Below, piece after piece: positions 1 through 64,000 of a stretch of 64,000 nt of DNA. The DNA is from Vicinamibacteria bacterium (GTDB taxonomy: Bacteria > Acidobacteriota > Vicinamibacteria > Vicinamibacterales > JAENWD01). The first letter of the stretch is position 1. Each line of letters opens with the position of its first letter. Under the pieces are notes generated by a model, which saw only the letters and a program-made list of their open reading frames with translations, was not told where the DNA came from and did no database searches. Position numbers and translations under genes: made by a program. Where the stretch lies: contig CAVRDA010000021.1 of assembly GCA_963719755.1 (NCBI GenBank), positions 431,403 to 495,402 on the forward strand, written 5' to 3'.

Positions 1-327
1 GACGCTTCCGAGAATCAACGCGTCACGCCGATCGACGAGCAGGGCCTCCCACGACACCACGGTGACGACGGCGGCGTTGACCATCGCGAGCATGATCAGC
101 AGGCCCTTGTGCCACCACGATGCGAACTCGACCACCTGATAGCCGTGAACGACCATCAGCCCGAACGGCACGATGAGCTTCGCGCTCCAGAGAAACCCGG
201 GGGTCGCAAGCGCCGTCAGCAGCCAGATCGCGGTTGGCCGCAGGTCGATGTCGGGCGCGAGCAGGTCGTTCTCGAAGAACCGCCGCGTGAACAGCGACAC
301 GAGCAGATGCAGGCGCTGTCCTCTCAT
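1..327 (-). CDS. membrane protein, N-terminal part only (gene runs off window start); likely permease partner of the adjacent ABC ATPase
   Basis: ATG at 327 on the minus strand, open to the window edge. My translation MRGQRLHLLVSLFTRRFFENDLLAPDIDLRPTAIWLLTALATPGFLWSAKLIVPFGLMVVHGY... has TM-like hydrophobic runs. It starts 5 nt after the ATPase stop. Confidence 0.5.
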   Translation of the reverse strand, partial: MRGQRLHLLVSLFTRRFFENDLLAPDIDLRPTAIWLLTALATPGFLWSAKLIVPFGLMVVHGYQVVEFASWWHKGLLIMLAMVNAAVVTVVSWEALLVDRRDALILGSV

Positions 328-332
328 CGCGC

Positions 333-1098
333 TCACGCCCGCATCGTCGCGACGAGCTGATCGGCGATGGCCGTGACGTCGTCTTCGACGGTCAGCTCCG
401 CGAAGACCGCCTCGAGCGACGGCAGGCTGAGCAGGTCGCGGAGAGCGCCGACCGAGTTGTCGGCGACGACGCGGCTGCGGTGGACGATCAGCACGCGCGA
501 GGAGACCTTCTCCACCATGTCCATCACGTGCGAGCTGTAGACGATGATCTTGCCGGCGGCGCTCAGCTGCTGAATCATCTCGCGCAGCACCAGCGTCGTG
601 GAGACGTCGAGCCCCGAGCACGGCTCGTCGAGCACGACGATGTCCGGGTCGTGAATGAGCGCGGCCGAGATCAGCACTTTCTGCCGCATGCCCTTGGAGC
701 AGGCCGGTGATCGGCTGGTAGCGGGCGGACTCGAGGTTGAAGAGCCGGAGGAACTCGTCGATCCGCCGCTCGAGCCGCGGCCCGTCGAGCCCGCGCAGCC
801 GGCCGACGAACTCGAGATACTCCGGCGGCGTGAAGAACGTGTAGAGGTGCGCCTCTTCCGGCACGTAGCCGATGCGCGCCTTGAACGCCTGCAGATCGTC
901 GTCGACGTCCCGCCCGTCGTGCAGGATCTTGCCCGAGGTGGGCGAGAGCAGTCCCACCAGCATCTTCACCGTCGTCGATTTGCCCGAGCCATTCGGCCCG
1001 AGCAACCCGAGCACGTCGCCCGGCCCGAGCGACGCGCTGACGTCGCGAATCGCCGGCAGCACGCCGTAGAACTTCGTCAACCCCCGGAGCTCGAGCAT
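333..1098 (-). CDS. ABC transporter ATP-binding protein (frame broken near 700 in this sequence)
   Basis: Walker A GPNGSGKST, signature LSKGMRQKV, Walker B IVVLDEP. The N-terminal two thirds (from ATG 1098, SD CAGGAG upstream) and ORF 333..689 are in different frames. The span is 766 nt, not a multiple of 3. Confidence 0.8.
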
Positions 1099-1151
1099 GG
1101 ACAACTCCTGATGGCGGACTTAGACACCGTCACGATGTGAAAGTCTCACGT

Positions 1152-1249
1152 CCAACCAGATCAACCTGACCAACCGGATCAACCTGATCAACCTGATCAA
1201 CCAACCAACCCGACGTAACCTGACGAAACCCGACGTAACCCGACGCAAC
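1152..1249. repeat. tandem array of degenerate 9-10-nt units (GATCAACCT x about 6, then GACGTAACCY x 4) in a divergent promoter region
   Basis: Read directly: GATCAACCT GACCAACCG GATCAACCT GATCAACCT GATCAACCA ACCAACCC GACGTAACCT GACGAAACCC GACGTAACCC GACGCAAC. No complementary arm is present. Confidence 0.8.
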
Positions 1250-1258
1250 TCACTGGTA

Positions 1259-1264
1259 TATATT
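1259..1264 (+). promoter_or_regulatory. -10-like hexamer TATATT, 7 nt upstream of GTG 1272 (candidate leaderless promoter)
   Basis: The sequence reads tggTATATATTcctccccGTG. There is no purine-rich SD between the hexamer and the start. Confidence 0.35.
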
Positions 1265-1271
1265 CCTCCCC

Positions 1272-2121
1272 GTGCCTCGCTTCCCTCTCTCTTTCTCCAC
1301 GCTCGGCTGCCCGAAGTGGCCGTGGCGCAACGTGCTCGATCAGGCATCGCGCCTCGGCTATGCGGGCATCGAGCTCCGGGGCCTCGAAGGCGAGATCGAC
1401 CTGCTCAAGCGCCCGGAGTTCAGCGCGCGGTCCATCGCCACGTCGCTGAAGGACCTGGCCGCGCTCGATCTCGTCATCACCGATCTTGGAGCGTCGGCGC
1501 GGCTGCACGAGCCCGTTGCGACAGGTACTGGCCGCGCAGATGGATGAAGCGCGGCGGTACATCGATCTCGCGCATCGGCTCGGGGCACCCTGGGTGCGGG
1601 TCTTCCCGGACCGCTTCGTGCCGGGCGAGCCGCGAGAGGCGACCATCGCGCGCGTCGGGGCGAACCTCGCGCAGCTCGGCTGGTTTGCGAAGGGCAGCGG
1701 CGTCGGGGTGCTCGTCGAGTCTCACGGCGAGTTCACGGATTCGCCGAGCCTCGAGGCGATGATGAAGGCCGCCGGCGACGCGCCAGGCGTCGGCCTGCTG
1801 TGGGACACCCATCACACCGTCTCCGCGGGCAAGGAGAAGCCGGGGGACACCTGGGCGCGGCTGGGGCGATGGGTGCATCACACCCACATCAAGGACTCGA
1901 AGCCCGGCGAGAAGGAAGTCCACTACGTGCTCACCGGTGAAGGCACCATCGGCGTCCGCGACGTCGTCCGTGCGCTGGCCGCCGGCGGCTATTCGGGCTT
2001 CTACGGCTTCGAATGGGAGAAGCAGTGGCACCCCGAGATCGCCGAGCCCGAGGTCGCGTTTCCGCAGTACGCCGAGGTGATGCGCACGTGGCTCGCCGAG
2101 GCGGGAGTCCGCGCCAAGTAG
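1272..2121 (+). CDS. sugar phosphate isomerase/epimerase (xylose isomerase-like TIM barrel); frame broken near 1513
   Basis: ORFs 1272..1547 and 1486..2121 join into one protein (LGYAGIELR..., WVRVFP, VLVESHGEF, HTHIKD, GFEWEK). Confidence 0.75.
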
Positions 2122-2174
2122 GACCGCAGCGCCCGGTCAGTGGCTCTGAGCAACGGCTGCGGAGAGACGGCTGA

Positions 2175-2951
2175 TCAGGCCGCTCGCCGTGCCCGGGTGA
2201 AGAGCGGCGCGACCAGTGAGACCACTTCAGCGGCCGTCGAGACGTCTGCCTGCAGGAATCGGACGCTGCGGCGGCCGATCGTGGCAAGGTCCAGCGGCGC
2301 CGACGGGCGCTCGGCCAGCGGCACGTCCAGCAGCATCGCGCCGATCGTGCGTCCGGCGATGCCTCCCATCATGAAGACGTAGAGCAGCGTGATCAGCGCG
2401 AGCACGGTGAAGACCGCGATGCCCGACTCGCTCACGAGCTCCCGGATCGTCAGGCCGCAGGAGAACGCCGTCATCACCAGCACGCCGACATAGAGCGCCG
2501 CCAGCATCAGTCCGTCGATCGAGGCGGCAGCCAGCCTGCGGCCGCTGCGATCGGAGGCGCCGCGCGCGATCGTCTCGGGGCGGTTCGTGTCCTTCACCAG
2601 CGAGTTGTGGCGGTCGAGAATCTGCTTCAGCAGGTGCATCCGCGCATCAGGAATGAGCTGCGCCGATGCAACCCGCGCCGCGCCATTCGCGGCGTCCGGA
2701 TGCGGCGCGCCAGCGGCCTGCGCCGACGGCAACTCGTCGGCCAGCGTGCCGAGGACGACGTCCGCGTCGACGCCGATGGCCTCCGCGTACGCACGCACGA
2801 AGGCACGCGTATAGAAGCCCGGCGGAAGCCCGCTCCATTCGCCTTCCTCGATCTTCCTGAGGTAGCCGACGCCAATCCTGGTTCGACGGCTGATCTCGGT
2901 GAGACTCAGCCCCTTTGCCATCCGGATTCGCCGCAGCTCTGCAATGGTCAT
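2175..2951 (-). CDS. RodZ/XRE-like HTH domain protein with C-terminal RDD-type membrane domain
   Basis: MTIAELRRIRMAKGLSLTEISRRTRIGVGYLRKIEEG is followed by hydrophobic segments. An AAGGAG SD precedes ATG 2951. The 434-aa track ORF is an Arg-rich upstream extension. Confidence 0.7.
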   Translation of the reverse strand: MTIAELRRIRMAKGLSLTEISRRTRIGVGYLRKIEEGEWSGLPPGFYTRAFVRAYAEAIGVDADVVLGTLADELPSAQAAGAPHPDAANGAARVASAQLIPDARMHLLKQILDRHNSLVKDTNRPETIARGASDRSGRRLAAASIDGLMLAALYVGVLVMTAFSCGLTIRELVSESGIAVFTVLALITLLYVFMMGGIAGRTIGAMLLDVPLAERPSAPLDLATIGRRSVRFLQADVSTAAEVVSLVAPLFTRARRAA

Positions 2952-3027
2952 GGCCCTCGGACACTCCTTGATTTGAGACCTATCGGCTGCGACGTGCCGG
3001 AACATTACACTGTGCGCAACAGCGTGC

Positions 3028-4576
3028 ATGCCTGCCCCGCTTGCTGCCCTCGTCGCAACCTCCCGCCTGGTGACGGAGACCTCCAGCCGGCTGGGTAAGA
3101 TCCGCCACATCGCCGAATTTCTTTCGCAGGTGCCAGCGGACGAGCTGCCGATCGGCAATCGCGTTTTTGTCCGGCAGCACGCCCCACGGACGCCTCGGCG
3201 TCGGCGGAGCGGCGATCCGCGAAGCACGGGACGTGCCGCCGGCGGAGATCGCGACGCTGACACTTCCGGAGGTGGACGCGACGTTCGGCGCGGTCGCCGG
3301 CGTTTCGGGCGCCGGCGCCGCTCGACGACGAGTCGAGTTGCTGCGGCAGCTCTTCGGCCGAGCGGTCGCCGACGAGCAGACATTCCTGGTCCGGCTGCTC
3401 TTCGGCGAGCTGCGCCAGGGCGCGCTCGAGGGCGTGCTCGTCGACGCGGTCGCGAAGGCGGCGGGCCTTCCGGCCGCACGCGTGCGGCGCGCGGCGATGC
3501 TCGCGGGCGATCTCGCGCCGGTCGCGCGAGCGGCGATCGCCGGCGGCGAAGCCGCGCTCGGCGCGTTCAGCCTGCAGGTGCTGCAGCCGGTGCAGCCGAT
3601 GCTCGCCGACTCGGCGCCCGACGTCGAGGCTGCGCTGGCCGATCTCGGCGACGCCACGATCGAGTACAAGCTCGATGGCGCGCGCATCCAGGTCCACAAG
3701 TCCGGAGACGAGATCGTGGTCTTCTCGCGCGCGCTGCGCCTGGTGACGCCGGCCGTGCCGGAAGTGGTGGAGGCCGTGCGGGCGATGCCGGCGCGATCGG
3801 CGATTCTCGACGGCGAGGTGATCGCGCTTCGTCCCGACGGCACGCCGCGCGCGTTCCAGGACACGATGCGCCGCTTCGGCCGAAGGCTCGACGTCAACGC
3901 GCTCCGCGCCGAGCTGCCGCTCTCGCCGGTGTTCTTCGACCTGCTGCACGTCGACGGCCAGGACATGCTCGACCTGCCGCAGCGCGATCGCTTCGCCGCG
4001 ATGGCATCGCGTCTCCCGTCGTCGTTGGTCATCCCGCACATCGTGTCGCCGACACCCGATCAGGCCGTGGCGTTTGTCGACCGCGCGGCGGCGCAGGGCC
4101 ACGAGGGCGTCATGGCGAAGGCGCGCGAGGCGGCCTACGCCGCGGGCAGCCGCGGCGCGTCGTGGCTGAAGGTGAAGAGCGTGCGCACGCTCGATCTCGT
4201 CGTGCTCGCGGTCGAGTGGGGGTCCGGGCGGCGCCAGGGCTGGCTGAGCAACCTGCATCTCGGCGCGCGCGACCCGATCGGCGGCGGCTTCGTGATGCTG
4301 GGGAAGACGTTCAAGGGCCTCACCGACGCGACGCTCGCGTGGCAGACCGACGCGCTGCTCGCCCTCGAAGTCGCCCGCGACGACTACGTCGTCTACGTGA
4401 AGCCGGAACTGGTGGTGGAAATCGCGTTCAACGACGTGCAGACGAGCCCGCACTACCCGGGCGGGATGGCCCTGCGCTTTGCCCGGGTGAAGCGGTATCG
4501 CCCCGACAAGCGCGCCGCCGAGGCCGATACCATCGATGAGGTGCGCCGCATCCACCGCGAAACGAGCGGCCGGTAG
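3028..4576 (+). CDS. ATP-dependent DNA ligase (LigB-like); frame broken near 3153
   Basis: Adenylation motif IEYKLDGAR, later GHEGVMAK and WLKVK. The N-terminus from ATG 3028 (MPAPLAALVATSRLVTETSSRLGKIRHIAEFL) joins ORF 3167..4576 after a 1-nt indel. Confidence 0.85.
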
Positions 4577-4614
4577 CCGCCGTATACTGGGGGCCTGCTG
4601 ACACGAGGTACGCC

Positions 4615-5826
4615 ATGAGCGACCGAGCGCCCCTTCGACTCCGGGACCGTCCTGTAATCCTCGTCTGCGCGCTCGCCCTGGTGGCGCTGGGCGCCGCGCC
4701 GACCGCACAACAGTCTGCCGGACAGCAGCCCGCTTCAGACGTCGTCCGCCCCTCCGACCAGCCCGTCTTCCGCCTCAGCGTCTCGCTGGTGCAGCTCGAC
4801 GCCGTCGTCACCGACAAGCACGGGCGACACGTGACGACGCTGGGACCGGACGACTTCGACGTGCGTCAGGACGGCCGACCGCAGCCAATCGTCGCCGTGT
4901 CGTACGTGCAGGCGGACGAGCACTGGGTGGACACCTCGGGCCTGCCGCCGCTGCCGGTCGAAGCGTTGAAGCCGGAAGACGCTCGGCGCGTCGTCGTCGT
5001 GGTGGTCGACGACCTGCGCATGTCGTTCAGCAGCATCTACCACGCCCGGCGCGGCCTGACCCGATTCTTCGAGCGCGAGTTCCAGTCCGGCGACATGGGG
5101 ATGATCGTCACCACCAGCGGCGCCGGCACCAGCCGTCTGACCTACAGCCCGCTGGTCCTCAAGGCCGACGCCAGCCGGCTCCGCTTCTCCCTCCAGAGCC
5201 TGGATCGGCCCGATGTGCTCAACGCATTCAACGGGTTCCTGAGCCCGACGATGGACGAGTACTACAACCGCACGTTCGCCGAGAGCTCCATCGGGCGCAT
5301 CGTCGACGCGATTGACGCGGTCCGGAAACTCCCCGGCCGCAAGTCGGTCGTGCTGGTGTCGGAAGGGTTCGAAGTCTACGGTCTCAGCAGCGACAACGCG
5401 TACATCCGCGAGATGCTGCAGCGGCTGGTGGACCGGTCCAACCGAGCCGGCGTCGTCATCTACGCGCTGGATCCTCGAGGCCTCGTCATCACGGGCCCGA
5501 CGGCGGCCGATGCCATGGACTCCGCGCGGCAGGCGACTGCGCTGGCCGTGATGCGCTCCGACGCGCTTCGCAACACGCAGGACGGCCTGCGCTACGTCGC
5601 CGGCGAGACCGGCGGCTTCGCCGTCGTGAACAGCAACGATCTGACTGGCGGCTTCAAGCGCATCATGGCCGACCAGAGCGGCTACTACCTGATCGGCTAT
5701 CAGCCGGAAGCCGGAACGCTCCACGCGAAGAGCGACGTCGAGTTCCGCAAGGTCAAGATCAAGGTGAAGGTGAAGGGCCTCAAGCTCCGCACGCGCTCGG
5801 GCTTCTACGGGAGCGCGACCGAGTAG
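4615..5826 (+). CDS. VWFA-related acidobacterial-domain protein (secreted)
   Basis: Intact 403-aa ORF with a signal peptide. The N-terminal FRLSVSLVQLDAVVTDKHGRHV..DFDVRQDG module and the VWA-like core are typical of the TIGR03436-type family. Confidence 0.8.
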   Translation: MSDRAPLRLRDRPVILVCALALVALGAAPTAQQSAGQQPASDVVRPSDQPVFRLSVSLVQLDAVVTDKHGRHVTTLGPDDFDVRQDGRPQPIVAVSYVQADEHWVDTSGLPPLPVEALKPEDARRVVVVVVDDLRMSFSSIYHARRGLTRFFEREFQSGDMGMIVTTSGAGTSRLTYSPLVLKADASRLRFSLQSLDRPDVLNAFNGFLSPTMDEYYNRTFAESSIGRIVDAIDAVRKLPGRKSVVLVSEGFEVYGLSSDNAYIREMLQRLVDRSNRAGVVIYALDPRGLVITGPTAADAMDSARQATALAVMRSDALRNTQDGLRYVAGETGGFAVVNSNDLTGGFKRIMADQSGYYLIGYQPEAGTLHAKSDVEFRKVKIKVKVKGLKLRTRSGFYGSATE

Positions 5827-5828
5827 AC

Positions 5829-5864
5829 GGCCTTCGGCGTTCAGCCTTCAGCCTTCAGACGGCC
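5829..5864. repeat. heptamer ladder GCCTTCG GCGTTCA GCCTTCA GCCTTCA GACGGCC between two convergent stop codons
   Basis: Read directly. The plus-gene stop is TAG 5824-5826. The minus-gene stop (5855-5857) lies inside the last GCCTTCA unit. Confidence 0.75.
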
Positions 5865-6336
5865 ACGGTCTTCACGGCACCCGCACGCGTCGCGGCTTCC
5901 ACCTCCACCAGCCGTCCGGACGTGACCTCGTACAGATACCCGTAGATCGGAATCGTCGCCGGCACCAGCGGATGCTGCCGGATCCGCGTCACGTCGTCGG
6001 CCACCGCGCCCGCCTGGTCCGCGATCGTGTGCCACTCGATGTCGTCGCCCGCGATCGATCCGGGACCCGTGCCGACATCCTTGAAGCCTTCCGCGGTGAG
6101 CTCCGCCGTCTCGAGGCTGTTGCGCAGCAGGACCCGGATGACGTCGTTGGTGAAGAACTCCATGCCGCAGTTGGTGTGGTGGACGACGAACCATTCGCGG
6201 GTCCCGAGCAGCTTGTATGAGATCACCAGCGATCGGATCGCGTCGTCGGTGGCCCGGCCGCCGGCGTTGACGGATCACATGCGCGTCGCCCTCGCAGGAA
6301 CGGCCTGCGGCTAGTCGTTGCTGTTGGCGCTGCCAT
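5855..6336 (-). pseudogene. beta-class carbonic anhydrase-like gene, N-terminally truncated and frame-broken
   Basis: EGDAHVIR / [36 protein letters not shown] matches the beta-CA core. There is no room for the N-terminal CxDxR zinc-ligand motif before the upstream gene stop at 6311. An extra C near 6275 shifts the frame. Confidence 0.5.
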
Positions 6337-7235
6337 GACCGGCGTACTTCCGCTCGCCGGCGGTGACGGCGATCGGAAGTCTGTTCTGCCGCGGCGGCAG
6401 CGGGCATGTCGTGTGCGGGTTGTAGGCACACGGCGGGTTGTAGGCACGGTTGAAGTCGACGACGACTGCGCCGGACGCATCTGGGGGATCGGTGTAGAGG
6501 AAGCGGATGCGGTAAGTGAGATCGCCTGCCGTCCGATCGCTGAAGATCAGCCACAGCCGCCCGCGCGCCGCTTTCAGCGCTACGAGCCTGACCACCGTGC
6601 CGTTCACGGCAGCCTCGACCTCGCCGGGGCTCTGCATCGTCTCGACGTCGCCGAGGATGTTCTGGATCTCGACGTTGCGCGGTGTGTCGTATGGCACCAG
6701 CCGCCCGGCGATGCGCCACTTCGGGTCGACGGCAAACCAGCGCAGGCCGGTGAATCCGCGGCGGTAGGGGCTCTCGGGATCGCGCAGGCGGACGCCAAGC
6801 CGCCCGCCGCTCGGGTGGAGCTGCAGCGTGATTCGGCCGATCGTCAGCCGATCGGCCGGCGTGTCTGCGGCTGCGTTCGACGGCAGCGAGCGTGACCGGC
6901 CCGCCGACGGCGCGCCCGTTGAGAGAAGTCGCCACACCTGCCGCAGGCTCGAATCGCACGCGGCCGCCCGCGTAGATCATTCGTCCGGCTGCCGCCGGCG
7001 CGGCCTCGTCTGGCAGCACGACGTCCGCCCGGGAATCTGCGCCGACGGTGTTCACGCCGTCGTGCAGGAAGTAGAGCCCGGCAACCGACAGCCAGCCGTC
7101 CTCCTTCTTGAGGTCTGCCTCGCGCGTCTCTCGCCAGCGCTCGACCTCGGCAGCCCAATCCGCGGGCGGTGAATCAGGCAGCGCCGACGTCAGGGCGGAC
7201 AGGAGCAGAGAGAGCAGTGCAAACGTAGGCAACAT
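6311..7235 (-). CDS. DUF1684 domain protein; frame broken near 6895
   Basis: The signal peptide MLPTFALLSLLLSA and the WLSVAGLYFL part (from ATG 7235) are in a different frame from ORF 6311..6937 (RWFAVDPKWRIAGRL, NRAYNPPCAYNPHTTCPLPP). Confidence 0.75.
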
Positions 7236-7557
7236 GGCTGCGACACCTGGCGCGTCCCGGTGCGGTCGCCAATGGCGATCGACGCGCGGAACACGCGATC
7301 AAAGCTCGGTGATGGGGAGGCGCCTCCGGCGGGCGAGCCTTCAGGCCGCCGCGGGAGACTAGCTACAGGTGCAGCGACAACACGCGCAGGACGACAGCAG
7401 CCGTCCTGGGACCAGGCGGGGAGCGGGCAGCAAGGGGCGCGCGCTCGAGGTCATTGAGGCGAGTGTAACACGAGGAAATCCTGCCCGTCACGCTGCGCTT
7501 CGCCTGCCGGAAAGATCCGCAACCCGACGTGCGGCGGCTCTGCAACAGCGACCGGGA

Positions 7558-7580
7558 ATCCGCAGCGTTCATCTGCGGAT
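7558..7580. repeat. hairpin ATCCGCAG-cgttcat-CTGCGGAT (CGCAGAT dialect)
   Basis: Perfect 8-bp stem read directly. The block aatccgcagcgttcatctgcggatcg resembles the right end of the 42723-42929 element. Confidence 0.6.
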
Positions 7581-7604
7581 CGCTGCTGCCGCCGCGGTGA
7601 TGAG

Positions 7605-7612
7605 TCTAGAAT
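7605..7612 (+). promoter_or_regulatory. TCTAGAAT; its -10-like TAGAAT lies 6 nt upstream of ATG 7619
   Basis: The sequence reads gagTCTAGAATttgcggATGact. The same octamer occurs at 14852-14859 (minus strand) and 45752-45759. Confidence 0.4.
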
Positions 7613-7618
7613 TTGCGG

Positions 7619-8508
7619 ATGACTCGGATGTCAGCTGCAGTCGTACTGATAGCGGTGCTCACCGCTGTGAATGTGAGAGCCGATGAGCTCGCAGAACGTG
7701 TCGCAGCGCTGACGAAGCCCTTCAAGGGAACGGTCGCGCTCTACGCGATGAATCTCGACACCGGCCGCGACTTCTCGCTCGATGCGGACGCCAAGGTACG
7801 GACGGCCAGCACGATCAAGCTGCCGATCCTCTGCGCGCTCGAGTCTGCGGTGGCGTCGGGCCGGTTGCGCTGGGACGAACCGGCCGTGGTGCGGAAGGCG
7901 GGGCAGGTATCGGGGTCTGGCGTGCTGGCCGATCTCAGCGACGGCACGACGCTGCCGCTGCGCGACGTCGCCGTCCTGATGATCGTCGTCTCGGACAACA
8001 CGGCGACGAATCTCGTCCTCGATCGCGTGAGCGCCGATGCCGTGAATGACTACCTCGACACGCTCGGCCTGACGCGCGACGAGGGCATTGAGAAAGGTCC
8101 GTGGCGATGGCGCGCCGGCCTAGCGGATGGAGTCGCGCCGGGCGGCTGCCAGAGAACGAGAGATACGGGCTCGGCGTCTCGACGCCGCGCGAGATGGTGC
8201 GCCTCCTGCAGCTTCTCCACCAGGGCAAGGTGGTGAATCAAGACGTCTCGAAGGACGTCCTCGACATCATGAGGCGGCAACAGATCAAGGACGGCATCGG
8301 GCGCCACAACGCCGACGCCGTCGCGAGCAAGAGCGGCGCGCTGGACGCGCTGCGCAGCGACGTCGGCATCGTGGACAGCCCCGGCGGGCGCATCGCCATC
8401 GCCGTGACGGTGGACGGCATGCCGGAGGTCGACTACTCACCCGACAATGCAGGCGATCGCCTGATTTGGGAGCTCTCGAAGGTCCTCGTCGCCGGACTCG
8501 CGCGGTGA
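7619..8508 (+). CDS. class A beta-lactamase-family serine hydrolase; one or two frame breaks at 8070-8125
   Basis: Signal peptide, then SxxK (ASTIK), SDN and KSG motifs. ORFs 7613..8236 and 8101..8508 overlap out of frame. Confidence 0.75.
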
Positions 8509-8512
8509 GCGC

Positions 8513-10543
8513 CTAGCGGAACGAACGTGGCAGCAGCGGCTCCTGCGCAAGCCGGGCGCGCACTTCTTCCGACCACCCCAGCACGACGTCGAGCGCTGTG
8601 GCCGGCCGGTCACGGCGGACGACGAGCACGCGGCCGTCGGGCGCGGTGCCCAGGATCCGCGCGACGCCGTCGGCGACGGGCCGTGCCGGGGCGGCGCCAC
8701 CAGACATCCGATCGACCGCGCTGGCCATCAGCGCGTCGTCATTGAGGAACCACAGGGTCGCGCCGTCGCGCGACCAGGTCGCGGTCGAACCGGCAGCGAC
8801 TATCTGAACCGCGTTGGGGTCGGACAGCCGGCGCACCGGCGCGAGCGCGATCTGCGAGACGCCCGCGCTGGTGGACGTCCACGCAAGCAGGGCGCCATCC
8901 GGCGAGATGGCCGGGTCGGTCTCGTCGGCGGCGGTCGAGACGCGCGCGACCGGCTCCGCAGTCCCAGGTCGCGAGACGACGATGTCGAGGCCGAGCTCCG
9001 GCTGATGCACCACGAGCCGCGACGCGAGGCCGGCCGTCACACGAGGCGGCAGCGCCTGCAGCTTCATCTGCGTCCCGCGCGCGAGGTTGATTCGCCAATA
9101 CTCGAGCGCGCCGGCGGCGGATGTCGACGCGAGCAGGTTCTCGCCGTCGGCCTCGAGAGCAATCGGCGTGCGCTTGTCCGGCGCGGGACCGTCGGCCCGG
9201 CGGCCATCCGGCGTGATCCAGCTGAGGGAGATGCCGTCTGAAGGCGCTGGAACGCTGACGGCGGCGCCGCGCGACGACAACGCGAAGAGCGGCGCGCCGT
9301 CCAGCGAGCGCCGCACCGTGAGCGGCAGCGGCACGTCGCGTTCGGGGATCAGCGTCCGCGGGTCGAAGGGCAGCGCCAGCGGCCGGTCGCCGCGCCAGGC
9401 AATCAGCTCGCCCGTCGGAAGCAGCCACGGAAAGGTCGCGTGCTCGGCGACAGTCGACGTGCGCAGCGTGCTCTGAGACCTGGCCTGCACGCGTACGCCG
9501 CGATCTCCGTCAGCGCGGTCGCTTGCGTACAGCACCAGCCCGGTCGCGTCGACGCGCGGCCAGGCATGCCGTGCGTCCCCGCTGGCGGAATCGAGGGTGG
9601 TCACCGCCCTGACAGGTCCGCCGGCCGCCGGGACGCGGCTGAGCCCTTCGCCCCACCGCGCGGCGAAGACGATCCCGTCGTCTGCCCAGACGCCGCCGCC
9701 CGGCGCCGGTGCATCGGCCAGCGGCACCGGCTCGCCGCCGGCGACTGCGATACGGAGCAGCCGTCCGCCCGCGAAGTAACCGAGCGTTCGCGCATCCGGG
9801 GAGAAGAAGGGCGCCTCGGCTCCCTCGGTGCCGGCAAGTTCGCGCGACGCCGCGTCCGCAAGGCTTCGGACGAACAGCTTCGGCGACTCACGAGGTCGCG
9901 CGGCAACGAACGCGACGGATGAGGAGTCGGGCGCAAACGCCAGCGCCGGCGCGCGGTCGGCGACCTGGTAGCCGTCCGGCAGCGCGAGGGTGAAGCGTGC
10001 GACGGTCTCGCGCGGCGCCGCGGGTTGCTGGCGCAGGCTCCACAGAATCGACGTCCCGAGGATCCCTCCGACGACCGCGAGCACCCACGGCAGCCACGGC
10101 GTCCAGAGCGGCCGGGCGTCCTCAACTGGCGGCTCCAGAACAGGCGGAACGGCCAGGACCTCCGGGCCTTCGATGGACGCCGCGAACCGATAGCCCCGCC
10201 TCGGGATCGTCTGGATGTAGTCGCCGCGCTGCGGATCGTCTCCAAGCGCCTGCCGGAGCAGGCTGACGGCCTCGGCGAGCGACGTGTCCGTGACGTGAGT
10301 GTCCTTCCACACCTCGTCGAGCAGCGCCTGCTTCGACACCACCTGCCCCGGCCGTGCCACCAGCACCGCGAGCACGCCGGTCGCGCGCGGCGGCAGCGCC
10401 AGCCGCACGCCGTTCCGGTAGAGGAATCCGTTGGCGCGGTCGAAGCGAAATGGCCCGAAAACGGCGTCTTGAGGAGAGCTTGACGAAACCTTCAGGCCGC
10501 CTTCAGGACTTCGGGATGCGCCTTCCGCCATGCTGCCCGCCAC
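8513..10543 (-). CDS. CadC-like winged-helix (OmpR/PhoB-type) regulator with a TM segment and a TolB-like beta-propeller sensor domain
   Basis: Intact 676-aa ORF: FGPFRFD...IQTIPRRGYRF DNA-binding domain, one TM helix, then repeated FSPDG/SPDG propeller motifs. The start may be ATG 10531. Confidence 0.8.
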   Translation of the reverse strand: MAGSMAEGASRSPEGGLKVSSSSPQDAVFGPFRFDRANGFLYRNGVRLALPPRATGVLAVLVARPGQVVSKQALLDEVWKDTHVTDTSLAEAVSLLRQALGDDPQRGDYIQTIPRRGYRFAASIEGPEVLAVPPVLEPPVEDARPLWTPWLPWVLAVVGGILGTSILWSLRQQPAAPRETVARFTLALPDGYQVADRAPALAFAPDSSSVAFVAARPRESPKLFVRSLADAASRELAGTEGAEAPFFSPDARTLGYFAGGRLLRIAVAGGEPVPLADAPAPGGGVWADDGIVFAARWGEGLSRVPAAGGPVRAVTTLDSASGDARHAWPRVDATGLVLYASDRADGDRGVRVQARSQSTLRTSTVAEHATFPWLLPTGELIAWRGDRPLALPFDPRTLIPERDVPLPLTVRRSLDGAPLFALSSRGAAVSVPAPSDGISLSWITPDGRRADGPAPDKRTPIALEADGENLLASTSAAGALEYWRINLARGTQMKLQALPPRVTAGLASRLVVHQPELGLDIVVSRPGTAEPVARVSTAADETDPAISPDGALLAWTSTSAGVSQIALAPVRRLSDPNAVQIVAAGSTATWSRDGATLWFLNDDALMASAVDRMSGGAAPARPVADGVARILGTAPDGRVLVVRRDRPATALDVVLGWSEEVRARLAQEPLLPRSFR

Positions 10544-10594
10544 GGGGACAGGGTACCGCAGGGCGCGGGAACGAGGAGCGTGGGAGCGGGAGCA

Positions 10595-12065
10595 GTGTCA
10601 CTGTTTGCGACGAAGTCGATCGACATGTTGAAGGCCGAGGCTGGCGCGCGGCGGTCTTCGCCGGGTGCTGGGCAGGACGGATCTCGTCCTGCTGGGTGTG
10701 GGCGCGGTAATCGGCGCCGGCATCTTCGTGCTCACGGGCCAGGCTGCGGCGGCCAACGCGGGGCCGGCCATTGTCCTTTCCATGCTGCTCGCGGGCCTCG
10801 TCTCGGCGCTGGCCGGGCTCTGCTACGCGGAGTTCGCTTCCACGGTGCCGGTGTCGGGCTCGGCCTACACGTACACCTACGCCACGCTCGGCGAGCTGGT
10901 GGCGTGGATGATCGGCTGGGACCTCGTCCTGGAGTACGCGCTCGGCGCGGCGACCGTGGCGGTGAGCTGGTCCGGGCACTTCGTCGGCTTCGCGCAGCAG
11001 CTGGGCATCCACCTGCCGCCGACCCTGAGCGCGGCGCCCGGCACGCTGGTCGCCGTCGCCGGGGGCGACCCGGTGACCGCGGTCTTCAACCTGCCGGCGG
11101 TGGTGATTACGGCGCTGGTGACAGCACTGCTGGTGGTCGGCATCAGGGAATCGGCCGCCTTCAACGCCGCGATGGTCGTGGTCAAGGTCGGCGTCGTCGC
11201 CATCGTCATCGCCGTGGGCGTGTTCTTCATCGCTCCGGGCAACCTGCACCCGTTCATCCCCGAGAACACCGGCACCTTCGGCGAGTACGGCTGGAGCGGC
11301 ATCGTCCGCGGGGCGGCGGTCATCTTCTTCTCGTTCATCGGCTTCGATGCCGTGTCCACGGCTGCGCAGGAAGCGCGGGCGCCGCAGCGCGACATGCCGG
11401 TGGGCATCCTCGGCTCGCTCGCAATCTGCACGACGCTCTACATGCTGGTGTCATTCGTGATGGTCGGCATGGTGCCCTTCAAGACGATGCTCGGAAGCCC
11501 GGCGCCGATGATCGTCGCGCTCGACGCCGTGCTCGGCCGCGCCGAGGTCGGCTGGACGACCCTGCTCGCGATCGTGAAGGTGCTGGTGGAGATCGGCGCG
11601 CTCGCCGGGCTGACGTCCGTGATGCTCGTGATGATGCTCGCGCAGCCGCGCATCTTCCATTCGATGGCAAAGGACGGACTGCTGCCGGCGTTCGCCGCGC
11701 GCATTCACCCGCGCTGGGGCACGCCGGCGACGATGACCGTCGTCACGGGTGTCGCGGTCGCCCTGGCGGCAGGATTCACGCCGGTCTCCGTGCTCGGGCA
11801 GCTCGTGAGCATCGGGACGCTCTTCGCGTTCGTCGTCGTCGCCATTGGGGTGCTCTTCCTTCGCGCGCGGCGGCCCGATCTCGAGCGTCCCTTCCGCACC
11901 CCGTGGGTGCCCTTCCTGCCCGTGTTGTCCGTGATTGTCAGCTCGATCCTGATGGTCAGCCTGCCGTGGGCGACGTGGGAGCGGCTGCTGATCTGGATGG
12001 CGATCGGCACGGTCATCTACGCCGCGTACGGCTACCGCAACAGCGTGCTGAGGCGGCAGGCGTGA
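10595..12065 (+). CDS. APC-family amino acid permease; frame broken near 10640
   Basis: The N-terminus VSLFATKSIDMLKAEAG (GTG 10595) joins ORF 10665..12065 (GVGAVIGAGIFVLTG, 12 TM-like segments). Confidence 0.8.
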
Positions 12066-12089
12066 GGTCCACGCGATAACATCCGGCCG

Positions 12090-13297
12090 ATGCCCGTCAT
12101 CTGCCGGCACTTCGGCGTCTGCGGCGGCTGCCAGACGCAGGACGTGCCGTACCCGGAGCAGCTGTCGCGGAAGCGGCGCTGGCTCGACGACCTGCTGCGG
12201 GATGCGGTTGGACGGCGCGCACCGCGCGTCGAGCCGGTCACCGCGATGCCGGTGGACGCGACCGGGACGCCGTCCCACTTCAGGCACAAGGCGGCGTTCG
12301 TGTTCGGTCCGGCCGACGCGCACGGACGCGGCCTGGTGATGGGCCACTACGCGCTCAAGTCGAGGCGCGTCGTGCCAGTCGACGAGTGTCCCGTCCACAG
12401 CAGCCGCGCCAACCGGCTCGCCTTCGCGCTGCGCGATCACCTCGCGCGCGCACAGGTCCGCGCGGCCGGCCCGCGGCTCGACGGCATCCTGCGTCACGTC
12501 GTCGTCCGGACGACGAGTGACGATCGCGAGGCGCTGGTGCTGCTCGTCGTGACGCGCAACGACAAGTCGCTCCGCAAGCCGCTGCGCGCCTTCCTGGCCT
12601 CTGCCGATCGGCCCGACGGGCTGTTCGTGACAGACGCACGATCGCGACGACCCGTACCTCGTCGGCGACACGGTGCTTCGGATCGACGGCCGCGGCCAGA
12701 TCAGGGAGCGCGGGCTGGGCCCGACGTTCCTCATCTCGCCGACGGCGTTCTTTCAGACCAATCCTCTTGCGGCGGCGGCGCTCGTGGATGCCGTGGTCGC
12801 CGAGGCGAGCGGGGCCTGGCGGCGATTCGTTGTCGGTGCTGGATCTCTATGCGGGGAGCGGCCTCTTCGCCCTGCCGCTGGCAGTCGCCGGCCACTCCGT
12901 GACAGCCGTCGAAGAGAACCGCGCGGCGGTTGCCGACGGGATCGCCAACGCTCGGCTCAACAGGATTCCCGCGCCGCGGCTGTCGTTCGTCCACGCGAGG
13001 ACGGAGGACTATCTCCGACGGGCCCGCTCGCGCGGCGTGCAGCGCGTGGTGCTCGATCCGCCCCGCCAGGGCGCCGCAGCTGCGGTGATTCAGCGCCTGT
13101 TCCAGGACCTTGCGCCGCCACGCGTCCTCTACGTGTCGTGCAATCCCCAGGCGTTCGCCGGCGAGCTGCCGGTGATGCTCGACGCCGGCTACCGGCTGGC
13201 GCGCGTGCAGCCGGTGGACATGTTTCCGCACACCGACCACGTCGAGCTCGTCGCGACGCTGGATCGGCAGGACTTGCGACTTCGTCAGAACACGTAG
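12090..13297 (+). CDS. RumA/TrmA-family RNA (uracil-5)-methyltransferase; two frame breaks (near 12638 and 12815)
   Basis: N-terminal Cys cluster CRHFGVCGGCQ, FFQTN, VLDLYAGSGLF, DPPRQG and VSCNP motifs are spread over three frames. Confidence 0.75.
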
Positions 13298-13764
13298 GCG
13301 AGCAGCGCGAGTCCGATCAGGAGGAAGCCGAATACCGCCTTCGCGACGACGCCGAGGACAAATCCCAGCAGGGCGCCGGCGCCGGCACCGAGCGCGCGCC
13401 TGGCGTCCGGGTTGCGAAGGTACTCGAAGGCCAGCGCGCCGATAGCCGGGCCGAGAATGATGCCGGGCAGTCCGAGGAACAACCCCGCGAACGCTCCGAC
13501 GCCGGCGCCGAAGACGCCCCAGCCCGAGGCGCCGGCGCGGCGCGCGCCGAACAGGCCGGCGACGTTGTCGGCCACGAGGGCCACGAGCATCAGCGCGAGC
13601 ATCACGAACAGCATCAGCGGGCCGATGCGCGTGAAGTTGTCGGCCCAGGCGACGATCAGGATACCGAGGTAGATGATGGCGACGCCGGGCAGCAGCGGCG
13701 CGACCAGCGCCACTACGCCGGCGACAATCACGACGACGCCGAGCAGCGTGAGCAGGACCGTCAT
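13285..13764 (-). CDS. DUF456 family membrane protein
   Basis: MTVLLTLLGVVVIVAGVVALVAPLLPG... is Gly-rich and polytopic. Its ATG overlaps the stop of the upstream gene (ATGA). Confidence 0.65.
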   Translation of the reverse strand: MTVLLTLLGVVVIVAGVVALVAPLLPGVAIIYLGILIVAWADNFTRIGPLMLFVMLALMLVALVADNVAGLFGARRAGASGWGVFGAGVGAFAGLFLGLPGIILGPAIGALAFEYLRNPDARRALGAGAGALLGFVLGVVAKAVFGFLLIGLALLAYVF

Positions 13765-14844
13765 GCCTTCGTAATCTTCACATCGAACGACGCCGCGGCG
13801 GGATCGGCAAAACGCAGGAGTGCGTGGCCCTCGGCCTCGACCTCCTTGCGCACGGCTGCCGGCCAGGTCCTGAAGCACTCGACCGTGAGCAGCGCCTTCT
13901 TCGCCGTGGCGGTGACTTTCCATGAGCCGGCAGCGAAACCATCCACGAGCACGAGCGCCGCGATGCGCAGCCCCGGAAGGAACACGCGCGGGCGGTCGGC
14001 TTTCGCCACCACGCGTTCGTCGGCGCGGGTGACGACGACGCTGTCCCACTCCGGGATGAAGCGTACCGGCGCCGGCGTATCGCCGTGCGGGGCGCGGCGC
14101 GTCCGGCAGGTCGTACCAGGCCTTGCTTCCCGGCCCCTTCAGTGTCATGACCTTCTTGCCGAGGCGCTCGAACACCGCGTCGAGCCCGGAAAGGCCGAGC
14201 CACGCCTGTGCGTCCCTGGAGGTTGCGGGGCCATACGCCTGCAAGTAGCGCAACACGAGCGAGTCGGGCGACTTGCAGTCGCCGACGCGCTTGCCGATCC
14301 ACGCCTCGGCGTTGACGAAATTGGCCTGCGCGTCAAACGCCCATGGCGCCTCGCTCGGCACCTGCAGCAGCGGCAGGCCCATGCGGGCCACGTACCCAAG
14401 CGCGCGGTCGTCGCCGCCTGGAAACTTCGAGATCAGGTGGTCGCGCACTTCCTCGAAGTTGTGCGGTGTCTCGAGGAACGCTCGCGCATGCGCCAGGACC
14501 TTCGCGATGTCCATCCGCTGCGCGCGCTCCTTGAGGATGGCGTGCATGCCGGCATCGAGGCCCGGCTGCAGGCAGCCGCGAAACTTCAGGAAGTCCGCGG
14601 CGCTCATCAGGTGGATCGTCCCGCGCATCGACGTGCCGCGCACGACCGTGCGCGCGGTGAGCGCCTTGACGAGATCCGCGCGCGTGAAGCCCTCGAGACG
14701 GCACCACAGCCCGGCAAACGGCGGGCGGGGCAGCTGCGCCTGCATCGCCAGCAGCTGCTCGACGGCTCCGACGACCTGCCGGCGCTCGCGTGCCAGCAGC
14801 ATCTGGCGCGCCAGGGTCGCCCGGTTCAGCTCACGCGTAGTCAT
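13761..14844 (-). CDS. YcaQ-like winged-helix DNA glycosylase family protein (DUF1006); frame broken near 14085
   Basis: MTTRELNRATLARQMLL... N-terminus plus C-terminal ORF 13761..14012. The joining segment HGDTPAPVRFIPEWDSVVV is readable after a 1-nt shift. Confidence 0.7.
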
Positions 14845-14851
14845 CCGCCAG

Positions 14852-14859
14852 ATTCTAGA
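14852..14859 (-). promoter_or_regulatory. TCTAGAAT; its TAGAAT lies 7 nt upstream of ATG 14844 (candidate leaderless promoter)
   Basis: The minus strand reads ggtTCTAGAATctggcggATGact. Confidence 0.4.
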
Positions 14860-14975
14860 ACCAGTCGCCCACGCGCAGTATCGGGTGCCTGGCCGCTGCC
14901 CGCAGCCGACACCCGTAACTCCTCACCTGCTACCCGCAGTGCTACACTTCACGGCTTCTGGCGCGGAGATCCCCA

Positions 14976-16328
14976 ATGACCTACCCCCTCGGTCAGCTCT
15001 CAACGCGTTTTACCGGTCTCCTGGTTCAACCCAGCCACGCCGACTTCGACGAACTGCGGCGCGTGCACAACGGACTCGTGGACAAATGGCCGGCGCTCAT
15101 CGCCCAGTGCCGGTCGGCCAACGACGTCGTCGAGATCGTCAACTTCGCGCGCAGCGCCGGAATGCCAATCGCCGTGCGGGGCGGCGGCCACAACGTGGCA
15201 GGCCGTGCCACCTGCGACGCCGGAGTGGTCATCGACCTCTCGCTGATGCGGCAGGTGGTCGTCGATGCCGGCAGCCGGCTGGCGCACGTGCAGGGCGGCG
15301 CGACGTGGCGCGACTTCAACGCCGCGACGCAGACGCATCATCTGGCTGCCACCGGCGGCGTCGTCTCGTCGACCGGCGTGGCCGGACTCACACTTGGCGG
15401 CGGACTCGGCTGGCTGATGGGCGTCTGCGGGCTCGCCGTGGACAACGTGCGATCGATCCAGGTGGTCACGGCCAACGGCCACATCGTGAACGCCAGCGCC
15501 GCCGAGTCGCCGGGCCTGTTCTGGGCGCTGCGCGGCGGCGGCGGCAACTTCGGCGTCGCCACGGCCTTCGAGTTCGGACTCCATCCCATCGGGCCGAAGG
15601 TCACCGGCGGCCTGCTCGCCCATCCCTTTGCGAGCGCCCGCGATCTGCTGCGTCACTATCGCGAGGTCACCGCGGCCGCGCCTGACGCGCTGACCGCGTT
15701 TGCAGGACTGGTGCACTCCCCGGACGGCGCCGCGAAGCTGGCGGCGTTTGTCGCGTGTCACTGCGGGTCGCTGGCCGACGGCGAGCGGGAGACGCAGGCG
15801 CTGAAGACGTTCGGCCAGCCGGTCCTCGACGCGTTCGGGCCGGTGGACTACACGCAGCTCAACACGATGCTCGACGACGGGTACCCGCGCGGCGCGTTGA
15901 ACTACTGGAAGTCGAGCTTCCTGACATCGCTGAGCGACGAGGCCATCGACACCATCGTCGATTGCTACGCGCGGTGTCCCTCGCCCATGAGCCAGGTGCT
16001 GATCGAACATCTCCACGGCGCGGCGACGCGAGTCGGTGCGTCCGAGACGGCATGTCCGCACCGGACGTCCGGCTACAACTTCCTGATCCTGTCCCAGTGG
16101 ACGCAGCCGGCGGATACCGACCGATGCGTCGCGTGGACGCGCGACACGTATCGCGCGATGGCGCCATTCAGGGCCGGAAGCCGCTACGTCAACTACCTCA
16201 ACGACGACGAGGAGGACGAGCCGGCGGCAGCGGCATACGGCCCGAACTACGCCCGGCTGCGAGAGCTCAAGACCCGCTACGACCCGATGAATCTGTTTCA
16301 TTTGAACCAGAACATCCGGCCGCAATGA
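14976..16328 (+). CDS. FAD-binding oxidoreductase (PCMH-type FAD domain plus BBE-like C-terminus)
   Basis: Intact 450-aa ORF with [19 protein letters not shown] and YVNY motifs. Confidence 0.85.
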
Positions 16329-16333
16329 CACCA

Positions 16334-16425
16334 GCCTTCAGCCTTCGGTCCTCAACCTTCGGTCTTCGGCGGATTGCCCGGATTCATGCCGAGTCTGGAA
16401 ATTCCTGAAGGTGACTGGCGAAGGC
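16334..16425. repeat. heptamer-ladder palindrome, GCCTTCR dialect (5 units, about 35-nt spacer, 3 complementary units)
   Basis: GCCTTCA GCCTTCG GTCCTCA ACCTTCG GTCTTCG ... CCTGAAGG TGACTGG CGAAGGC, read directly downstream of TGA 16326-16328. Confidence 0.7.
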
Positions 16426-16506
16426 CATTGGACAGACCTCCTGCAAGCCGTGCTGGCGTCGGGGCGCGAGACGGTGTACTTAGGTGGACTACCCTGTAAC
16501 GACACT

Positions 16507-19153
16507 ATGACTGACCGTGCAACGCCCGCCGATGACACGTTGTGGAGCCTCGATGAGATCACCCGGCTGGTCTCCGAGAGCGGCAACGCGGCTGAAACCC
16601 TCTCCAACGTCGTTCGGCTGATCCAGCAGCGGTTCGGCACCGACGTCTGCTCGGTCTACCTGCTCGAGCCCGACCGATCGACGCTCGTCCTCGCGGCGAC
16701 CATCGGCCTCAGGCCCGAGAGCGTCGGCAAGGTGCGGATGCGGCTGACGGAGGGCCTCGTCGGCCTCGTCGGCGAGAAGATGCAGCCGCAGGTCATCGAG
16801 CACGCGACGACGCATCCGCGCTTCAAGTACTTCCGTGAGGCCGGCGAGGACGCGTACCAGTCGTTCCTCGGCGTGCCGCTCGAGGATCGCGGACTGCTGC
16901 AGGGCGTGCTGGTCGTCCAGACGCTCGAGCCGCGGGCCTTCGGGGCCGACGCCGTGCAGCGGCTCGAAGCGGCCGGCGCGCAGCTGGCTCCGATCGTCAG
17001 CGAGGCGCGGACACTGGGCCTGTTCGTCGCGCCGGCGCACCAGCGCCTGTCGGAGCTGGCGCAGAACCTGTGGTGGAGCTGGGACAAGGACGCGACGAAC
17101 CTGTTCCGCGACCTGGATCCGGTGCTGTGGCGCCAGCTGGCCCACAACCCGGTCGCGCTGCTCCAGCGCATCGACATCGACGACCTGCAGGAGCGCGCAT
17201 CGCAGCTCGCGCTGCACAGCCGGATCAACTACGCCTACCGCCGGATGCAGGAGTACCTGTCGTCGAAGCGGACGTGGGGCGTCCAGCATGCCGGCGTGCT
17301 GTGGGCGCGGCCGGTGGCGTATTTCTCCGCCGAGTTCGGCCTGCACGAGTCGATTCCGATTTACTCCGGCGGCCTGGGGATTCTCGCCGGCGACCACATC
17401 AAGGGCGCCTCCGATCTCGGCGTGCCGCTCGTCGGCGTCGGCCTCTACTACCAGCAGGCGGTACTTCCGGCAGGTGCTGGACAGCGAGTGCTACCAGCAG
17501 GAGGAGTACATCGACGTCGACCGCCGGCTCCTGCCGATGCAGCCGGCCACCGACGCGGCCGGCGAGCCCGTGATCGTGACCATCGACACGCGGTCCGCGT
17601 CCATTGCCGCACGCGTGTGGAAGCTCGCGGTGGGCCGCAACACGCTGCTGCTGCTCGATTCCGACGTCGACGGGAACCGGCCGGAGGATCGCCAGCTCAC
17701 CGCGCGGCTGTATGGCGGCGACGACTGGGTCCGCATCCGCCAGGAGCTGCTGCTGGGCGTCGGCGGCGTGCGCGCGCTCAAGGCACTGGGCATCTCGCCT
17801 GGCGTCGCGCACCTCAACGAGGGGCATAGCGCCTTTGCGGCGCTCGAACTGGTTCGTGATCGGATGACGCTGGAAGGCATCGGGGTGGAGGAGGCGATTC
17901 GCCGCGTCGCCCCGCAGGTCGTCTTCACGACGCACACACCGGTGCCGGCCGGGCACGACCGCTTCACGCCGGAGCTGATCGAGGAGCACCTCGGCCCGCT
18001 GCGCGACCAGCTGGGCATGGCGCCGGACCAGCTGCTGTCACTCGGCCGGGAGAATTCGGGCAATCACAGCGAGACGTTCTGCATGACCGTGCTCGCCCTG
18101 AAGCTTTCGCGCAAGGCGAACGCGGTCTCCTCGCTGCACGGGCAGGTCTCGCGCGCGATGTGGAGCGGGCTCTACGGCGGCGACGACGCGCGCGTGCCGA
18201 TCGGCCACATCACCAACGGCGTGCACGTGCAGACGTGGCTCGCGCCGCAGATGCACGACGTCTACGATCGCCACCTCAAGACGGACTGGCCCGATCGCTG
18301 CGCCGAGCCCGCGTGCTGGGACGACATCGAGCACATCGACGACGGCGAGCTGTGGGAAGTGCACCAGGCGCTGAAGGCCCGGCTGATCGACTTCGTGCGC
18401 CGGCGCACGGCGAACGCGGCGGAACGGCGCGGCGAGTCGGCCGAGAACATCGCGCAGCTGAAGCGCGCGCTGAGCCTGGACGCGCTGACCATCGGCTTCG
18501 CCCGCCGCTTCGCGACCTACAAGCGCGCCAACCTGATCCTGCGCGATCTGGAGGCCGTCGCCGGGCTGGTCAACGACCCGCAGACGCCGATCCAGTTCGT
18601 CTTCGCCGGCAAGGCGCACCCGCGCGATCGCCCGGGCAAGGAGATGCTCCAGCAGATCGCGCGGCTCAACCGCGATCCGCGCTTTGCCGGCAAGGTTCTC
18701 TTCGTCGAGGACTACGACATCAACGTCGGCCGTCACCTGGTGCAGGGCGTGGACGTGTGGCTCAACAACCCGCGACGGCCGCTCGAGGCCTCCGGCACGA
18801 GCGGCCAGAAGGTCGTCCTCAACGGCGGCCTGAACCTCTCGGTGCTCGACGGCTGGTGGGCCGAGGCCTACGACGGGCTCAACGGCTTCGGCATCGGCGC
18901 CGGCGAGACCCACTCGGACCTCGAGGTCCACGATCGCCGCGACGGCGAGGCGCTGCTCCGTGTGCTCCGCGACGAGGTCGTGCCGATCTACTACGACCGC
19001 GACCAGGACGGCCTGCCGCGCGCCTGGATCGCGCGCATGAAGCGCGCGATTCGGACGCTTGGCTGGCGCTTCAGCGCCGGCCGCATGGTCGCCGACTACG
19101 CGCTCGGCTCGTACATCCCTGCCGCCGGGGGAACGAGCAGGGATAACAGATAG
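16507..19153 (+). CDS. glgP: alpha-glucan phosphorylase (GT35) with an N-terminal GAF-like domain; frame broken near 17459
   Basis: A GAF-like segment ([22 protein letters not shown]...GLVGLVGE) is followed by [31 protein letters not shown] and EASGTSGQK. ORFs 16411..17829 and 16835..19153 join here. ATG 16507 is preferred over GTG 16411, which lies inside the repeat. Confidence 0.85.
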
Positions 19154-19162
19154 CGCCACGGA

Positions 19163-19284
19163 GTGTCCATGCTGGGTGCTGGGTGCTGGGTGCTGCGTGC
19201 GGTGCTGAGTGCCGAGTGCCGAGTGCTGAGTGAGTGCTGAGTTTGCGTGCCCTGGCACGTAGCACGCAGCACGCAGCACTCACT
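19163..19284. repeat. heptamer-ladder palindrome, GTGCTGA dialect (about 12 units left arm, 4 units right arm)
   Basis: ATGCTGG GTGCTGG GTGCTGG GTGCTGC GTGCG GTGCTGA GTGCCGA GTGCCGA GTGCTGA GTGA GTGCTGA GTTTGC GTGCC ctg GGCAC GTAGCAC GCAGCAC GCAGCAC TCAC. It lies between the glgP stop (19153) and the TetR stop (19280). Confidence 0.85.
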
Positions 19285-19868
19285 TGAGATGCGGTTTCAA
19301 CACCGCGTCCAGATCTGAGAGCATCCACTTCGCGGCGCTGCCCTCCCGGTAGATCGCCCACGTCATCATCGAGCCGCTGACCGCGACCTCGATGAGGCGC
19401 GCCAGCTGGCCTGGCCGCACGCCGCGCGCCAGCTCTCCTTCTTCCACCGCAGCCTTGACGAGCGCCGCCAGCTGGCGGCGCGTCGCCTTCGCATGCGTCA
19501 GCAGCGCCTGATACAGCGCGGGATCGGTCAGGTCGAGCTGCAGGTAGGCCAGGTTGCGCGCGAGGGCCTCGGGCGATTCGGCCAGCCGCGCGTGGCAGCG
19601 CACGTACTCGCGCAAGGCCGAGAGCGGCGAGGGATGCGCGCGCCGCAGCGCGGCGAACATCTCGTCGGCCGAGCCGGCAAACCGCGACGACATCGCCCGC
19701 AGCAGCTGCTGCTTCGACCCGAAGCGCTGCACCAAGCGCGCCGGCCGTGAGGCCCGCCTCCTGGGCAATCGCCGCCAGCGTCAGCTCCGCCGGACCCACC
19801 CGCGACATCACCCGCGTCGCTGCGCCAAACACCTCGTCGTCTGAAGCCTTGCGGGGTCGTGGACTCAT
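19280..19868 (-). CDS. TetR/AcrR family transcriptional regulator; frame broken near 19745
   Basis: The HTH segment VGPAELTLAAIAQEAGLTAGAL (from ATG 19868) joins ORF 19280..19768 (VQRFGSKQQLL...). Confidence 0.8.
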
Positions 19869-19874
19869 GGCCGG

Positions 19875-19928
19875 TTGACAGTTTCTAAAGACACGTTTAG
19901 TATCGATAACTATACGGACGTTTAGTAT
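19875..19928 (+). promoter_or_regulatory. sigma70-like promoter TTGACA-17 nt-TAGTAT plus an 11-nt direct repeat ACGTTTAGTAT (x2); candidate TetR operator region
   Basis: TTGACA 19875-19880 and TAGTAT 19898-19903. ACGTTTAGTAT occurs at 19893-19903 and 19918-19928. The near-palindrome TAGTATCGATAACTA lies between the two copies. Confidence 0.45.
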
Positions 19929-20014
19929 ATGCCGCTGGCCTTCCGAAATGTCGCAGATGCGGAGCCAATCCGCGCAATCCCTGAAGACCGAAGGCCGAGG
20001 ACTGAGGGGCGATC

Positions 20015-20923
20015 ATGGGCAGCTTGAACGGACGCGTCGCCGTGGTCGCCGGTGCCAGCCGCGGCGCGGGACGGGGCATCGCTCTCGCGCTCGGCGCCGC
20101 CGGGTGCACGGTCTACGCCGTGGGCCGCACCAGGCGCGGCGGCCCGCCGCCGCCCGACGGGGCGCCGGGGACAATCGACGAGACCGCCGAGGAGATTTCC
20201 GCCCGCGGCGGCCAGGGCATCGCGAGCCGGGCGGACTGCACCGACGCCGAACAGGCGGCCGAGGTCTTCGCACAGGTGCGTCGCGATCATGGCCGGCTCG
20301 ACGTGCTGGCCAACGCCGTCTGGGGCATGAGCGACGCGATGGCGTCGCCCGAGGATCTGCAGGCCGCCTGGAGCCGGCCGTTCTGGGAGCCGTCGCCGGG
20401 GCCGGAGTGGCGGTCGATGATGATGGCCGGGCCGGGCGCGTATTACCTTATGAGCACGTTCGCCGTGCCGCTCATGATCGAGACCCGCGGCGGGCTCATC
20501 GTCGGCGTCACCGACGGCATCGTCGACAACGGCAAGGGCGAGGACGCCGGGCAGATCGCCGCGCAGCCCGGCTACGGCGGCCAACTGGTGTGGGATCTCG
20601 CGCACCACTGCATCAATCGGCTGATGTATGCGATGAGCGTCGAAGCCAGGAAGAAGAAGATCGCCGTCGTGACGCTGATGCCCGGGTTCATGCAGACCGA
20701 GCGCGTGATGCGCCACCTGACGACCGACGAGTTGAAGCGTGCGTTCCGGTTCGACCTCAGCGAGTCGACGGAGTATATCGGGCGCGCGGTCGCGGCACTG
20801 GCCGCCGATCGCAAGGTGATGCGCCACAGCGGCAAGATCCATTTCGTCGCCGATCTTGCGCGGGAGTACGGGTTCACCGATGTCGATGGACGACAGATCC
20901 CGCGCTTCAAGCCGTTCGGCTGA
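20015..20923 (+). CDS. SDR family oxidoreductase
   Basis: Intact 302-aa ORF with GASRGAGRGIA (TGxxxGxG-type motif). It is divergent from the TetR gene. Confidence 0.8.
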   Translation: MGSLNGRVAVVAGASRGAGRGIALALGAAGCTVYAVGRTRRGGPPPPDGAPGTIDETAEEISARGGQGIASRADCTDAEQAAEVFAQVRRDHGRLDVLANAVWGMSDAMASPEDLQAAWSRPFWEPSPGPEWRSMMMAGPGAYYLMSTFAVPLMIETRGGLIVGVTDGIVDNGKGEDAGQIAAQPGYGGQLVWDLAHHCINRLMYAMSVEARKKKIAVVTLMPGFMQTERVMRHLTTDELKRAFRFDLSESTEYIGRAVAALAADRKVMRHSGKIHFVADLAREYGFTDVDGRQIPRFKPFG

Positions 20924-21032
20924 CGGCCGGGCCCGGCATGCTCGCGCGCCTGCGATTGCTGCTGGCTGTGCGGCCGTCGCGCTGGCAGGGCTGGCGGCCG
21001 CGACCCACTCGGCCTGGCTCGCCATCGCCGCC

Positions 21033-21726
21033 GTGATGGCGCTGGTGCTCGCGGTTCGACTGACGCTGCGAGTTCGCGCCCTGGGGGATCCGGTAATCTC
21101 CGCGTCGCCGTTTCTCGCGGCACAGTTGGCGGTATCCGGCTTTTACGCCACGCTGGCCTTCGGCACGTGCTGCTCGCCGGTGTCGATCGGATCGGCGCTT
21201 GCCGCGGCGGCGATGCTCTTCGTCGCGGCGGGCCTCTGGTTCTCCAGTCTCCGCCCGTTTGCCCTTGTCGTCGCGACCGCCGGTCATGCGGCGGCGCTCG
21301 TGGTGTGGCCGTCGTGGCCGCTGGCGTTCACGTCGCTGCTGGTGCTCGGCTCTTCGATCCTCTTCCTCGACGATCGGCCCGGGTCTCGGCTCGTGGTGTG
21401 GGATGACACCTGCGGCTTCTGCCGGTCGAGCGTGACGCTGCTGCGGCGGCTCGACTGGCTGCACGTGCATCGCTTCGCTGGGATCGAGCGACGAGCGAGT
21501 GCTTGCCGAGGCGGGAGTGACGCGCGAAGAGGCGGAAGAGGAATTGAAGCTCAGTGTCGGCCGACGCACGCTTGGCGGCTTCGACGCGATCCGCGGCATC
21601 CTCGAGTCGCTGCCGGTGGGCTATCTGTGGGCGAGGATCCTGATGTGCCCGCCGCTCGATGCCATCGGGCGCGCCGCGTACCGCCGCATCGCGGCGAAGC
21701 GGCACTGCGTGTTGCCACAGCAGTGA
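21033..21726 (+). CDS. membrane-anchored DCC1-like thiol-disulfide oxidoreductase (DUF393); frame broken near 21490; start uncertain
   Basis: Hydrophobic N-terminal half, then VVWDDTCGFCRSSV (CxxC). The C-terminus continues in ORF 21499..21726. Confidence 0.6.
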
Positions 21727-21919
21727 GTGATCGCTGCTGGTTACGAACCCGGCGGCTGCGCTTCGCTTTACTCGACCTGCACTCTGAGCGCGAAGCAGCG
21801 CAGCGCCGCGGCGAGCAGGATGCCCGCAGACGGCAGCCACGAGGCGCCGCCGCCCGACAGGCGCAGGAAGAGCGCGCAAAGATCGCGGCCAGCAGTATGG
21901 TGAGGCTATGGGCCACCAT

Positions 21920-22024
21920 CGTCAGCCGTCAGCCCAGCAGCCATGAGCCTTCAGGTGTTGCGCAGAGTGATGCGCGCATCTGCGCAGAAGGCTGAAGGCC
22001 GGGGACTGACGGCAGGCGAAGGCC
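21920..22024. repeat. nested imperfect palindrome mixing CGTCAGC, GCCTTCAG and TGCGCAGA units
   Basis: Pairs: CGTCAG (21920, 21927) with CTGACG (22006); GCCTTCAG (21947) with CTGAAGGC (21992); TGCGCAGA (21959) with TCTGCGCA (21979). Central palindrome GATGCGCGCATC at 21969-21980. Confidence 0.75.
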
Positions 22025-22051
22025 GTGATGTGGAGGGGGTAGTCGCGATTG

Positions 22052-22257
22052 TTAGGCGAGTGCGACGTTTTCGGCGCGCGGACCCTTCGGGCCCTGACCC
22101 TTGTCGAACGTGACCGACTGTCCCTCGCGAAGCGAGTCGAATGCGACGCCGACGCACGCGGACTGGTGGAAGAAGTATCCGTGCCGTCCTGAGCCGCGAC
22201 GAATCCGAAACCCTTGTCGCTAACGAGCCGCTTGATCTTGCCGTTGACCGATCCCAT
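22052..22257 (-). CDS. cold-shock protein (CspA family); 1-nt deletion near 22176
   Basis: MGSVNGKIKRLVSDKGFGFVAAQDGTD then, after a shift, YFFHQSACVGVAFDSLREGQSVTFDKGQGPKGPRAENVALA. The span is 206 nt. SD GAGGAG upstream. Confidence 0.85.
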
Positions 22258-22528
22258 GGCGAAAACTCCTCTTCGTGTCGAAACGAGCCGACCACGCCAG
22301 ATGCGCGGCCGTTGGCTTTGATGAGTAGCTGGAGCGGTCAGCCGGCGGATGCCGGCCGTGCGACAGGGCCCAGGAAAGCGCGGCGGGCATGATAACACGC
22401 GGGAAGCTCGGCGGCACCCCTGCCACAACCTCAGCCATTCACCTCCGGCACCGGCCGCCAGGGGCTGTTCTGAATCGTTTCTGACTTGCCGCCGGGCCTG
22501 CCGCGTCCCCTTCCGGCCCGTCGATACA

Positions 22529-24761
22529 ATGGCCGTCGTGCCGGAGCAGCCTCGAGGCCGATCGCTCGCGTTCCATCCCAGCGCGCCGGCGGTCGTCCGG
22601 TTCGATCCCTTCCGCTTCGACCTGGTCGACGGATCGCTCTGGCGCGGCTCCGAGGAGATCCGCCTCCCGCCGCGCGCGCTGGTCATCCTCCAGCACCTCG
22701 TCGAGCGCGCCGGCCGCATCGTCGCCAAGCAGGCGCTGATGGAAGCGGCCTGGAAGGACGCGTTCGTCAACGAGGCGTCGCTCACCGAGGCGATCGGCAT
22801 CATCCGGCAGGCACTGGGCGACGATCCGCAGCAGCCGACCTACATCCAGACCGTCCACCGGCGCGGCTATCGCTTCATCGCGCCACTCGCGGTCGACGCG
22901 GCCGCGGCGGCTCCGTCGCCCGTGGAAGCCGAGCCGGCGGCCCAGCCCGTGAGTCCTGCGCCGACCGGCGAGTGCGGAGGCGGCCTCTCTCGCACAGACG
23001 ACGGCCGACAGGCTGGTGCGGCCCGTCGTGCTCGTTGTCGCGACGGCCCTCGTGGCTGCGGCAACGACCGCGATGGCGATGCTTTTGTGGTCGCGGCCAG
23101 GGGCGTCTTCCGCCACTGCCTCCACGACGCGGCTCAGCCTCACGCTCCCTGCCGATCAAGCGCCGGCGCCTGGCCTCAGCGCGCATCCGGTGGTGGCGCT
23201 CACACCCGACGGCACTCGCGTCGTCTACGCAGGCGGCCAGCCGGGCGCGTCGCGCCTGTTCGTGCGCCGGATGGACCAGTTCGCCGCGACGCCCATCCCC
23301 GGCACCGAAGGGGGACACGGGCCCTTCGTGTCGCCGGACGGCGACTGGGTCGCGTTCTTCTCGAGAGGCGCGCTGCGAAAGGTGCGTCTCGACGGCGGCC
23401 AGCCCAGGGTGGTCTGCGAGACGCCGACCGGTGTCGGCGGCGTGTGGCTGTCGAATCGAGGAGATCGTGTTCGTCCCGGACTGGACGAGCCCGCTGATGC
23501 GCGTCAGCGCTGATGGCGGCGCGCCCGTCGTCGCGGCGGCCGCGGCGCCAGGCGTCGGGTACCGGTGGCCCGACCGCGTTGACGAGCGCACCGTGCTGGT
23601 GACGCGCTGGCGATCGTCGGCGCGGTCGGCGGCCGTCGTCGCCATCGACCTCGTGAGCGGAGAAGAGCACGTGGTCGCCAGAGGCGGCCGCGTTCGGCCG
23701 CTTCGCGCCGAGCGGACACGTCCTCTTCGTGCGCGACGGCGCGATCTTCGCCGTCAGGTACGACCACGCCCGTCGCCGGGCGGCAAGCGCGCCGATCCGC
23801 GTCGTCGACGCCGTGCTCACCGGCATGACCGGGTCGGCCCAGCTCGCGATCGCGCCTACCGGCACGATGCTCTACATCGCCGACGCTCCCGGAACGATCG
23901 CGGCGCGTGCTCGCGCGAGTGGACCAGCGCGGGTCGCGTCGTCCCGCTGCCCGCCGAGCCGCGCGTGTTCCGTGCCTTCTCGGTCTGCGGCGATCGACTG
24001 GCGGTGACGATCCACGATCGCGGTCAATCGGATCTGTGGGTGGGGCATCTCGACCGCGCCGCCCTGACCCGGGTGACATCCGAGGGCACCGCCTTCGAGC
24101 CGGCGTGGTCGCCCGATTGCGGCACGCTCGCCTTCGGGTGGAACCGCGAGGAGGGCTACGCGATGTACGCGGTCCGCCCGGGCGCCGGCGATCCACCCGG
24201 GCGGCTGACGAAATCCACGGCGCACGCAGCTACCCGGATCCTGGTCCGGCGACGGGCGGACGCTGGCCTTCGTCGAGCAGCATCCGGACACGAAGACGGA
24301 CATCTGGCTGCTCGAGCCTTCGACGGCCAAAGCAAGGCCGTTCCTGACGACGCCGGCCGAGGAGATTCTGCCGCGCCTTTCGCCCGACGGCCGTTGGCTC
24401 GCCTACGAGTCCGATGCTTCGGGCCGGTTCGAGGTCGAGATCGCCTCGGTCGCCACCGGCGCCCGAACGCAGGTGTCGGGACGGGGCGGGACGTGGCCGG
24501 CATGGTCAGCCGATGGCCGCCAGCTCTTCTACCTCGACGAGGGGACCATCTACCGGGTGGCGTTCGACGAGCGAGAGGGCGAGTCGAGGGCCTCCGATCC
24601 GGTGGCCGTCTACACCAATCCCGACCTTCTACTCTTCAGGCCCGTCGGGCGACGGCTTCGTGATTCTTCGCCGGACCTCCGAGCACCTCCCGTTGACGCG
24701 GGTGGACGTCGTCTTGAACGAGTCGGGGGAGCTGGAACGTCAGTTCGCGGGAAAACCCTAG
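22529..24761 (+). pseudogene. CadC-like winged-helix regulator with TolB-like propeller, interrupted by at least 7 frame changes
   Basis: The VVRFDPFRFD...IQTVHRRGYRF domain, a TM helix and FVSPDG/WSPDC/LSPDGRW propeller motifs can be followed only by hopping among ORFs 22349, 23016, 22486, 23729, 23907, 24473 and 24414. Confidence 0.65.
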
Positions 24762-24838
24762 AAAACTGGCGAGACCTTCGGGGAAACCTCAGGACTTCGG
24801 ATCATCTTGCGAGCATCCTCTGCTGCAGGAGGATCCAG

Positions 24839-25613
24839 ATGGCGGTCTATCGGTTCCTGGGTTTCGATCTCGACACACGCACCGGCGAGCTGCGCCGGGA
24901 GCAGGATCTGGTGCGCCTGCGCCCTCAACCGTCCGCGGTGCTCTCGTGCCTCGTCGAACGGCATGGCCGCTTCGTCAGCCGGCAGGAGCTGCACCGGGTG
25001 GTGTGGCCGGACGGCACGTTCGTGCGGTTCGAGGACGGATTGAACTCCTGCATGAAGCAGGTACGGGCGGCACTTGGCGATTCGCGGACGGCGCCGCGCT
25101 TCATCGAGACGCTGACACGCCGCGGCTACCGGTTCATCGCGCCCGTCGTCGCGATGTCCAATGACGGGCTGGTGTCCGGGGACGAGCCGCGCGCGCGTCC
25201 GGTTGCTGCCCGTGCGCGACCTCGACGTGCCCGGACACGGCCCGCTGGCCGACGGGCTCGGGGAGGAGCTGATGGCGCAGCTGGCGACTGCGGCGCCGGC
25301 CGATCTCGCGGTCGTCGGCGACTGGCGCTCGGCGGCGGAGCCCGGCGCGCCGCGGGAAGTGGCCGCAGACTACGTGCTGGCGACGAGCGTGCGCGGCGCC
25401 GGGGCACGTCTCAGGGCGACAGCGCAGCTCATCGAGACGAGGTCACAGCAGCACGTGTGGGCCGTGCGGGTGGATCGGTCGCTCGATCACGCGCTCGACA
25501 CGCAGGCGGCAGTGGCCGAACAGATCGTGGCGGGCGTCGTGTCGGCGATTCGCGACGCCAATGACGAGGACTCGCATGACGCAGTTGACGCAGGCATCGG
25601 ATCCCGCGCATAG
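24839..25613 (+). CDS. CadC-like winged-helix regulator with TolB-N-terminal-like domain; frame broken near 25185
   Basis: MAVYRFLGFDLD...IETLTRRGYRF, then VRLLPVRDL...ADGLGEELMAQL...DYVLATSVRGAGARLRATAQLIE. SD GGAGGA upstream. Confidence 0.7.
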
Positions 25614-26127
25614 CGACTCGCGTTCGTCGTGGGGGCGAGACCAGGCGCTCACCCTCTCGAGGCGGAACCTCGGGAGGGCCATCCTGTGGGGCGGCCTCGT
25701 GGCGGGCGTGCTCGACATCTCGGACGCGCTCATCTACGCAGCCGTTCGCGGCGTCTCGCCGACGCGCGTGCTCCAGGCCATTGCCAGCGGCGTGCTGGGC
25801 CGAGAGTCGTTCGCCGGGGGCCCGCCGACGGCAGCGCTCGGGCTGCTGCTGCATTTCGTCATCGCGTTCGGCGCCGCGACGGCCTTTGCCCTGGCGAGCC
25901 TGGGGCTGCCGATGCTCGTGCGCCGGCCGTGGATCTCGGGGCCGATTTTCGGCATCTGCGTTCACCTGGTGATGAAGTACATCGTCCTGCCGCTCTCGCT
26001 GTATCGGGGGCGGGCGGCGGCGACCAGCTGGCTCGATCCGGGATTCATCAACATCGTGCTGGCGCACATCTTCTGCGTCGGCATTCCGATTGCCCTGGCT
26101 GCGCGGCGCGCGGCGCGGCGGGGGTAG
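25561..26127 (+). CDS. hypothetical polytopic membrane protein
   Basis: Intact 188-aa ORF with 4 hydrophobic segments. I recognise no family. Confidence 0.5.
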   Translation: MTRTRMTQLTQASDPAHSDSRSSWGRDQALTLSRRNLGRAILWGGLVAGVLDISDALIYAAVRGVSPTRVLQAIASGVLGRESFAGGPPTAALGLLLHFVIAFGAATAFALASLGLPMLVRRPWISGPIFGICVHLVMKYIVLPLSLYRGRAAATSWLDPGFINIVLAHIFCVGIPIALAARRAARRG

Positions 26128-26169
26128 ACCGGCGGGGACGGAGGTTTCGATGTTCTTTCGTGCAGGAAG

Positions 26170-27292
26170 ATGCGCGAAACTGAGGGCAGTTCCGTTATGA
26201 TGGGGAGGCTACGCCGAGCTCATCCTGACAATGCGCCGTTTTCTCGTTGCCTGACGATCGCCGCCGCGCTGCCGCTGGCCGCCCTGTCGGCCGCGCCGGA
26301 CGACCTCCTGTACGCGAGATTCGAGAAATATCTCGAGGCGCTGCGCGCCCAGGCCGGCATCCCGGGAATGGCTGTCGCGGTCGTCGGCGAAAGCGACATC
26401 GTCTGGGAGCGCCCGTTCGGTTGGCAGGACGTCGAACGATCGATTCCGACCCGGATGGACACGCCGTTTCACCTCGACGGCCTCGGGCAGATCGTCACGG
26501 CCGCCGTCGCCCTCAACTGCGTGGAGCAGGGGAGCCTCCAGCTCGACGACCCGATTTCGAAGCACGATTCGGGAAGCCCGGAACCGAACGCGACGCTGCG
26601 GCAGATTCTGAGTCACACGACGCCGACGCTCACCGGCCTGTCGTACAGCCTATCGTCCGGAGCGCTACGACTATCTCCAGAAGGCGATTCGCGACTGCAC
26701 CGGCGACTCGTACCGCGAGACCATCGCGAACCTGCTGCTGCAGAACGCGATGATGGACTCGGTGCCGGGACGCGACGTCGTGGCACTCCAGGCGCCCGAA
26801 GAAGGCGTGCCCGACCAGCAGACCACCGTGCGCTACGCGGCGGTGCTGGCGCGGCTGACGACGTCGTACTCGCTGTTCAACGGCAGGCGCCCCACACCCG
26901 CGGCTCACGTGGCGACGACCCTGACGCCGTCCTCCGGGCTGATCTCCACGGTGCGCGATCTGGCAAAGCTCGACGTCGCGTTGAAACAGTACCTCCTGCT
27001 GGAGCCCGAAATGCTGGCGCTGGCATGGAGCACGCCATCGGGAGCTACGACGACGCAGCCGGCGCCGCACGGTCTGGGGTGGTTCGTGCAGCTGTATGAC
27101 GGCGAGCCGGTGGTCTGGCAGTTCGGCGTCAGCGAGTCGTCGTCCTCGTTCGTGATGACGCTGCCGGCGCGGAAGCTGACGATGATTCTGCTGGCGAACA
27201 GCGACGGGCTGGTCAAGCCCTTCGTGCTGACGCCAGGCGTAGTGACAGCGTCGCCGTTTGCGCGCGTGTTCCTCGGCCTCGTGGCGCCTTGA
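26170..27292 (+). CDS. beta-lactamase/serine-hydrolase-fold protein lacking the SxxK nucleophile motif; frame broken near 26650
   Basis: GIPGMAVAVV..PFHLDGLGQIVTAAVAL aligns with the class C-type F-x-x-x-S-x-S-K-x-F-T-A block, but with Gly and Gln at the Ser and Lys positions. Confidence 0.6.
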
Positions 27293-27901
27293 CGTTTTCG
27301 GCCCTGCGCCTGTGGCTCCTGGTGTGCCGCGCTGCTGCTGCTGCGGCCGGTGACGGCGGCGGCGGAATGGCAGTTCAAGCCGTTCGTCGGTATCACGTTC
27401 GGAGGGACGTATACGTTTCTTCAATTGGATCAGGTCGGAGAAGGGCAAGAAGTTCACGGCTGGCGGCAGCGCGACATGGCTCGGCAATTTCATCGGCGTT
27501 GAGGGCGACTACGGGTACATCCCGGGTTACTTCGAGACCGACGAGCGTCGCTCGTGCTCGGCAGTTCGGTGTCGACGCTGACAGGGAACGTCGTCCTGAC
27601 GTTGCCGCGGAAGATGACGAGGTACACGCTGCGCCCCTATTTCGTCGGCGGCGGCGGGCTCGTACGGGTGGCGTATACCGAAGAGCTGGGAACCTTGGGG
27701 ACGAGCCGGTCCCTCAGCGCCTTCGACCTTGGAGGTGGGGTGACGGGATTCGTCAACGACCGCGTCGGCCTCAACTGGGACCTGCGCTACTACCGCAGCT
27801 TTGGTGGGGCCGAAGGCACTGGGCTGTCATTCGGCAGGGAACAGATCTCGTTCTGGCGCGCTACGATGGGCGTGGCCATTCGCGTCGGGAGTGTTGAATG
27901 A
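27289..27901 (+). CDS. outer-membrane beta-barrel protein; three frame breaks (near 27325, 27415, 27550)
   Basis: Signal peptide, then alternating beta-strand-like segments (EWQFKPFVGITFGG, YFVGGGGLVRV, GLNWDLRYYRSF) and a C-terminal aromatic-rich strand. Confidence 0.55.
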
Positions 27902-28431
27902 ACCGACGGCAATTCGTGCTTGCGAGTCTTGGCGCCGTCGCCGCGATCGGCGTCGTCGGCGCCGCTGAGAGCCTGCGGATCGTGCCCCTGGTGCACGAGA
28001 AGCAGATGGTCGTGTCGCTGGAGATCGCCGACGCGTACACCAATGACGTGCGCGAGGCCATCGCCAGCGGACTCCGCACGACGTTCACCTACGACGTCGA
28101 GCTGCGGATGCTGGTGGCCGGCTGGGTGGATCGCACCATCGCGACCTCGGTCGTCAGCATCTCCGATCAGTACGACAACCTGACGCGCCGCCACAGCCTG
28201 TCGCGCACGGTGGACGGGCGCATCGACGAGGCCGTGGTAACGGAGGACGAAGAGGTCGTCCGCAAGTGGCTGACCTCGGTCGAGCGCCTGCCGCTCTGCG
28301 CCACGACCAAGCTCGAACGCCACCGCGAATACTACGTACGCGTCAACGCCCGCAAGCGCCCGCAGCGCACGTTCCCGTTCGCCTGGACGGGGCCGACGAG
28401 CGGACAGGCGAAGTTCACGTTCATTCCCTGA
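27898..28431 (+). CDS. DUF4390-like secreted protein
   Basis: Intact 177-aa ORF with a Tat-like N-terminus MNRRQFVLASLGAVAA. ATGA overlap with the upstream OMP gene. Confidence 0.5.
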   Translation: MNRRQFVLASLGAVAAIGVVGAAESLRIVPLVHEKQMVVSLEIADAYTNDVREAIASGLRTTFTYDVELRMLVAGWVDRTIATSVVSISDQYDNLTRRHSLSRTVDGRIDEAVVTEDEEVVRKWLTSVERLPLCATTKLERHREYYVRVNARKRPQRTFPFAWTGPTSGQAKFTFIP

Positions 28432-28500
28432 CCCCCGCGAGCGAAAGCGCGAGCGCCCCCCGCGGCGAGCGCCGCGTGAGGGAGCGCGAGGCGCCCCCCG

Positions 28501-29703
28501 TCAGCGAGCGCCCTTCTCCAGGTCCACCGCTCTCCACAAATACCAGCTCGCCACGGTTCGATAGGGTCCCCATCTCGCGCCGTATTTCGCCAGCGCCTTC
28601 GGCAAGGGCGGTGCCTTCTTCCTGAAGGCGATCGCGAAACCGCTGCGCACGCCGTAGTCGTCAACCGGCAGCACATCCGGCCGGCCGAGGCGGAACATCA
28701 GCAGCATCTCCACCGTCCACCGGCCGATGCCGCGCACCGCGGTCAGCCGCTCGACGATCGCCTCGTCGTCCATGCGATGGGCCTCGGCAAGCGTCGGGAT
28801 CTCGCCGTCGAGCGTCCGCCGCGCGAGGTCACGCAATGCCAGCAGCTTGGCTTGTGACAGCCCGGCGCCGCGAAGCCGGTCGTCGCCGGCGCGCAGAATC
28901 TGCTCCGGCGTGAAGCCCTGATGCGCGCGGGGAAAGAGCGCCCGCAGCCGCGCGAAGATCGTCGCCGCCGCCTTGCCCGTCAGCTGCTGGTAGACGATGG
29001 ACTCCGCCAGCGCGAGGAAGATGCTGGGCGTCGTCTTCAGCTGCATGCGAAAGGGCCCGACGGTTTCGATCAGCCGCGCCATTGCCTGGTCCGACTCACT
29101 CACGTGGGCGGTGGCGACCTCGCTGTCGAAGGGAAAAGTGCCGTCGCCGTCGAAGAGCGACGGCGTCTGCGGCGACTGCCGGCCTTCGATGGCCAGCAGG
29201 TTCAACTTCGTCGTGATGCCGCCGGCCGCAGAGAAGCCGCCGACGCGGCCGCCGGCGGCGAGCACGCGGTGGCACGGCACCACGATCGGAAACGGGTTTC
29301 GTCCGAGCGCCTGTCCCACGGCACGCGACAGCCCGCGCGATCCGAGGCGCTGGGCGATCTCGCCGTAGGAAAGGGTCGCGCCTGCGGGGATCGTGCGCGC
29401 GACGTCGTACACGCGCCGATGGAACGGCGGGACCCTCGCCATGTCCAGCGGGATCGCGGACAGGTCGATGGGCTCGCCGCGGAGCAGCGCGGCAACCTGC
29501 TCAAGGGCACGCTCGACCTCGGGCGGCGGCGTCGCTTCGAGGGCGTCTGGATGCAGCCGGGCCAGCCGCGCGCGCGTCTGGCTGTCGCGCCCTTCGGGCA
29601 GGTGCATGCCGACGATGCCGCCGGGACCCCAGGCGACGCCGCACTGGCCAATGGCGGTGGCGAACAGCGCGAATCCACGTCTGACACGACGAAATCGTAG
29701 CAC
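28501..29703 (-). CDS. fusion protein: methylated-DNA-protein-cysteine methyltransferase (Ogt) plus DNA-3-methyladenine glycosylase II (AlkA, HhH-GPD)
   Basis: Intact 400-aa ORF. N-terminal half carries PCHRV. C-terminal half carries an HhH-GPD-like segment (LTAVRGIGRWTVEMLLMF...VLPVDD). Confidence 0.8.
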   Translation of the reverse strand: MLRFRRVRRGFALFATAIGQCGVAWGPGGIVGMHLPEGRDSQTRARLARLHPDALEATPPPEVERALEQVAALLRGEPIDLSAIPLDMARVPPFHRRVYDVARTIPAGATLSYGEIAQRLGSRGLSRAVGQALGRNPFPIVVPCHRVLAAGGRVGGFSAAGGITTKLNLLAIEGRQSPQTPSLFDGDGTFPFDSEVATAHVSESDQAMARLIETVGPFRMQLKTTPSIFLALAESIVYQQLTGKAAATIFARLRALFPRAHQGFTPEQILRAGDDRLRGAGLSQAKLLALRDLARRTLDGEIPTLAEAHRMDDEAIVERLTAVRGIGRWTVEMLLMFRLGRPDVLPVDDYGVRSGFAIAFRKKAPPLPKALAKYGARWGPYRTVASWYLWRAVDLEKGAR

Positions 29704-29855
29704 CCGCCTCGACAGCGATGACTTGCAGGATCTTGCGATCGAATCGGGCGCGAGCCGAGATATGGTGTTCGCATTTCGTCACACCGTCGTCATTCGTGCT
29801 GTTGCGCGGCGTTGGTACAAGTGCTCGCGCCGCCTCGACTGCGGCGGGAGGACAC

Positions 29856-31474
29856 ATGAGAAAGACGGTTCGTGCAGGGATTGGCGGCGCGGCGCTTCTG
29901 GCGACGCTTGCGGGATGGAGTCAATGGGTCATCGGCGAGCCGCCGGCCAAGGGCATCGCGCTCTCGCCGATCGGCGTCTACGCAGACCGGACTTTCGACG
30001 AGGGCGCGGTCGAGATCTCCGCGTTCGACCCGGAGAGCAAGCGCGCGTTCCTGACGTTCGCGGGGCAGCCCCGCCTCGATGTCGTGGACCTGTCCGATCC
30101 GACCAATCCGGCCCCGGCCGGGACTATCGACCTCACGCCCTGGGGCGCCGGCGCGCACGCCACGAGCGTGGCGGTGTACGACGGCGTGGTGGCGGTCGCG
30201 GTGCCGCAGGGCGAAGACGACACGGCACCAGGCAAGGTGCTCTTCTTCGACACCGACGGCGTGCTTCTGAGCGAGGTGACCGTCGGCGCGCTGCCCGACA
30301 TGATCACGTTCTCTCCCGAACGGCGAACTCGTGCTCACCGCCAACGAAGGGCAGCCGAATCAGTCGTACACGTTCGACCCGGAAGGCAGCGTCAGCGTGA
30401 TTGACGTCAGCGGGGGAGCGGCGACGCTCACCGACGCCGACGTCACCGACGTGGGATTCTCGGCGTTCAACGGCGCGGCGCTGGACCCGTCCATCCGGAT
30501 CTTCGGTCCTGGCGCCACGGTCGCGGAAGACCTCGAGCCGGAGTACATCGCGATCTCGCACGACTCGAAAACGGCGTGGGTGACGCTGCAGGAGAACAAC
30601 GCCATCGCGACAATCGACCTCAAGTCGAAGACCGTGACCCGACTGGCCGGCCTCGGCTTCAAGGACCACTCGAAGGCTGGCAACGGCCTCGACGGCAGCC
30701 GCGACGACAAGCAGATCGAGATCGTGCCGCAGCCGGTGTGGGGCATGTATCAGCCCGATGCGATCGCGGCGTTCCGGTCGCGCGACACCACCTATCTCGT
30801 GACCGCCAACGAGGGCGACGTGCGCGAGTACGACGGGACTCGAATGCCGCGGGCGAGGAGTCGGTGGAGATCGAGGACATCGCGCTCGACCCGGTGGCGT
30901 TCCCCGAGCGATGCCGCGACAATGAAGCATCGCACGAACGGCGTCGGCCGGCTGAAGGTCACCGCGTTCAACGGCGACACCGACGGCGATGGCGACTTCG
31001 ACCGCCTCTTCACGTTCGGCGGGCGTTCGTTCTCGGTCTGGTCGACGGAAGGGGCGCTGCTCTTCGACAGCGCCGACTCGCTCGAGCAGCTGACGGCCGC
31101 GGCGTTCCCGGCCAACTTCAACGCCAGCAACGACGAACAACACGATGGACGATCGCAGCGACGACAAGGGACCCGAACCCGAGGGCGTGACGGTCGCCTC
31201 GCTCTTCGGGCGCACGTACCTGTTCGTCATGCTCGAGCGCATCGGCGGCGTCGTCGTCTACGACATCGAGAATCCGGCCAAGCCCGAGCTCGTGCAGTAC
31301 ATCAACACGCGAGACTTCTCGGCGGATACCGAAACGGCGGCAGCCGGAGACCTCGGGCCGGAGGCGGCGCGCGTGGTTCCGGCTGAGCTGAGCCCGAACG
31401 GCAAAGCGCTGCTGTTGGTGTCGAACGAAGCCAGCGGCAGCTTCCGGGTGTTCGAGATTGCGCAGGCGAAGTAG
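29856..31474 (+). CDS. choice-of-anchor I / phytase-like beta-propeller secreted protein; four frame breaks (near 30315, 30838, 30905, 31140)
   Basis: Signal peptide, PDMITFSP, LTANEGQP, EPEYIAIS, LQENNAIA, VTANEGD, DDKGPEPEG and LLVSNEASGS are spread over ORFs 29718, 30331, 30576 and 31145. Confidence 0.6.
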
Positions 31475-31554
31475 CTCGGCGGCGGCGCGCAAGATTCTCC
31501 AAGCGCCGCCGCGCGCCGCCGTCCTACGATGGCCTCAGAGCACAGGAGGCAATC

Positions 31555-32034
31555 ATGGCGACTGCGACTGCGAAGACGATGGGCGAGGTGGACGCGCGGG
31601 TGCTGGGGCGGGTTCTCGACGAAGGCTACGGGCCTGGCGCCTGGCACGGCGCGGACATGAAGGCGGCGATTGCCGATGTGACGCCGGAACTGGCGTTCTG
31701 GCGTCCATCCGCGGAGCGACACAACATCGCCGAGATCGCGCTGCATCACGCGTTCTACATCCACTCGGTCCGCGAGAAGCTCTCAGGCGCGACCGCCGAG
31801 CCGTTCGTGCTCGAGGGCGACGACTGGTTTGCGCTCGAGCCGAACGGGCCGCTCGGCTGGCCGGAGATTCTCGAGGTGGTCGAACGCGAGCAGGCCGCGC
31901 TCGTCGCGGCTGCCGCCGGCGATCGGCCCAAGGGCCAGTCAGCCGACGAGCGCTTCGGATCGGTGCTCGGCATCACCTGCCACGCGGTCTATCATGCGGG
32001 GCAAATCCAGCTGCTGAAGAAGCTGCATGGGTAG
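31555..32034 (+). CDS. DinB family protein
   Basis: Intact 159-aa ORF with His-containing helices (IALHHAFY, HAVYHAGQI). SD AGGAGG upstream. Confidence 0.7.
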   Translation: MATATAKTMGEVDARVLGRVLDEGYGPGAWHGADMKAAIADVTPELAFWRPSAERHNIAEIALHHAFYIHSVREKLSGATAEPFVLEGDDWFALEPNGPLGWPEILEVVEREQAALVAAAAGDRPKGQSADERFGSVLGITCHAVYHAGQIQLLKKLHG

Positions 32035-32051
32035 GTCCCTGCCGCGTCTCA

Positions 32052-32092
32052 AGCGATCTGCGAATGCGCAGAGGACGCAGATTCTCTTGCGG
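32052..32092. repeat. CGCAGAT-dialect hairpin between convergent genes
   Basis: ATCTGCG (32056-32062) pairs with CGCAGAT (32076-32082). GCGCAGA lies in the loop. Confidence 0.55.
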
Positions 32093-32116
32093 TGAGTTGC
32101 CCGCCGCTGACGCGAA

Positions 32117-33181
<1,065 letters not shown>

Positions 33182-33218
33182 AACTAGAGAAGATACTGTG
33201 ATCGGGAGGAGAGCGGAA

Positions 33219-33794
33219 ATGGCGGGACTGCTGGAAGCCATCGAGATCAAGCGGAAGATGTATTTCGAGTTCGAGGACGCGCCCTATCACTGCCTCGACG
33301 TGGAGGTATCCAAGCCCACGGCGCGGGGCGGCCAGACGCTGGTCCGGCTGAAGATGCGCAATCTGTTGACCCGGGCGGTGTTCGACCGGACCTTCAAGGC
33401 CGGGGAGAAGTTCCGCGAGCCGGACCTGGAGATGCTTCCGGCGTCGTACCTCTATGCCGACGGCGACGGCCACCATTTCATGGACCAGTCGAGCTTCGAG
33501 ACGCTCACCCTCGGCCCGGAGGCCCTGGGCGACGACCAGCAGCTGCTCTCGGACAACGTCCTCGTGCAGATCCAGACTTACAACGGCCGCCCTATCGGGG
33601 TGCAGCTCCCGGCCGTGGTCGAGCTCGCCGTACGGTCGACGGAGCCCGGCGTCCGCGGCGATACGGCCAGCGGCGGGGTCACCAAGCCGGCCATCCTCGA
33701 GACCGGCCTGGAGATCCGGGTGCCGCTCTTCATCAAGGAAGGCGAGAAGGTGAAGGTCCACACCGAAACCCGGGAATTCGCGGGCCGGGCCTGA
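33219..33794 (+). CDS. efpL: elongation factor P-like protein (EfpL/YeiP type)
   Basis: Intact 191-aa ORF. The loop SKPTARGGQTL resembles the E. coli YeiP loop QSPTARGAATL rather than the EF-P loop KPGKGQA. The C-terminus GEKVKVHTETREFAGRA is YeiP-like. SD GGGAGGAG upstream. Confidence 0.8.
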   Translation: MAGLLEAIEIKRKMYFEFEDAPYHCLDVEVSKPTARGGQTLVRLKMRNLLTRAVFDRTFKAGEKFREPDLEMLPASYLYADGDGHHFMDQSSFETLTLGPEALGDDQQLLSDNVLVQIQTYNGRPIGVQLPAVVELAVRSTEPGVRGDTASGGVTKPAILETGLEIRVPLFIKEGEKVKVHTETREFAGRA

Positions 33795-33815
33795 TAACGT
33801 GGGCAGCCAACCTGC

Positions 33816-34250
33816 ATGAGCCCAGGCATGGACCCTTCACTCGCCGACCTGTGGCGTCAGGTGGCCTGGCTGCTGATCCTGCCTATTCCCATTGCCTCCA
33901 TCAGCTGGACGGTGACCCACGAGGAGATCTTCCGCGAGCTGCGCGAGTACTGCAGCAATCGGAGCCAGCAGTGCAAACGGCTCATGGAGCGGAAGCTCTT
34001 CTACGTGATGACGTGCGAGTACTGCTTCAGCCACTGGGTGGCGCTGGGCGCGGTGCTGCTGACCGGCTACCGGCTGCTGCTTCCCGATTGGCGCGGCGCG
34101 CTCATCGGCTATTTCGCGCTGACGGCCATCGCCAACCTTTACCTGAGCCTGTACGGCCGGCTGCGCGTGGACATCAAGGCGGAACGCGTCCAGATCGCAG
34201 CGGTCGAGGACCAGATCTCGTCGTCGCGCGATGATTTTCGGACAGCTAGG
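33816..34250 (+). CDS. hypothetical membrane protein (3-prime end uncertain; the ORF reads into the next gene without a stop)
   Basis: MSPGMDPSLADLWRQVAWLLILPIPIASISW... contains two CxxC-like pairs (CSNRSQQC, CEYC). Confidence 0.4.
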
Positions 34251-34274
34251 CCATCGTCGGCCGGCGTTCACGTG

Positions 34275-35174
34275 ATGCGTGCGCTGAAGACGATCCTCGA
34301 GCTCTCGAAGCAGGCCCTCCTCGCGGGATGGGAGGACAACGTCCCGCGGATGGGCGCGTCGGTCGCCTACTACACGCTGTTCGCGATCGCGCCGGTGCTG
34401 CTCGTCGCGATCGCGATCGCCGGGACGATCTTCGGACCCGAAGCGGTACGCGGCGAGATCGTCGGTCAACTCGACGGGCTGCTGGGGCGCGACGGCGCCG
34501 CCGCGGTGCAGGCACTGCTCGAGGGGGCGCGCCCGCCGGCAGGGAGGAACCCTGGCCACGGTCGTCGGCACGGTGACCTTCGTGCTCGCGGCGACCGGCG
34601 CGTTCCTCGAACTGCAGGCGGCACTCGACAAGATCTGGCGCGTCGAGCCCGATCCCGGCGCGAACGTCTCGGCGTTCCTCAAGGCCCGCGCTCAATCCTT
34701 CGGACTGGTGGTCGGCATCGGCTTCCTGCTGCTGGTGTCGCTGGCGGTGAACGCGGCGCTCGCCGCGGCCAGCACAGTGGGTCGGTCAGCACGCGACCGC
34801 CCTTCCCATCCTCTGGAACGCCCTCAACATCGTCGTGTCGCTGATCGTCGTCACGCTGCTCTTCGCGATGCTCTTCAAGTTCCTGCCTGACGTCCGCCTG
34901 CACTGGCGCCACGTGCTGGTCGGGGCGCTGGTGACGGCGGTCCTGTTCACCATCGGCAAGCAGGTGATCGGCCTCTATCTCGGCCAGAGCGCCACCGCGT
35001 CCTCGTACGGCGCCGCCGGGTCGGTCATCGTGCTGCTGCATCTGGGTCTACTACTCCGCCCAGATCGTGCTGCTCGGCGCGGAGTTCACGCGGGCCTACA
35101 CGAAGTACCTCGGCTCGCGGCCGAAACCCGAGTCTTTCGCCAAGCGCGACCCGCACGCGGCCGCGAAGCCGTAG
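34275..35174 (+). CDS. YihY/BrkB family membrane protein; three frame breaks (near 34535, 34775, 35040)
   Basis: MRALKTILELSKQALLAGWEDNVPRMGASVAYYTLFAIAPVLL..., continued in ORFs 34573 and 34835 and in a third frame ending WVYYSAQIVLLGAEFTRAY. Confidence 0.7.
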
Positions 35175-35224
35175 CCAGCTCATCAATACGCTTCGGAACC
35201 GTCGCGAGACTGGCTGCGTATACT

Positions 35225-35258
35225 ATCTTGCGTGACAAGATATCTTGTGATATATCAC
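35225..35258 (+). promoter_or_regulatory. two perfect palindromes (ATCTTGcgtgaCAAGAT; GTGATATATCAC) overlapping a -10-like TATATC 6 nt upstream of the padR ATG
   Basis: The sequence reads tatactATCTTGCGTGACAAGATatcttGTGATATATCACtgacATG. Candidate PadR auto-operator and leaderless promoter. Confidence 0.45.
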
Positions 35259-35262
35259 TGAC

Positions 35263-35622
35263 ATGGCGGTTTCCCCGGGACGAGACGACGAGAGGCGAGG
35301 CATCGAGCGGGAGCTCAAGCGCGGGTCGCTGGAGCTGATCGTCCTGCACCTGCTGTCGCCGGGAGAGGCCTACGGCTACGAGATCGTCTCGAAGCTGACC
35401 TCCCAGACCAACGGCGCGCTGGAAGTGACCGACGGAACGCTCTACCCGGTGCTGTACCGGCTCGAGCGCGCCGGCTTCGTGGAAGTCCGGTGGGAGACAC
35501 CGGAGCGCGGCGTGCCGCGCAAGTACTACAGCCTCACGGCGTCCGGCCGCGAAGAGCTGGCACGGCTGACCGGGGAGTGGACGGCCTTTGCAAAGGCAAT
35601 GGCCAAGCTGCTGCGAAGTTGA
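35263..35622 (+). CDS. PadR family transcriptional regulator
   Basis: Intact 119-aa ORF with GYEIVSKL...TDGTLYPVLYRLERAGFV. Confidence 0.85.
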   Translation: MAVSPGRDDERRGIERELKRGSLELIVLHLLSPGEAYGYEIVSKLTSQTNGALEVTDGTLYPVLYRLERAGFVEVRWETPERGVPRKYYSLTASGREELARLTGEWTAFAKAMAKLLRS

Positions 35623-35631
35623 GAGGAGACC

Positions 35632-36228
35632 ATGACGACCACCGCTGATTTCTTCATCAACCGGGTACTGGACGCGATGCCTTCGTCGACGCCGCGGCGT
35701 CAGCAGATTGCGCTGGAGCTGCGCGGCCACATCGAGGAGCGCCTGGCCGCCGGCCTGCCGCTCGACGAGGTCCTGCACCAGTTGGGCGATCCGCGGTCGC
35801 TGGCCGAGTCGTACCTGTCGGCCGTCCCGCTGGTGGCCGGGTCTTTCTGGGCGCGCGCCGTGGCGCGCGTCGTCGACTACGCCGTATCGGTCGCCGTAGT
35901 GGCGCCGTTCGGGGTCGCAGTCTGGCTGACGAGCGACTCGAAGCTCTTTCCCCTCTGGCTCTTCGCGTACATCTTCACCGCCAGCCTGATGATCGCCGCG
36001 TATCCAATCGTCGCCGAATATCGGTACGGCAAGACCTGGGGCAAGCACCTGATGGGCCTGCGCGTCGTCCGCGAATCGGGCGCGAGGATCAGCCTCGGGC
36101 AGTCGATCGTCCGGCAGCTGCCGGTGTTCCTGCAGGTGATCTGGATCGACGCGCTGTTCGCGCTCTTCACCGACAAGAGCCAGCGCGCGTTCGAGCTGCT
36201 GTCGAAAACGCGGGTGGTGAGGGTGTAG
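35632..36228 (+). CDS. PadR-associated membrane protein with a C-terminal RDD domain
   Basis: Intact 198-aa ORF. N-terminal cytoplasmic helix region (IALELRGHIEERLAAG), then RDD-type TM segments (YRYGKTWGKHLMGLRVV). Confidence 0.65.
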   Translation: MTTTADFFINRVLDAMPSSTPRRQQIALELRGHIEERLAAGLPLDEVLHQLGDPRSLAESYLSAVPLVAGSFWARAVARVVDYAVSVAVVAPFGVAVWLTSDSKLFPLWLFAYIFTASLMIAAYPIVAEYRYGKTWGKHLMGLRVVRESGARISLGQSIVRQLPVFLQVIWIDALFALFTDKSQRAFELLSKTRVVRV

Positions 36229-36342
36229 GGTTGTGGGGTTGTAGGGTTGTAGGGTTGTAGGGTTGTAGGTTGTAGGGTTGTAAGGTCGTCAGGGCGCGAA
36301 ATCCACGCCCCTACAACCCCACAACCCAACAACCCACGACCC
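36222..36342. repeat. heptamer/octamer-ladder palindrome, GGGTTGTA dialect, G-quadruplex-capable on both strands
   Basis: GGGTTGT GGGGTTGTA (GGGTTGTA)x3 GGTTGTA GGGTTGTA AGG...GGGCG cgaaatcca CGCCC CTACAACCCC ACAACCC AACAACCC ACGACCC. It lies between TAG 36226-36228 and the minus-gene stop at 36343. Confidence 0.85.
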
Positions 36343-38872
36343 TTATTCGTACCGCAGCGCCATGATCGGGTTGATCTGGCTGGCGCGGCGCGCCGGGATC
36401 AAGCCGGCCGCGGTCGAGACCAGCGTCAGGAGCACGACCGTCGCGATGGCGATGCCCGGATCGTGGGCCTCGATGCCGTAGAGCTGAGACGCGACGTAGC
36501 GGCCAAGTCCCAGGGCAGCCGGGATACCGACTGCGAGGCCGATGACCAGCAGCAGCAGCACCTCCCGCATCACCATCCAGGTCAACTGCGACGGCTGCGC
36601 GCCGAGCGCGAGGCGGATCCCAAGCTCCTTCCGGCGCCGCGCGACGACGAACGCCATCACGCCATAGAGGCCAATCGACGCCAGCAGCGTCGCCAGCAGG
36701 CCGAAGCCGGCCGACAGCAGCGCCACCAGCCGATCGCTCAGCAGCGTCTCGTCCAACTGCCCCTGCAGCGTCTTCAGGCTGTAGACGGGCATTGCCGGAT
36801 CGAGCCGGCGCACCTCGTTGCGAATGAGGCTGTAGGCGCCTGCCGACGACGTCGCAGTGCGCATGTAGATGGCGCTGCTGCCGCGGCCCCAGGCGGGAAT
36901 GAACACCTGGCGGCGGACGCCTTCGCGCGGCCCCTCGTAGAGCGAGTCGGCCACCATCCCGATGATCTCGATGTTCATCTTCGTGTCGGGCCCGTCGCCC
37001 CAGCCAAGCCGCTTGCCGATGGGGCTGGCGCCCTTGAAGAAGTGCCGCGCGAATTTCTGGTTCACGATCGCCACGCGCGATGCAGGTCAGGTTTCGTGTC
37101 GTCGAACTGGTCCCGTCCTTCCGAATCGCGGAAGTCGCGCCCCTCGAGGATGGGGATCTGCATCGTCTTGAAGTAGCCCGGCGACAGGGCGTTCATGAAC
37201 GCCTGCATGTCCTCGCCGTCGCCGGCCTTGTGACCCTCGACCGACATCGTGCTGTCCCATTCGTCGCCGCTCAGGATCGAGACAGAGGCCTGGCCCGCCG
37301 ACTTCACGCCCGGCGCCGACCGGAGGTTCTGGAGCAGGTCGCGATAGAACAGCGCGCCGCGCTCGTCGGTGTAGCCGTTCAGCGCCGGCGAGAGCTGGAA
37401 GGTCACGAGGTTGTCGAGGTCGACGCCCGGATCCGTGGTCCGCAGGTTCTGCAGGCTTCGGACGAACAGGCCGGCGCCGAAGAGCAGGAGGAAGCTGAGC
37501 GCGACTTGCGCGGTGACCAGCCCCTTGCGAAGGAACAGCGACCCGCCGGCTCCCGCGATGGAACCGACCGTGTCCTTCAGCGTCGTCCAGGGGTCGGGCC
37601 GGCTCGCGCGCAACGCCGGCAACAGGCCGAAGACGACGCCGGTCGCCAGGGTGAGAGCGAACGTGAAGCCCGAGGATCCGCAGGTCCGGCTCGGCCTGGA
37701 TCTGCAGCGGGTTGCTCTCTGACGGGATGAGCGCCAGCAGGCCGCGCGTGAGCGCGACGGCGACGAACACGCCGAGCACTCCGCCAATGGCCGAGAGCAG
37801 CAGGCTTTCGACCAGCAGCTGCCGCACCAGGCGGCCCCTGGTCGCGCCGAGCGACAGCCGGACCGCGATCTCGCGCTGGCGCATGAACCCTCGGGCGATG
37901 AGCAGGTTGGCGACGTTGGCGCAGGCGATGAGCAGCACCAGGCCGACCATGCACATCAGGACGACGAGCGCGGTGGAGAAGTCGTTGCGCAGGCTGGAAT
38001 AGCCGATGTCCGCCTTCTCGACGTGCAGCGTCCCCTTCAGGAACTGCTCCTTCGAGTAGGCAGACCAATCCTTGGCCGCCGGCAGCGTCGCTTCGTACTT
38101 CCGGATTTGCGTGAACAGGCCCTGCATCGGCGGCTGAGCGCTTTCCACGGTCTGACCCGGCTTCAGCCGCGCGAACACCTGCACCCAGCGCGAGCGCCGA
38201 TCGTCGGCCCGCATCCAGGTCCATTCGGGCAGCACCACCGGCTTCATCAGGATCGGCACGCGGATCTGCGGCGACCGCGCCGGGTCGAGGCCGTCGAATC
38301 CGGCCGCCGAGACCCCGACGATGGTCATCGGGTAGTTGTTGATCTGCACTTTCTTGCCGATGACGCCGGGGTCGCGGGCGAAGCGCGACACCCAGTAGTC
38401 GTACGAGAGGACAGCGACGGGGTGGCCGTTGTAGACCTGGTCGTCTTCCTTCGAGCTGAGCACGCGCCCGATGGCGGGCCTGACGCCCAGCATCGAGAAG
38501 TAGTTGCCCGACACCATCTCGGCATCGAGCCGCTCGGTCTGGTTGTCGACCGCAAACGACACCGAGACCAGCCGGCGGGCGATGACCTGCGAGAGCGGCG
38601 CCGCCTTCTGCTGGTAGTCCTGGTAGATGGGATACGAGTGCATCCGCGATCCCATGTTGCTGCCGTTGTGGTTGCCGCGCTGGATGAGCATCACCAGCTC
38701 TTCCGGGGCGCGCACGGGCAGCTTCCTCAGCAGGATCTGGTCGATCAGCGTGAAGATCGCCGTATTGGCGCCGATGCCGAGTCCCAGCGACAGCGTCGCG
38801 ACGATGGCAAAGAGCGGGCTGCGATCGCAGGCCGCGGAGCGCGAAGCGGAGGTCGGCCAGAAGGGAAGTCAT
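36343..38872 (-). CDS. ADOP-family duplicated MacB/FtsX-type permease (no adjacent padR); three frame breaks (near 38815, 37690, 37080)
   Basis: MTSLLADLRFALRGLRSQP..GIGANTAIF N-terminus and two FtsX-type modules (ACANVANLLIARG...; ...GIRLALGAQ...). ORFs 37577, 37087, 37062 and 36343 join here. Confidence 0.8.
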
Positions 38873-39084
38873 AGGTGTATTGGACGAAAGCCGCGCGACA
38901 GACGTTGGCTGGCCCGGCAATGGGTCGGTGGTGCCACGCTCGAAGGAACGAAGGCTGGCGCCACGGAACGAGTTCCGATCTCTCCGGCAGGGTAGTGCTA
39001 AATTTTCAGCATGTCAACCTGACGCACGCGTCAGACCCCTTGGGCCCCGCCTGTCCGGCGGGCGGGTGATAATACGGGACAGGC

Positions 39085-40351
39085 ATGTCATTCGATTCAA
39101 AGGGATCTGCCCGACGCGAGCCGCGCAGGGTCGTCGTCACGGGCGTGGGCTTGGTGTCTCCGGTCGGCATCGGCACGGAGGAGACCTGGCAGGCCGTGCT
39201 TGCCGGCCGATCGGGCATCGCGCCGCATCACGTTGTTTGACGCCTCGCGCCACAACGCGCGCTTTGCCGGCGAGGTGAAGGACTTCGACCCGACGAGGTG
39301 GATCGACCGCAAGGACGTCAAGAAGTGCGGCCGCTTCATCCAGTTCGCCATTGCGGCGACGTCGATGGCGGTGGAGGCAAGCGGGCTCAAGGTCGAACCA
39401 GCGAACGCGGCCCGGGTCGGGGTGATCATCGGCAGCGGCATCGGCGGGTTCGAGGTCATCGAACGCGAGCACCGCGTCCTGCTGGAACGCGGCCCCGACC
39501 GCGTCTCGCCGTTTTTCATCCTGTCGTCGATCGTGAACCTGGCTGCCGGGCAGGTGTCGGTCCGCCTGGGTGCCAAAGGACCGAACTCCGCGGTGGCCAC
39601 GGCCTGCACGACCGGGGCCCATGCCATCGGCGATGCGTACCGGCTCATCCAGGGAGGCTGGGCGGACGCGATGGTCTGCGGCGGCACCGAGGCCAGCATC
39701 ACGCCGCTCGGCATTGCCGGCTTCGCCTCGATGCGGGCGCTTTCGACGCGCAACGACGATCCGGCTCGCGCCAGCCGCCCGTGGGACCAGGATCGCGACG
39801 GCTTCGTCGTCGGGGAAGGTGCGGGCATCCTGATTCTCGAGGCCCGCGACCACGCCGAAGAACGCGGCGCCACCGTGCTCGCGGAGCTGATCGGCTACGG
39901 CATGAGCGCGGACGCGCACCACCTCACCGCGCCCCCCGAGGATGGCGACGGGGTCGGCCGCGTGATGGCGGCGACGCTCGAAGACGCCGGGCTCTCGCCC
40001 GGCGACGTGCAATACGTCAACGCGCACGCCACCTCGACGCCGCTCGGCGACAAGGCGGAAGCCACCGCGATTTGCCGTGTGTTCGGCAGCCACGCCGCAG
40101 GCATGCTCGTCAGCTCGACCAAGTCGATGACGGGCCACCTGCTCGGCGGCGCCGGCGCGCTCGAAGCTGGCCTGACCGTGCTGTCGCTCCGCGATCAGAT
40201 CGCGCCGCCGACGATCAACCTCGATCGGCAGGACGCCGACAACACGCTGGACCTCGTGCCGCACACCGCCAGGCCGCTCGCGATCACGCACGCGATGACC
40301 AACTCGTTCGGGTTCGGCGGCACCAACGCGAGTTTGATCTTCAAGCGCTGA
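39085..40351 (+). CDS. fabF: beta-ketoacyl-ACP synthase II; 1-nt insertion near 39222
   Basis: RRVVVTGVGLVSPVG N-terminus from ATG 39085, then ORF 39200..40351 with ATACTTGAH, HGTSTP-like HATSTPLGD and GFGGTNASL. Confidence 0.9.
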
Positions 40352-40354
40352 AAC

Positions 40355-40519
40355 GTGCTGCGTGCTTTGTGCACCGTGCCACGTGCGGTGCTGCGTGCTT
40401 CGTGCTTCGTGCACGTGCGTTCTCCGTGCAGTGCCCGTGCGGTGCTGCGGGCACGAAGCACCGCACGCGGCACGTGGCACCAGCACCGCACGCGCACGCA
40501 GCACCGCACGCAGCACGTG
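40355..40519. repeat. heptamer-ladder palindrome, GTGCTGC dialect (about 95-nt left arm, about 70-nt right arm) with nested perfect stems
   Basis: cgtgcggtgct (40436-40446) pairs with agcaccgcacg (40457-40467). cgtgcggtgctgcg (40382-40395) pairs with cgcagcaccgcacg (40497-40510). It lies between the fabF stop and the convergent stop at 40529. Confidence 0.9.
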
Positions 40520-40528
40520 GCGAACGCC

Positions 40529-41095
40529 TTACGTGCGCAACGCCGCCAGCGCGCCGGTCCACCGGCGCAGCTCGTCCAGCATCACGATGGCGGACTTCTC
40601 CTGGGCCGCGGTCGCCTTGAACGCGCCGGAGGCTTTGTCGATCTGCTGGCTGAACATCGGCAGCGCCACCGCTTCGACGATCGGCACGATCTTCACCGCG
40701 GCAAGCAGCGTCTTGGTCATCTGCGCCGCGCGCAAGCCGCCGGAGATGCCGCCGTAGCTCACCAGCCCCGCGGCCTTGTAGTTCCACTCGGTGTACAGGT
40801 GGTCGATCGCGTTCACCAGCGCCGGCGGCGAGCTGTAGTTGTATTCCGGCGTGACGATGGCGAATGCGTCGAGCGCCGAGATCGCGGCGCTCCATTGCCT
40901 GGTCTTCTCGCTCTCGGTACTGATGCAGCCGCGGGTGCACCGGCTCCTCGAGCAGCGGGAGCGCCCACTCCTTGAGATCGACCCTTCGACCTCGAAGCCG
41001 CCGTGCGTTCGCGCGACTTCGATGAACCAGTCGGCGACCGGCCCGCCGGCGCGGCCCTTACGGACGCTGGCGATGATGACTCCAAGACGGGGCAT
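40529..41095 (-). CDS. NADPH-dependent FMN reductase family protein; two compensating frame shifts (near 40983 and 40917)
   Basis: MPRLGVIIASVRKGR...; TPEYNYSSPPALVNAIDHLY. The segment VDLKEWALPLLEEPVHPRLHQY is readable only in another frame. SD AAGGAG upstream. Confidence 0.75.
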   Translation of the reverse strand: MPRLGVIIASVRKGRAGGPVADWFIEVARTHGGFEVEGSISRSGRSRCSRSRCTRGCISTESEKTRQWSAAISALDAFAIVTPEYNYSSPPALVNAIDHLYTEWNYKAAGLVSYGGISGGLRAAQMTKTLLAAVKIVPIVEAVALPMFSQQIDKASGAFKATAAQEKSAIVMLDELRRWTGALAALRT

Positions 41096-41114
41096 GCAGA
41101 CTCCTTCGATGCGC

Positions 41115-42605
<1,491 letters not shown>

Positions 42606-42722
42606 CTGGTCTCTCCTCGCGATTGATCGTTTGAAGAGTCTACAGGTTCGAGCCCGTACGCGCCGCCACACCTTCAGGGCGGATATCGGTTCGCTGTCAC
42701 GCTGCGCTTCGCGTGTCCTCAA

Positions 42723-42929
42723 GGGATCCGCAGATGACGCCGATTGCGCAGATTTCTTGCTGGAGATTGCTCGATCAGGTACCTCGCGGCGGCTCGGAAA
42801 CAGCGAACCCGGGCGACACCGGCCGCGAATGCGGCCGGTCGGCGAGACGGGCCGAGGCGTGCGCCGCGGGGTCGCCCGGGTTCTGGCGCCCAGGGAATCT
42901 GCGTTCATCCGCGTAATCTGCGGATCGAT
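42723..42929. repeat. about 207-bp nested inverted-repeat element (MITE-like or structured RNA), CGCAGAT dialect at both ends
   Basis: Ends: GATCCGCAGAT (42725-42735) pairs with ATCTGCGGATC (42916-42926), and CGCAGATT (42747) with AATCTGCG (42896). Inner perfect 13-bp IR GAACCCGGGCGAC (42805-42817) / GTCGCCCGGGTTC (42871-42883). Core hairpin CCGGCCGC-gaat-GCGGCCGG (42819-42838). Confidence 0.75.
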
Positions 42930-42972
42930 TCGCCGCCGCACACCGACGCAGTGCCGGAACTGAAGTTCCGGC

Positions 42973-45424
42973 CTACTCCGACCGCAGCGCCTGAATCACG
43001 TCGACCCGCGAGGCGCGCGCCGCCGGCATCAGCGACGCGACGACCGCGGCGGACACGAGCACGAGCGCCGCGCCGATGACCGGCATCATCCCGGGCAGCC
43101 GGACGTCGGTGATGTAGGCGCCGACGAGCCGCGCCAGCAAGACACCGCCCAGGACGCCAGCGACGATGCCGATGCCGGCGATGACCACGCCTTCGCCGAG
43201 GACTCGCGTCAGCAGATGGCGCGGCTCCGACCCGATCGCCAGGCGCACGCCGAACTCGCGGGTGCGCGCGCTCACCGAGAACGCCAGGACGCCGGCGACG
43301 CCGACCACGGCGATGAGCAGCGCGACGCCGGCGAAGACGCCGAACACCAGCGCGTTGAGGCGGTCGGGCGCGAGCACCTCGGCGCGCACGTCCTCGAGCG
43401 TCGCCGCCTGTTCCACGGGCTGATCGGCCGACAGGTCGCGGATGACGCGCGTGATCGGCCGCACGAGCGAGTACGGGTCGGTCCGGGTGTGCACGAACAG
43501 CCGGCCGCCGCCGATTTCCTGCTCGAATGGGTGATAGACGCTCATCGCCGGTCCAGGCACGACGTTCTCGTCGTCCACGTCGGCGACGACGCCGATGATG
43601 CGCCGCGGCCCCGTGCTGACGTCGATGAACTTCATCACCGGGTCGGTCCACATGAAGTTGCGGTTCAGCGCGTCCTGGGTGGCGAACATCCGCTGCGCCA
43701 GGCTCTGGCTGACGATGACGACCTTCTCGGCGTCGCGGCGATCCGCGTCGGTGAAGTCGCGGCCCGCGATGATCGGCACGCCGAGCGAGGCGAAGAACCC
43801 TGGCGACACCGTGCGGAAGCGCGCGCGGGGATCCTCTTCGCCGCCCGCCTTGGCGTAGCCCTCGGCGGAAAACTGGAATCCCGGTCCGAACGTGCCCGCG
43901 TCGCGCCACGGCACGACGGTGCCGACGGCCACCCGCTCCACGCCCGGCAGCTCGCCGATCCGCCGCAGGATCTCGCGATAGAAAGCGGCGGTCTGCTCCG
44001 GCGGTCGCGAGTACGACACGATCGGCACGTTGATCGCGAGGACGTTCTGCGTGTCGAAGCCGGTTGGCGCCGACTGCAGCGCCAGCAGCGTCGTCAGCAG
44101 CATCCCCGCGCCGGCGAGCAGGACGAACGACGCCGCGATCTGCGTGACCGCGAAGACGCGCAGCCGCCGGTTGGTGCCCGAGGTGAGCCGCACGCTGCCG
44201 TTCGACAGGCTGATGCCGCTCGACGCGTCGGCGTTCGGCAGCCGCGGCACGAACGCCAGCAGCACCGACGCCGTCAAAGCCAGGGCGACGCCGACCCACA
44301 GCAGCGTCGAATCCACCGTGAGGTCGAGCGCTCGCACCGAGAATCGCGAGGCGTACTGCGCCAGGATCGCGACCATCGGCCGCGCGATGAGCACGCCGAG
44401 GACGGCCCCGGCGCCGCAGAGCAGGAGGCTTTCCGCCAGCAGCGTCCGGCGCAGCGCGCCGGTGCTCGCGCCCAGCGCCGCACGCACGGCCAGCTCGCCC
44501 TCGCGCCGGACCGAGCGCGCCAGGATCAGGTTCGCGACGTTCGAGCAGGCGATGACGAACACCAGCGCCGACGCCGCCAGCAGCACGAGCAGCACGGTTC
44601 GCGCTGGCGAGATGATCTGGTCGCGGAGCCGGGTCACGTCGATAGCGAAGTTGGCGTCCTTCGGGTACGACTCGCGGTGCTGCGGCGACGATCGAGGAGT
44701 GGATCGTCCGCAGCTCGGCGCGCGCGGCCTCGATGTCCGCGCCGGGAGCCAGCCGGCCGAAGAGCTCCGTCATCCGGTGCACGCGCCCGTGCACCATCGT
44801 CGCGTCCAGGTGGTGCGGGCTGGTGACGACGTTGGAGATGATCTCGGTCTGCGACGGATATGGCACCGACGGCTCGAGGACGCCGACGATCGTCGCGGAC
44901 CGATCGCCGAGGCGGATGTTCCTGCCGATCAGGCTCGCGTCGCTGGCCAGGGTCGTGGACCAGAAGCGATGCGTCAGGACCACGGCGCCGGCGGCCTGCG
45001 CGCCGTCGTCTCTGGGGCCGAGCAGGCGGCCGAGCACCGGCTTGAGGCCCATCACGTCGAAGTACGAGCCGCCGACGACGCCGGCCCTGACGACGCGCGG
45101 CTCGCCCAGGCCCACCATCGTGAAGTCGATGGTCGAGAAGTCGCCGAAGGCCGCAAGCGTCCGGGCGCGCGAGCGCAGGTCGTTGAGCTCGGGCACCGAG
45201 AACGCGGCGTTGTCGGCGCCGATGCCGCGCGCGCTCTGGCGGATGTAGACCAGGCGGTCCTCGTCCTCGTTGACCAGCGGCCGCAGCAGCACGCCGCGGA
45301 CGACGCTGAAGATGGCCGCGTTGGCGCCGATGCCGAGCGCGAGCGTCACGATGACCGTGATGGCCAGACCCTTGACGCGGGCCAGGGACCGGAGGGCGAA
45401 GCGGAAGTCGGTCAGTATCGTCAT
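42973..45424 (-). CDS. ADOP-family duplicated MacB/FtsX-type permease (no adjacent padR); frame broken near 44680
   Basis: [40 protein letters not shown]-terminus from ATG 45424, then ORF 42973..44637. The span is 2452 nt. Confidence 0.85.
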
Positions 45425-45435
45425 ACGACTCTCAT

Positions 45436-45463
45436 TACCCGTCAACGCGGGTATTAGTACCCG
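45436..45463 (-). promoter_or_regulatory. three hexamer half-sites TACCCG-N6-CGGGTA-N4-TACCCG in the ADOP leader/promoter
   Basis: The minus strand reads CGGGTActaaTACCCGcgttgaCGGGTAatgagagtcgtATG. It could be alternative 6-bp hairpins or an operator. Confidence 0.35.
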
Positions 45464-45476
45464 AAAAATTATGTCA

Positions 45477-45670
45477 GTGCCGCGTGCTTCGTGCCATGTG
45501 CCTCGTCCGTGCTTCGTGCCTCGTGCCGCGTCCGGTGCTTCGTGCCTGGTCCCTTCGTGCAGAGCCGCCGCCCCGGGGACCGCAGCCGGCACGCGGCCCG
45601 CACCCAGCACCCGGCCCATGACACCGCACGCGGCACCGCACCCAGCACGCGGCACCAAGCACTCAGCACC
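45477..45670. repeat. heptamer-ladder palindrome, GTGCTTC dialect (about 85-nt arms) in a divergent intergenic region
   Basis: GTGCCGC GTGCTTC GTGCCAT GTGCCTC GTCC GTGCTTC GTGCCTC GTGCCGC ... then GCAC GCGGCCC GCAC CCAGCAC ... GCGGCAC CGCAC CCAGCAC GCGGCAC CAAGCAC TCAGCAC. Confidence 0.85.
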
Positions 45671-45751
45671 TGCCAGGGTGCTCCCTCTACTTGTGTTGTC
45701 GAATGGCACCCGCCCGAATCGACACCGCCAGACGCCGGTCGCAAAGATTTC

Positions 45752-45759
45752 TCTAGAAT
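45752..45759 (+). promoter_or_regulatory. TCTAGAAT -10-like element upstream of the PQQ dehydrogenase gene (with GGAGG SD downstream)
   Basis: The sequence reads gatttcTCTAGAATggcgggcGGAGGcgcacgccgggATG. Confidence 0.35.
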
Positions 45760-45782
45760 GGCGGGCGGAGGCGCACGCCGGG

Positions 45783-47748
45783 ATGCGGAGCAGCGTTCGA
45801 GTCGCGTTGGTGCTGGTGGCCCTGTCAGCGGCCAGCTCTGCTTTTGCCCAGGCGCCAGCGGCGGGCAAACGGGTCTTCGAGACGGTGTGCGCCCGTTGCC
45901 ATGGGGCCGACGGCAAGGGCGGCGACATGGGACCGCCCATCGCCCTTCGCCTGGCCAACCTCGACGACAAGCAGCTCGCGGCGCTGATCCGGGACGGCCG
46001 GCCGACCAAGGGCATGCCGCCGACGCCCCTGACGCCGGTCCGTTCGCGCGGCCTCGTCTCCCACCTCCGCGACCTCCAGCGGCGGGCCGAGTTCGTTCCG
46101 CCGAGACGGCTCGAGGCACAGCTGACCGACGGCACGGCACTCGCCGGCATCGTCCTCAACGAGGGCTACTCCGACGTGCAGGTGCGCACCGACGACAACC
46201 ACGTGCGGCTGCTCCGTCGCGACGGCGAGCGGTTCAGGCCCGTGACCTCGAGCACCGACTGGCCGACGTACAACGGCGACCCGGGCGGCAACCGGCACAC
46301 CGCGCTGACCCAGATCGACAAGCAGACGGTCGCGCGGCTGGCGCCGCGGTGGATGTATTCGCTCGACGACACCGGCTTGCTGCAGGTGACGCCAGTGGTG
46401 GTCGGCGGAATCATGTATGTGACGGCGGCCAACGAGTGCGTCGCGCTCGACGCCGGCACGGGACGCCGGATCTGGCAGTACAAGCGGCCGCGGACCAAGG
46501 GCGTGGCCGGCGGCGGCGCCAACCGCGGCGTCGCCGTGGCCGGCGATCGCGTGTTCATGGTCACCGACCACGCGCATCTCGTGGCGCTGAATCGCTTCAC
46601 CGGCGAGGTGCTCTGGGACGTCGTGATGGACGACTGGCGGAAGAACTACGCTGCCTCGTCGGCCCCGTTGGTCGCCGGAGACCTCGTGCTGTCCGGCGTC
46701 TCGGGCGGCGAGCACGGCGCGAACGGGTTCCTCGCCGCGTTCGACCAGGAGACGGGCCGCGAGGTGTGGCGCTTCTGGACGGTGCCGAAGCCTGGCGAGC
46801 CGGGCTCGGAGACGTGGGCCGGCAAGGACATCTACCACGGCGGCGCTCCCACCTGGTTCACCGGCAGCTACGACGCCGGGCTCGACACGGTGTACTGGCC
46901 GACCGGCAATCCGGCGAAGGAGTACAACGGCGACGATCGCCAGGGCGACAATCTCTACGCCAGCTGCATCCTCGCCCTCGATCGGAAGACCGGCCGGCTC
47001 AAATGGCATTACCAGTTCACGCCGCACGATCTGTGGGACTGGGACGCGACGCAGACCTCCGTCGTCGTGGACGCGGAGTGGGACGGGCAGACGCGTCCGC
47101 TGCTGCTCCACGCCAATCGCAACGGCTTCTTCTACGTGTTCGACCGGCGTGACGGGACGCGGCTCCTCACACGCCCCTTCGTGAAGAACCTGACGTGGGC
47201 CACCGGCGTCGGCGACGATGGGCGCCCGGTGAGGGTGGCGGGCCAGGAGCCGTCGCCGGAAGGCACGAAGGTCTGCCCGTCGCAGGACGGCGCGACGAAC
47301 TGGTTCTCGCCGTCGTTCAATCCGGCCACCGGCCTCTACTACGTGCAGACGTTCGAGAAGTGCAGCATCTACACGAAGCGCTCTGGGGATGTCTGGCAGC
47401 CGGGCAAGCCCTACCTCGGCGGATCGCAGCGGACCGCGCCAGAGCCCGGTGCCGCAGCGCATCCTGCGCGCCATCGACATCAGGACGGGCGCGATCACCT
47501 GGGAACTGCCGCAGCCCGGCCCGGCGTACTCCTGGGGCGGAACGCTCAGCACCGCGAGCGGCCTGGTGATCGTCGCGGAGGAAGGCGGCGCGCTGATGGC
47601 GGCCGACGCCTCCACCGGCACGCCGCTCTGGAGCTTTCAGACGAATCAGGTCTGGCGCGCGTCGCCGATGACCTACATGTTCGACGGCCGGCAGTTCATC
47701 GCCATCGCGTCCGGCAGCAACATCCTCGCGTTCGCCCTTCAGGACTGA
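45783..47748 (+). CDS. PQQ-dependent dehydrogenase with an N-terminal cytochrome c domain; frame broken near 47445
   Basis: Signal peptide, CARCHG heme motif, DWPTYNGDPGGNRHTAL and repeated propeller W-motifs. The C-terminus is in ORF 47389..47748. Confidence 0.8.
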
Positions 47749-47761
47749 ACGCGGGACCGCG

Positions 47762-48502
47762 CTAGAAATTCACGCGGACCCCGAACGAGATCGGCAGCGT
47801 CCAGCGCGAGCTCTTCGAGTTGATGTCCTCGAGACCGGTGTCCCTGAAGGCGTCGATCGTCGACAGGCCGCTGTTGTAGCGAACGCCGATCTGCCCGTTC
47901 ACGTCGACCTTGTCGGTCAAGGCGTAGAGGGCGCCGCCGCCGAAACCCAGCGTCAACGCTGCCGTGCCATCGTAGAAGTCGGTCTGGTGACGGACGACGC
48001 CGGCGTTCGGCGCGGCGAACACGGCTTGGATTTCGTCGATGATCGCGACGCCGAACGTGCCAGAGGCATACGGCCGCAGCTTCTCGCGGCGTGGCGCGAA
48101 GTAGTGGCGGTAGACGCCTTCGATGTTGAACGCGTTGTAATCATCAAAGGTCCCGACCAGCTCGGTCCCGGCCACTGTTCCGACTTCGACGACGTCCGAG
48201 CCAACTTTCTGGTAGCTGAACTGGGCGCGGATCTCGTTGATCTCGTCGATCATGTAGCCGGCGCTGAACGACCACACCACGCCGGTGCCGTAGACCTCGT
48301 CGAAAGGCTGCGGCAGCACGATGGTCGGGAGCCCGTCGAGCGTCCCGATTGCGCCGGTCAGGAAGTCGCCGCTGAGGCTCACGTCGAAGCCGACCGAGGC
48401 TTCCGCGTTCCACGAGGAGTCGTTGGTCTGGGCAAGGGCCGAAGGCGCCGCGGCGAGCCAGACGACGATGGCCGCCGCGGCGGTCCAGTACCTACCGCGC
48501 AC
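47762..48502 (-). CDS. outer-membrane beta-barrel protein
   Basis: Intact 246-aa ORF with signal peptide ...APSALAQ, alternating strands and C-terminal ...GVRVNF. Confidence 0.65.
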   Translation of the reverse strand: MRGRYWTAAAAIVVWLAAAPSALAQTNDSSWNAEASVGFDVSLSGDFLTGAIGTLDGLPTIVLPQPFDEVYGTGVVWSFSAGYMIDEINEIRAQFSYQKVGSDVVEVGTVAGTELVGTFDDYNAFNIEGVYRHYFAPRREKLRPYASGTFGVAIIDEIQAVFAAPNAGVVRHQTDFYDGTAALTLGFGGGALYALTDKVDVNGQIGVRYNSGLSTIDAFRDTGLEDINSKSSRWTLPISFGVRVNF

Positions 48503-49059
48503 CGGATGCTTCCTCGAACGACACCAGCATGGCTTCCGTCCACGTGATGTCGACCTTGTCGCCGACCTTCACCTTCTCCAGCGCCTTCTTGTCTTCCACC
48601 TTCGAGCTGTACTTCCAGCCGTTCGGGCCTTCGAAGCTGATCGATGGCGTCTTGAGGTTGATGTCGGTGATGGTCGCCGTGATCGTGCGCTGTTCGGATA
48701 CGGTGCCCGCCGGCCGCGATCCCGGGGCCTTCTCCGACTCCGGCGGCGGCGCTGTCCTGGGGCTTGTCGCCAGGCGCCTGGACGCGGAGCACGACCGTCT
48801 CGTAGTAGCGCGCCTTCAGCTTGTCGCCGACCTTGATGCTCGAGAACCGCTCGGCGGCCGTCGGCACGTACATGCGTTCGTAGGTCCCGTCAGGCTTCTT
48901 CAGCACGAGGACACGGCTTGCGGATTCGATGGCTTCGACCGTCGCCTCCACTGTCTTCACTTCGCCGGTCAACGTCTTGCTCTGCGCCGCGGCCGGGGTG
49001 CTGGTCATTGCCGCCAGCCCGGCCGCCGCAGCCAGACTCGCCAGGAACATCTGTCTCAT
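48492..49059 (-). CDS. hypothetical secreted protein with an internally duplicated domain; frame broken at about 48710-48760
   Basis: Signal peptide MRQMFLASLAAAAGLAAMTSTPAAAQ. Two similar halves end in KVGDKLKARYYE and KVGDKVDITWTE. SD GGAGGA upstream. An 11-nt overlap with the downstream OMP gene. Confidence 0.5.
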
Positions 49060-49193
49060 CGCATCCTCCAGTGATCGTTGCATCTCATTGTGGCCAGCCC
49101 AGCCTCTCGCGAACATTAGACCTTGGTCCAACGGCCGCTGAGGCTGAGTTTGCACCTGCGTCTGCCACAATGTGCGTTGCGAGAGGATAGCGC

Positions 49194-50438
49194 ATGGAGG
49201 GGTCGATGGCGCAACGGTCACGGACGGGTTCATGGCATCTGGCGATGGCGCTGGCGGCGATCGCCGTGACTGCAGCCGGCGCGCAGCAGGGCGACGAGCC
49301 GCCGCCGAAGCTCACCGCATCAGCGATTCTTCCGGCAGCCACGATCAATGGGCCGCACTACACGGTCGATCCGCCCGTCAAGGCCGAAGGGTATCTGTAC
49401 GAGTTCACGCTGACGTCCGACTTCGGGCCGTTCACCGCGAACGGCCGTTCCCAGCTTGCGACGCGCATCGAGGAGATCCGTGCCATTGCCGCGCTGCAGG
49501 ACGTGTCGAAGAGCGAGGTGTTCCTGAAGTCGGCCGGCGGCGCCATCGTCAACATCGGCAAGGGCGCGGCGAGCGCCGTCACGAACCCGACAGAGACGGC
49601 GAAGGGCATCGGCGCCGGCGTGAAGCGGTTCGGGGTGAATCTCGGACGCGCGAGCAAGCGGGCGGTCACGAGCGAAGGCGGCGCGGACACCGGCGAGTCG
49701 GGCGCGGAAAGCGCGGCGTCGACGGTGCTCGGCGTCTCGTCGGCCATGCGCCGGTGGGCGCAGAAGGTCGGCGCGGACCCGTACACCACCAACATCACGC
49801 TCCGGGAGGCGTTGAAGAGCATTGCCGAGGTAGATGCCGCGGGTTCGATCGTGACGAAGGTCGTCGTTCCCATACCGCAGGTCATCGGCGCGGTCGCGAC
49901 CGTCGGCGACCTGGTGTGGTCGAAGGACCCCGAAGAGCTGAGGAAGCTGAACGAGCAGCGTGCCGCCGGCCTCGGCGTCTCGAAGCAGTCTTCTGACGCC
50001 TTCTTCCGGAACGGCTGGTACACCCTCACGCTGCAGACCAGGTTCGTCGCCGCGCTGGACGCGGTGAAGGCGCCCGGTGCCGCCGACTACCTCGAGACGG
50101 CAACCGCCGCCGACACCGAGGGCGAAGCGCATTTCTTCGTCGAGAGCGCCGAGATGCTTCGGCTGTTCCACACGAAGCACGGTGTGGAGCGTCTGCTGCC
50201 CGATTCGCGGGCCGTCGTCGCGGCGTCGAAGGGGCGCGCCGCGCTGCTGGCGCCGCTCGACTACGTCCGGGCCACGCGGGCGTCGACGGAGGTGCTGGAA
50301 GAGATTGCCGCACGGTCCCGGAAGGAGCTTGGCGCGACGCGCCTGGAGCTGGTGCTGACCGGTCGCGCGACCGAGCGGGCAAAGAAAGAGGCGAAGGCCA
50401 TCGGCTGGACCGTCGTCGAGTCGCAGCCGGCGCGCTGA
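49194..50438 (+). CDS. hypothetical secreted protein (no family recognised)
   Basis: Intact 414-aa ORF with a signal-like N-terminus WHLAMALAAIAVTAAGAQQ. Confidence 0.55.
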   Translation: MEGSMAQRSRTGSWHLAMALAAIAVTAAGAQQGDEPPPKLTASAILPAATINGPHYTVDPPVKAEGYLYEFTLTSDFGPFTANGRSQLATRIEEIRAIAALQDVSKSEVFLKSAGGAIVNIGKGAASAVTNPTETAKGIGAGVKRFGVNLGRASKRAVTSEGGADTGESGAESAASTVLGVSSAMRRWAQKVGADPYTTNITLREALKSIAEVDAAGSIVTKVVVPIPQVIGAVATVGDLVWSKDPEELRKLNEQRAAGLGVSKQSSDAFFRNGWYTLTLQTRFVAALDAVKAPGAADYLETATAADTEGEAHFFVESAEMLRLFHTKHGVERLLPDSRAVVAASKGRAALLAPLDYVRATRASTEVLEEIAARSRKELGATRLELVLTGRATERAKKEAKAIGWTVVESQPAR

Positions 50439-50475
50439 GCCGCCGAATCGGCGGTTGTCGACAAAATCACCACGG

Positions 50476-50481
50476 TAAAGT
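50476..50481 (+). promoter_or_regulatory. -10-like TAAAGT, 6 nt upstream of GTG 50488
   Basis: The sequence reads cacggTAAAGTagcagcGTG, preceded by the small hairpin CCGCCGAaTCGGCGG (50440-50454) after the upstream stop. Confidence 0.3.
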
Positions 50482-50487
50482 AGCAGC

Positions 50488-51621
50488 GTGCGAGGCCTCC
50501 TGATCGGATTGGCGTGGCTCCTCGTCTTCGGCCTCGGCGTCCAGACGCCGCCGCCGCGCCCCGGCCGGCCGTGATCGGATATCTGTTCCCGCAGGAGACG
50601 CTGCTCGATCCGGCCGCCATCGCCGCGGACAAGCTCACCCACATCAACTACGCCTTTGCCAACATCCGAAACGGGGTCGTCGTCGAGGGCTTCTCGCGGG
50701 ACGCCGAGAACTTCAAGGTGCTCGCCGGGCTGCGTCGCGCGCATCCGCACCTGAAGGTGCTGGTGTCGGTGGGCGGCTGGACCTGGTCTGGCGGCTTCTC
50801 GGATGCGGCGCTCACGCCGGCGTCGCGCGCGGCGTTCGTGTCGAGCGCGGTGGACTTCGTCCGGCGTCACGATCTCGACGGCTTCGACGTGGACTGGGAG
50901 TATCCGGGCCTCCCCGGAAACGGCAACACGCACCGGCCCGAGGACAAGCCGAACTTCACGGCGTTGATGGCCGAGCTGCGCATGGCGCTGGACAAGGACG
51001 GGCGCGAGCGCAGCCGGTCGTACCTGCTCACGCTCGCTGTCGGCGCCTTCCCGCGGTTCCTCGAGCACACCGAGATGGCGAAGGTGCAGGCGTCGGCCGA
51101 CTTCGTGAACCTGATGACCTACGACTTCCGGGTCGCCTCGGTCGATCGCATCGCCGGCCATCACGCCAACCTGTTCGATTCCCCGGCCGACGACGAAGGG
51201 GCGGTCGGCCGACCGCGCGGTGCGCGAGTTCCTGGCCGCCGGGGTGCCGGCGCAGAAGCTGGTGCTCGGCGTGCCGTTCTACGGGCGGGCATGGACGGAC
51301 GTCGCGCCGCAGAACAACGGCCTCTATCAGCCGGGTGTCGCGCCTCGCGAGCGCATGGATCTGGCGTACGGGCGGCTGTCGACGGAAGTCGTCGGACGCG
51401 ACGGCTTCGTGCGGTTCTGGGACGCGACCGCGAACGCGCCCTATCTCTGGAACGCGGAACGGCGGACGTTCATCGCCTACGACGACCCGGAGTCGCTCGG
51501 CCTCAAGACCCAGTACGTGCTCACCCACGGTCTCGGCGGCGTGATGTTCTGGCAGTACGGCGAAGACCCGACCGGCGCGCTGCTGAACGCGCTCGATGCC
51601 GGCCTGCGACGCCGGCCCTGA
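50488..51621 (+). CDS. GH18 chitinase-like glycoside hydrolase; two frame breaks (near 50560 and 51200)
   Basis: Signal peptide VRGLLIGLAWLLVFGLG, catalytic DGFDVDWEYP, LMTYDF and GGVMFWQYGED. Confidence 0.8.
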
Positions 51622-51684
51622 GTTCACTCGGGCCGAGGCTTGTCGGCGAGGGGGTCGCGCGACCAGGGCGTGCGCACAGCGCGG

Positions 51685-54345
51685 CTACTGATCGCGCAAG
51701 ACGACGAGCGGATCGACGCCCATCGCCCGCCGCGTCGGCACGTAGCAGGCGGTGAGCGTGACGAGCGAGACGACAAACGCGACGGCCGCGTAGGTGGCGG
51801 GATCGGTCGGGCTGATGCCGTAGAGCTCGCTGGCCAGCAACCTCGTGACCGCCAGCGCGCCGGCGACGCCAATCGCGATGCCGGCGGCGCAGAGCATCGC
51901 GCCTTCCTTGATGACCAGCCAGAACACGTCGCGCCGCTGGGCGCCGAGCGCGAACCTGATGCCGAGGTCGCGGGTCTGCCTGGACACGAGGAACGAGAGC
52001 ACGCCGTAGACGCCGGTGCAGCCGAGCACCAGCGCCAGGCCTGCCATCGTGACGAGCAGCGACGTCGTCGCGGCCGGCGCGGCGACCGCGTCGGCAAACA
52101 CCGCGCGCATCGGCTTGACGTCGTCCACCACCACGTCGCCGCTGATGTCAGCGGCGGCCCGGCGGAGCATCGTCGCCGTCTGCTCGCTGGACAGCGACGT
52201 GCGGAGCGTCAGCGTCATGTCCGCGGCGATGCGCCCGTCCTCCATCGTCGCGTTTGGCCCATGAGGCACGTAGAGCGTGCCGACAATCCAGTCCGGCACG
52301 TTGCGGGTGGGGTCGAACGCGCGCACGTCCGCCGACGACGCCGACGACGGTGTGCCAGTGGTCTTCGCCGACGAAGCGCACGTGCCGGCCGATGGGATTC
52401 TGGTCCGTTCCAGAACTGCTTCGCCGCCGACGCGGTCACGATGGCGACGGGCGGACCAGCGAGGTCCTCGGCGCGAACGGCGCGGCCCGATTCGAGGCGG
52501 ATGCCCATGACGCCGGAAGTAGTCCGGCGTGATCACGTTCATCCAGAAGAGCGGCGCGCTCTTCGATGCCGGCACCGTGTAGCCCTCGATGTCGAGCGAC
52601 CGCTTCGCGACGGCGCCGCTCAGCGGCAGCGTGTTCACGAACGCAGCGCCGGTCACGCCGGGCATCGCCTGCACGCTCGTCGTCGAGCGTGCGGTAGAAG
52701 GCGAGGCACCGTTCCGCCGTGTCGCACAGCGACTCGGTCGGCGAGATGCGCGCAGTGATCACCTGATCGGGCCGGAAGCCGAGGTCGGCGCGCGAGAGAG
52801 ACCACATGCTGCGGACGAGCAGACCGGCGGTGATGACGAGCAGTACCGCGCAGGCAATCTGCGCCACCGCCAGCGCGGTCCTGAACGGCCGCGCGATCGA
52901 CCGGCCGCCGGAACGGCCGCCGGATTCAAGTGTCGTGCGCAGCTTGATGCGCAGCGCCTGCAGGACCGGGGCCAGGCCGAACGCGCAGCCAGTCAGGATC
53001 GCCAGGGCGCCGGTGAACGCCAGCACGCGCCAGTTCAGGTGCACCTCGTCGAGGCGCGGCGTATCGGCGGGCAGCACGAGCTTCAGAATCGACAGCGCCT
53101 GCGACGCCAGCAGCAGGCCGGCGGCCGCGCGCCAGGCGAGGCCAGCACGACGCTCTCGGTCAGCAGCTGCCGCGCGATGCGCCACGGCCCTGCGCCCATC
53201 GCGGAACGGATCCCGATTTCACGCTGGCGGGAGATGGCCCTCGAGAGACTGAGGTTGGCGACGTTCGCGCACGCGATGACGAGCACGAGCGCGACGGCGG
53301 CGATGAGGATCAACAGCCGCGTGCGGACGCCGCCGACGAGCGCGTCCTGAAGCGGCATCACCGCCAGGTTCTCGTTCCAGTCGTCGGGCATCCGCCACGG
53401 GAACCGCGCGCGGACCCGCGACTGAAAGAGCTGCAGCTCCGACTGCGCCTGCGACATCTGCGCGCCCGGACGAAGCCGGCCGACGACCGGCATGAAGTCG
53501 CCCGCCCAGTAGTGCGTGGTGTTCGCGGGATCGAGACCGAGCGGCACCCACACCTGCGTTCTCGCCGAGGGGAACTGGAACGACGCCGGCATGACGGCGA
53601 CGACCTCGCGCGGCACGCCGTCGAGCTCGATGAACCGGCCGACGATGCCGGGGTCCTGATGAAAGCGTGTGGCCCAGATGGCGTGGCTGAGGATCACGGA
53701 CCGGTCGCGCGGCGCGTGGTCCTCTCCAGGGCGAAGCCATCGGCCGAGCGCCGGCTTCACTCCGAGCACCGAGAAGAGCTCGGCGGAGACGCGAGTGCCG
53801 GAGATCCGTGCCGGGTCGCCGGCGCCGGTGAGCGTGAACGACTTGCCTTCGGCGTAGACGCCGACGTCGAGGCTTCGCACTTCGTCGCGCATCGCGGCGA
53901 ACGCGCCGTTCGGGTACGAGGCCTTGACGCTGACGAGCCTGTCGGACGCCGGATAGGGAAGACGCGCGAGCAGGATGCCGTCGACCAGGCTGAAGACGGC
54001 GGTGTTGACGCCGCTGCCGAGCGCGAGCGTGAGAACGGCGACGGCGGTGTAGCCCGGGCTGCGCAGCAGGGTACGCAGCGCGTATCGCACGTCCTGCAGG
54101 CCGCTGACGATCAGATCGACGCGGCGCTCGTCGCGGCAGCGCTCCTTTGACTGGTCGACGCCGCCGAAGTCCCGCACGACCACCCGCCAGGCTTCGTCGC
54201 GATCCATGCCGGCAGCCACCCGCTCTTCGACCTGGCGCTCCAGGTGGTACTGGATCTCGTCGTCCAGGTCCTGGTCGACCTGGCGGCGGCGGACGATCGA
54301 CCGCCACCTGAGGGGCAGGGCGTACAGCCAGTGTTCGAGCCGCAT
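51685..54345 (-). CDS. ADOP-family duplicated MacB/FtsX-type permease (padR-coupled); about five frame breaks (near 53140, 52685, 52505, 52395, 52330)
   Basis: MRLEHWLYALPLRWRSIVRRRQVDQDLDDEIQYHLE... N-terminus and ACANVANLSLSR. The C-terminal FtsX module is in ORF 51685..52674. The pieces lie in ORFs 53083, 52436, 52215 and 52148. Confidence 0.75.
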
Positions 54346-54360
54346 GGCTTACCTTCGGCG

Positions 54361-54696
54361 TTATGCGCGATTGAGGTTCACGACGTGGGTGATCGCAGCC
54401 GAGAGCCGCGCCCAGTTCTCCGTTTCCTTCGCGAGGTGGCGGTGCCCGAGGCGGCTGAGCGCGTAGAACTTCGCGCGGCGGTTGTTCTCGGTGACGCGCC
54501 ACGTCGCGGTCACCCAGCCTTCCTGTTCCAGCTTGTGCAGGGCCGGGTAGAGCGACCCGTCGCTCACCTGCAGCGTGTTGCCCGACACCTGCTTCAGCCG
54601 CTGGCTGATGGCATGGCCGTTCAGCGGCTCGAGCGCGAGTATCTTCAGCAGCAGCAGGTCCAGCGTGCCCTGGACGAGATCCTGGGGTTTGCTCAT
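54361..54696 (-). CDS. PadR family transcriptional regulator (acidobacterial type, upstream of ADOP)
   Basis: MSKPQDLVQGTLDLLLLKILALEPLNGHAISQRL...SDGSLYPALHKLEQEGWV. The stop lies 15 nt upstream of the ADOP start. Confidence 0.85.
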   Translation of the reverse strand: MSKPQDLVQGTLDLLLLKILALEPLNGHAISQRLKQVSGNTLQVSDGSLYPALHKLEQEGWVTATWRVTENNRRAKFYALSRLGHRHLAKETENWARLSAAITHVVNLNRA

Positions 54697-54701
54697 GTGC
54701 C

Positions 54702-54743
54702 CTCGGTTACCGAGAGGAGCATACCAGACGCTCCGCTCGGTAA
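54702..54743 (-). promoter_or_regulatory. perfect palindrome CTCGGT-A-ACCGAG next to the padR ATG plus an upstream complementary copy (8-bp inverted repeat TTACCGAG/CTCGGTAA); candidate PadR operator
   Basis: The minus strand reads cTTACCGAGcggagcgtctggtatgctcctCTCGGTAACCGAGggcacATG. Confidence 0.45.
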
Positions 54744-54757
54744 GCAAGGGGAGGACG

Positions 54758-54879
54758 TGTAGGGATTGTAGGGTTGTAGGTTGTGAGGTTGTAGGGTGGC
54801 CGTTGTAGGGTTGTGCCGTAGGTAGGGAGATACCCCAGTCCTCCCTACAACCCCACGACCCTCACAACCCCACAACCCT
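54758..54879. repeat. heptamer/octamer-ladder palindrome, GGGTTGTA dialect
   Basis: TGTAGGGAT TGTAGGGT TGTAGGT TGTGAGGT TGTAGGG..TTGTAGGGT... with core GTAGGGAG (54822-54829) pairing CTCCCTAC (54841-54848), then ACAACCCCACGACCCTCACAACCCCACAACCC. Confidence 0.85.
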
Positions 54880-54884
54880 CTTCC

Positions 54885-55688
54885 TTACTGCGGCATCGGG
54901 ATCACGCCGAAGGCCTGATACAGCTTCTCCATGTTGGCGCGGAGCGGGCCGAACGCGGACAGCGTCGTCGGCGACGCACCGGCGGCGGTGGTGTCCTTGC
55001 TGAGCTTTCCGGCGCTGTCGAACATCAGCCGCGCCTCGGCGGTCGCAGGCTTGTCGTCGTCGATGCGCGACTTGACGGTCTTGCACGCCTTGGACAGATC
55101 GTCGGCCTGCTTCTTCAGCGCGTCGCGCTGCGGTTGCGCGATGGCCTGATCGCGCTCGATCGCGTTCTTGACATCGTCAGCCTGCTTGGCCGCCAGCTCC
55201 GCCGCCTCCGCGGTTTCGTTGTCGTTCATGCGGCGCGCAGCGCCATCGGCGGGCATCGGAAAGGTCGTGCCGTACGCCGAGGCGAGCGTGCCCATCAGGC
55301 CGGCGAGACGATCCCATTCGCTCGAGCCCTTCATGGTGTTGGGCTGCCCCTTCATGTAGCCGTTGATGTCAGTCCCCTGCCTCAGCACTGTCAGCGCTTC
55401 GCTGCTCGCCGAGTAGTCGGACGAAAAGCGCTCCTTGAGGCGATTCACGTTCTCCTGCAAGTCGTCGAGGTACTGGTCGACTTTCACCTCGCCGCGCGGC
55501 CCTCGCACGATCGAGTTCTTGAAATCATTGTCGAGGGCATCCTCGAACCGATCGCGGCCTTGGTGGACGTCTTCGATCAGCTTCTTCAGGTCGTTGTCGT
55601 TCAGCCGCGGAACGTCCTGGGCGCCGACGATGCCGGCGACGAGGATTGCCGCGGCGACGAGAAGACCGTTTCGGTGGAATCTGGACAT
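54885..55688 (-). CDS. hypothetical secreted protein
   Basis: Intact from ATG 55688 (MSRFHRNGLLVAAAILVAGIVGAQD signal peptide). Helical, charge-rich. No family recognised. Confidence 0.55.
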   Translation of the reverse strand: MSRFHRNGLLVAAAILVAGIVGAQDVPRLNDNDLKKLIEDVHQGRDRFEDALDNDFKNSIVRGPRGEVKVDQYLDDLQENVNRLKERFSSDYSASSEALTVLRQGTDINGYMKGQPNTMKGSSEWDRLAGLMGTLASAYGTTFPMPADGAARRMNDNETAEAAELAAKQADDVKNAIERDQAIAQPQRDALKKQADDLSKACKTVKSRIDDDKPATAEARLMFDSAGKLSKDTTAAGASPTTLSAFGPLRANMEKLYQAFGVIPMPQ

Positions 55689-55804
55689 GTGCTTACCCCC
55701 CACGCCCTGTGCCTCTAACCGCTGCGCCTCTCGGCGCATCGGCGCAGCATACGCCCGCGGGAGCTTCGGAGGAGTGAGACCTTGGTCCTATTTCCGGGAG
55801 TGCG

Positions 55805-56578
55805 TCAGCGCTTCCGGGCCCGTCCGGGTGCCGCAAACCGTCGCTGGACGGCAGGACTGCCGAGCTCGCGCAGCGCGTCCTTTCCGATCCAGCGGGACGC
55901 GGCGTTCGGGGATTCGGCAAGCCGGCCAGCCACCTCGAGCGCGGCCGCGTTCAGCGCGGCGTTCCGCCACCCGACGCGCCGCAGGGCCCAGCTCACCCCT
56001 TTCTTGACGAAGTTGCGCTCGTCGCCGGCGGCGCGCTCCACGTAGCCGAGGCCTTCGAGGAACCGGTCGTCGCCGGCGGTCTTGTCGTGTCCGGCAAGAC
56101 TTGCCAGCAGCGCAAACGACGCGCGCTTGACGTACTCGTCGCGATGGCCGTGCCACTTGGCGACCTTGTCCCAGGCGTACGGCGTGCGGTCGAAGAGGCA
56201 GAAGCAGAGGGTGTCGCAGATGCCCCAGTTGTCGAAGTCCCGACACCAGCGATCCATCTGCGCCGACGTCACCTGCTCAGGCTCATCCACGTACGCCGTC
56301 AGCAGCCGCGCCTCGTACACGCCGGTGTCCCACAGCGCGGCGGCAAGCTCATGGCTCCGTCCGAGGCGCTTGGCCAGCTTCTGGATGTTGGCGATCGAGA
56401 CGCCGTACGCCTTGCTGGCGGTGATGCCGAACCGCGCGAGGTTCTCGCGGTCGCGCACGGTGCTCATTCGCTCCAGCGCGGCCAGGGCATCCTTCACCTG
56501 CGCGCGCAGATCGGCGGCGCTGGCGACAGGCCGCGTCTCGACCTTCTTCCGCGGCTTCTTCACGGCGTTCGATGGCAT
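55805..56578 (-). CDS. DNA alkylation repair protein (AlkD-like HEAT-repeat family)
   Basis: Intact 257-aa ORF with ...LWDTGVYEARLLTAYVDEP...WCRDFDNWGICDTLC...RNFVKKGVSWALR. Confidence 0.75.
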   Translation of the reverse strand: MPSNAVKKPRKKVETRPVASAADLRAQVKDALAALERMSTVRDRENLARFGITASKAYGVSIANIQKLAKRLGRSHELAAALWDTGVYEARLLTAYVDEPEQVTSAQMDRWCRDFDNWGICDTLCFCLFDRTPYAWDKVAKWHGHRDEYVKRASFALLASLAGHDKTAGDDRFLEGLGYVERAAGDERNFVKKGVSWALRRVGWRNAALNAAALEVAGRLAESPNAASRWIGKDALRELGSPAVQRRFAAPGRARKR

Positions 56579-56599
56579 CTGGTTCGCTCCGTTGGCGGC

Positions 56600-57853
56600 C
56601 TACAGCATCCGCAGCCAGGAGTTCGGCGGCCGCCGGCGCTTGAACCTGCCGTACCAGAGGCACGGCACGTACAGCAGCGCGAGTCCCAGCATCCAATACG
56701 CGTACATCCGTGGAATCGGCATGCCGGCCGGGAAGTGCCGGCCGATGGCGGCATACAGCCACAGGTGGGTGATGAAGAAGAAGAGCGGCACGGATCCGAA
56801 CACGCGCAGCGGCGTCAGCCAGCTCGATTCCCCCACACCGCCCCGCTCGATCGCCCACAGCAGCACGAAGTTGGTGCCGAGCGTCAGCAGCAGGAACGTC
56901 AGGCTGGGCGGGTACTTCGTCACGTTCAGGAAGCCGATCCAGCCGCCGGCTGGCGGCTGAAAGCTGCCGATGCCGCCGGTGGCGCGAAGGACGACGAAGC
57001 CGACCAGGAAAACAAGGCCCGCGATTGCGATCTCGACGAACGCGCGGCGGCGATCCTCCTCGAGCCGCCGGCCGAACGCCACGCCGACGAGCGTCGGCGC
57101 CAGCCACGGAATCGTCGGATAGACGGCCAGCAGCGGGCTGGCAATTCCCGGCACGAGCAGCAGCCCCGCCAGCGGCGAGATCGGATCGCCGACGTGCGCG
57201 GGACCGGGAATGAGCCAGGCTGTCAGCAGCACGCAGACGCCAGCAAGGCCGACGAGCGCCATCGACGGCAGCCTGATGAGCAGCGCCGTCACCGCGAGCG
57301 CCGAACCCAGCCCGTAGAGCACGCCGAGGCTGATCACCACGGGGCCGGGCGCGCCCGGCACGCGCAGGCCGTAGGTCTCGACGCGAGTCGCGCCGGCAAA
57401 GGCAAACGGCGATGCCAGGTTCTCGAAGACCTGGCCCAGCGCGATCAGCACAATCCCGCGCACGGCCAGATTCACGACGATGCGCCGTGGACTCCAGCCG
57501 GCACGCGCGCGCGATGCCGCGAAGAGCGCGGCCCCGGCGCCCATCAGGAACATGAAGCCTGGCGCGCAGAGGTGCGTGACCAGCCGCGTCACGAATGCCA
57601 CCCAGTCGCCGTGGTAGTCGGGCAGGCTCGATCCCCAGAACTCACCTGGATGGCTCTTGGCAATGAACCCTCGCGCGTGGTCGATCGCCATCAGGACGAT
57701 GATCAGGCCGCGCAGGACGTCGAGGGACGCAAGACGGGACGCGCTCGCCCGGTCGGGTTTGTCGGGCACGCGCGCGGCGGTTGCTGTCGGGGCTGATGCC
57801 ACACTGGCCTCCAGGCCCGCAGTATGCCCCGCTGCCCGCGGACCGGCCGTCAA
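56600..57853 (-). CDS. DUF1624 / heparan-alpha-glucosaminide N-acetyltransferase-like membrane protein (start uncertain)
   Basis: RLASLDVLRGLIIVLMAIDHAR followed by about 10 TM-like segments. Intact. Confidence 0.7.
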   Translation of the reverse strand: MTAGPRAAGHTAGLEASVASAPTATAARVPDKPDRASASRLASLDVLRGLIIVLMAIDHARGFIAKSHPGEFWGSSLPDYHGDWVAFVTRLVTHLCAPGFMFLMGAGAALFAASRARAGWSPRRIVVNLAVRGIVLIALGQVFENLASPFAFAGATRVETYGLRVPGAPGPVVISLGVLYGLGSALAVTALLIRLPSMALVGLAGVCVLLTAWLIPGPAHVGDPISPLAGLLLVPGIASPLLAVYPTIPWLAPTLVGVAFGRRLEEDRRRAFVEIAIAGLVFLVGFVVLRATGGIGSFQPPAGGWIGFLNVTKYPPSLTFLLLTLGTNFVLLWAIERGGVGESSWLTPLRVFGSVPLFFFITHLWLYAAIGRHFPAGMPIPRMYAYWMLGLALLYVPCLWYGRFKRRRPPNSWLRML

Positions 57854-57922
57854 GATTCCCTTAAGAAAGGTTGAAGGTGCCCGTCAGTGTCGTGCGTTCG
57901 GGCACGGAGATAAAGGGATCTT

Positions 57923-59300
57923 CTACTGACTTTTCTGCAGTCGCTTGATCCGGATGCGCCGGTACTCCATCTGCCCGCGGTCTCCTTCGACGCCAATCGG
58001 CCCAATCGCCGGCACCTTCAGCTCGCCTTCCAGCAGCTCGCCGTTGCAGGTCGCGCGAGCGACGCCGCCGGTCACCGTGATCTCCAGCTCGTTCCAGTCC
58101 TGCGGCTTGTAGCGCTTCAGGTCCTTGTAGGGGCCGGCCAGCGCGTAGTCGCGGCACTGGAGCTGCGGGCCGCGCACGTAGACGCCGCTGTCGGCGTTCG
58201 GCGTCGCCCGGAACTCCATCCGCAGCACGAAGTCGTCGCCGAACTCGCGCGTGGTGTGGAGCTGCTGGATCCGCCGGCCCGCCGGCGGCGTCGTCACTAC
58301 GAGCCGCCCGTTGATCACGACGAAGCGGCCGTCCGGGGTGGACGACAGGCCGTCGAAGGCGACCGGCTCGGTGACAAAGGGCCATTCGGCGGCGTTGGGG
58401 TCGCTGGCCTGCCATCGCTTCGCGCTCGTCTTGTCGGCCTCCGACGTCGCGCGGTAACCCCAGCCCGTCAGCGTGCGTCCGTCGAACAGGCTCTCGAACC
58501 CTTCCTCGAGCGCGAAAGTGTCCGGCGCCGTGTCCATCAGGCGAAGCGTCGCGAAGATCGGGCGCAGCGCCGCGGCCCACTTCGCGTACCCGATCAGGTT
58601 CGGATGGAGCAGGTCCGGGAACTCGGCCGACCGGCGCGTCGCCATTCGCGTCCGCGAACAGCAGCCACGTGTCGATCGGAATCACCTGCGCGTCGTTCTT
58701 CACGGCCGCCAGGTACAGCGCGTTGACCGCCTTGATCTGATCGGCCGGCCGCTTCATCGACGCCGCGCTCGGGAAGACCTGGCACAGGATCACCGGCGTG
58801 CGCGCGTTGTGCGCCTTCACGGCGGCGAGAATCAGCTTCAGGTTGCCGGCGATGGTGTCTGGCGTGGCCCGTTCCTCGAGATCGTTGGTGCCGATGAGCA
58901 GCACCACCGCCGCAGGATCCAGCGCGAGCACGTCATCCTGCAGCCTGATGAGGACACCGCGCGTCGTGTCGCCGTTGATGCCGCGATTGGCGACCTTGAC
59001 GCCGGGGAACGCGAACTGAAGGCCCACGTTCCAGCCTTGAGTGATCGAGTCGCCGAGGAAGACCACGGCGCCCCGATCCTTCTCGCGCTCGGCCGCCCAC
59101 TTCGATCGCCGCTCCCGCCAGGCCTGCTGGAACCAGTCGTAGCGGCGAATCGGGCCTGCACCGGGCAGGCCGTCGTCTGTGGCGGGAAGGGCGAAGCGGT
59201 CGGGCTTGGCGGTCTGCCCGTCAGCCGCGGACGTGCCGACGACGGACAGGGCCGCGATCAGGACGGCTGTCGCGAGGCGGAGTCGAGCGATGAACCACAT
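57923..59300 (-). CDS. secreted SGNH/GDSL hydrolase fused to a DUF1080 (3-keto-disaccharide hydrolase-like) domain; frame broken near 58640
   Basis: The VVFLGDSITQGW, GINGDTT and IGTNDL blocks, then LHPNLIGY. The C-terminal ORF 57923..58645 carries FDGRTLTGW...GPIGVEGDRGQMEYRRIRIK. Confidence 0.75.
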
Positions 59301-59358
59301 GCGCGAGAGGATACCCGACGCGGGCGGGTTTATAGTTACCCGTTCACGGGTGCCACCG

Positions 59359-59931
59359 ATGCCCAGCCGACAGTGTTACCACTGCAAGCAGTGGATCGAG
59401 GAAGGCGAAGCGCACGACTGCTGGACGACGACGGAGGCGGCGCTGACGAGCGAGCTTTCCGAGGACCTGCGCGACGCGTACGCGCGCCTGCGCGAGACGG
59501 CGCTCGCCTTCGGCGACCAGCGGGTCTACGCGTCGCACAAGTCGATCATGTTCTCGCGGGCGTCGTGCTACTTCTTCGTCCGCCCGAAGCGCAGCTTCCT
59601 CGAGGTCTGCGTGTTCCTGGGCCGCACGGTGAGAGCGCCGCAGGTGAGGCGCGTCGATCCGGCGTCGCGGTCCAAGATGGTCCACTTCCTCCGGATCACG
59701 CACCGCGACGAAGTCGAGCCGCCGGTCACCGGCTGGCTCCAGGAAGCCTACGAGTTGTCCGACGTCCTCGCGACGAAGCCGGCGCCGCGCCCGAAGGTGA
59801 CGACGGCGTCGAAGCGTCCCCGGGCGAAGGCTCGGGCCGCCAGGAAGAAGCCACGACCGCCAACCAGGAGAGCCGGCGCGGCAAAAGCGACGAAGGCCAG
59901 CGCCGCAAGGAAGAAGGCAAAGCGGCGCTAG
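59359..59931 (+). CDS. DUF5655-like protein with an N-terminal Cys/His cluster and a Lys/Arg/Ala-rich C-terminal tail
   Basis: MPSRQCYHCKQWIEEGEAHDC..., FFVRPKRSFLEVCVFLGR, and the tail KPAPRPKVTTASKRPRAKARAARKKPRPPTRRAGAAKATKASAARKKAKRR. Confidence 0.6.
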   Translation: MPSRQCYHCKQWIEEGEAHDCWTTTEAALTSELSEDLRDAYARLRETALAFGDQRVYASHKSIMFSRASCYFFVRPKRSFLEVCVFLGRTVRAPQVRRVDPASRSKMVHFLRITHRDEVEPPVTGWLQEAYELSDVLATKPAPRPKVTTASKRPRAKARAARKKPRPPTRRAGAAKATKASAARKKAKRR

Positions 59932-59949
59932 CCGGGCTCCTTCCCGCGA

Positions 59950-60405
59950 CTACTGCCCGTCGTACGCCTTCTGCAGCACCGCGATGTCGAGCTTCGTCAT
60001 CTGCAGCATGGCCTGCATGGCGCGCGACGAACGTGCGCCGTCGGGATCGCCCAGCATGCGGCCGAGGGCATTGGGGACGATCTGCCACGACAGCCCGAAC
60101 TTGTCCTTGAGCCAGCCGCAGCGGCTGGGCTCTCCGCCGTCGGCGAGGAGCTTCGTCCACAGCTCGTCGATTTCCGCCTGCGTCTCGCAGCCGACGAAGA
60201 ACGAGATGGCCTCGGTGAACTTGAACTGCGGGCCGGCGTTCAGGGCCATGAACTCCTGCCCCTCGAGCTCGAACTGCACGGACATCACCCGGCCGCCGGC
60301 GCGGTTGACGGAGATGACCTTCGAGCGCTTGAAGATCGAGGCATAGAAGTTCATCGCGTCTTCAGCCTCGGTGTCGAACCACAAGAACGGCGTAATCTTC
60401 GGCAT
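59950..60405 (-). CDS. VOC family protein (PhnB/YjdN-like)
   Basis: Intact 151-aa ORF with MPKITPFLWFDTEAEDAMNFYASIF...DKFGLSWQIVP. SD GAGGAG upstream. Confidence 0.8.
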   Translation of the reverse strand: MPKITPFLWFDTEAEDAMNFYASIFKRSKVISVNRAGGRVMSVQFELEGQEFMALNAGPQFKFTEAISFFVGCETQAEIDELWTKLLADGGEPSRCGWLKDKFGLSWQIVPNALGRMLGDPDGARSSRAMQAMLQMTKLDIAVLQKAYDGQ

Positions 60406-60502
60406 CGTCCTGACTCCTCAATGATCTGACGCGGCTCTTCCGCGTTCACAGGTCAGTCGGAGCCGATCGCCGCTTCTCGACATCGGCGCGCGCGGGGCGC
60501 GC

Positions 60503-60569
60503 GATTACGCCGATTGAAACTGGATTACGCGGAGGATCTATCCGCAGATTTCGCAGATTTCCCAGATTT
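60503..60569. repeat. CGCAGAT-dialect tandem units (GATTACGC x2; CGCAGATTT x3) overlapping the 3-prime end of the TetR gene
   Basis: The sequence reads GATTACGCcgattgaaactgGATTACGCggaggatctatcCGCAGATTTCGCAGATTTCCCAGATTTt. On the minus strand the 9-mers encode ...KSGKSAKSA.... Confidence 0.7.
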
Positions 60570-61360
60570 TCTTGGTTCGACGACGGCTTCGACGCCGTCG
60601 AGGATCCGCTCGAGGCCGAAGTCGAAGTCGGGGTCGGCCTGCGTGAGTCCTGCCGTGCCGGCGGCCGTTCGAACAATCCGGACGCCAGCAGCTTCGCCGT
60701 CTCGGGATAGCGTCCGGCGTCGACCAGCGCGGCCATCGTCCTGCCGTAGTGCCGCTCGGCCGCCTCGCTGGCGCGGCGCGAGCGCTCGCGCCCTCCGCCC
60801 AAATCCAGTGCCAGCAGCGTCGAGTGTCTGACGTAGCCGCTGAGCAGCGTGAGCACGCCGATCTTCTCCGGCCAGCGGAGCTTCGTCTGCGCCAGCGCCC
60901 TCAGGCCGGACTCCATCCACGCGATCTGTCGGGGGCCGGCCGGGGGGCCCGAGACGGCGAGCCGCGCGATCCACGGACGCTGCCGCAGCAGGTCGCGCTG
61001 AGCGACGGCCCACGTGCGGAGCAACGGGCGCCAGGGACCGGTCGCGCCCGGGGGCGGCTCGCCGGCCGCGTGGTCCTGCATCAGGACGAGCAGCTCGTCC
61101 TTTGACCCGACGTGCCGGTAAAGCGCCATGGTGCTGTAGCCGAGTTCCCGGGCGACTCGCGGCAGGCTGACGGCGTCGAGGCCCTCGCTGTCGGCCAGAT
61201 CGACGGCCTGCTCGACGACTTTCCGGACGTCCAGCTCTGCCGGACGGCCGAGCGGGGATGGCGCGCCGAGTCCCCACAGCCGGCGCAGGACCGGCGGCAC
61301 CCGGGTCAAAGGCTCCTTGGATGGACGGCGGGCGGCCATGACCGACGCATCATCGCCCAC
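60525..61360 (-). CDS. TetR family transcriptional regulator; frame broken at about 60650-60680; start GTG 61360 or ATG 61339
   Basis: The HTH LDAVSLPRVARELGYSTMALYRHVGSKDELL is in ORF 60446..61360. The C-terminus DPDFDFGLERILDGVEAVV is in ORF 60525..61277. Confidence 0.8.
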
Positions 61361-61374
61361 GGTCCCTGCGTATT

Positions 61375-61389
61375 CAATATAGTATATTG
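61375..61389. promoter_or_regulatory. perfect 15-nt palindrome CAATATAgTATATTG in the tetR / DUF418 divergent region (candidate TetR operator)
   Basis: Read directly. AT-rich island ttcaatatagtatattgcttatactaatt. Confidence 0.5.
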
Positions 61390-61416
61390 CTTATACTAAT
61401 TCCCGTGGCCGGACTG

Positions 61417-61422
61417 GAGAAT
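61417..61422 (+). promoter_or_regulatory. -10-like GAGAAT, 6 nt upstream of ATG 61429
   Basis: The sequence reads ggactgGAGAATgccgtcATGacc. Confidence 0.3.
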
Positions 61423-61428
61423 GCCGTC

Positions 61429-62646
61429 ATGACCTGCGCACCCGTGGCAAGAGCCGAAGAGTCGATCAGGCCGGTCCGCGCGGCGGACCGCGCGCTGGCG
61501 CCCGACCTGGCGCGCGGCGCGATGCTGCTGTTCATCGCGCTCGCGAACGCGGCCGGCGTCGTGTTCGGCGGGCAGCCGGGATTCGAGCCGGCGCCGGAGG
61601 GCATCGAGCGCGGCCTCAACCTGGCCATGTTCGCCTTTGTACATAGCCGGGCGTATCCGGTCTTCGCAATCATGTTCGGCTACGGCCTGGCGCAACTGGC
61701 TGCGCGTCAGCGCGACGCGGGGGCATCGGTCCACCAGGTGCGCGGCCTGTTGCTGCGGAGGAACGCGTGGCTCGCCGCTCTCGGCGTGCTCCACGGCACG
61801 CTGTTGTACTTCGGCGACTTCCTCGGCGCTTATGGCCTGGTCGGCATGGCTGCCGCCATCCTCCTCGTCAATCGCAGCGCGCGCGTGCTGCGTGCGGCGC
61901 TCTGGATCTGGGGCGCGTCGCTCGTTCAGCTGCTCGTGCTGACCGTGGTGGCAATCGCCGGCCTGCTGACGAGCGCCGGACCACCGGCCGCGGTGCCGTT
62001 CGAGCCGGTGGCTTCGCTGACCGCCACCAGCTTCGCCTCGTCTGTCGTTCTGCGGCTTCACGAGTGGCCCCGACACACGCTTACGGTGCTGCCGTTCATC
62101 ATGATCGTGTGGCTCGGCATCTGGGCCGCCAGCCAGCGCATCCTCGAAACGCCGGCGGCGCATCGCCGAATGCTGGCCCTGATCGCGACTGGCGGGCTCG
62201 GCATTGCAGTGGCGGGCGGCGTGCCGCTCGGGCTCGTCAGCGCCGGGTGGCTGGCGGTTGACGCGGAAGCGGTCGGGCGTCTGTTCTACCTGCACCAGGT
62301 GAGCGGGATGTTCGCCGGAGCGGGTTACGCGGCGATTGTCGGTCTCGTCGCGTCATATGTCCGTGAACCTCGCCGGCCGGCGACAGGGGTCATCGGTGCG
62401 GTCGCCGCGCTGGGCCAGCGCTCGTTGTCAGCGTACCTGCTGCAGTCGGTGGTCTGGGTCGTGTGCCTGTCGCCGTTTACGCTCGCGCTGGGGCAACGCG
62501 GTCCGAGCCCGCTCTCGATGGCGTTGCTCGTCGCGACGCTGACGTGGCTGGGGTCGCTCGCACTCGCGGCTGCCCTTCGCGATCGAGGAAAGACAGGGCC
62601 AGCGGAGGCGTGGCTGCGCCGGCGCACCTACGGCGCAGCGCGATAA
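61429..62646 (+). CDS. DUF418 (YeiB-like) membrane protein
   Basis: Intact: ...ALAPDLARGAMLLFIALANA... with multiple TM segments, ending ...GPAEAWLRRRTYG. Confidence 0.7.
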   Translation: MTCAPVARAEESIRPVRAADRALAPDLARGAMLLFIALANAAGVVFGGQPGFEPAPEGIERGLNLAMFAFVHSRAYPVFAIMFGYGLAQLAARQRDAGASVHQVRGLLLRRNAWLAALGVLHGTLLYFGDFLGAYGLVGMAAAILLVNRSARVLRAALWIWGASLVQLLVLTVVAIAGLLTSAGPPAAVPFEPVASLTATSFASSVVLRLHEWPRHTLTVLPFIMIVWLGIWAASQRILETPAAHRRMLALIATGGLGIAVAGGVPLGLVSAGWLAVDAEAVGRLFYLHQVSGMFAGAGYAAIVGLVASYVREPRRPATGVIGAVAALGQRSLSAYLLQSVVWVVCLSPFTLALGQRGPSPLSMALLVATLTWLGSLALAAALRDRGKTGPAEAWLRRRTYGAAR

Positions 62647-62655
62647 GCTGTCGGG

Positions 62656-63003
62656 ATGAAGCTCAATCACCTCAACCTCACGGTCACCGACCCGATGGCG
62701 GCGCGCGAGTTTCTCGAACGCTACTTCGGCCTGTGCGCCAAGGACGGCGGCAACCGCGGATTCCAGGTGCTGACCGACGACAACGGCATGATCCTGACGC
62801 TGATCAAGGGCCGTGCGGAGCACGTGAAATACCCGTCGACGTTCCACGTCGGGTTCATCCAGGAGTCCGAGCAGCGCGTCGACGACATCAACCGGCAACT
62901 GCGGCAGGACGGGTTCGAGGTGGATGCGCCGGCGCGGCTGCACGGCGCGTGGACGTTCTACTTCACGGCGCCGGGCGGATACACCGTCGAAGTGCTCGCC
63001 TGA
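62656..63003 (+). CDS. VOC/glyoxalase family protein
   Basis: Intact 115-aa ORF with MKLNHLNLTVTDPMAAREFLERYFG...HVGF... Confidence 0.75.
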   Translation: MKLNHLNLTVTDPMAAREFLERYFGLCAKDGGNRGFQVLTDDNGMILTLIKGRAEHVKYPSTFHVGFIQESEQRVDDINRQLRQDGFEVDAPARLHGAWTFYFTAPGGYTVEVLA

Positions 63004-63040
63004 TCTTGCAGCTTCCGCAACGCGGGGCGGCGAGTCCGGC

Positions 63041-63046
63041 TATATT
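63041..63046 (+). promoter_or_regulatory. -10-like TATATT, 6 nt upstream of ATG 63053
   Basis: The sequence reads ccggcTATATTcaccggATGaac. Confidence 0.35.
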
Positions 63047-63052
63047 CACCGG

Positions 63053-64000
63053 ATGAACATCGGTCGCTTCGCCGCAGGCCTCTCGGCCGGCTTCGCGATC
63101 GGCCTCGCGGTGCTGCACTCGCAGGGCGCGCCGGGGCAGAAGCCGGACTACCCGATTCAACCCGTGCCCTTCACCGACGTCCACCTGACGGACGTCTTCT
63201 GGGCGCCACGCATCGAGATCAACCGGACCGCGAGCATCCCCTCCGCCTTCGAGCAATGCGAGCTCACCGGACGCGTGAAGCTGTTCGAGCGCGCGGCGAC
63301 GGTGCTTCGTGGCGGCACGCTCGAAGACACGCGGCCGCCGGGCTATCCGTTCGACGACACGGATCTCTACAAGGTGATCGAGGGCGCGTCCTATTCGCTC
63401 AGCGTCGTCCCCGACCCGAAACTCGACGCGTATCTCGACAGCCTCATCGCGAAGATCGCCGCGGCGCAGGAGCCAGACGGCTACATCTACACGACGCGGA
63501 CGATCAACCCGAAGAAGCCGCATGAATGGGCTGGCGCCAGCCGGTGGGTCCTCGAACGCGACGACAGTCACGAACTCTATGACGTCGGCCACCTGATCGA
63601 GGCCGCTGTCGCGCATCACCTGGCGACGGGCAAGCGCACGCTCCTCGAGGTCGCCATCAGGGCCGCCGACCTGCTGGTCGCGACCTTCGGCCCCGGCAAG
63701 CGGACGACGTGGCCGGGCCATCAGATCACGGAGATGGCGCTGGTGAAGCTGTATCGCGTCACCGGCAGGGAGCCCTATCTCGATCTCGCGAAGTTCTTCC
63801 TCGACGAGCGCGGCCCCGGACCGCTGCCCGCAGGCGAGCGCGCGAACCCGCGCGGCCTCGCCTACAACCAGGCGCACCTGAAGGTCATCGAGCAGAGCGA
63901 GCCGGTGGGCCACGCGGTGCGCGCGGTCTACATGTACTCCGGCATGGCCGACGTCGCCGCGGTCACCGGCGACGAGGCGCTCCGCGCCGCCGGCCGCCGC
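63053..64000 (+). CDS. glycoside hydrolase family 127 (DUF1680, beta-L-arabinofuranosidase-like), 5-prime part; continues past the window end
   Basis: Open frame from ATG 63053 to the window edge (316 codons, my translation): MNIGRFAAGLSAGFAIGLAVL..., HELYDVGHLIEAAVAHHLATG, GHQITEMALVKLYRVTG. Confidence 0.75.
   Translation, partial: MNIGRFAAGLSAGFAIGLAVLHSQGAPGQKPDYPIQPVPFTDVHLTDVFWAPRIEINRTASIPSAFEQCELTGRVKLFERAATVLRGGTLEDTRPPGYPFDDTDLYKVIEGASYSLSVVPDPKLDAYLDSLIAKIAAAQEPDGYIYTTRTINPKKPHEWAGASRWVLERDDSHELYDVGHLIEAAVAHHLATGKRTLLEVAIRAADLLVATFGPGKRTTWPGHQITEMALVKLYRVTGREPYLDLAKFFLDERGPGPLPAGERANPRGLAYNQAHLKVIEQSEPVGHAVRAVYMYSGMADVAAVTGDEALRAAGRR

Follow-up and report, generated by a model that had tools for sequence, protein, structure and literature searches.

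A hypervariable GTGC-repeat palindrome between two divergent genes of a Vicinamibacteria genome: a candidate tolerated, lineage-specific gain

A divergent promoter region in a Vicinamibacteria genome contains a hypervariable repeat palindrome that was gained within a narrow lineage. The element is a 194-base imperfect, hairpin-forming palindrome of 7-base GTGC repeats located at 45477-45670 of the window, the 64,000-nucleotide stretch of DNA analysed here. With about even confidence, we interpret this copy as a tolerated, lineage-specific gain of a REP-like repeat palindrome upstream of both core promoters; it does not look like a dedicated regulator. By analogy, the family to which it belongs resembles an acidobacterial counterpart of the inverted heptamer pairs of Xanthomonas, and its genomic behaviour resembles that of REP/BIME sequences.

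The element is composed of two complementary heptamer ladders flanking a degenerate centre. GTGCNNN heptamers, interrupted by one 5-nt unit (GTCCG), make up the 5' arm (45477-45559), where the higher-order period is 25-26 nt; in the 3' arm (45586-45669) the complementary NNNGCAC units form a ladder whose higher-order period is 19 nt. The apical region between them (45560-45585) contains CCCCGGGG. TRF detects period 7 in both arms. The motif GTGCN3GTGCN3GTGC occurs 18 times in the window against an expectation of 0.06, with all occurrences confined to 19176-19279, 40355-40480 and 45477-45669. GTGC arrays of the element are found on the plus strand at 45477-45526 and on the minus strand at 45638-45669, and its two termini are CAGTGCC... 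and ...GCACCTG. Complementarity between the arms amounts to 71-81% over 37-38 nt. RNA folding of the whole element predicts one long imperfect hairpin on either strand, with z-scores of -4.0 (plus) and -5.2 (minus) and none of 200 shuffles folding as well; the ladder palindrome described at this position in the original prediction is thus borne out by its arms, its motif excess and its fold. The window contains five ladder hairpins, of which this one is the least perfect. The DNA fold of the palindrome is weakly better than that of shuffles (z -2.1), which makes a cruciform-based DNA role unlikely, and this candidate was rejected. No T-run follows either arm and no terminator-like site was found at the element. 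A search of the window against Rfam at gathering score gave no match, a search of 45380-45830 found none even at E<=1, and a literature search on the repeat strings themselves recovered only unrelated eukaryotic papers.

The element separates a permease gene from a quinoprotein dehydrogenase gene and ends neither of the flanking mRNAs. Its position between two start codons (45424 on the minus strand and 45783 on the plus strand) had been claimed from the sequence and is supported by domain matches on both sides. From this position it follows that the element ends neither flanking mRNA and that a pure terminator role is inadequate, as had also been argued. The left-hand gene (42973-45424, minus strand) encodes an ADOP-family duplicated permease with a MacB_PCD domain and is frameshifted near 44683; its intact ortholog in the close strain L001 (816 aa) scores as TIGR03434 ADOP. 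Relative to this ortholog, residues 1-247 are encoded at 45424-44684 and residues 248-816 at 44682-42976, with the shift located in 44680-44686. The frameshifted gene is either a pseudogene or the product of a long-read assembly error; similar frame splits are found in several genes of L127, a second close strain. Immediately after the ADOP stop, the window carries a 27-nt segment with the hairpin CCGGAAC-TGAA-GTTCCGG (ca. 42944-42970) that is absent in L001, where another insertion of ca. 57 nt is found near the stop. The right-hand gene (45783-47765, plus strand) encodes a cytochrome-c-fused PQQ-type (quinoprotein) dehydrogenase with Cytochrome_CBB3 and PQQ domains. Its cytochrome c domain is N-terminal and its top NCBIfam match is TIGR04528, 'acido-empty-quinoprotein group A', below cut-off. 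Exact-protein look-ups returned no match for the window quinoprotein or for protein P0121. An open reading frame that runs through the element into this gene (45270..47765) exists and is spurious, as suspected from the start, given that orthologs start at the aligned ATG.

Candidate promoters, called on both sides as consensus matches only, place the element upstream of the quinoprotein promoter and in contact with the ADOP promoter. The putative ADOP promoter (45468-45497, minus strand) comprises an extended -10, TGACATAAT (45476-45468), that abuts the left edge of the element and a -35, ATGGCA (45497-45492), that lies within the left arm. It is the sole sigma-70-like match on the ADOP side and one of two matches in 20 kb. 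The candidate -10 reads CACAAT in L127, where the ADOP-side match falls below threshold. The candidate -10 of the quinoprotein gene is TAGAAT (45754-45759, plus strand). Relatives share a TAnAnT hexamer 17-24 nt before the quinoprotein ATG (TACAAT in L002 and L123, TATACT in L124 and L126), and this conservation puts a gap of 84 nt between the element and the quinoprotein promoter to its right. The original prediction had put both promoters outside the element, which holds for the quinoprotein side and fails for the candidate promoter on the ADOP side. A small inverted repeat, TACCCG-N6-CGGGTA (45436-45453), separates the candidate -10 of the ADOP gene from its start codon; present as TACCC-N8-GGGTA in L127, this repeat could represent an operator or a leader hairpin. 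No promoter-like site reading through the element was found. Canonical terminators consisting of a hairpin and a T-run are not above chance in 30000-49999 (4 against 8.0 expected from shuffles) and are, if anything, rarer.

Two further GTGC ladder palindromes in the window belong to the same family. They are located at 40354-40521 and 19170-19282, both between convergent genes. Shared strings had been claimed for all three copies; GTGCTTCGTGC and GCACGCGGCAC are exact in the 40355 copy, and the 19163 copy contains one-mismatch variants. Alignment of the arms of the three elements and of an allele from a second strain, all in G-rich orientation, revealed a common layout that consists, from the outer edge inwards, of about four heptamers, GTGCG (GTCCG once) and GTGCTNN heptamers. 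The 5-nt unit in this layout explains the TRF higher-order periods of 12, 19, 26 and 33 nt (5+7k). The module string is found in five window arms, in L001 and L127 and in the acidobacterial loci L090, L104 and L112 among the matches listed, and in none of the ca. 115 remaining loci that have four or more GTGC units, again among the matches listed. Because their arms share layout and module string, the three GTGC copies are homologous and represent one family and not independent slippage products. They are not alignable end to end, with a best match of 84% over 57 nt, and their lengths range from 113 to 194 bp. The two arms of the 40354 element, and likewise those of the 45477 element, carry the irregular 5-nt unit as mirror images at corresponding positions, which indicates that the arms are related by inversion. 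This mirroring led us to reject the independent building of arms by repeat addition at DNA ends.

Ladders in the window are written in at least three unit dialects, and three unit sequences are found within 2 kb at L046. The second dialect of the window consists of GGGTTGTA octamer ladder palindromes at 36212-36343 and 54757-54880. One of them is located between convergent genes and the other 6 nt past a stop codon and ca. 60 nt upstream of a PadR-ADOP operon. The 5' arms of the octamer ladders contain four or more GGG tracts and, judging from these tracts, could form G-quadruplexes. A single non-palindromic array of CAACCTGAT 9-mers and AACCCGACGT 10-mers is found in another divergent region (1152-1249). 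Judged from its sequence, the minus-strand gene that the array directly precedes (start 1097-1099) resembles one for an ABC-transporter ATPase; TATATAT follows the array. Ladders occupy three of ca. 14 convergent, one of ca. 15 divergent and one of ca. 28 co-directional junctions in the window.

The element is present at the same site in close strains and absent from more distant relatives. For the close comparison we used the contigs L001 (JGI metagenome) and L127 (ENA/NCBI, 544 kb), both ca. 97% identical to the window. All three strains carry the element with the same outer ends, at lengths of 194 bp (window), ca. 220 bp (L001) and ca. 125 bp (L127), and all alleles fold as hairpins. The L001 allele contains one extra 26-nt block in the right arm, and the L127 allele has lost ca. 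77 nt comprising the centre and the inner arms. The single substitution checked, an A to C change in the right arm of L127 (CCAAG to CCCAG), weakens pairing, and the left arm shows no compensating change. Allele-length differences between assemblies could partly be assembly artefacts; L127, and probably the window too, contains frameshifts typical of long-read assemblies. More distant dehydrogenase orthologs are carried by five loci (L002, L123-L126), and none of these has the element. In these relatives the quinoprotein is 75-82% identical, and the divergent permease (or PadR-permease)/quinoprotein pair is kept in four of the five loci, with ladder-free spacers of 78-178 bp. The short ladder-free spacers imply that the element is a lineage-specific gain into a compact divergent promoter region. 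The orthologous-junction comparison called for in the original prediction therefore yields same-site alleles in close strains and no ladder in distant ones, a distribution that makes simple insertion the best fit among the three roles then offered. Insertion as a mobile, MITE-like unit finds no such agreement, with neither a target-site duplication nor a fixed length observed for the element. A metagenome scan with the 25-nt higher-order unit, which covered sequences other than the L001 contig, gave two chance matches only, both inside a coding region, and thus neither paralogous nor further orthologous copies.

Gene-end spacers of the same strains are resized or replaced as whole units. At the 40354 site (window 40352-40528), located between ketoacyl-synthase and flavodoxin-like genes, the three strains possess three unrelated spacers bounded by the same pair of stop codons: the window has a GTGC ladder of 168 bp, L001 has 23 bp (L001:2571-2593) and L127 has 115 bp of GCGAGCG-type direct repeats (L127:4240-4354). 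The replacement shows no remnant of a simple insertion, and no target-site duplication is seen at the edges of the 40354 or the 45477 element. The last codons of the flavodoxin-like gene also differ among the three strains. At the 36212 site, the same stop codons and identical flanks enclose an octamer ladder in the window (36229-36342) and a decamer ladder palindrome, GTTTCGTCAG.../...AACCCGACGT, in L127 (L127:60-230). The decamer dialect is common to two unrelated loci, this L127 ladder and the window array at 1152-1249, whose units match the right arm of the L127 palindrome. The octamer element at 54757 varies between strains in unit number and sequence. The convergent spacer at 51622-51684 differs completely, with 63 bp in the window and 144 bp with two hairpins in L001 (L001:13750-13894); L127 carries a 2.5-kb insertion at this site (L127:15441-17923) with genes for a GntR-family regulator, a Band_7 protein and an unknown protein. 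All convergent spacers comparable among the three ca. 97% identical strains are remodelled or replaced, and the replacement alleles are too different to be assembly artefacts. Resizing and swapping at these sites indicate that gene-end spacers behave like exchangeable hairpin cassettes.

Ladder palindromes constitute a wider class that is concentrated at gene ends and found in many soil phyla. To sample this class, we scanned for four GTGC heptamers in one genome per species, a sample and not a census, and most of the matches listed were due to chance or were single arrays that form no palindrome. With a TRF-based detector run on the window and on loci L001-L127, we identified ca. 40 inverted tandem-repeat palindromes among the matches listed. 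Their hosts, among the matches listed, include Acidobacteriota, Thermoanaerobaculia, Chloroflexota, Bacteroidota, Gemmatimonadota and others, and their units, usually 7 nt long but 8-10 nt in some, comprise many unrelated sequences. The plus-then-minus array order of the 45477 element is also found in L096, L101, L113, L127 and others. Of 41 ladder palindromes among the matches listed, 38 have a 5' arm richer in G than in C, whichever strand is read, and so do 18 of the 19 that were not selected by sequence. Roughly 27 of the 41 elements among the matches listed begin between -13 and +16 nt from a real stop codon, a distance measured to genes with a clear coding signature (codon-position GC) within context statistics that derive from a home-made gene caller and a biased sample.

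Divergent placement, which the original prediction treated as exceptional, recurs in the wider class. Four further divergent copies with Pfam domains on both flanks are present among the matches listed (L013, L014, L093 and L030), and in Xanthomonas 7-8% of the analogous arrays lie between divergent ORFs, where they are under-represented (Rehm et al., 2015, PMC4692102). The divergent pgi and tal genes of an acidobacterial MAG (L013:4500-4609) are separated by a 111-bp spacer, which a 75-bp (AGTGCAG)n ladder fills except for 17 nt on each side. The -10-like hexamers TAAACT and TACGAT are each located 7 nt upstream of an ATG at this locus, a geometry that suggests leaderless mRNAs. The other three copies separate a thioredoxin-like gene from a lysA-like gene (L014), a PMT_2 gene from rpiB (L093) and a DUF2085 gene from a DUF2142 gene (L030).

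Together these observations are consistent with a family of gene-end hairpins, one copy of which was gained in a promoter region. Most members of the wider class begin within ca. 16 nt of a stop codon, and the elements change fast through block gain or loss in one arm, central deletion and whole-spacer replacement between identical stop codons. At gene ends, the transcribed long hairpin would represent a 3'-end structure, serving as a terminator or an exonuclease block. Ladder arms can pair in many registers, so hairpin formation would survive changes in unit number. The 45477 copy was gained in the ancestor of the three close strains, in a divergent promoter region for which relatives need no more than 78-178 bp. 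It lies upstream of the quinoprotein core promoter, and would reach the likely ADOP -10 and occupy the -35 position, where the extended -10 would make a good -35 dispensable. Given this arrangement, the copy is probably outside both mRNAs. It is most likely a tolerated, neutral or mildly modulating insertion, and any effect may consist of blocking stray transcription between the two units and pushing the two promoters apart. Persistence in three strains with conserved outer ends counts against mere tolerance and could reflect a function. The four divergent copies elsewhere, with L013 extending to within 17 nt of both starts, imply that ladders coexist with promoters and may contribute to them. 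Also against it, neutral slippage explains neither the strong G-rich-5'-arm polarity (38 of 41, among the matches listed) nor the conserved module.

The same polarity and modularity could point to a more specific reading, which we consider unlikely. Ladder palindromes would then represent a distinct multi-phylum class of replaceable hairpin cassettes that a dedicated mechanism creates or copies, inserting them into and removing them from inter-stop spacers and promoter regions about as fast as strains diverge, with the 45477 copy supplying or reshaping the upstream half of a promoter. Units of 7-10 nt, a G-rich 5' arm on both strands and modules of about four units would characterize such a class, and structure-targeted copying or hairpin-templated repair may be the mechanism.

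A functional role as a bidirectional transcription block or insulator is unlikely. The RNA hairpin would stop transcripts that come into the shared upstream region from either side, whether antisense, read-through or fired the wrong way from a symmetric -10, and would keep the divergent units independent. The hairpin does form on both strands, and on inspection the ADOP -10 region reads AATTAT on the plus strand (45467-45472) and could fire into the element; concentration of the class at gene ends, where termination is needed, and retention of the element in three strains are likewise in keeping with a block. However, neither arm leads into a T-run, the copy is the least perfect ladder hairpin of the five, the L127 substitution weakens pairing in the right arm with no compensation in the left, and relatives possess spacers of 78-178 bp without any such element.

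That the element is a non-autonomous mobile element of REPIN or MITE type is quite unlikely. As a selfish insertion, it would have been copied by a transposase encoded elsewhere, preferably into hairpins or spacers, and the module common to the copies, the presence, absence and replacement observed at the same junction in close strains and the appearance of one decamer dialect at two unrelated loci would all be expected of such an element. Its copies nevertheless show no target-site duplications, carry neither a GTAG or CGTC tag nor defined terminal inverted repeats, and all differ from one another in the number and order of their units; end-to-end alignment fails, and no transposase is seen nearby. 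Replacement without the remnant of a simple insertion is also at odds with transposition.

A protein-binding array is very unlikely. By analogy with known heptad-binding regulators, a nucleoid-associated or ribbon-helix-helix-type protein might polymerise on contiguous 7-bp units and regulate or organise the divergent promoters, and the 7-bp register, the conserved 4-bp core, the modules of about four units and the location directly upstream of both promoters would suit it. Each of the many unrelated units present within single genomes, such as those of L046, would however need its own protein, and most copies are located at gene ends and not at promoters. Least probable of all is a transcribed 5'-leader hairpin or repeat-number switch for ADOP or quinoprotein expression, for which repeat number does vary among the three strains and the L013 ladder must overlap promoters or leaders, but the variable part of the 45477 element is central with constant promoter-side edges, the conserved quinoprotein -10 lies 84 nt to its right and no promoter-like site reads through it.

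By itself the 45477 copy is probably of small consequence, and more interest attaches to how the class as a whole behaves. Among close soil Acidobacteriota, short-unit repeat palindromes seem to be a main source of intergenic variation. If the hairpins act as 3'-end structures where hairpin-plus-T-run terminators are not above chance, they bear on operon annotation and on the reading of metatranscriptomes. Ladder palindromes also mislead ORF callers and may confuse assemblers. The combination of a 7-nt unit, a G-rich 5' arm, a four-unit module without G-quadruplex and cassette swapping hints at an undescribed mechanism.

The closest known counterparts of the GTGC ladders are the GGGAATC heptamer arrays of Xanthomonas, which form 70-75 convergent inverted pairs per genome (Rehm et al., 2015, PMC4692102). 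These arrays are mostly located within ca. 28 nt of the upstream ORF, 16% of them lie between convergent ORFs and most are transcribed; their length varies between species, they show no link to IS elements and no function has been established for them (PMC4692102). An earlier proposal cited in the same study attributes heptamer over-representation to polymerase slippage. Similar to the Xanthomonas pairs, the GTGC family consists of tandem 7-nt units with a conserved 4-nt core, typically about four in number, arranged as two nearby convergent arrays on opposite strands, the G-rich array being the 5' one whichever strand is read, and copy number at a locus varies in related genomes, as seen in the 194, ca. 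220 and ca. 125 bp alleles. In contrast to the Xanthomonas units, GTGCNNN units contain no GGG runs, and the four or more GGG expected of a G-quadruplex are thus missing; the GGGTTGTA octamer dialect (36212, 54757) would contain them. Since GTGC units cannot form G-quadruplexes, the rationale offered for Xanthomonas, including the four-unit preference, is not transferable. The GTGC family further differs in its host, an acidobacterium that the ADOP family and the names of homologs place probably in the Vicinamibacterales, in its longer arms (84-92 nt), in its higher-order periods of 5+7k nt and in the whole-spacer replacement documented between strains.

Likeness to the REP, BIME and REPIN sequences of Proteobacteria is found in genomic behaviour. 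Both are dispersed extragenic palindromes located mostly past stop codons, between convergent or co-directional genes, both form long hairpins from inverted doublets and both vary between strains. Proposed roles of REP, BIME and REPIN sequences include mRNA 3'-end protection and termination. An arm of the GTGC family is, however, a tandem array and not a self-palindromic unit of 20-40 nt, its 26-33 nt modules are not self-complementary, copies are not near-identical (84% over 57 nt) and the GTAG or CGTC tag that marks REP sequences (PMC3733652) is absent from the ends of the 45477 element. MITEs are distinguished by terminal inverted repeats with target-site duplication and by a fixed length, and the 45477 family has none of these.

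Intergenic 7-nt arrays of variable copy number are also known from several phyla as cyanobacterial STRRs and the TAACTGA repeats of Beggiatoaceae (MacGregor, 2015, PMC4679880). Those repeats are direct arrays found mostly upstream of starts, whereas the 45477 family consists of inverted hairpin pairs. Canonical intrinsic terminators share with the family a GC-rich hairpin and, for most members, a location at gene 3' ends, but the ladders lack a U-tract, their stems are several times longer and the 45477 copy is downstream of no gene. The omega repressor of pSM19035, a ribbon-helix-helix protein, acts on uninterrupted runs of 7-bp heptads, direct as well as inverted, that are located upstream of promoters. 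The geometry of the 45477 array, with contiguous 7-bp units upstream of promoters, fits such heptad operators. Overall, inverted heptamer-ladder pairs are already known from Xanthomonas and are poorly understood, and the GTGC ladder family is a variant of them.

Follow-up and report, generated by a model that had tools for sequence, protein, structure and literature searches.

A strain-variable intergenic inverted short-tandem-repeat element between a gene end and a padR promoter

Introduction

Large bacterial genomes rich in G+C contain an excess of tandem repeats with short units of 7-10 nt. In cyanobacteria (Calothrix/Nostoc), the STRR heptamers form dispersed intergenic arrays, and the heptamers are genome-specific. 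These STRRs are usually described as single direct arrays, whereas the element reported here is a complementary pair. Repeats of 7-10 nt have been noted in Xanthomonas and Nostoc (PMC4692102, which cites the STRR heptamers as its reference 39) and in Geobacter (PMC2700814).

The G-rich heptamers of Xanthomonas (GGGAATC) and Nostoc (GGGGAYT) were described by Rehm et al. (2015, PLoS One), who associated the repeat regions with increased genomic stability (PMC4692102). In Xanthomonas, 70-75 inverted pairs of GGGAATC arrays are found per genome; the pairs lie near the stop codon of the 5' neighbour and their length differs between Xcc and Xac (PMC4692102). Paired tandem GTTGCTYN octanucleotide and MTYCTGA heptanucleotide repeats were reported for Geobacter metallireducens by Aklujkar et al. 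(2009) and annotated, as a proposal, as putative sites for global regulators (IHF/HU) (PMC2700814). Another group of extragenic palindromes, the REP/BIME sequences and REPINs, is tagged by GTAG or CGTC (Di Nocera et al. 2013, PMC3733652).

The element analysed here belongs to a known, poorly understood kind, and its closest counterparts are the Xanthomonas heptamer pairs and the Geobacter octanucleotide pairs. It is located in a stretch of 64 kb, referred to as the window. A literature search by the repeat sequence string returned primer lists only.

Results

The element and its neighbours are arranged as follows, in the order of transcription on the minus strand:

54885..55688, minus strand: upstream gene, coding for a secreted-looking protein of 267 aa; stop codon TAA at 54885-54887
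54843-54880, plus strand: C/A-rich arm, CCCTACAA CCCCACGA CCCTCACAA CCCCACAA CCCTC; read on the transcribed (minus) strand it is G/T-rich and the first arm past the stop codon, GAGGGTTGTGGGGTTGTGAGGGTCGTGGGGTTGTAGGG
54816..54842: non-repetitive centre, or loop
54758-54815, plus strand: G/T-rich arm, first part TGTAGGGA TTGTAGGG TTGTAGG TTGTGAGG TTGTAGGG, remainder TGGCCG and then TTGTAGGG TTGTG; read on the minus strand it is C/A-rich, CACAACCCTACAA CGGCCA CCCTACAACCTCACAACCTACAACCCTACAATCCCTACA
54700..54750, minus strand: padR promoter/operator, with a -35 box TTGCTT (54742-54747), a -10 box TATGCT (54718-54723) and a spacer of 18 nt
54361..54696, minus strand: padR, 111 aa, PF03551
51685-54345: ADOP/MacB-type permease gene, next after padR

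The stretch 54758-54879 was found to be an imperfect palindrome of 122 nt, composed of degenerate 7-8-nt units (GGGTTGTR and its complement). The first-pass annotation had placed a GGGTTGTA ladder palindrome here, between a gene end and the padR promoter, and both the sequence and the location were as it described. A gap of 5 nt (CTTCC) separates the element from the upstream stop codon, as had been stated. At the other side it ends 11 nt from the -35 box and 61 nt from the padR start codon (ATG, 54694-54696), in agreement with the earlier figure of about 60 nt. The arms are unequal, the C/A-rich one in the minus-strand reading (54758..54815) being longer than the G arm (54843..54880). Tandem Repeats Finder detected a period of 8 in both of them, with 5.0 copies at 54758-54797 and 4.4 copies at 54843-54878. 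The inverted-repeat search gave the pairs I1-I18, and the arrays are convergent, G-rich once per strand. The proposed core stem with an 11-nt loop was recovered among the inverted repeats as an exact 8-bp pair, with GTAGGGAG at 54822-54829, in the centre, and CTCCCTAC at 54841-54848, running into the adjacent arm; the minimum-energy folds use a longer outer register in its place. Since the arms are tandem repeats, many pairing registers are possible. Most units contain GTAG, which lies within the paired arms; a single terminal tag is absent. A spurious ORF of 60 aa spans the element.

The unit is more frequent than expected by chance. Allowing at most one mismatch, the window has 20 occurrences of GGGTTGTAGG, where 1.0 would be expected; none of 100 shuffles reached 20. 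Folding of the transcribed (minus) strand as RNA gave -71.1 kcal/mol, compared with -48.5 +/- 4.1 kcal/mol for shuffled sequences (z -5.6). The values for the plus strand (-68.2 kcal/mol, z -4.6) and for the element as DNA (-33.6 kcal/mol, z -4.1) were also well below those of shuffles. On the minus (sense) strand, 54833-54878 matches the canonical G-quadruplex (G4) motif (G3+ N1-7)x4. Neither strand has a T/U run after the hairpin, and no terminator was predicted at the element by the scan. In 60 kb of the window, 16 canonical terminators were found against about 22 expected, so that no enrichment was seen. At the gathering threshold, Rfam recognized no family in the whole window; at E<=1, the region 54500-55100 matched only generic long-hairpin (miRNA-precursor) models, with scores far below gathering. 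The 78-nt stretch around the 3' arm, which is C/A-rich on the sense strand, has a composition of C39/G5 and is one of just four stretches of 78 nt with C/G >=3 when both strands of the 64 kb are counted. Judged by base content, the arm appears similar to a Rho-utilisation site.

The padR promoter is an independent one and overlaps, at its -35 and -10 boxes, a palindrome with 21-nt arms (half-sites TTACCGAG/CTCGGTAA). This promoter region is kept in all relatives, including the one lacking the ladder; among 41 distinct padR leaders of Acidobacteria, 33-34 have the same promoter layout. A metagenome scan with a 19-mer of the padR leader yielded 53 loci, mostly paralogous padR leaders, and none of them was an orthologue of the element site. 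The scan helped to define the promoter/operator, and other ladders were noticed upstream of some of the paralogues. When the upstream 267-aa protein was used as query in the metagenome scan, no confirmed relative was obtained; no Pfam family was assigned to this protein. Exact-sequence look-ups of the PadR, 284-aa and 119-aa proteins of the window and of P0243 retrieved no record.

Beyond the window, five versions of the element site were recovered, one of them a loss. Relative A, with 95-97% DNA identity in aligned blocks, carries the same units in other numbers and a centre about 60 nt longer. The centre of the window element (54816..54842) is homologous to those of relatives A and D (GGACTGGGGTATCTCCC) and shows a deletion of about 60 nt relative to A. 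In relatives D (L110) and E (L111) the flanking protein is identical, yet E has two extra units; the L111 contig ends inside the element. Relative C (L054) keeps the element and its unit at 75% identity of the flanking protein. Its centre segment CGAAACAGGGGCATCTCC is inverted with respect to A, and a CCTACGC sub-ladder is new. In relative B (L053) the element is absent, with the upstream gene, the padR promoter/operator and padR all intact; this absence rests on one fragmented contig, in which the empty site reads TAAGG-CCGCGGTA-CCCCCGCCCT. A G4 motif is present on the sense strand just past the stop codon in the window and in relatives A, C and D. A further contig (L055, flanking protein 61% identical) was considered as an orthologous site and discarded, as it is not syntenic and has no ladder.

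The orthologues were also compared for strand preference in RNA folding. In the window (sense vs antisense, -70.0 vs -64.4) and in relative A (-107.9 vs -103.4) the sense strand gives the more stable fold, whereas in L054 the antisense strand is better by 20 kcal/mol (-85.3 vs -105.6). Selection on the element at the RNA level was rejected on the basis of this inconsistency.

The window contains at least five ladder palindromes with differing units, all of them intergenic and mostly adjoining stop codons. Two are built from the GGGTTGTA unit, and further short-unit arrays are present. The ladders other than the element include:

1152..1249, plus strand: C/A-rich half-ladder of CCAACCTGA units and then AACCCGACGT units, without a complementary arm
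19160..19283: ladder palindrome with unit TGCTGAG ... GCACGCA, between convergent phosphorylase and TetR-family genes
36212..36342 (the 36222 site): sister GGGTTGTA ladder palindrome, filling the whole spacer between convergent genes
40354..40520: GTGC-unit ladder palindrome, -122 kcal/mol, between convergent ketoacyl synthase and FMN reductase genes
45477..45670: GTGC-unit ladder palindrome between divergent gene starts

The first unit of the sister element includes the stop codon (TAG) of the RDD-family gene (35632-36228), and the right end of the sister element adjoins that of an ADOP gene (TAA, 36343). The two GGGTTGTA copies have only units in common and their centres are unrelated. They had been thought to have 12-13-mers in common, a figure that needs correction, the longest common word being 19 nt. 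The element at 45477..45670 is flanked by a minus-strand ATG (45422-45424) and by a plus-strand cytochrome-c/PQQ gene starting near 45780; it measures 194, 125 and 141 nt in three strains, with conserved outer ends and a variable centre. Unit periods among the ladders are 7, 8, 9 and 10 nt, and the GTGC-unit and 10-nt-unit ladders lack G-tracts. In about 13 of 16 ladder palindromes the G/T-rich arm is 5' on both strands, a chirality that hints at selection or at a directional process. Repeats of the GGGTTGTR type are also found across many phyla, in the genomes of isolates as well as in short-read MAGs.

Ladder presence differs among relatives at window positions 36212, 40354 and 32040. At the 36222 site the GGGTTGTA ladder is replaced in relative A by a complete palindrome with units of 10 nt, and about 85% of the half-ladder at 1152..1249 can be aligned, with the same unit order, to the right arm of that palindrome. 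At 40354, relative B has the left arm only, and relative A has unrelated GAGCGAGCG repeats, which look amplified from a local GCGAAGCGCC beside the stop codon. The idea that structure is kept while sequence is replaced was rejected: the non-ladder alleles (window 32034-32120, relative A at 40354 and the minus strand of relative B) fold no better than shuffles (z -0.8 to +1.3). Since the alleles at 40354 and 32040 fold like shuffled sequences, structure is not conserved per site. In relative A the gene call of an ADOP gene is extended through one ladder.

When compared with the repeats of Rehm et al. (PMC4692102), the element displays tandem 7-8-nt units with a G3 tract and two convergent arrays, on opposite strands, capable of forming a stem-loop or cruciform. 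Both are intergenic (about 90% in their case) and very near, or overlapping, the stop codon of the 5' neighbour. Length and sequence vary widely between close relatives with the type preserved, and both have G4 potential. The element differs in its octamer (GGGTTGTR), in its Acidobacteria-like genome of 69% G+C, in the company of non-G4 ladders (GTGC and 10-nt units) in the same genome, and in that loss or replacement of whole elements and inversion of the centre are documented here between strains. As in the Geobacter pairs, a run of 4-5 short tandem units has its counterpart, made of the same units, on the opposite strand at variable distance, and the copies are multiple and intergenic; the units are others, and a comparison of strains is available only here.

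The likeness to REP/BIME sequences is more limited. These are also extragenic palindromes, mostly downstream of genes and between co-directional and convergent ORFs; GTAG is present in the element as well, and REPs have been hypothesised to act as RNA hairpins in mRNA stabilisation or termination. On the other hand, REPs are single hairpins of 20-40 bp with one unpaired tag, conserved across hundreds of copies and linked to RAYTs, whereas the element has 122 nt, tandem units and a paired GTAG, and its copies have only the unit in common. Classification as a single REP/BIME palindrome was discarded on account of length and tandem units. With intrinsic terminators the element has in common a G+C-rich hairpin directly past a stop codon, with the G-rich half 5'. 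It differs from them by a stem of about 45 bp with internal loops, instead of 5-14 bp and a loop of 3-8 nt, and it is not conserved in orthologous position. As no U run follows the stem-loop, an intrinsic (Rho-independent) terminator was rejected.

Discussion

The element is best regarded, with a probability of roughly 0.6, as a copy of a strain-variable intergenic class of inverted short tandem repeats that is driven by slippage and fold-back and may impede read-through. Its structure, its class membership and its hypervariability are direct observations. So are the inversion of the centre, the polymorphism in unit number and the loss or replacement in relatives.

As the mechanisms behind this variation, we infer slippage and template switching, and any effect on transcripts is put forward in the same sense. 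On the minus strand, GGGTTGTR units start 5 nt past the stop codon and are followed by a short centre and then by complementary C/A-rich units. The formation of such an element, and its continual remodelling, would take place in the DNA. Units would be gained and lost through replication slippage in each arm, and the complementarity of the arms would be upheld by fold-back (template-switch) synthesis or inter-arm recombination, processes that would also delete or flip the centre. Whole elements would occasionally be lost or replaced. The element may persist because it lies in a non-coding spacer. In the mRNA of the upstream gene it could fold to a hairpin of about 45 bp with G-U pairs; alternatively, the G arm could adopt a G-quadruplex, leaving a C-rich, G-poor tail. 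Each of these structures is probably a partial obstacle to read-through into padR or to 3' decay.

Selection of the hairpin as a device that ends transcription of the upstream gene and shields the padR-ADOP promoter appears unlikely as the explanation of the element, even if some impediment to read-through is plausible. A strong hairpin does begin 5 nt past the stop codon, the element persists down to the relative with a 75%-identical flanking protein, and the G-first chirality offers a G-rich 5' arm to transcripts from either side. The rut-like composition of the 3' arm (C39/G5 over 78 nt) would also suit this role, but the hairpin would mask the C-rich arm. Canonical hairpin-plus-U terminators are not enriched in the window and therefore other termination modes must operate there, which is favourable to such a function, as is the finding that, in Xanthomonas, repeats with G4 capability coincide with transcript starts or ends more often than control repeats do (PMC4692102). 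Termination, if any, is more likely to take place by pausing plus Rho than intrinsically. However, the U-tract is absent, relative B lives with intact genes and promoter without the element, and the antisense strand of L054 folds better than the sense strand by the 20 kcal/mol given above. Moreover, the class is also found between divergent starts (45477-45670), where no terminator is expected, and structure is not conserved where a ladder is replaced. None of the analyses gave evidence for a specific insulator role. The element is neither a canonical intrinsic terminator nor required.

The preferred reading of a slippage-driven repeat class has its own gaps. In-situ slippage does not explain why the unit is kept at the site across species-level divergence, nor why it recurs at the unlinked 36212 locus and in many phyla, and a change in unit number alone cannot produce the whole-allele replacement at the 36222 site. 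The chirality seen in about 13 of 16 ladder palindromes also counts against it. Mobility offers an alternative, though an improbable one: the palindromes would be non-autonomous (MITE- or REP-like), and a trans-acting enzyme such as a Y1/HUH transposase of RAYT/TIRYT type, recognising the hairpins and the recurring GTAG, would spread copies of them from one intergenic site to another. Presence and absence at the element site (B against the others), the complete change of ladder family at the 36222 site, the composite unit order common to the 1152-1249 array and the arm of relative A, the same units at unlinked loci and the REP tag GTAG in most units all agree with it. In addition, the TIR-associated Y1 transposases of Acidobacteria form a group of their own (PMC3733652). 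Against mobility, the junctions of filled and empty sites (element and 36222 sites) show no target-site duplication or defined termini, and the two GGGTTGTA copies match in units only. Pfam found no transposase, RAYT included, among the window ORFs (including 20 from 1-25 kb) or the annotated genes in about 42 kb of relative A. A MITE would be expected to have near-identical full-length copies at unlinked loci; none were seen, with the 10-nt-unit family as a partial exception. The variation is mostly in unit number, explained by slippage, and the repeats at 40354 look locally seeded.

A more speculative reading, in which the ladders are selfish DNA, self-templating and independent of a transposase, and the GGGTTGTA unit number is a heritable, rapidly mutable dial, is given little credence. 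Ladders could nucleate at gene ends and grow by hairpin slippage or elongation, and could be overwritten wholesale by other ladder families between strains. As for the dial, competition between G-quadruplex and hairpin could hide or expose the C-rich, G-poor arm, similar to a Rho-loading site, and could set the transcription leak into the padR-ADOP operon.

It is very unlikely that the element is a DNA- or RNA-structure or protein-binding site modulating padR or the upstream gene, with the G arm as a G-quadruplex or the tandem units as an array for nucleoid or regulatory proteins. The sense-strand G4 motif past the stop codon in four versions of the site, G4 formation in vitro by analogous repeats (PMC4692102), the unit sequence conserved across relatives and the distance of 11 nt to the -35 box are consistent with such a site. 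They are outweighed by the ladders without G-tracts (GTGC and 10-nt units), by periods of 7, 8, 9 and 10 nt that fit no single binding geometry, by the dispensability of the element in relative B and by the complementary arm, which would compete with a G4 via duplex or hairpin.

The assemblies of the window and of relatives A and B seem to be of the long-read type, as seen in the contig naming ('contig_NNNN', a long-read assembler style, for A and B), in fragmented genes, split in the window and fragmented as calls in B, and in many single-base indels (8 in the ADOP gene when the window is compared with an intact relative); because of these indels, the 7-nt units of the window (GG for GGG) may be consensus errors. 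An artefact of assembly or base-calling in long-read metagenomes is effectively refuted as the origin of the element, with a negligible probability left, because an element of this kind is also present in independent contigs of short-read type (L054, L110, L111), this type is seen at the same site in the JGI/Logan contigs (set L054, L110-L114) and the repeat also occurs in the isolate genomes and short-read MAGs mentioned above; fine details such as 7-nt versus 8-nt units are uncertain.

For practical purposes, ladder repeats mislead gene callers (the ADOP extension in relative A and the 60-aa ORF), break assemblies (L111) and could act as VNTR-like strain markers in metagenomes. For uncultured soil Acidobacteria, the locus provides a naturally occurring series of alleles of a single site, with differing unit numbers, flipped or deleted centres, complete loss and replacement by another repeat family. 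Such a series is well suited for testing whether hairpins or G-quadruplexes affect transcript ends.

Anatomy of the element and its neighbours

Tandem units make up a long, imperfect palindrome at 54758-54879. Its G/T-rich arm on the plus strand is built of degenerate 7-8-nt units (TGTAGGGA TTGTAGGG TTGTAGG TTGTGAGG TTGTAGGG ... TTGTAGGG TTGTG), and a centre of 27 nt separates it from a C/A-rich arm of complementary units (CCCTACAA CCCCACGA CCCTCACAA CCCCACAA CCC); single-base details of these units are uncertain, as the way the contig is named, its fragmented genes and its single-base indels suggest that the window comes from a long-read-type assembly. Tandem Repeats Finder detected period-8 arrays in each arm. 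A repeat finder returned 18 inverted-repeat pairings, spread over many registers; one of them is the exact 8-bp core around an 11-nt loop that the first-pass annotation had described together with both arms. That annotation had also reported 12-13-mers shared with the sister copy at 36212-36342; the sharing was confirmed, with a longest common word of 19 nt. Counted with at most one mismatch, the decamer GGGTTGTAGG has 20 occurrences in the window versus 1.0 expected. Two copies of CGGGTTGTAGGCAC, 18 nt apart at 6417-6444, represent GGGTTGTAGG words in coding sequence, within a DUF1684 gene (6311-6976, minus strand).

As RNA, the transcribed (minus) strand folded at -71.1 kcal/mol, compared with -48.5 +/- 4.1 for shuffles (z -5.6). 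The plus strand gave -68.2 kcal/mol (z -4.6 versus shuffles) and the DNA -33.6 kcal/mol (z -4.1 versus shuffles).

The three neighbouring genes are all on the minus strand:

54885-55688, minus: upstream gene, 267 aa, no Pfam family, TAA stop at 54885-54887
start at 54696, minus: padR (PF03551), followed by an ADOP/MacB-type permease gene

The geometry had been correctly noted: the element lies 5 nt from the upstream stop and 61 nt from the padR ATG. This 61-nt interval holds a promoter-like TTGCTT-N18-TATGCT, and a palindrome (half-sites TTACCGAG/CTCGGTAA) overlaps it; the -35 box lies 11 nt downstream of the element's end. Of 41 distinct Acidobacterial padR leaders from metagenomes, 33-34 have the same layout; padR therefore has a conserved promoter and operator of its own. 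The module (window 54700-54750; loci L056-L108) has the conserved form CCC-CTTGCTTACCGAG-CGGAGC-N-TAnnnT-N-CTCGGTAACCGAGG-N-ATGAGCAAACC and recurs in dozens of paralogous Acidobacterial padR leaders, those of L057, L061, L063, L077, L088 and L099 having other short-unit ladders immediately upstream.

A class of ladder palindromes

At least five ladder palindromes, i.e. intergenic pairs of complementary short-tandem-repeat arms able to form a long hairpin, were found in the window (68.6% G+C), the class having been surveyed in these 64 kb and in about 42 kb of one relative (A):

19160-19283: unit TGCTGAG/GCACGCA, between convergent genes
36212-36342: unit GGGTTGTA, between convergent genes, one end overlapping the TAG stop of an RDD gene and the other touching the TAA of an ADOP gene
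40354-40520: GTGC units, between convergent genes
45477-45670: GTGC units, between divergent gene starts
54758-54879: unit GGGTTGTA, the present element

Half-arrays occur at 1152-1249 and 5826-5858. The former is a C/A-rich half-ladder in a divergent intergenic region (CCAACCTGA about five times, then AACCCGACGT about four times); the latter (GCCTTCA x4) occupies the whole of a very short spacer separating convergent stop codons. A further array at 60543-60569 consists of CGCAGATTT x3.

The class is confined to spacers, where its members abut stop codons or overlap them. The TAG stop (36226-36228) of an RDD/HAAS-family gene (35632-36228) is contained in the first unit, GGGTGTAGGG, of the ladder at 36212-36342; its C-terminal residues differ among strains (...VVRV*, ...VVTV*, ...VVRGA*), and therefore the repeat reshaped the C-terminus. 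In a TRF-based scan of the window and retrieved sequences, about 13 ladder palindromes had the G/T-rich arm 5' on both strands, against three of opposite chirality. The 19-mer GGGTTGTAGGGTTGTAGGG forms intergenic arrays in Armatimonadota, Bacteroidales, cyanobacteria, Chloroflexi, Acidobacteriota and other phyla, several of them with a complementary ladder after them.

Variation among relatives

Relative A (ENA contig_44731, 544 kb; L051, L052, L109) is 95-97% identical to the window in aligned blocks. Its element at the 54758 site differs in unit numbers and has a centre about 60 nt longer with its own small hairpin. Contig D (L110, JGI) carries the version nearest to that of the window; E (L111) has two more G-arm units than D, although its 284-aa protein is exactly identical to that of D. 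In C (L054; flanking protein 75% identical) the element and unit are kept, a CCTACGC sub-ladder is new and the centre segment CGAAACAGGGGCATCTCC is on the opposite arm compared with A, i.e. the centre is inverted. No element was found at the orthologous site of B (L053, 94-97% identical), as read in one fragmented contig, where GG-CCGCGGTA-CCCCCGCCCT and then an intact padR leader come after the stop codon. By the same signs as the window, A and B are likely long-read-type assemblies. From the pattern across A-E, presence is ancestral, with an apparent loss in B, and the element changes much faster than its flanks.

Other sites show similar or more drastic changes. At the 36222 site, three short-read-type contigs have the GGGTTGTA ladder, with 6 units on the left and 3 on the right versus 8 and 4 in the window. 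A instead carries a full palindrome, about 190 nt long and made of 10-nt units (GTTTCGTCRG ... AACCCGACGY), in which only the first GCGTAGGGG is kept; its right arm could be aligned at about 85% to the unlinked half-ladder at 1152-1249, with identical unit order. Site 40354 has one arm only in B and GAGCGAGCG-type repeats in A, which look amplified from a local GCGAAGCGCC adjoining the stop codon. In the convergent-gene spacer 32040-32116, A has a 150-nt TCCCAAC/GTTGGGA ladder palindrome (L109 6313-6461; -91 kcal/mol, z -9.9) of the opposite, C-first chirality, whereas the window has ordinary, unstructured sequence with CGCAGA-type motifs. The non-ladder alleles folded no better than shuffles (z -0.8 to +1.3), and therefore strong structure is not maintained at a given site. 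Overall, unit number changes between contigs with an identical flanking protein, centres are deleted or flipped, and whole elements are lost or replaced.

The permease gene after padR (51685-54345, minus) is split into three reading frames in the window versus an intact 884-aa gene in A, from which it differs by 8 single-base indels and 82 substitutions; this is likely a long-read consensus error, or else a pseudogene. The region 21700-25400, with many overlapping fragmented ORFs, intermediate third-position G+C and Trans_reg_C as the sole recognisable domain, probably represents one large gene or several, disrupted by frameshifts. About 2.5 kb of A (L051 14093-16572), encoding a GntR-family regulator, a Band_7 protein and a 195-aa protein, are missing at window 51622-51682.

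Function and origin

The annotated description and geometry were sound, but the function proposed with them, termination of the upstream gene and insulation of the padR-ADOP promoter, was weakened. Neither strand has a T run after the hairpin, and a terminator scan gave no site at 54758-54879; hairpin-plus-T sites in 60 kb of the window showed no enrichment (16 versus about 22 expected). Rfam gave no match, only generic long-hairpin models far below threshold. Besides the missing U-tract, the element is dispensable in B (apparently lost there, hence not required), the same class is found between divergent promoters, structure is not conserved per site and the sense strand has no consistent folding advantage.

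Ladder palindromes are an already known, poorly understood kind of element, of which the present one is a new case. Xanthomonas genomes have about 185 GGGAATC arrays each, about 90% of them intergenic (mean 28 nt from the 5' neighbouring ORF), with 70-75 cases per genome of two close convergent arrays; array length differs between species, G4 formed in vitro and no function is established (Rehm et al. 2015, PMC4692102). The present architecture matches these convergent arrays, as well as the opposite-strand pairs of tandem octa- and heptanucleotide repeats in the Geobacter metallireducens genome (PMC2700814). REP elements share the niche and a GTAG tetranucleotide, but they are sequence-conserved single hairpins of 20-40 bp linked to RAYT transposases (PMC3733652), features that the present element does not show in the 64 kb of the window and the about 42 kb of A covered.

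Replication slippage would alter unit number, while fold-back (template-switch) synthesis and inter-arm recombination could keep the arms complementary and invert the centre; selection against coding-sequence disruption may set the boundaries. End-joining or templated repair is a conceivable source of such repeats, with a hypothetical link to the ATP-dependent DNA ligase (DNA_ligase_A_N/M/C domains) encoded at 3074-4576. In the upstream mRNA, a hairpin of about 45 bp would begin 5 nt past the stop codon. Alternatively, the G arm may form a G-quadruplex, leaving a C39/G5 tail. The sense strand has the quadruplex motif in the window, A, C and D, and only four 78-nt windows in the 64 kb (both strands), the tail among them, have C/G >= 3. 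Either form might slow the polymerase, block a 3' exonuclease or load Rho.

Beyond this explanation lie the recurrence of units at unlinked loci and across phyla, whole-allele replacement without target-site duplications, and the G-first chirality bias. These features keep alive two improbable readings, namely that ladders are self-templating selfish DNA or a mutable read-through dial.

The public call of the ADOP permease gene in A (L109 10654-12387) extends through a ladder palindrome, giving a spurious C-terminus; the true stop comes about 140 nt earlier on that strand. Ladder repeats mislead gene callers.
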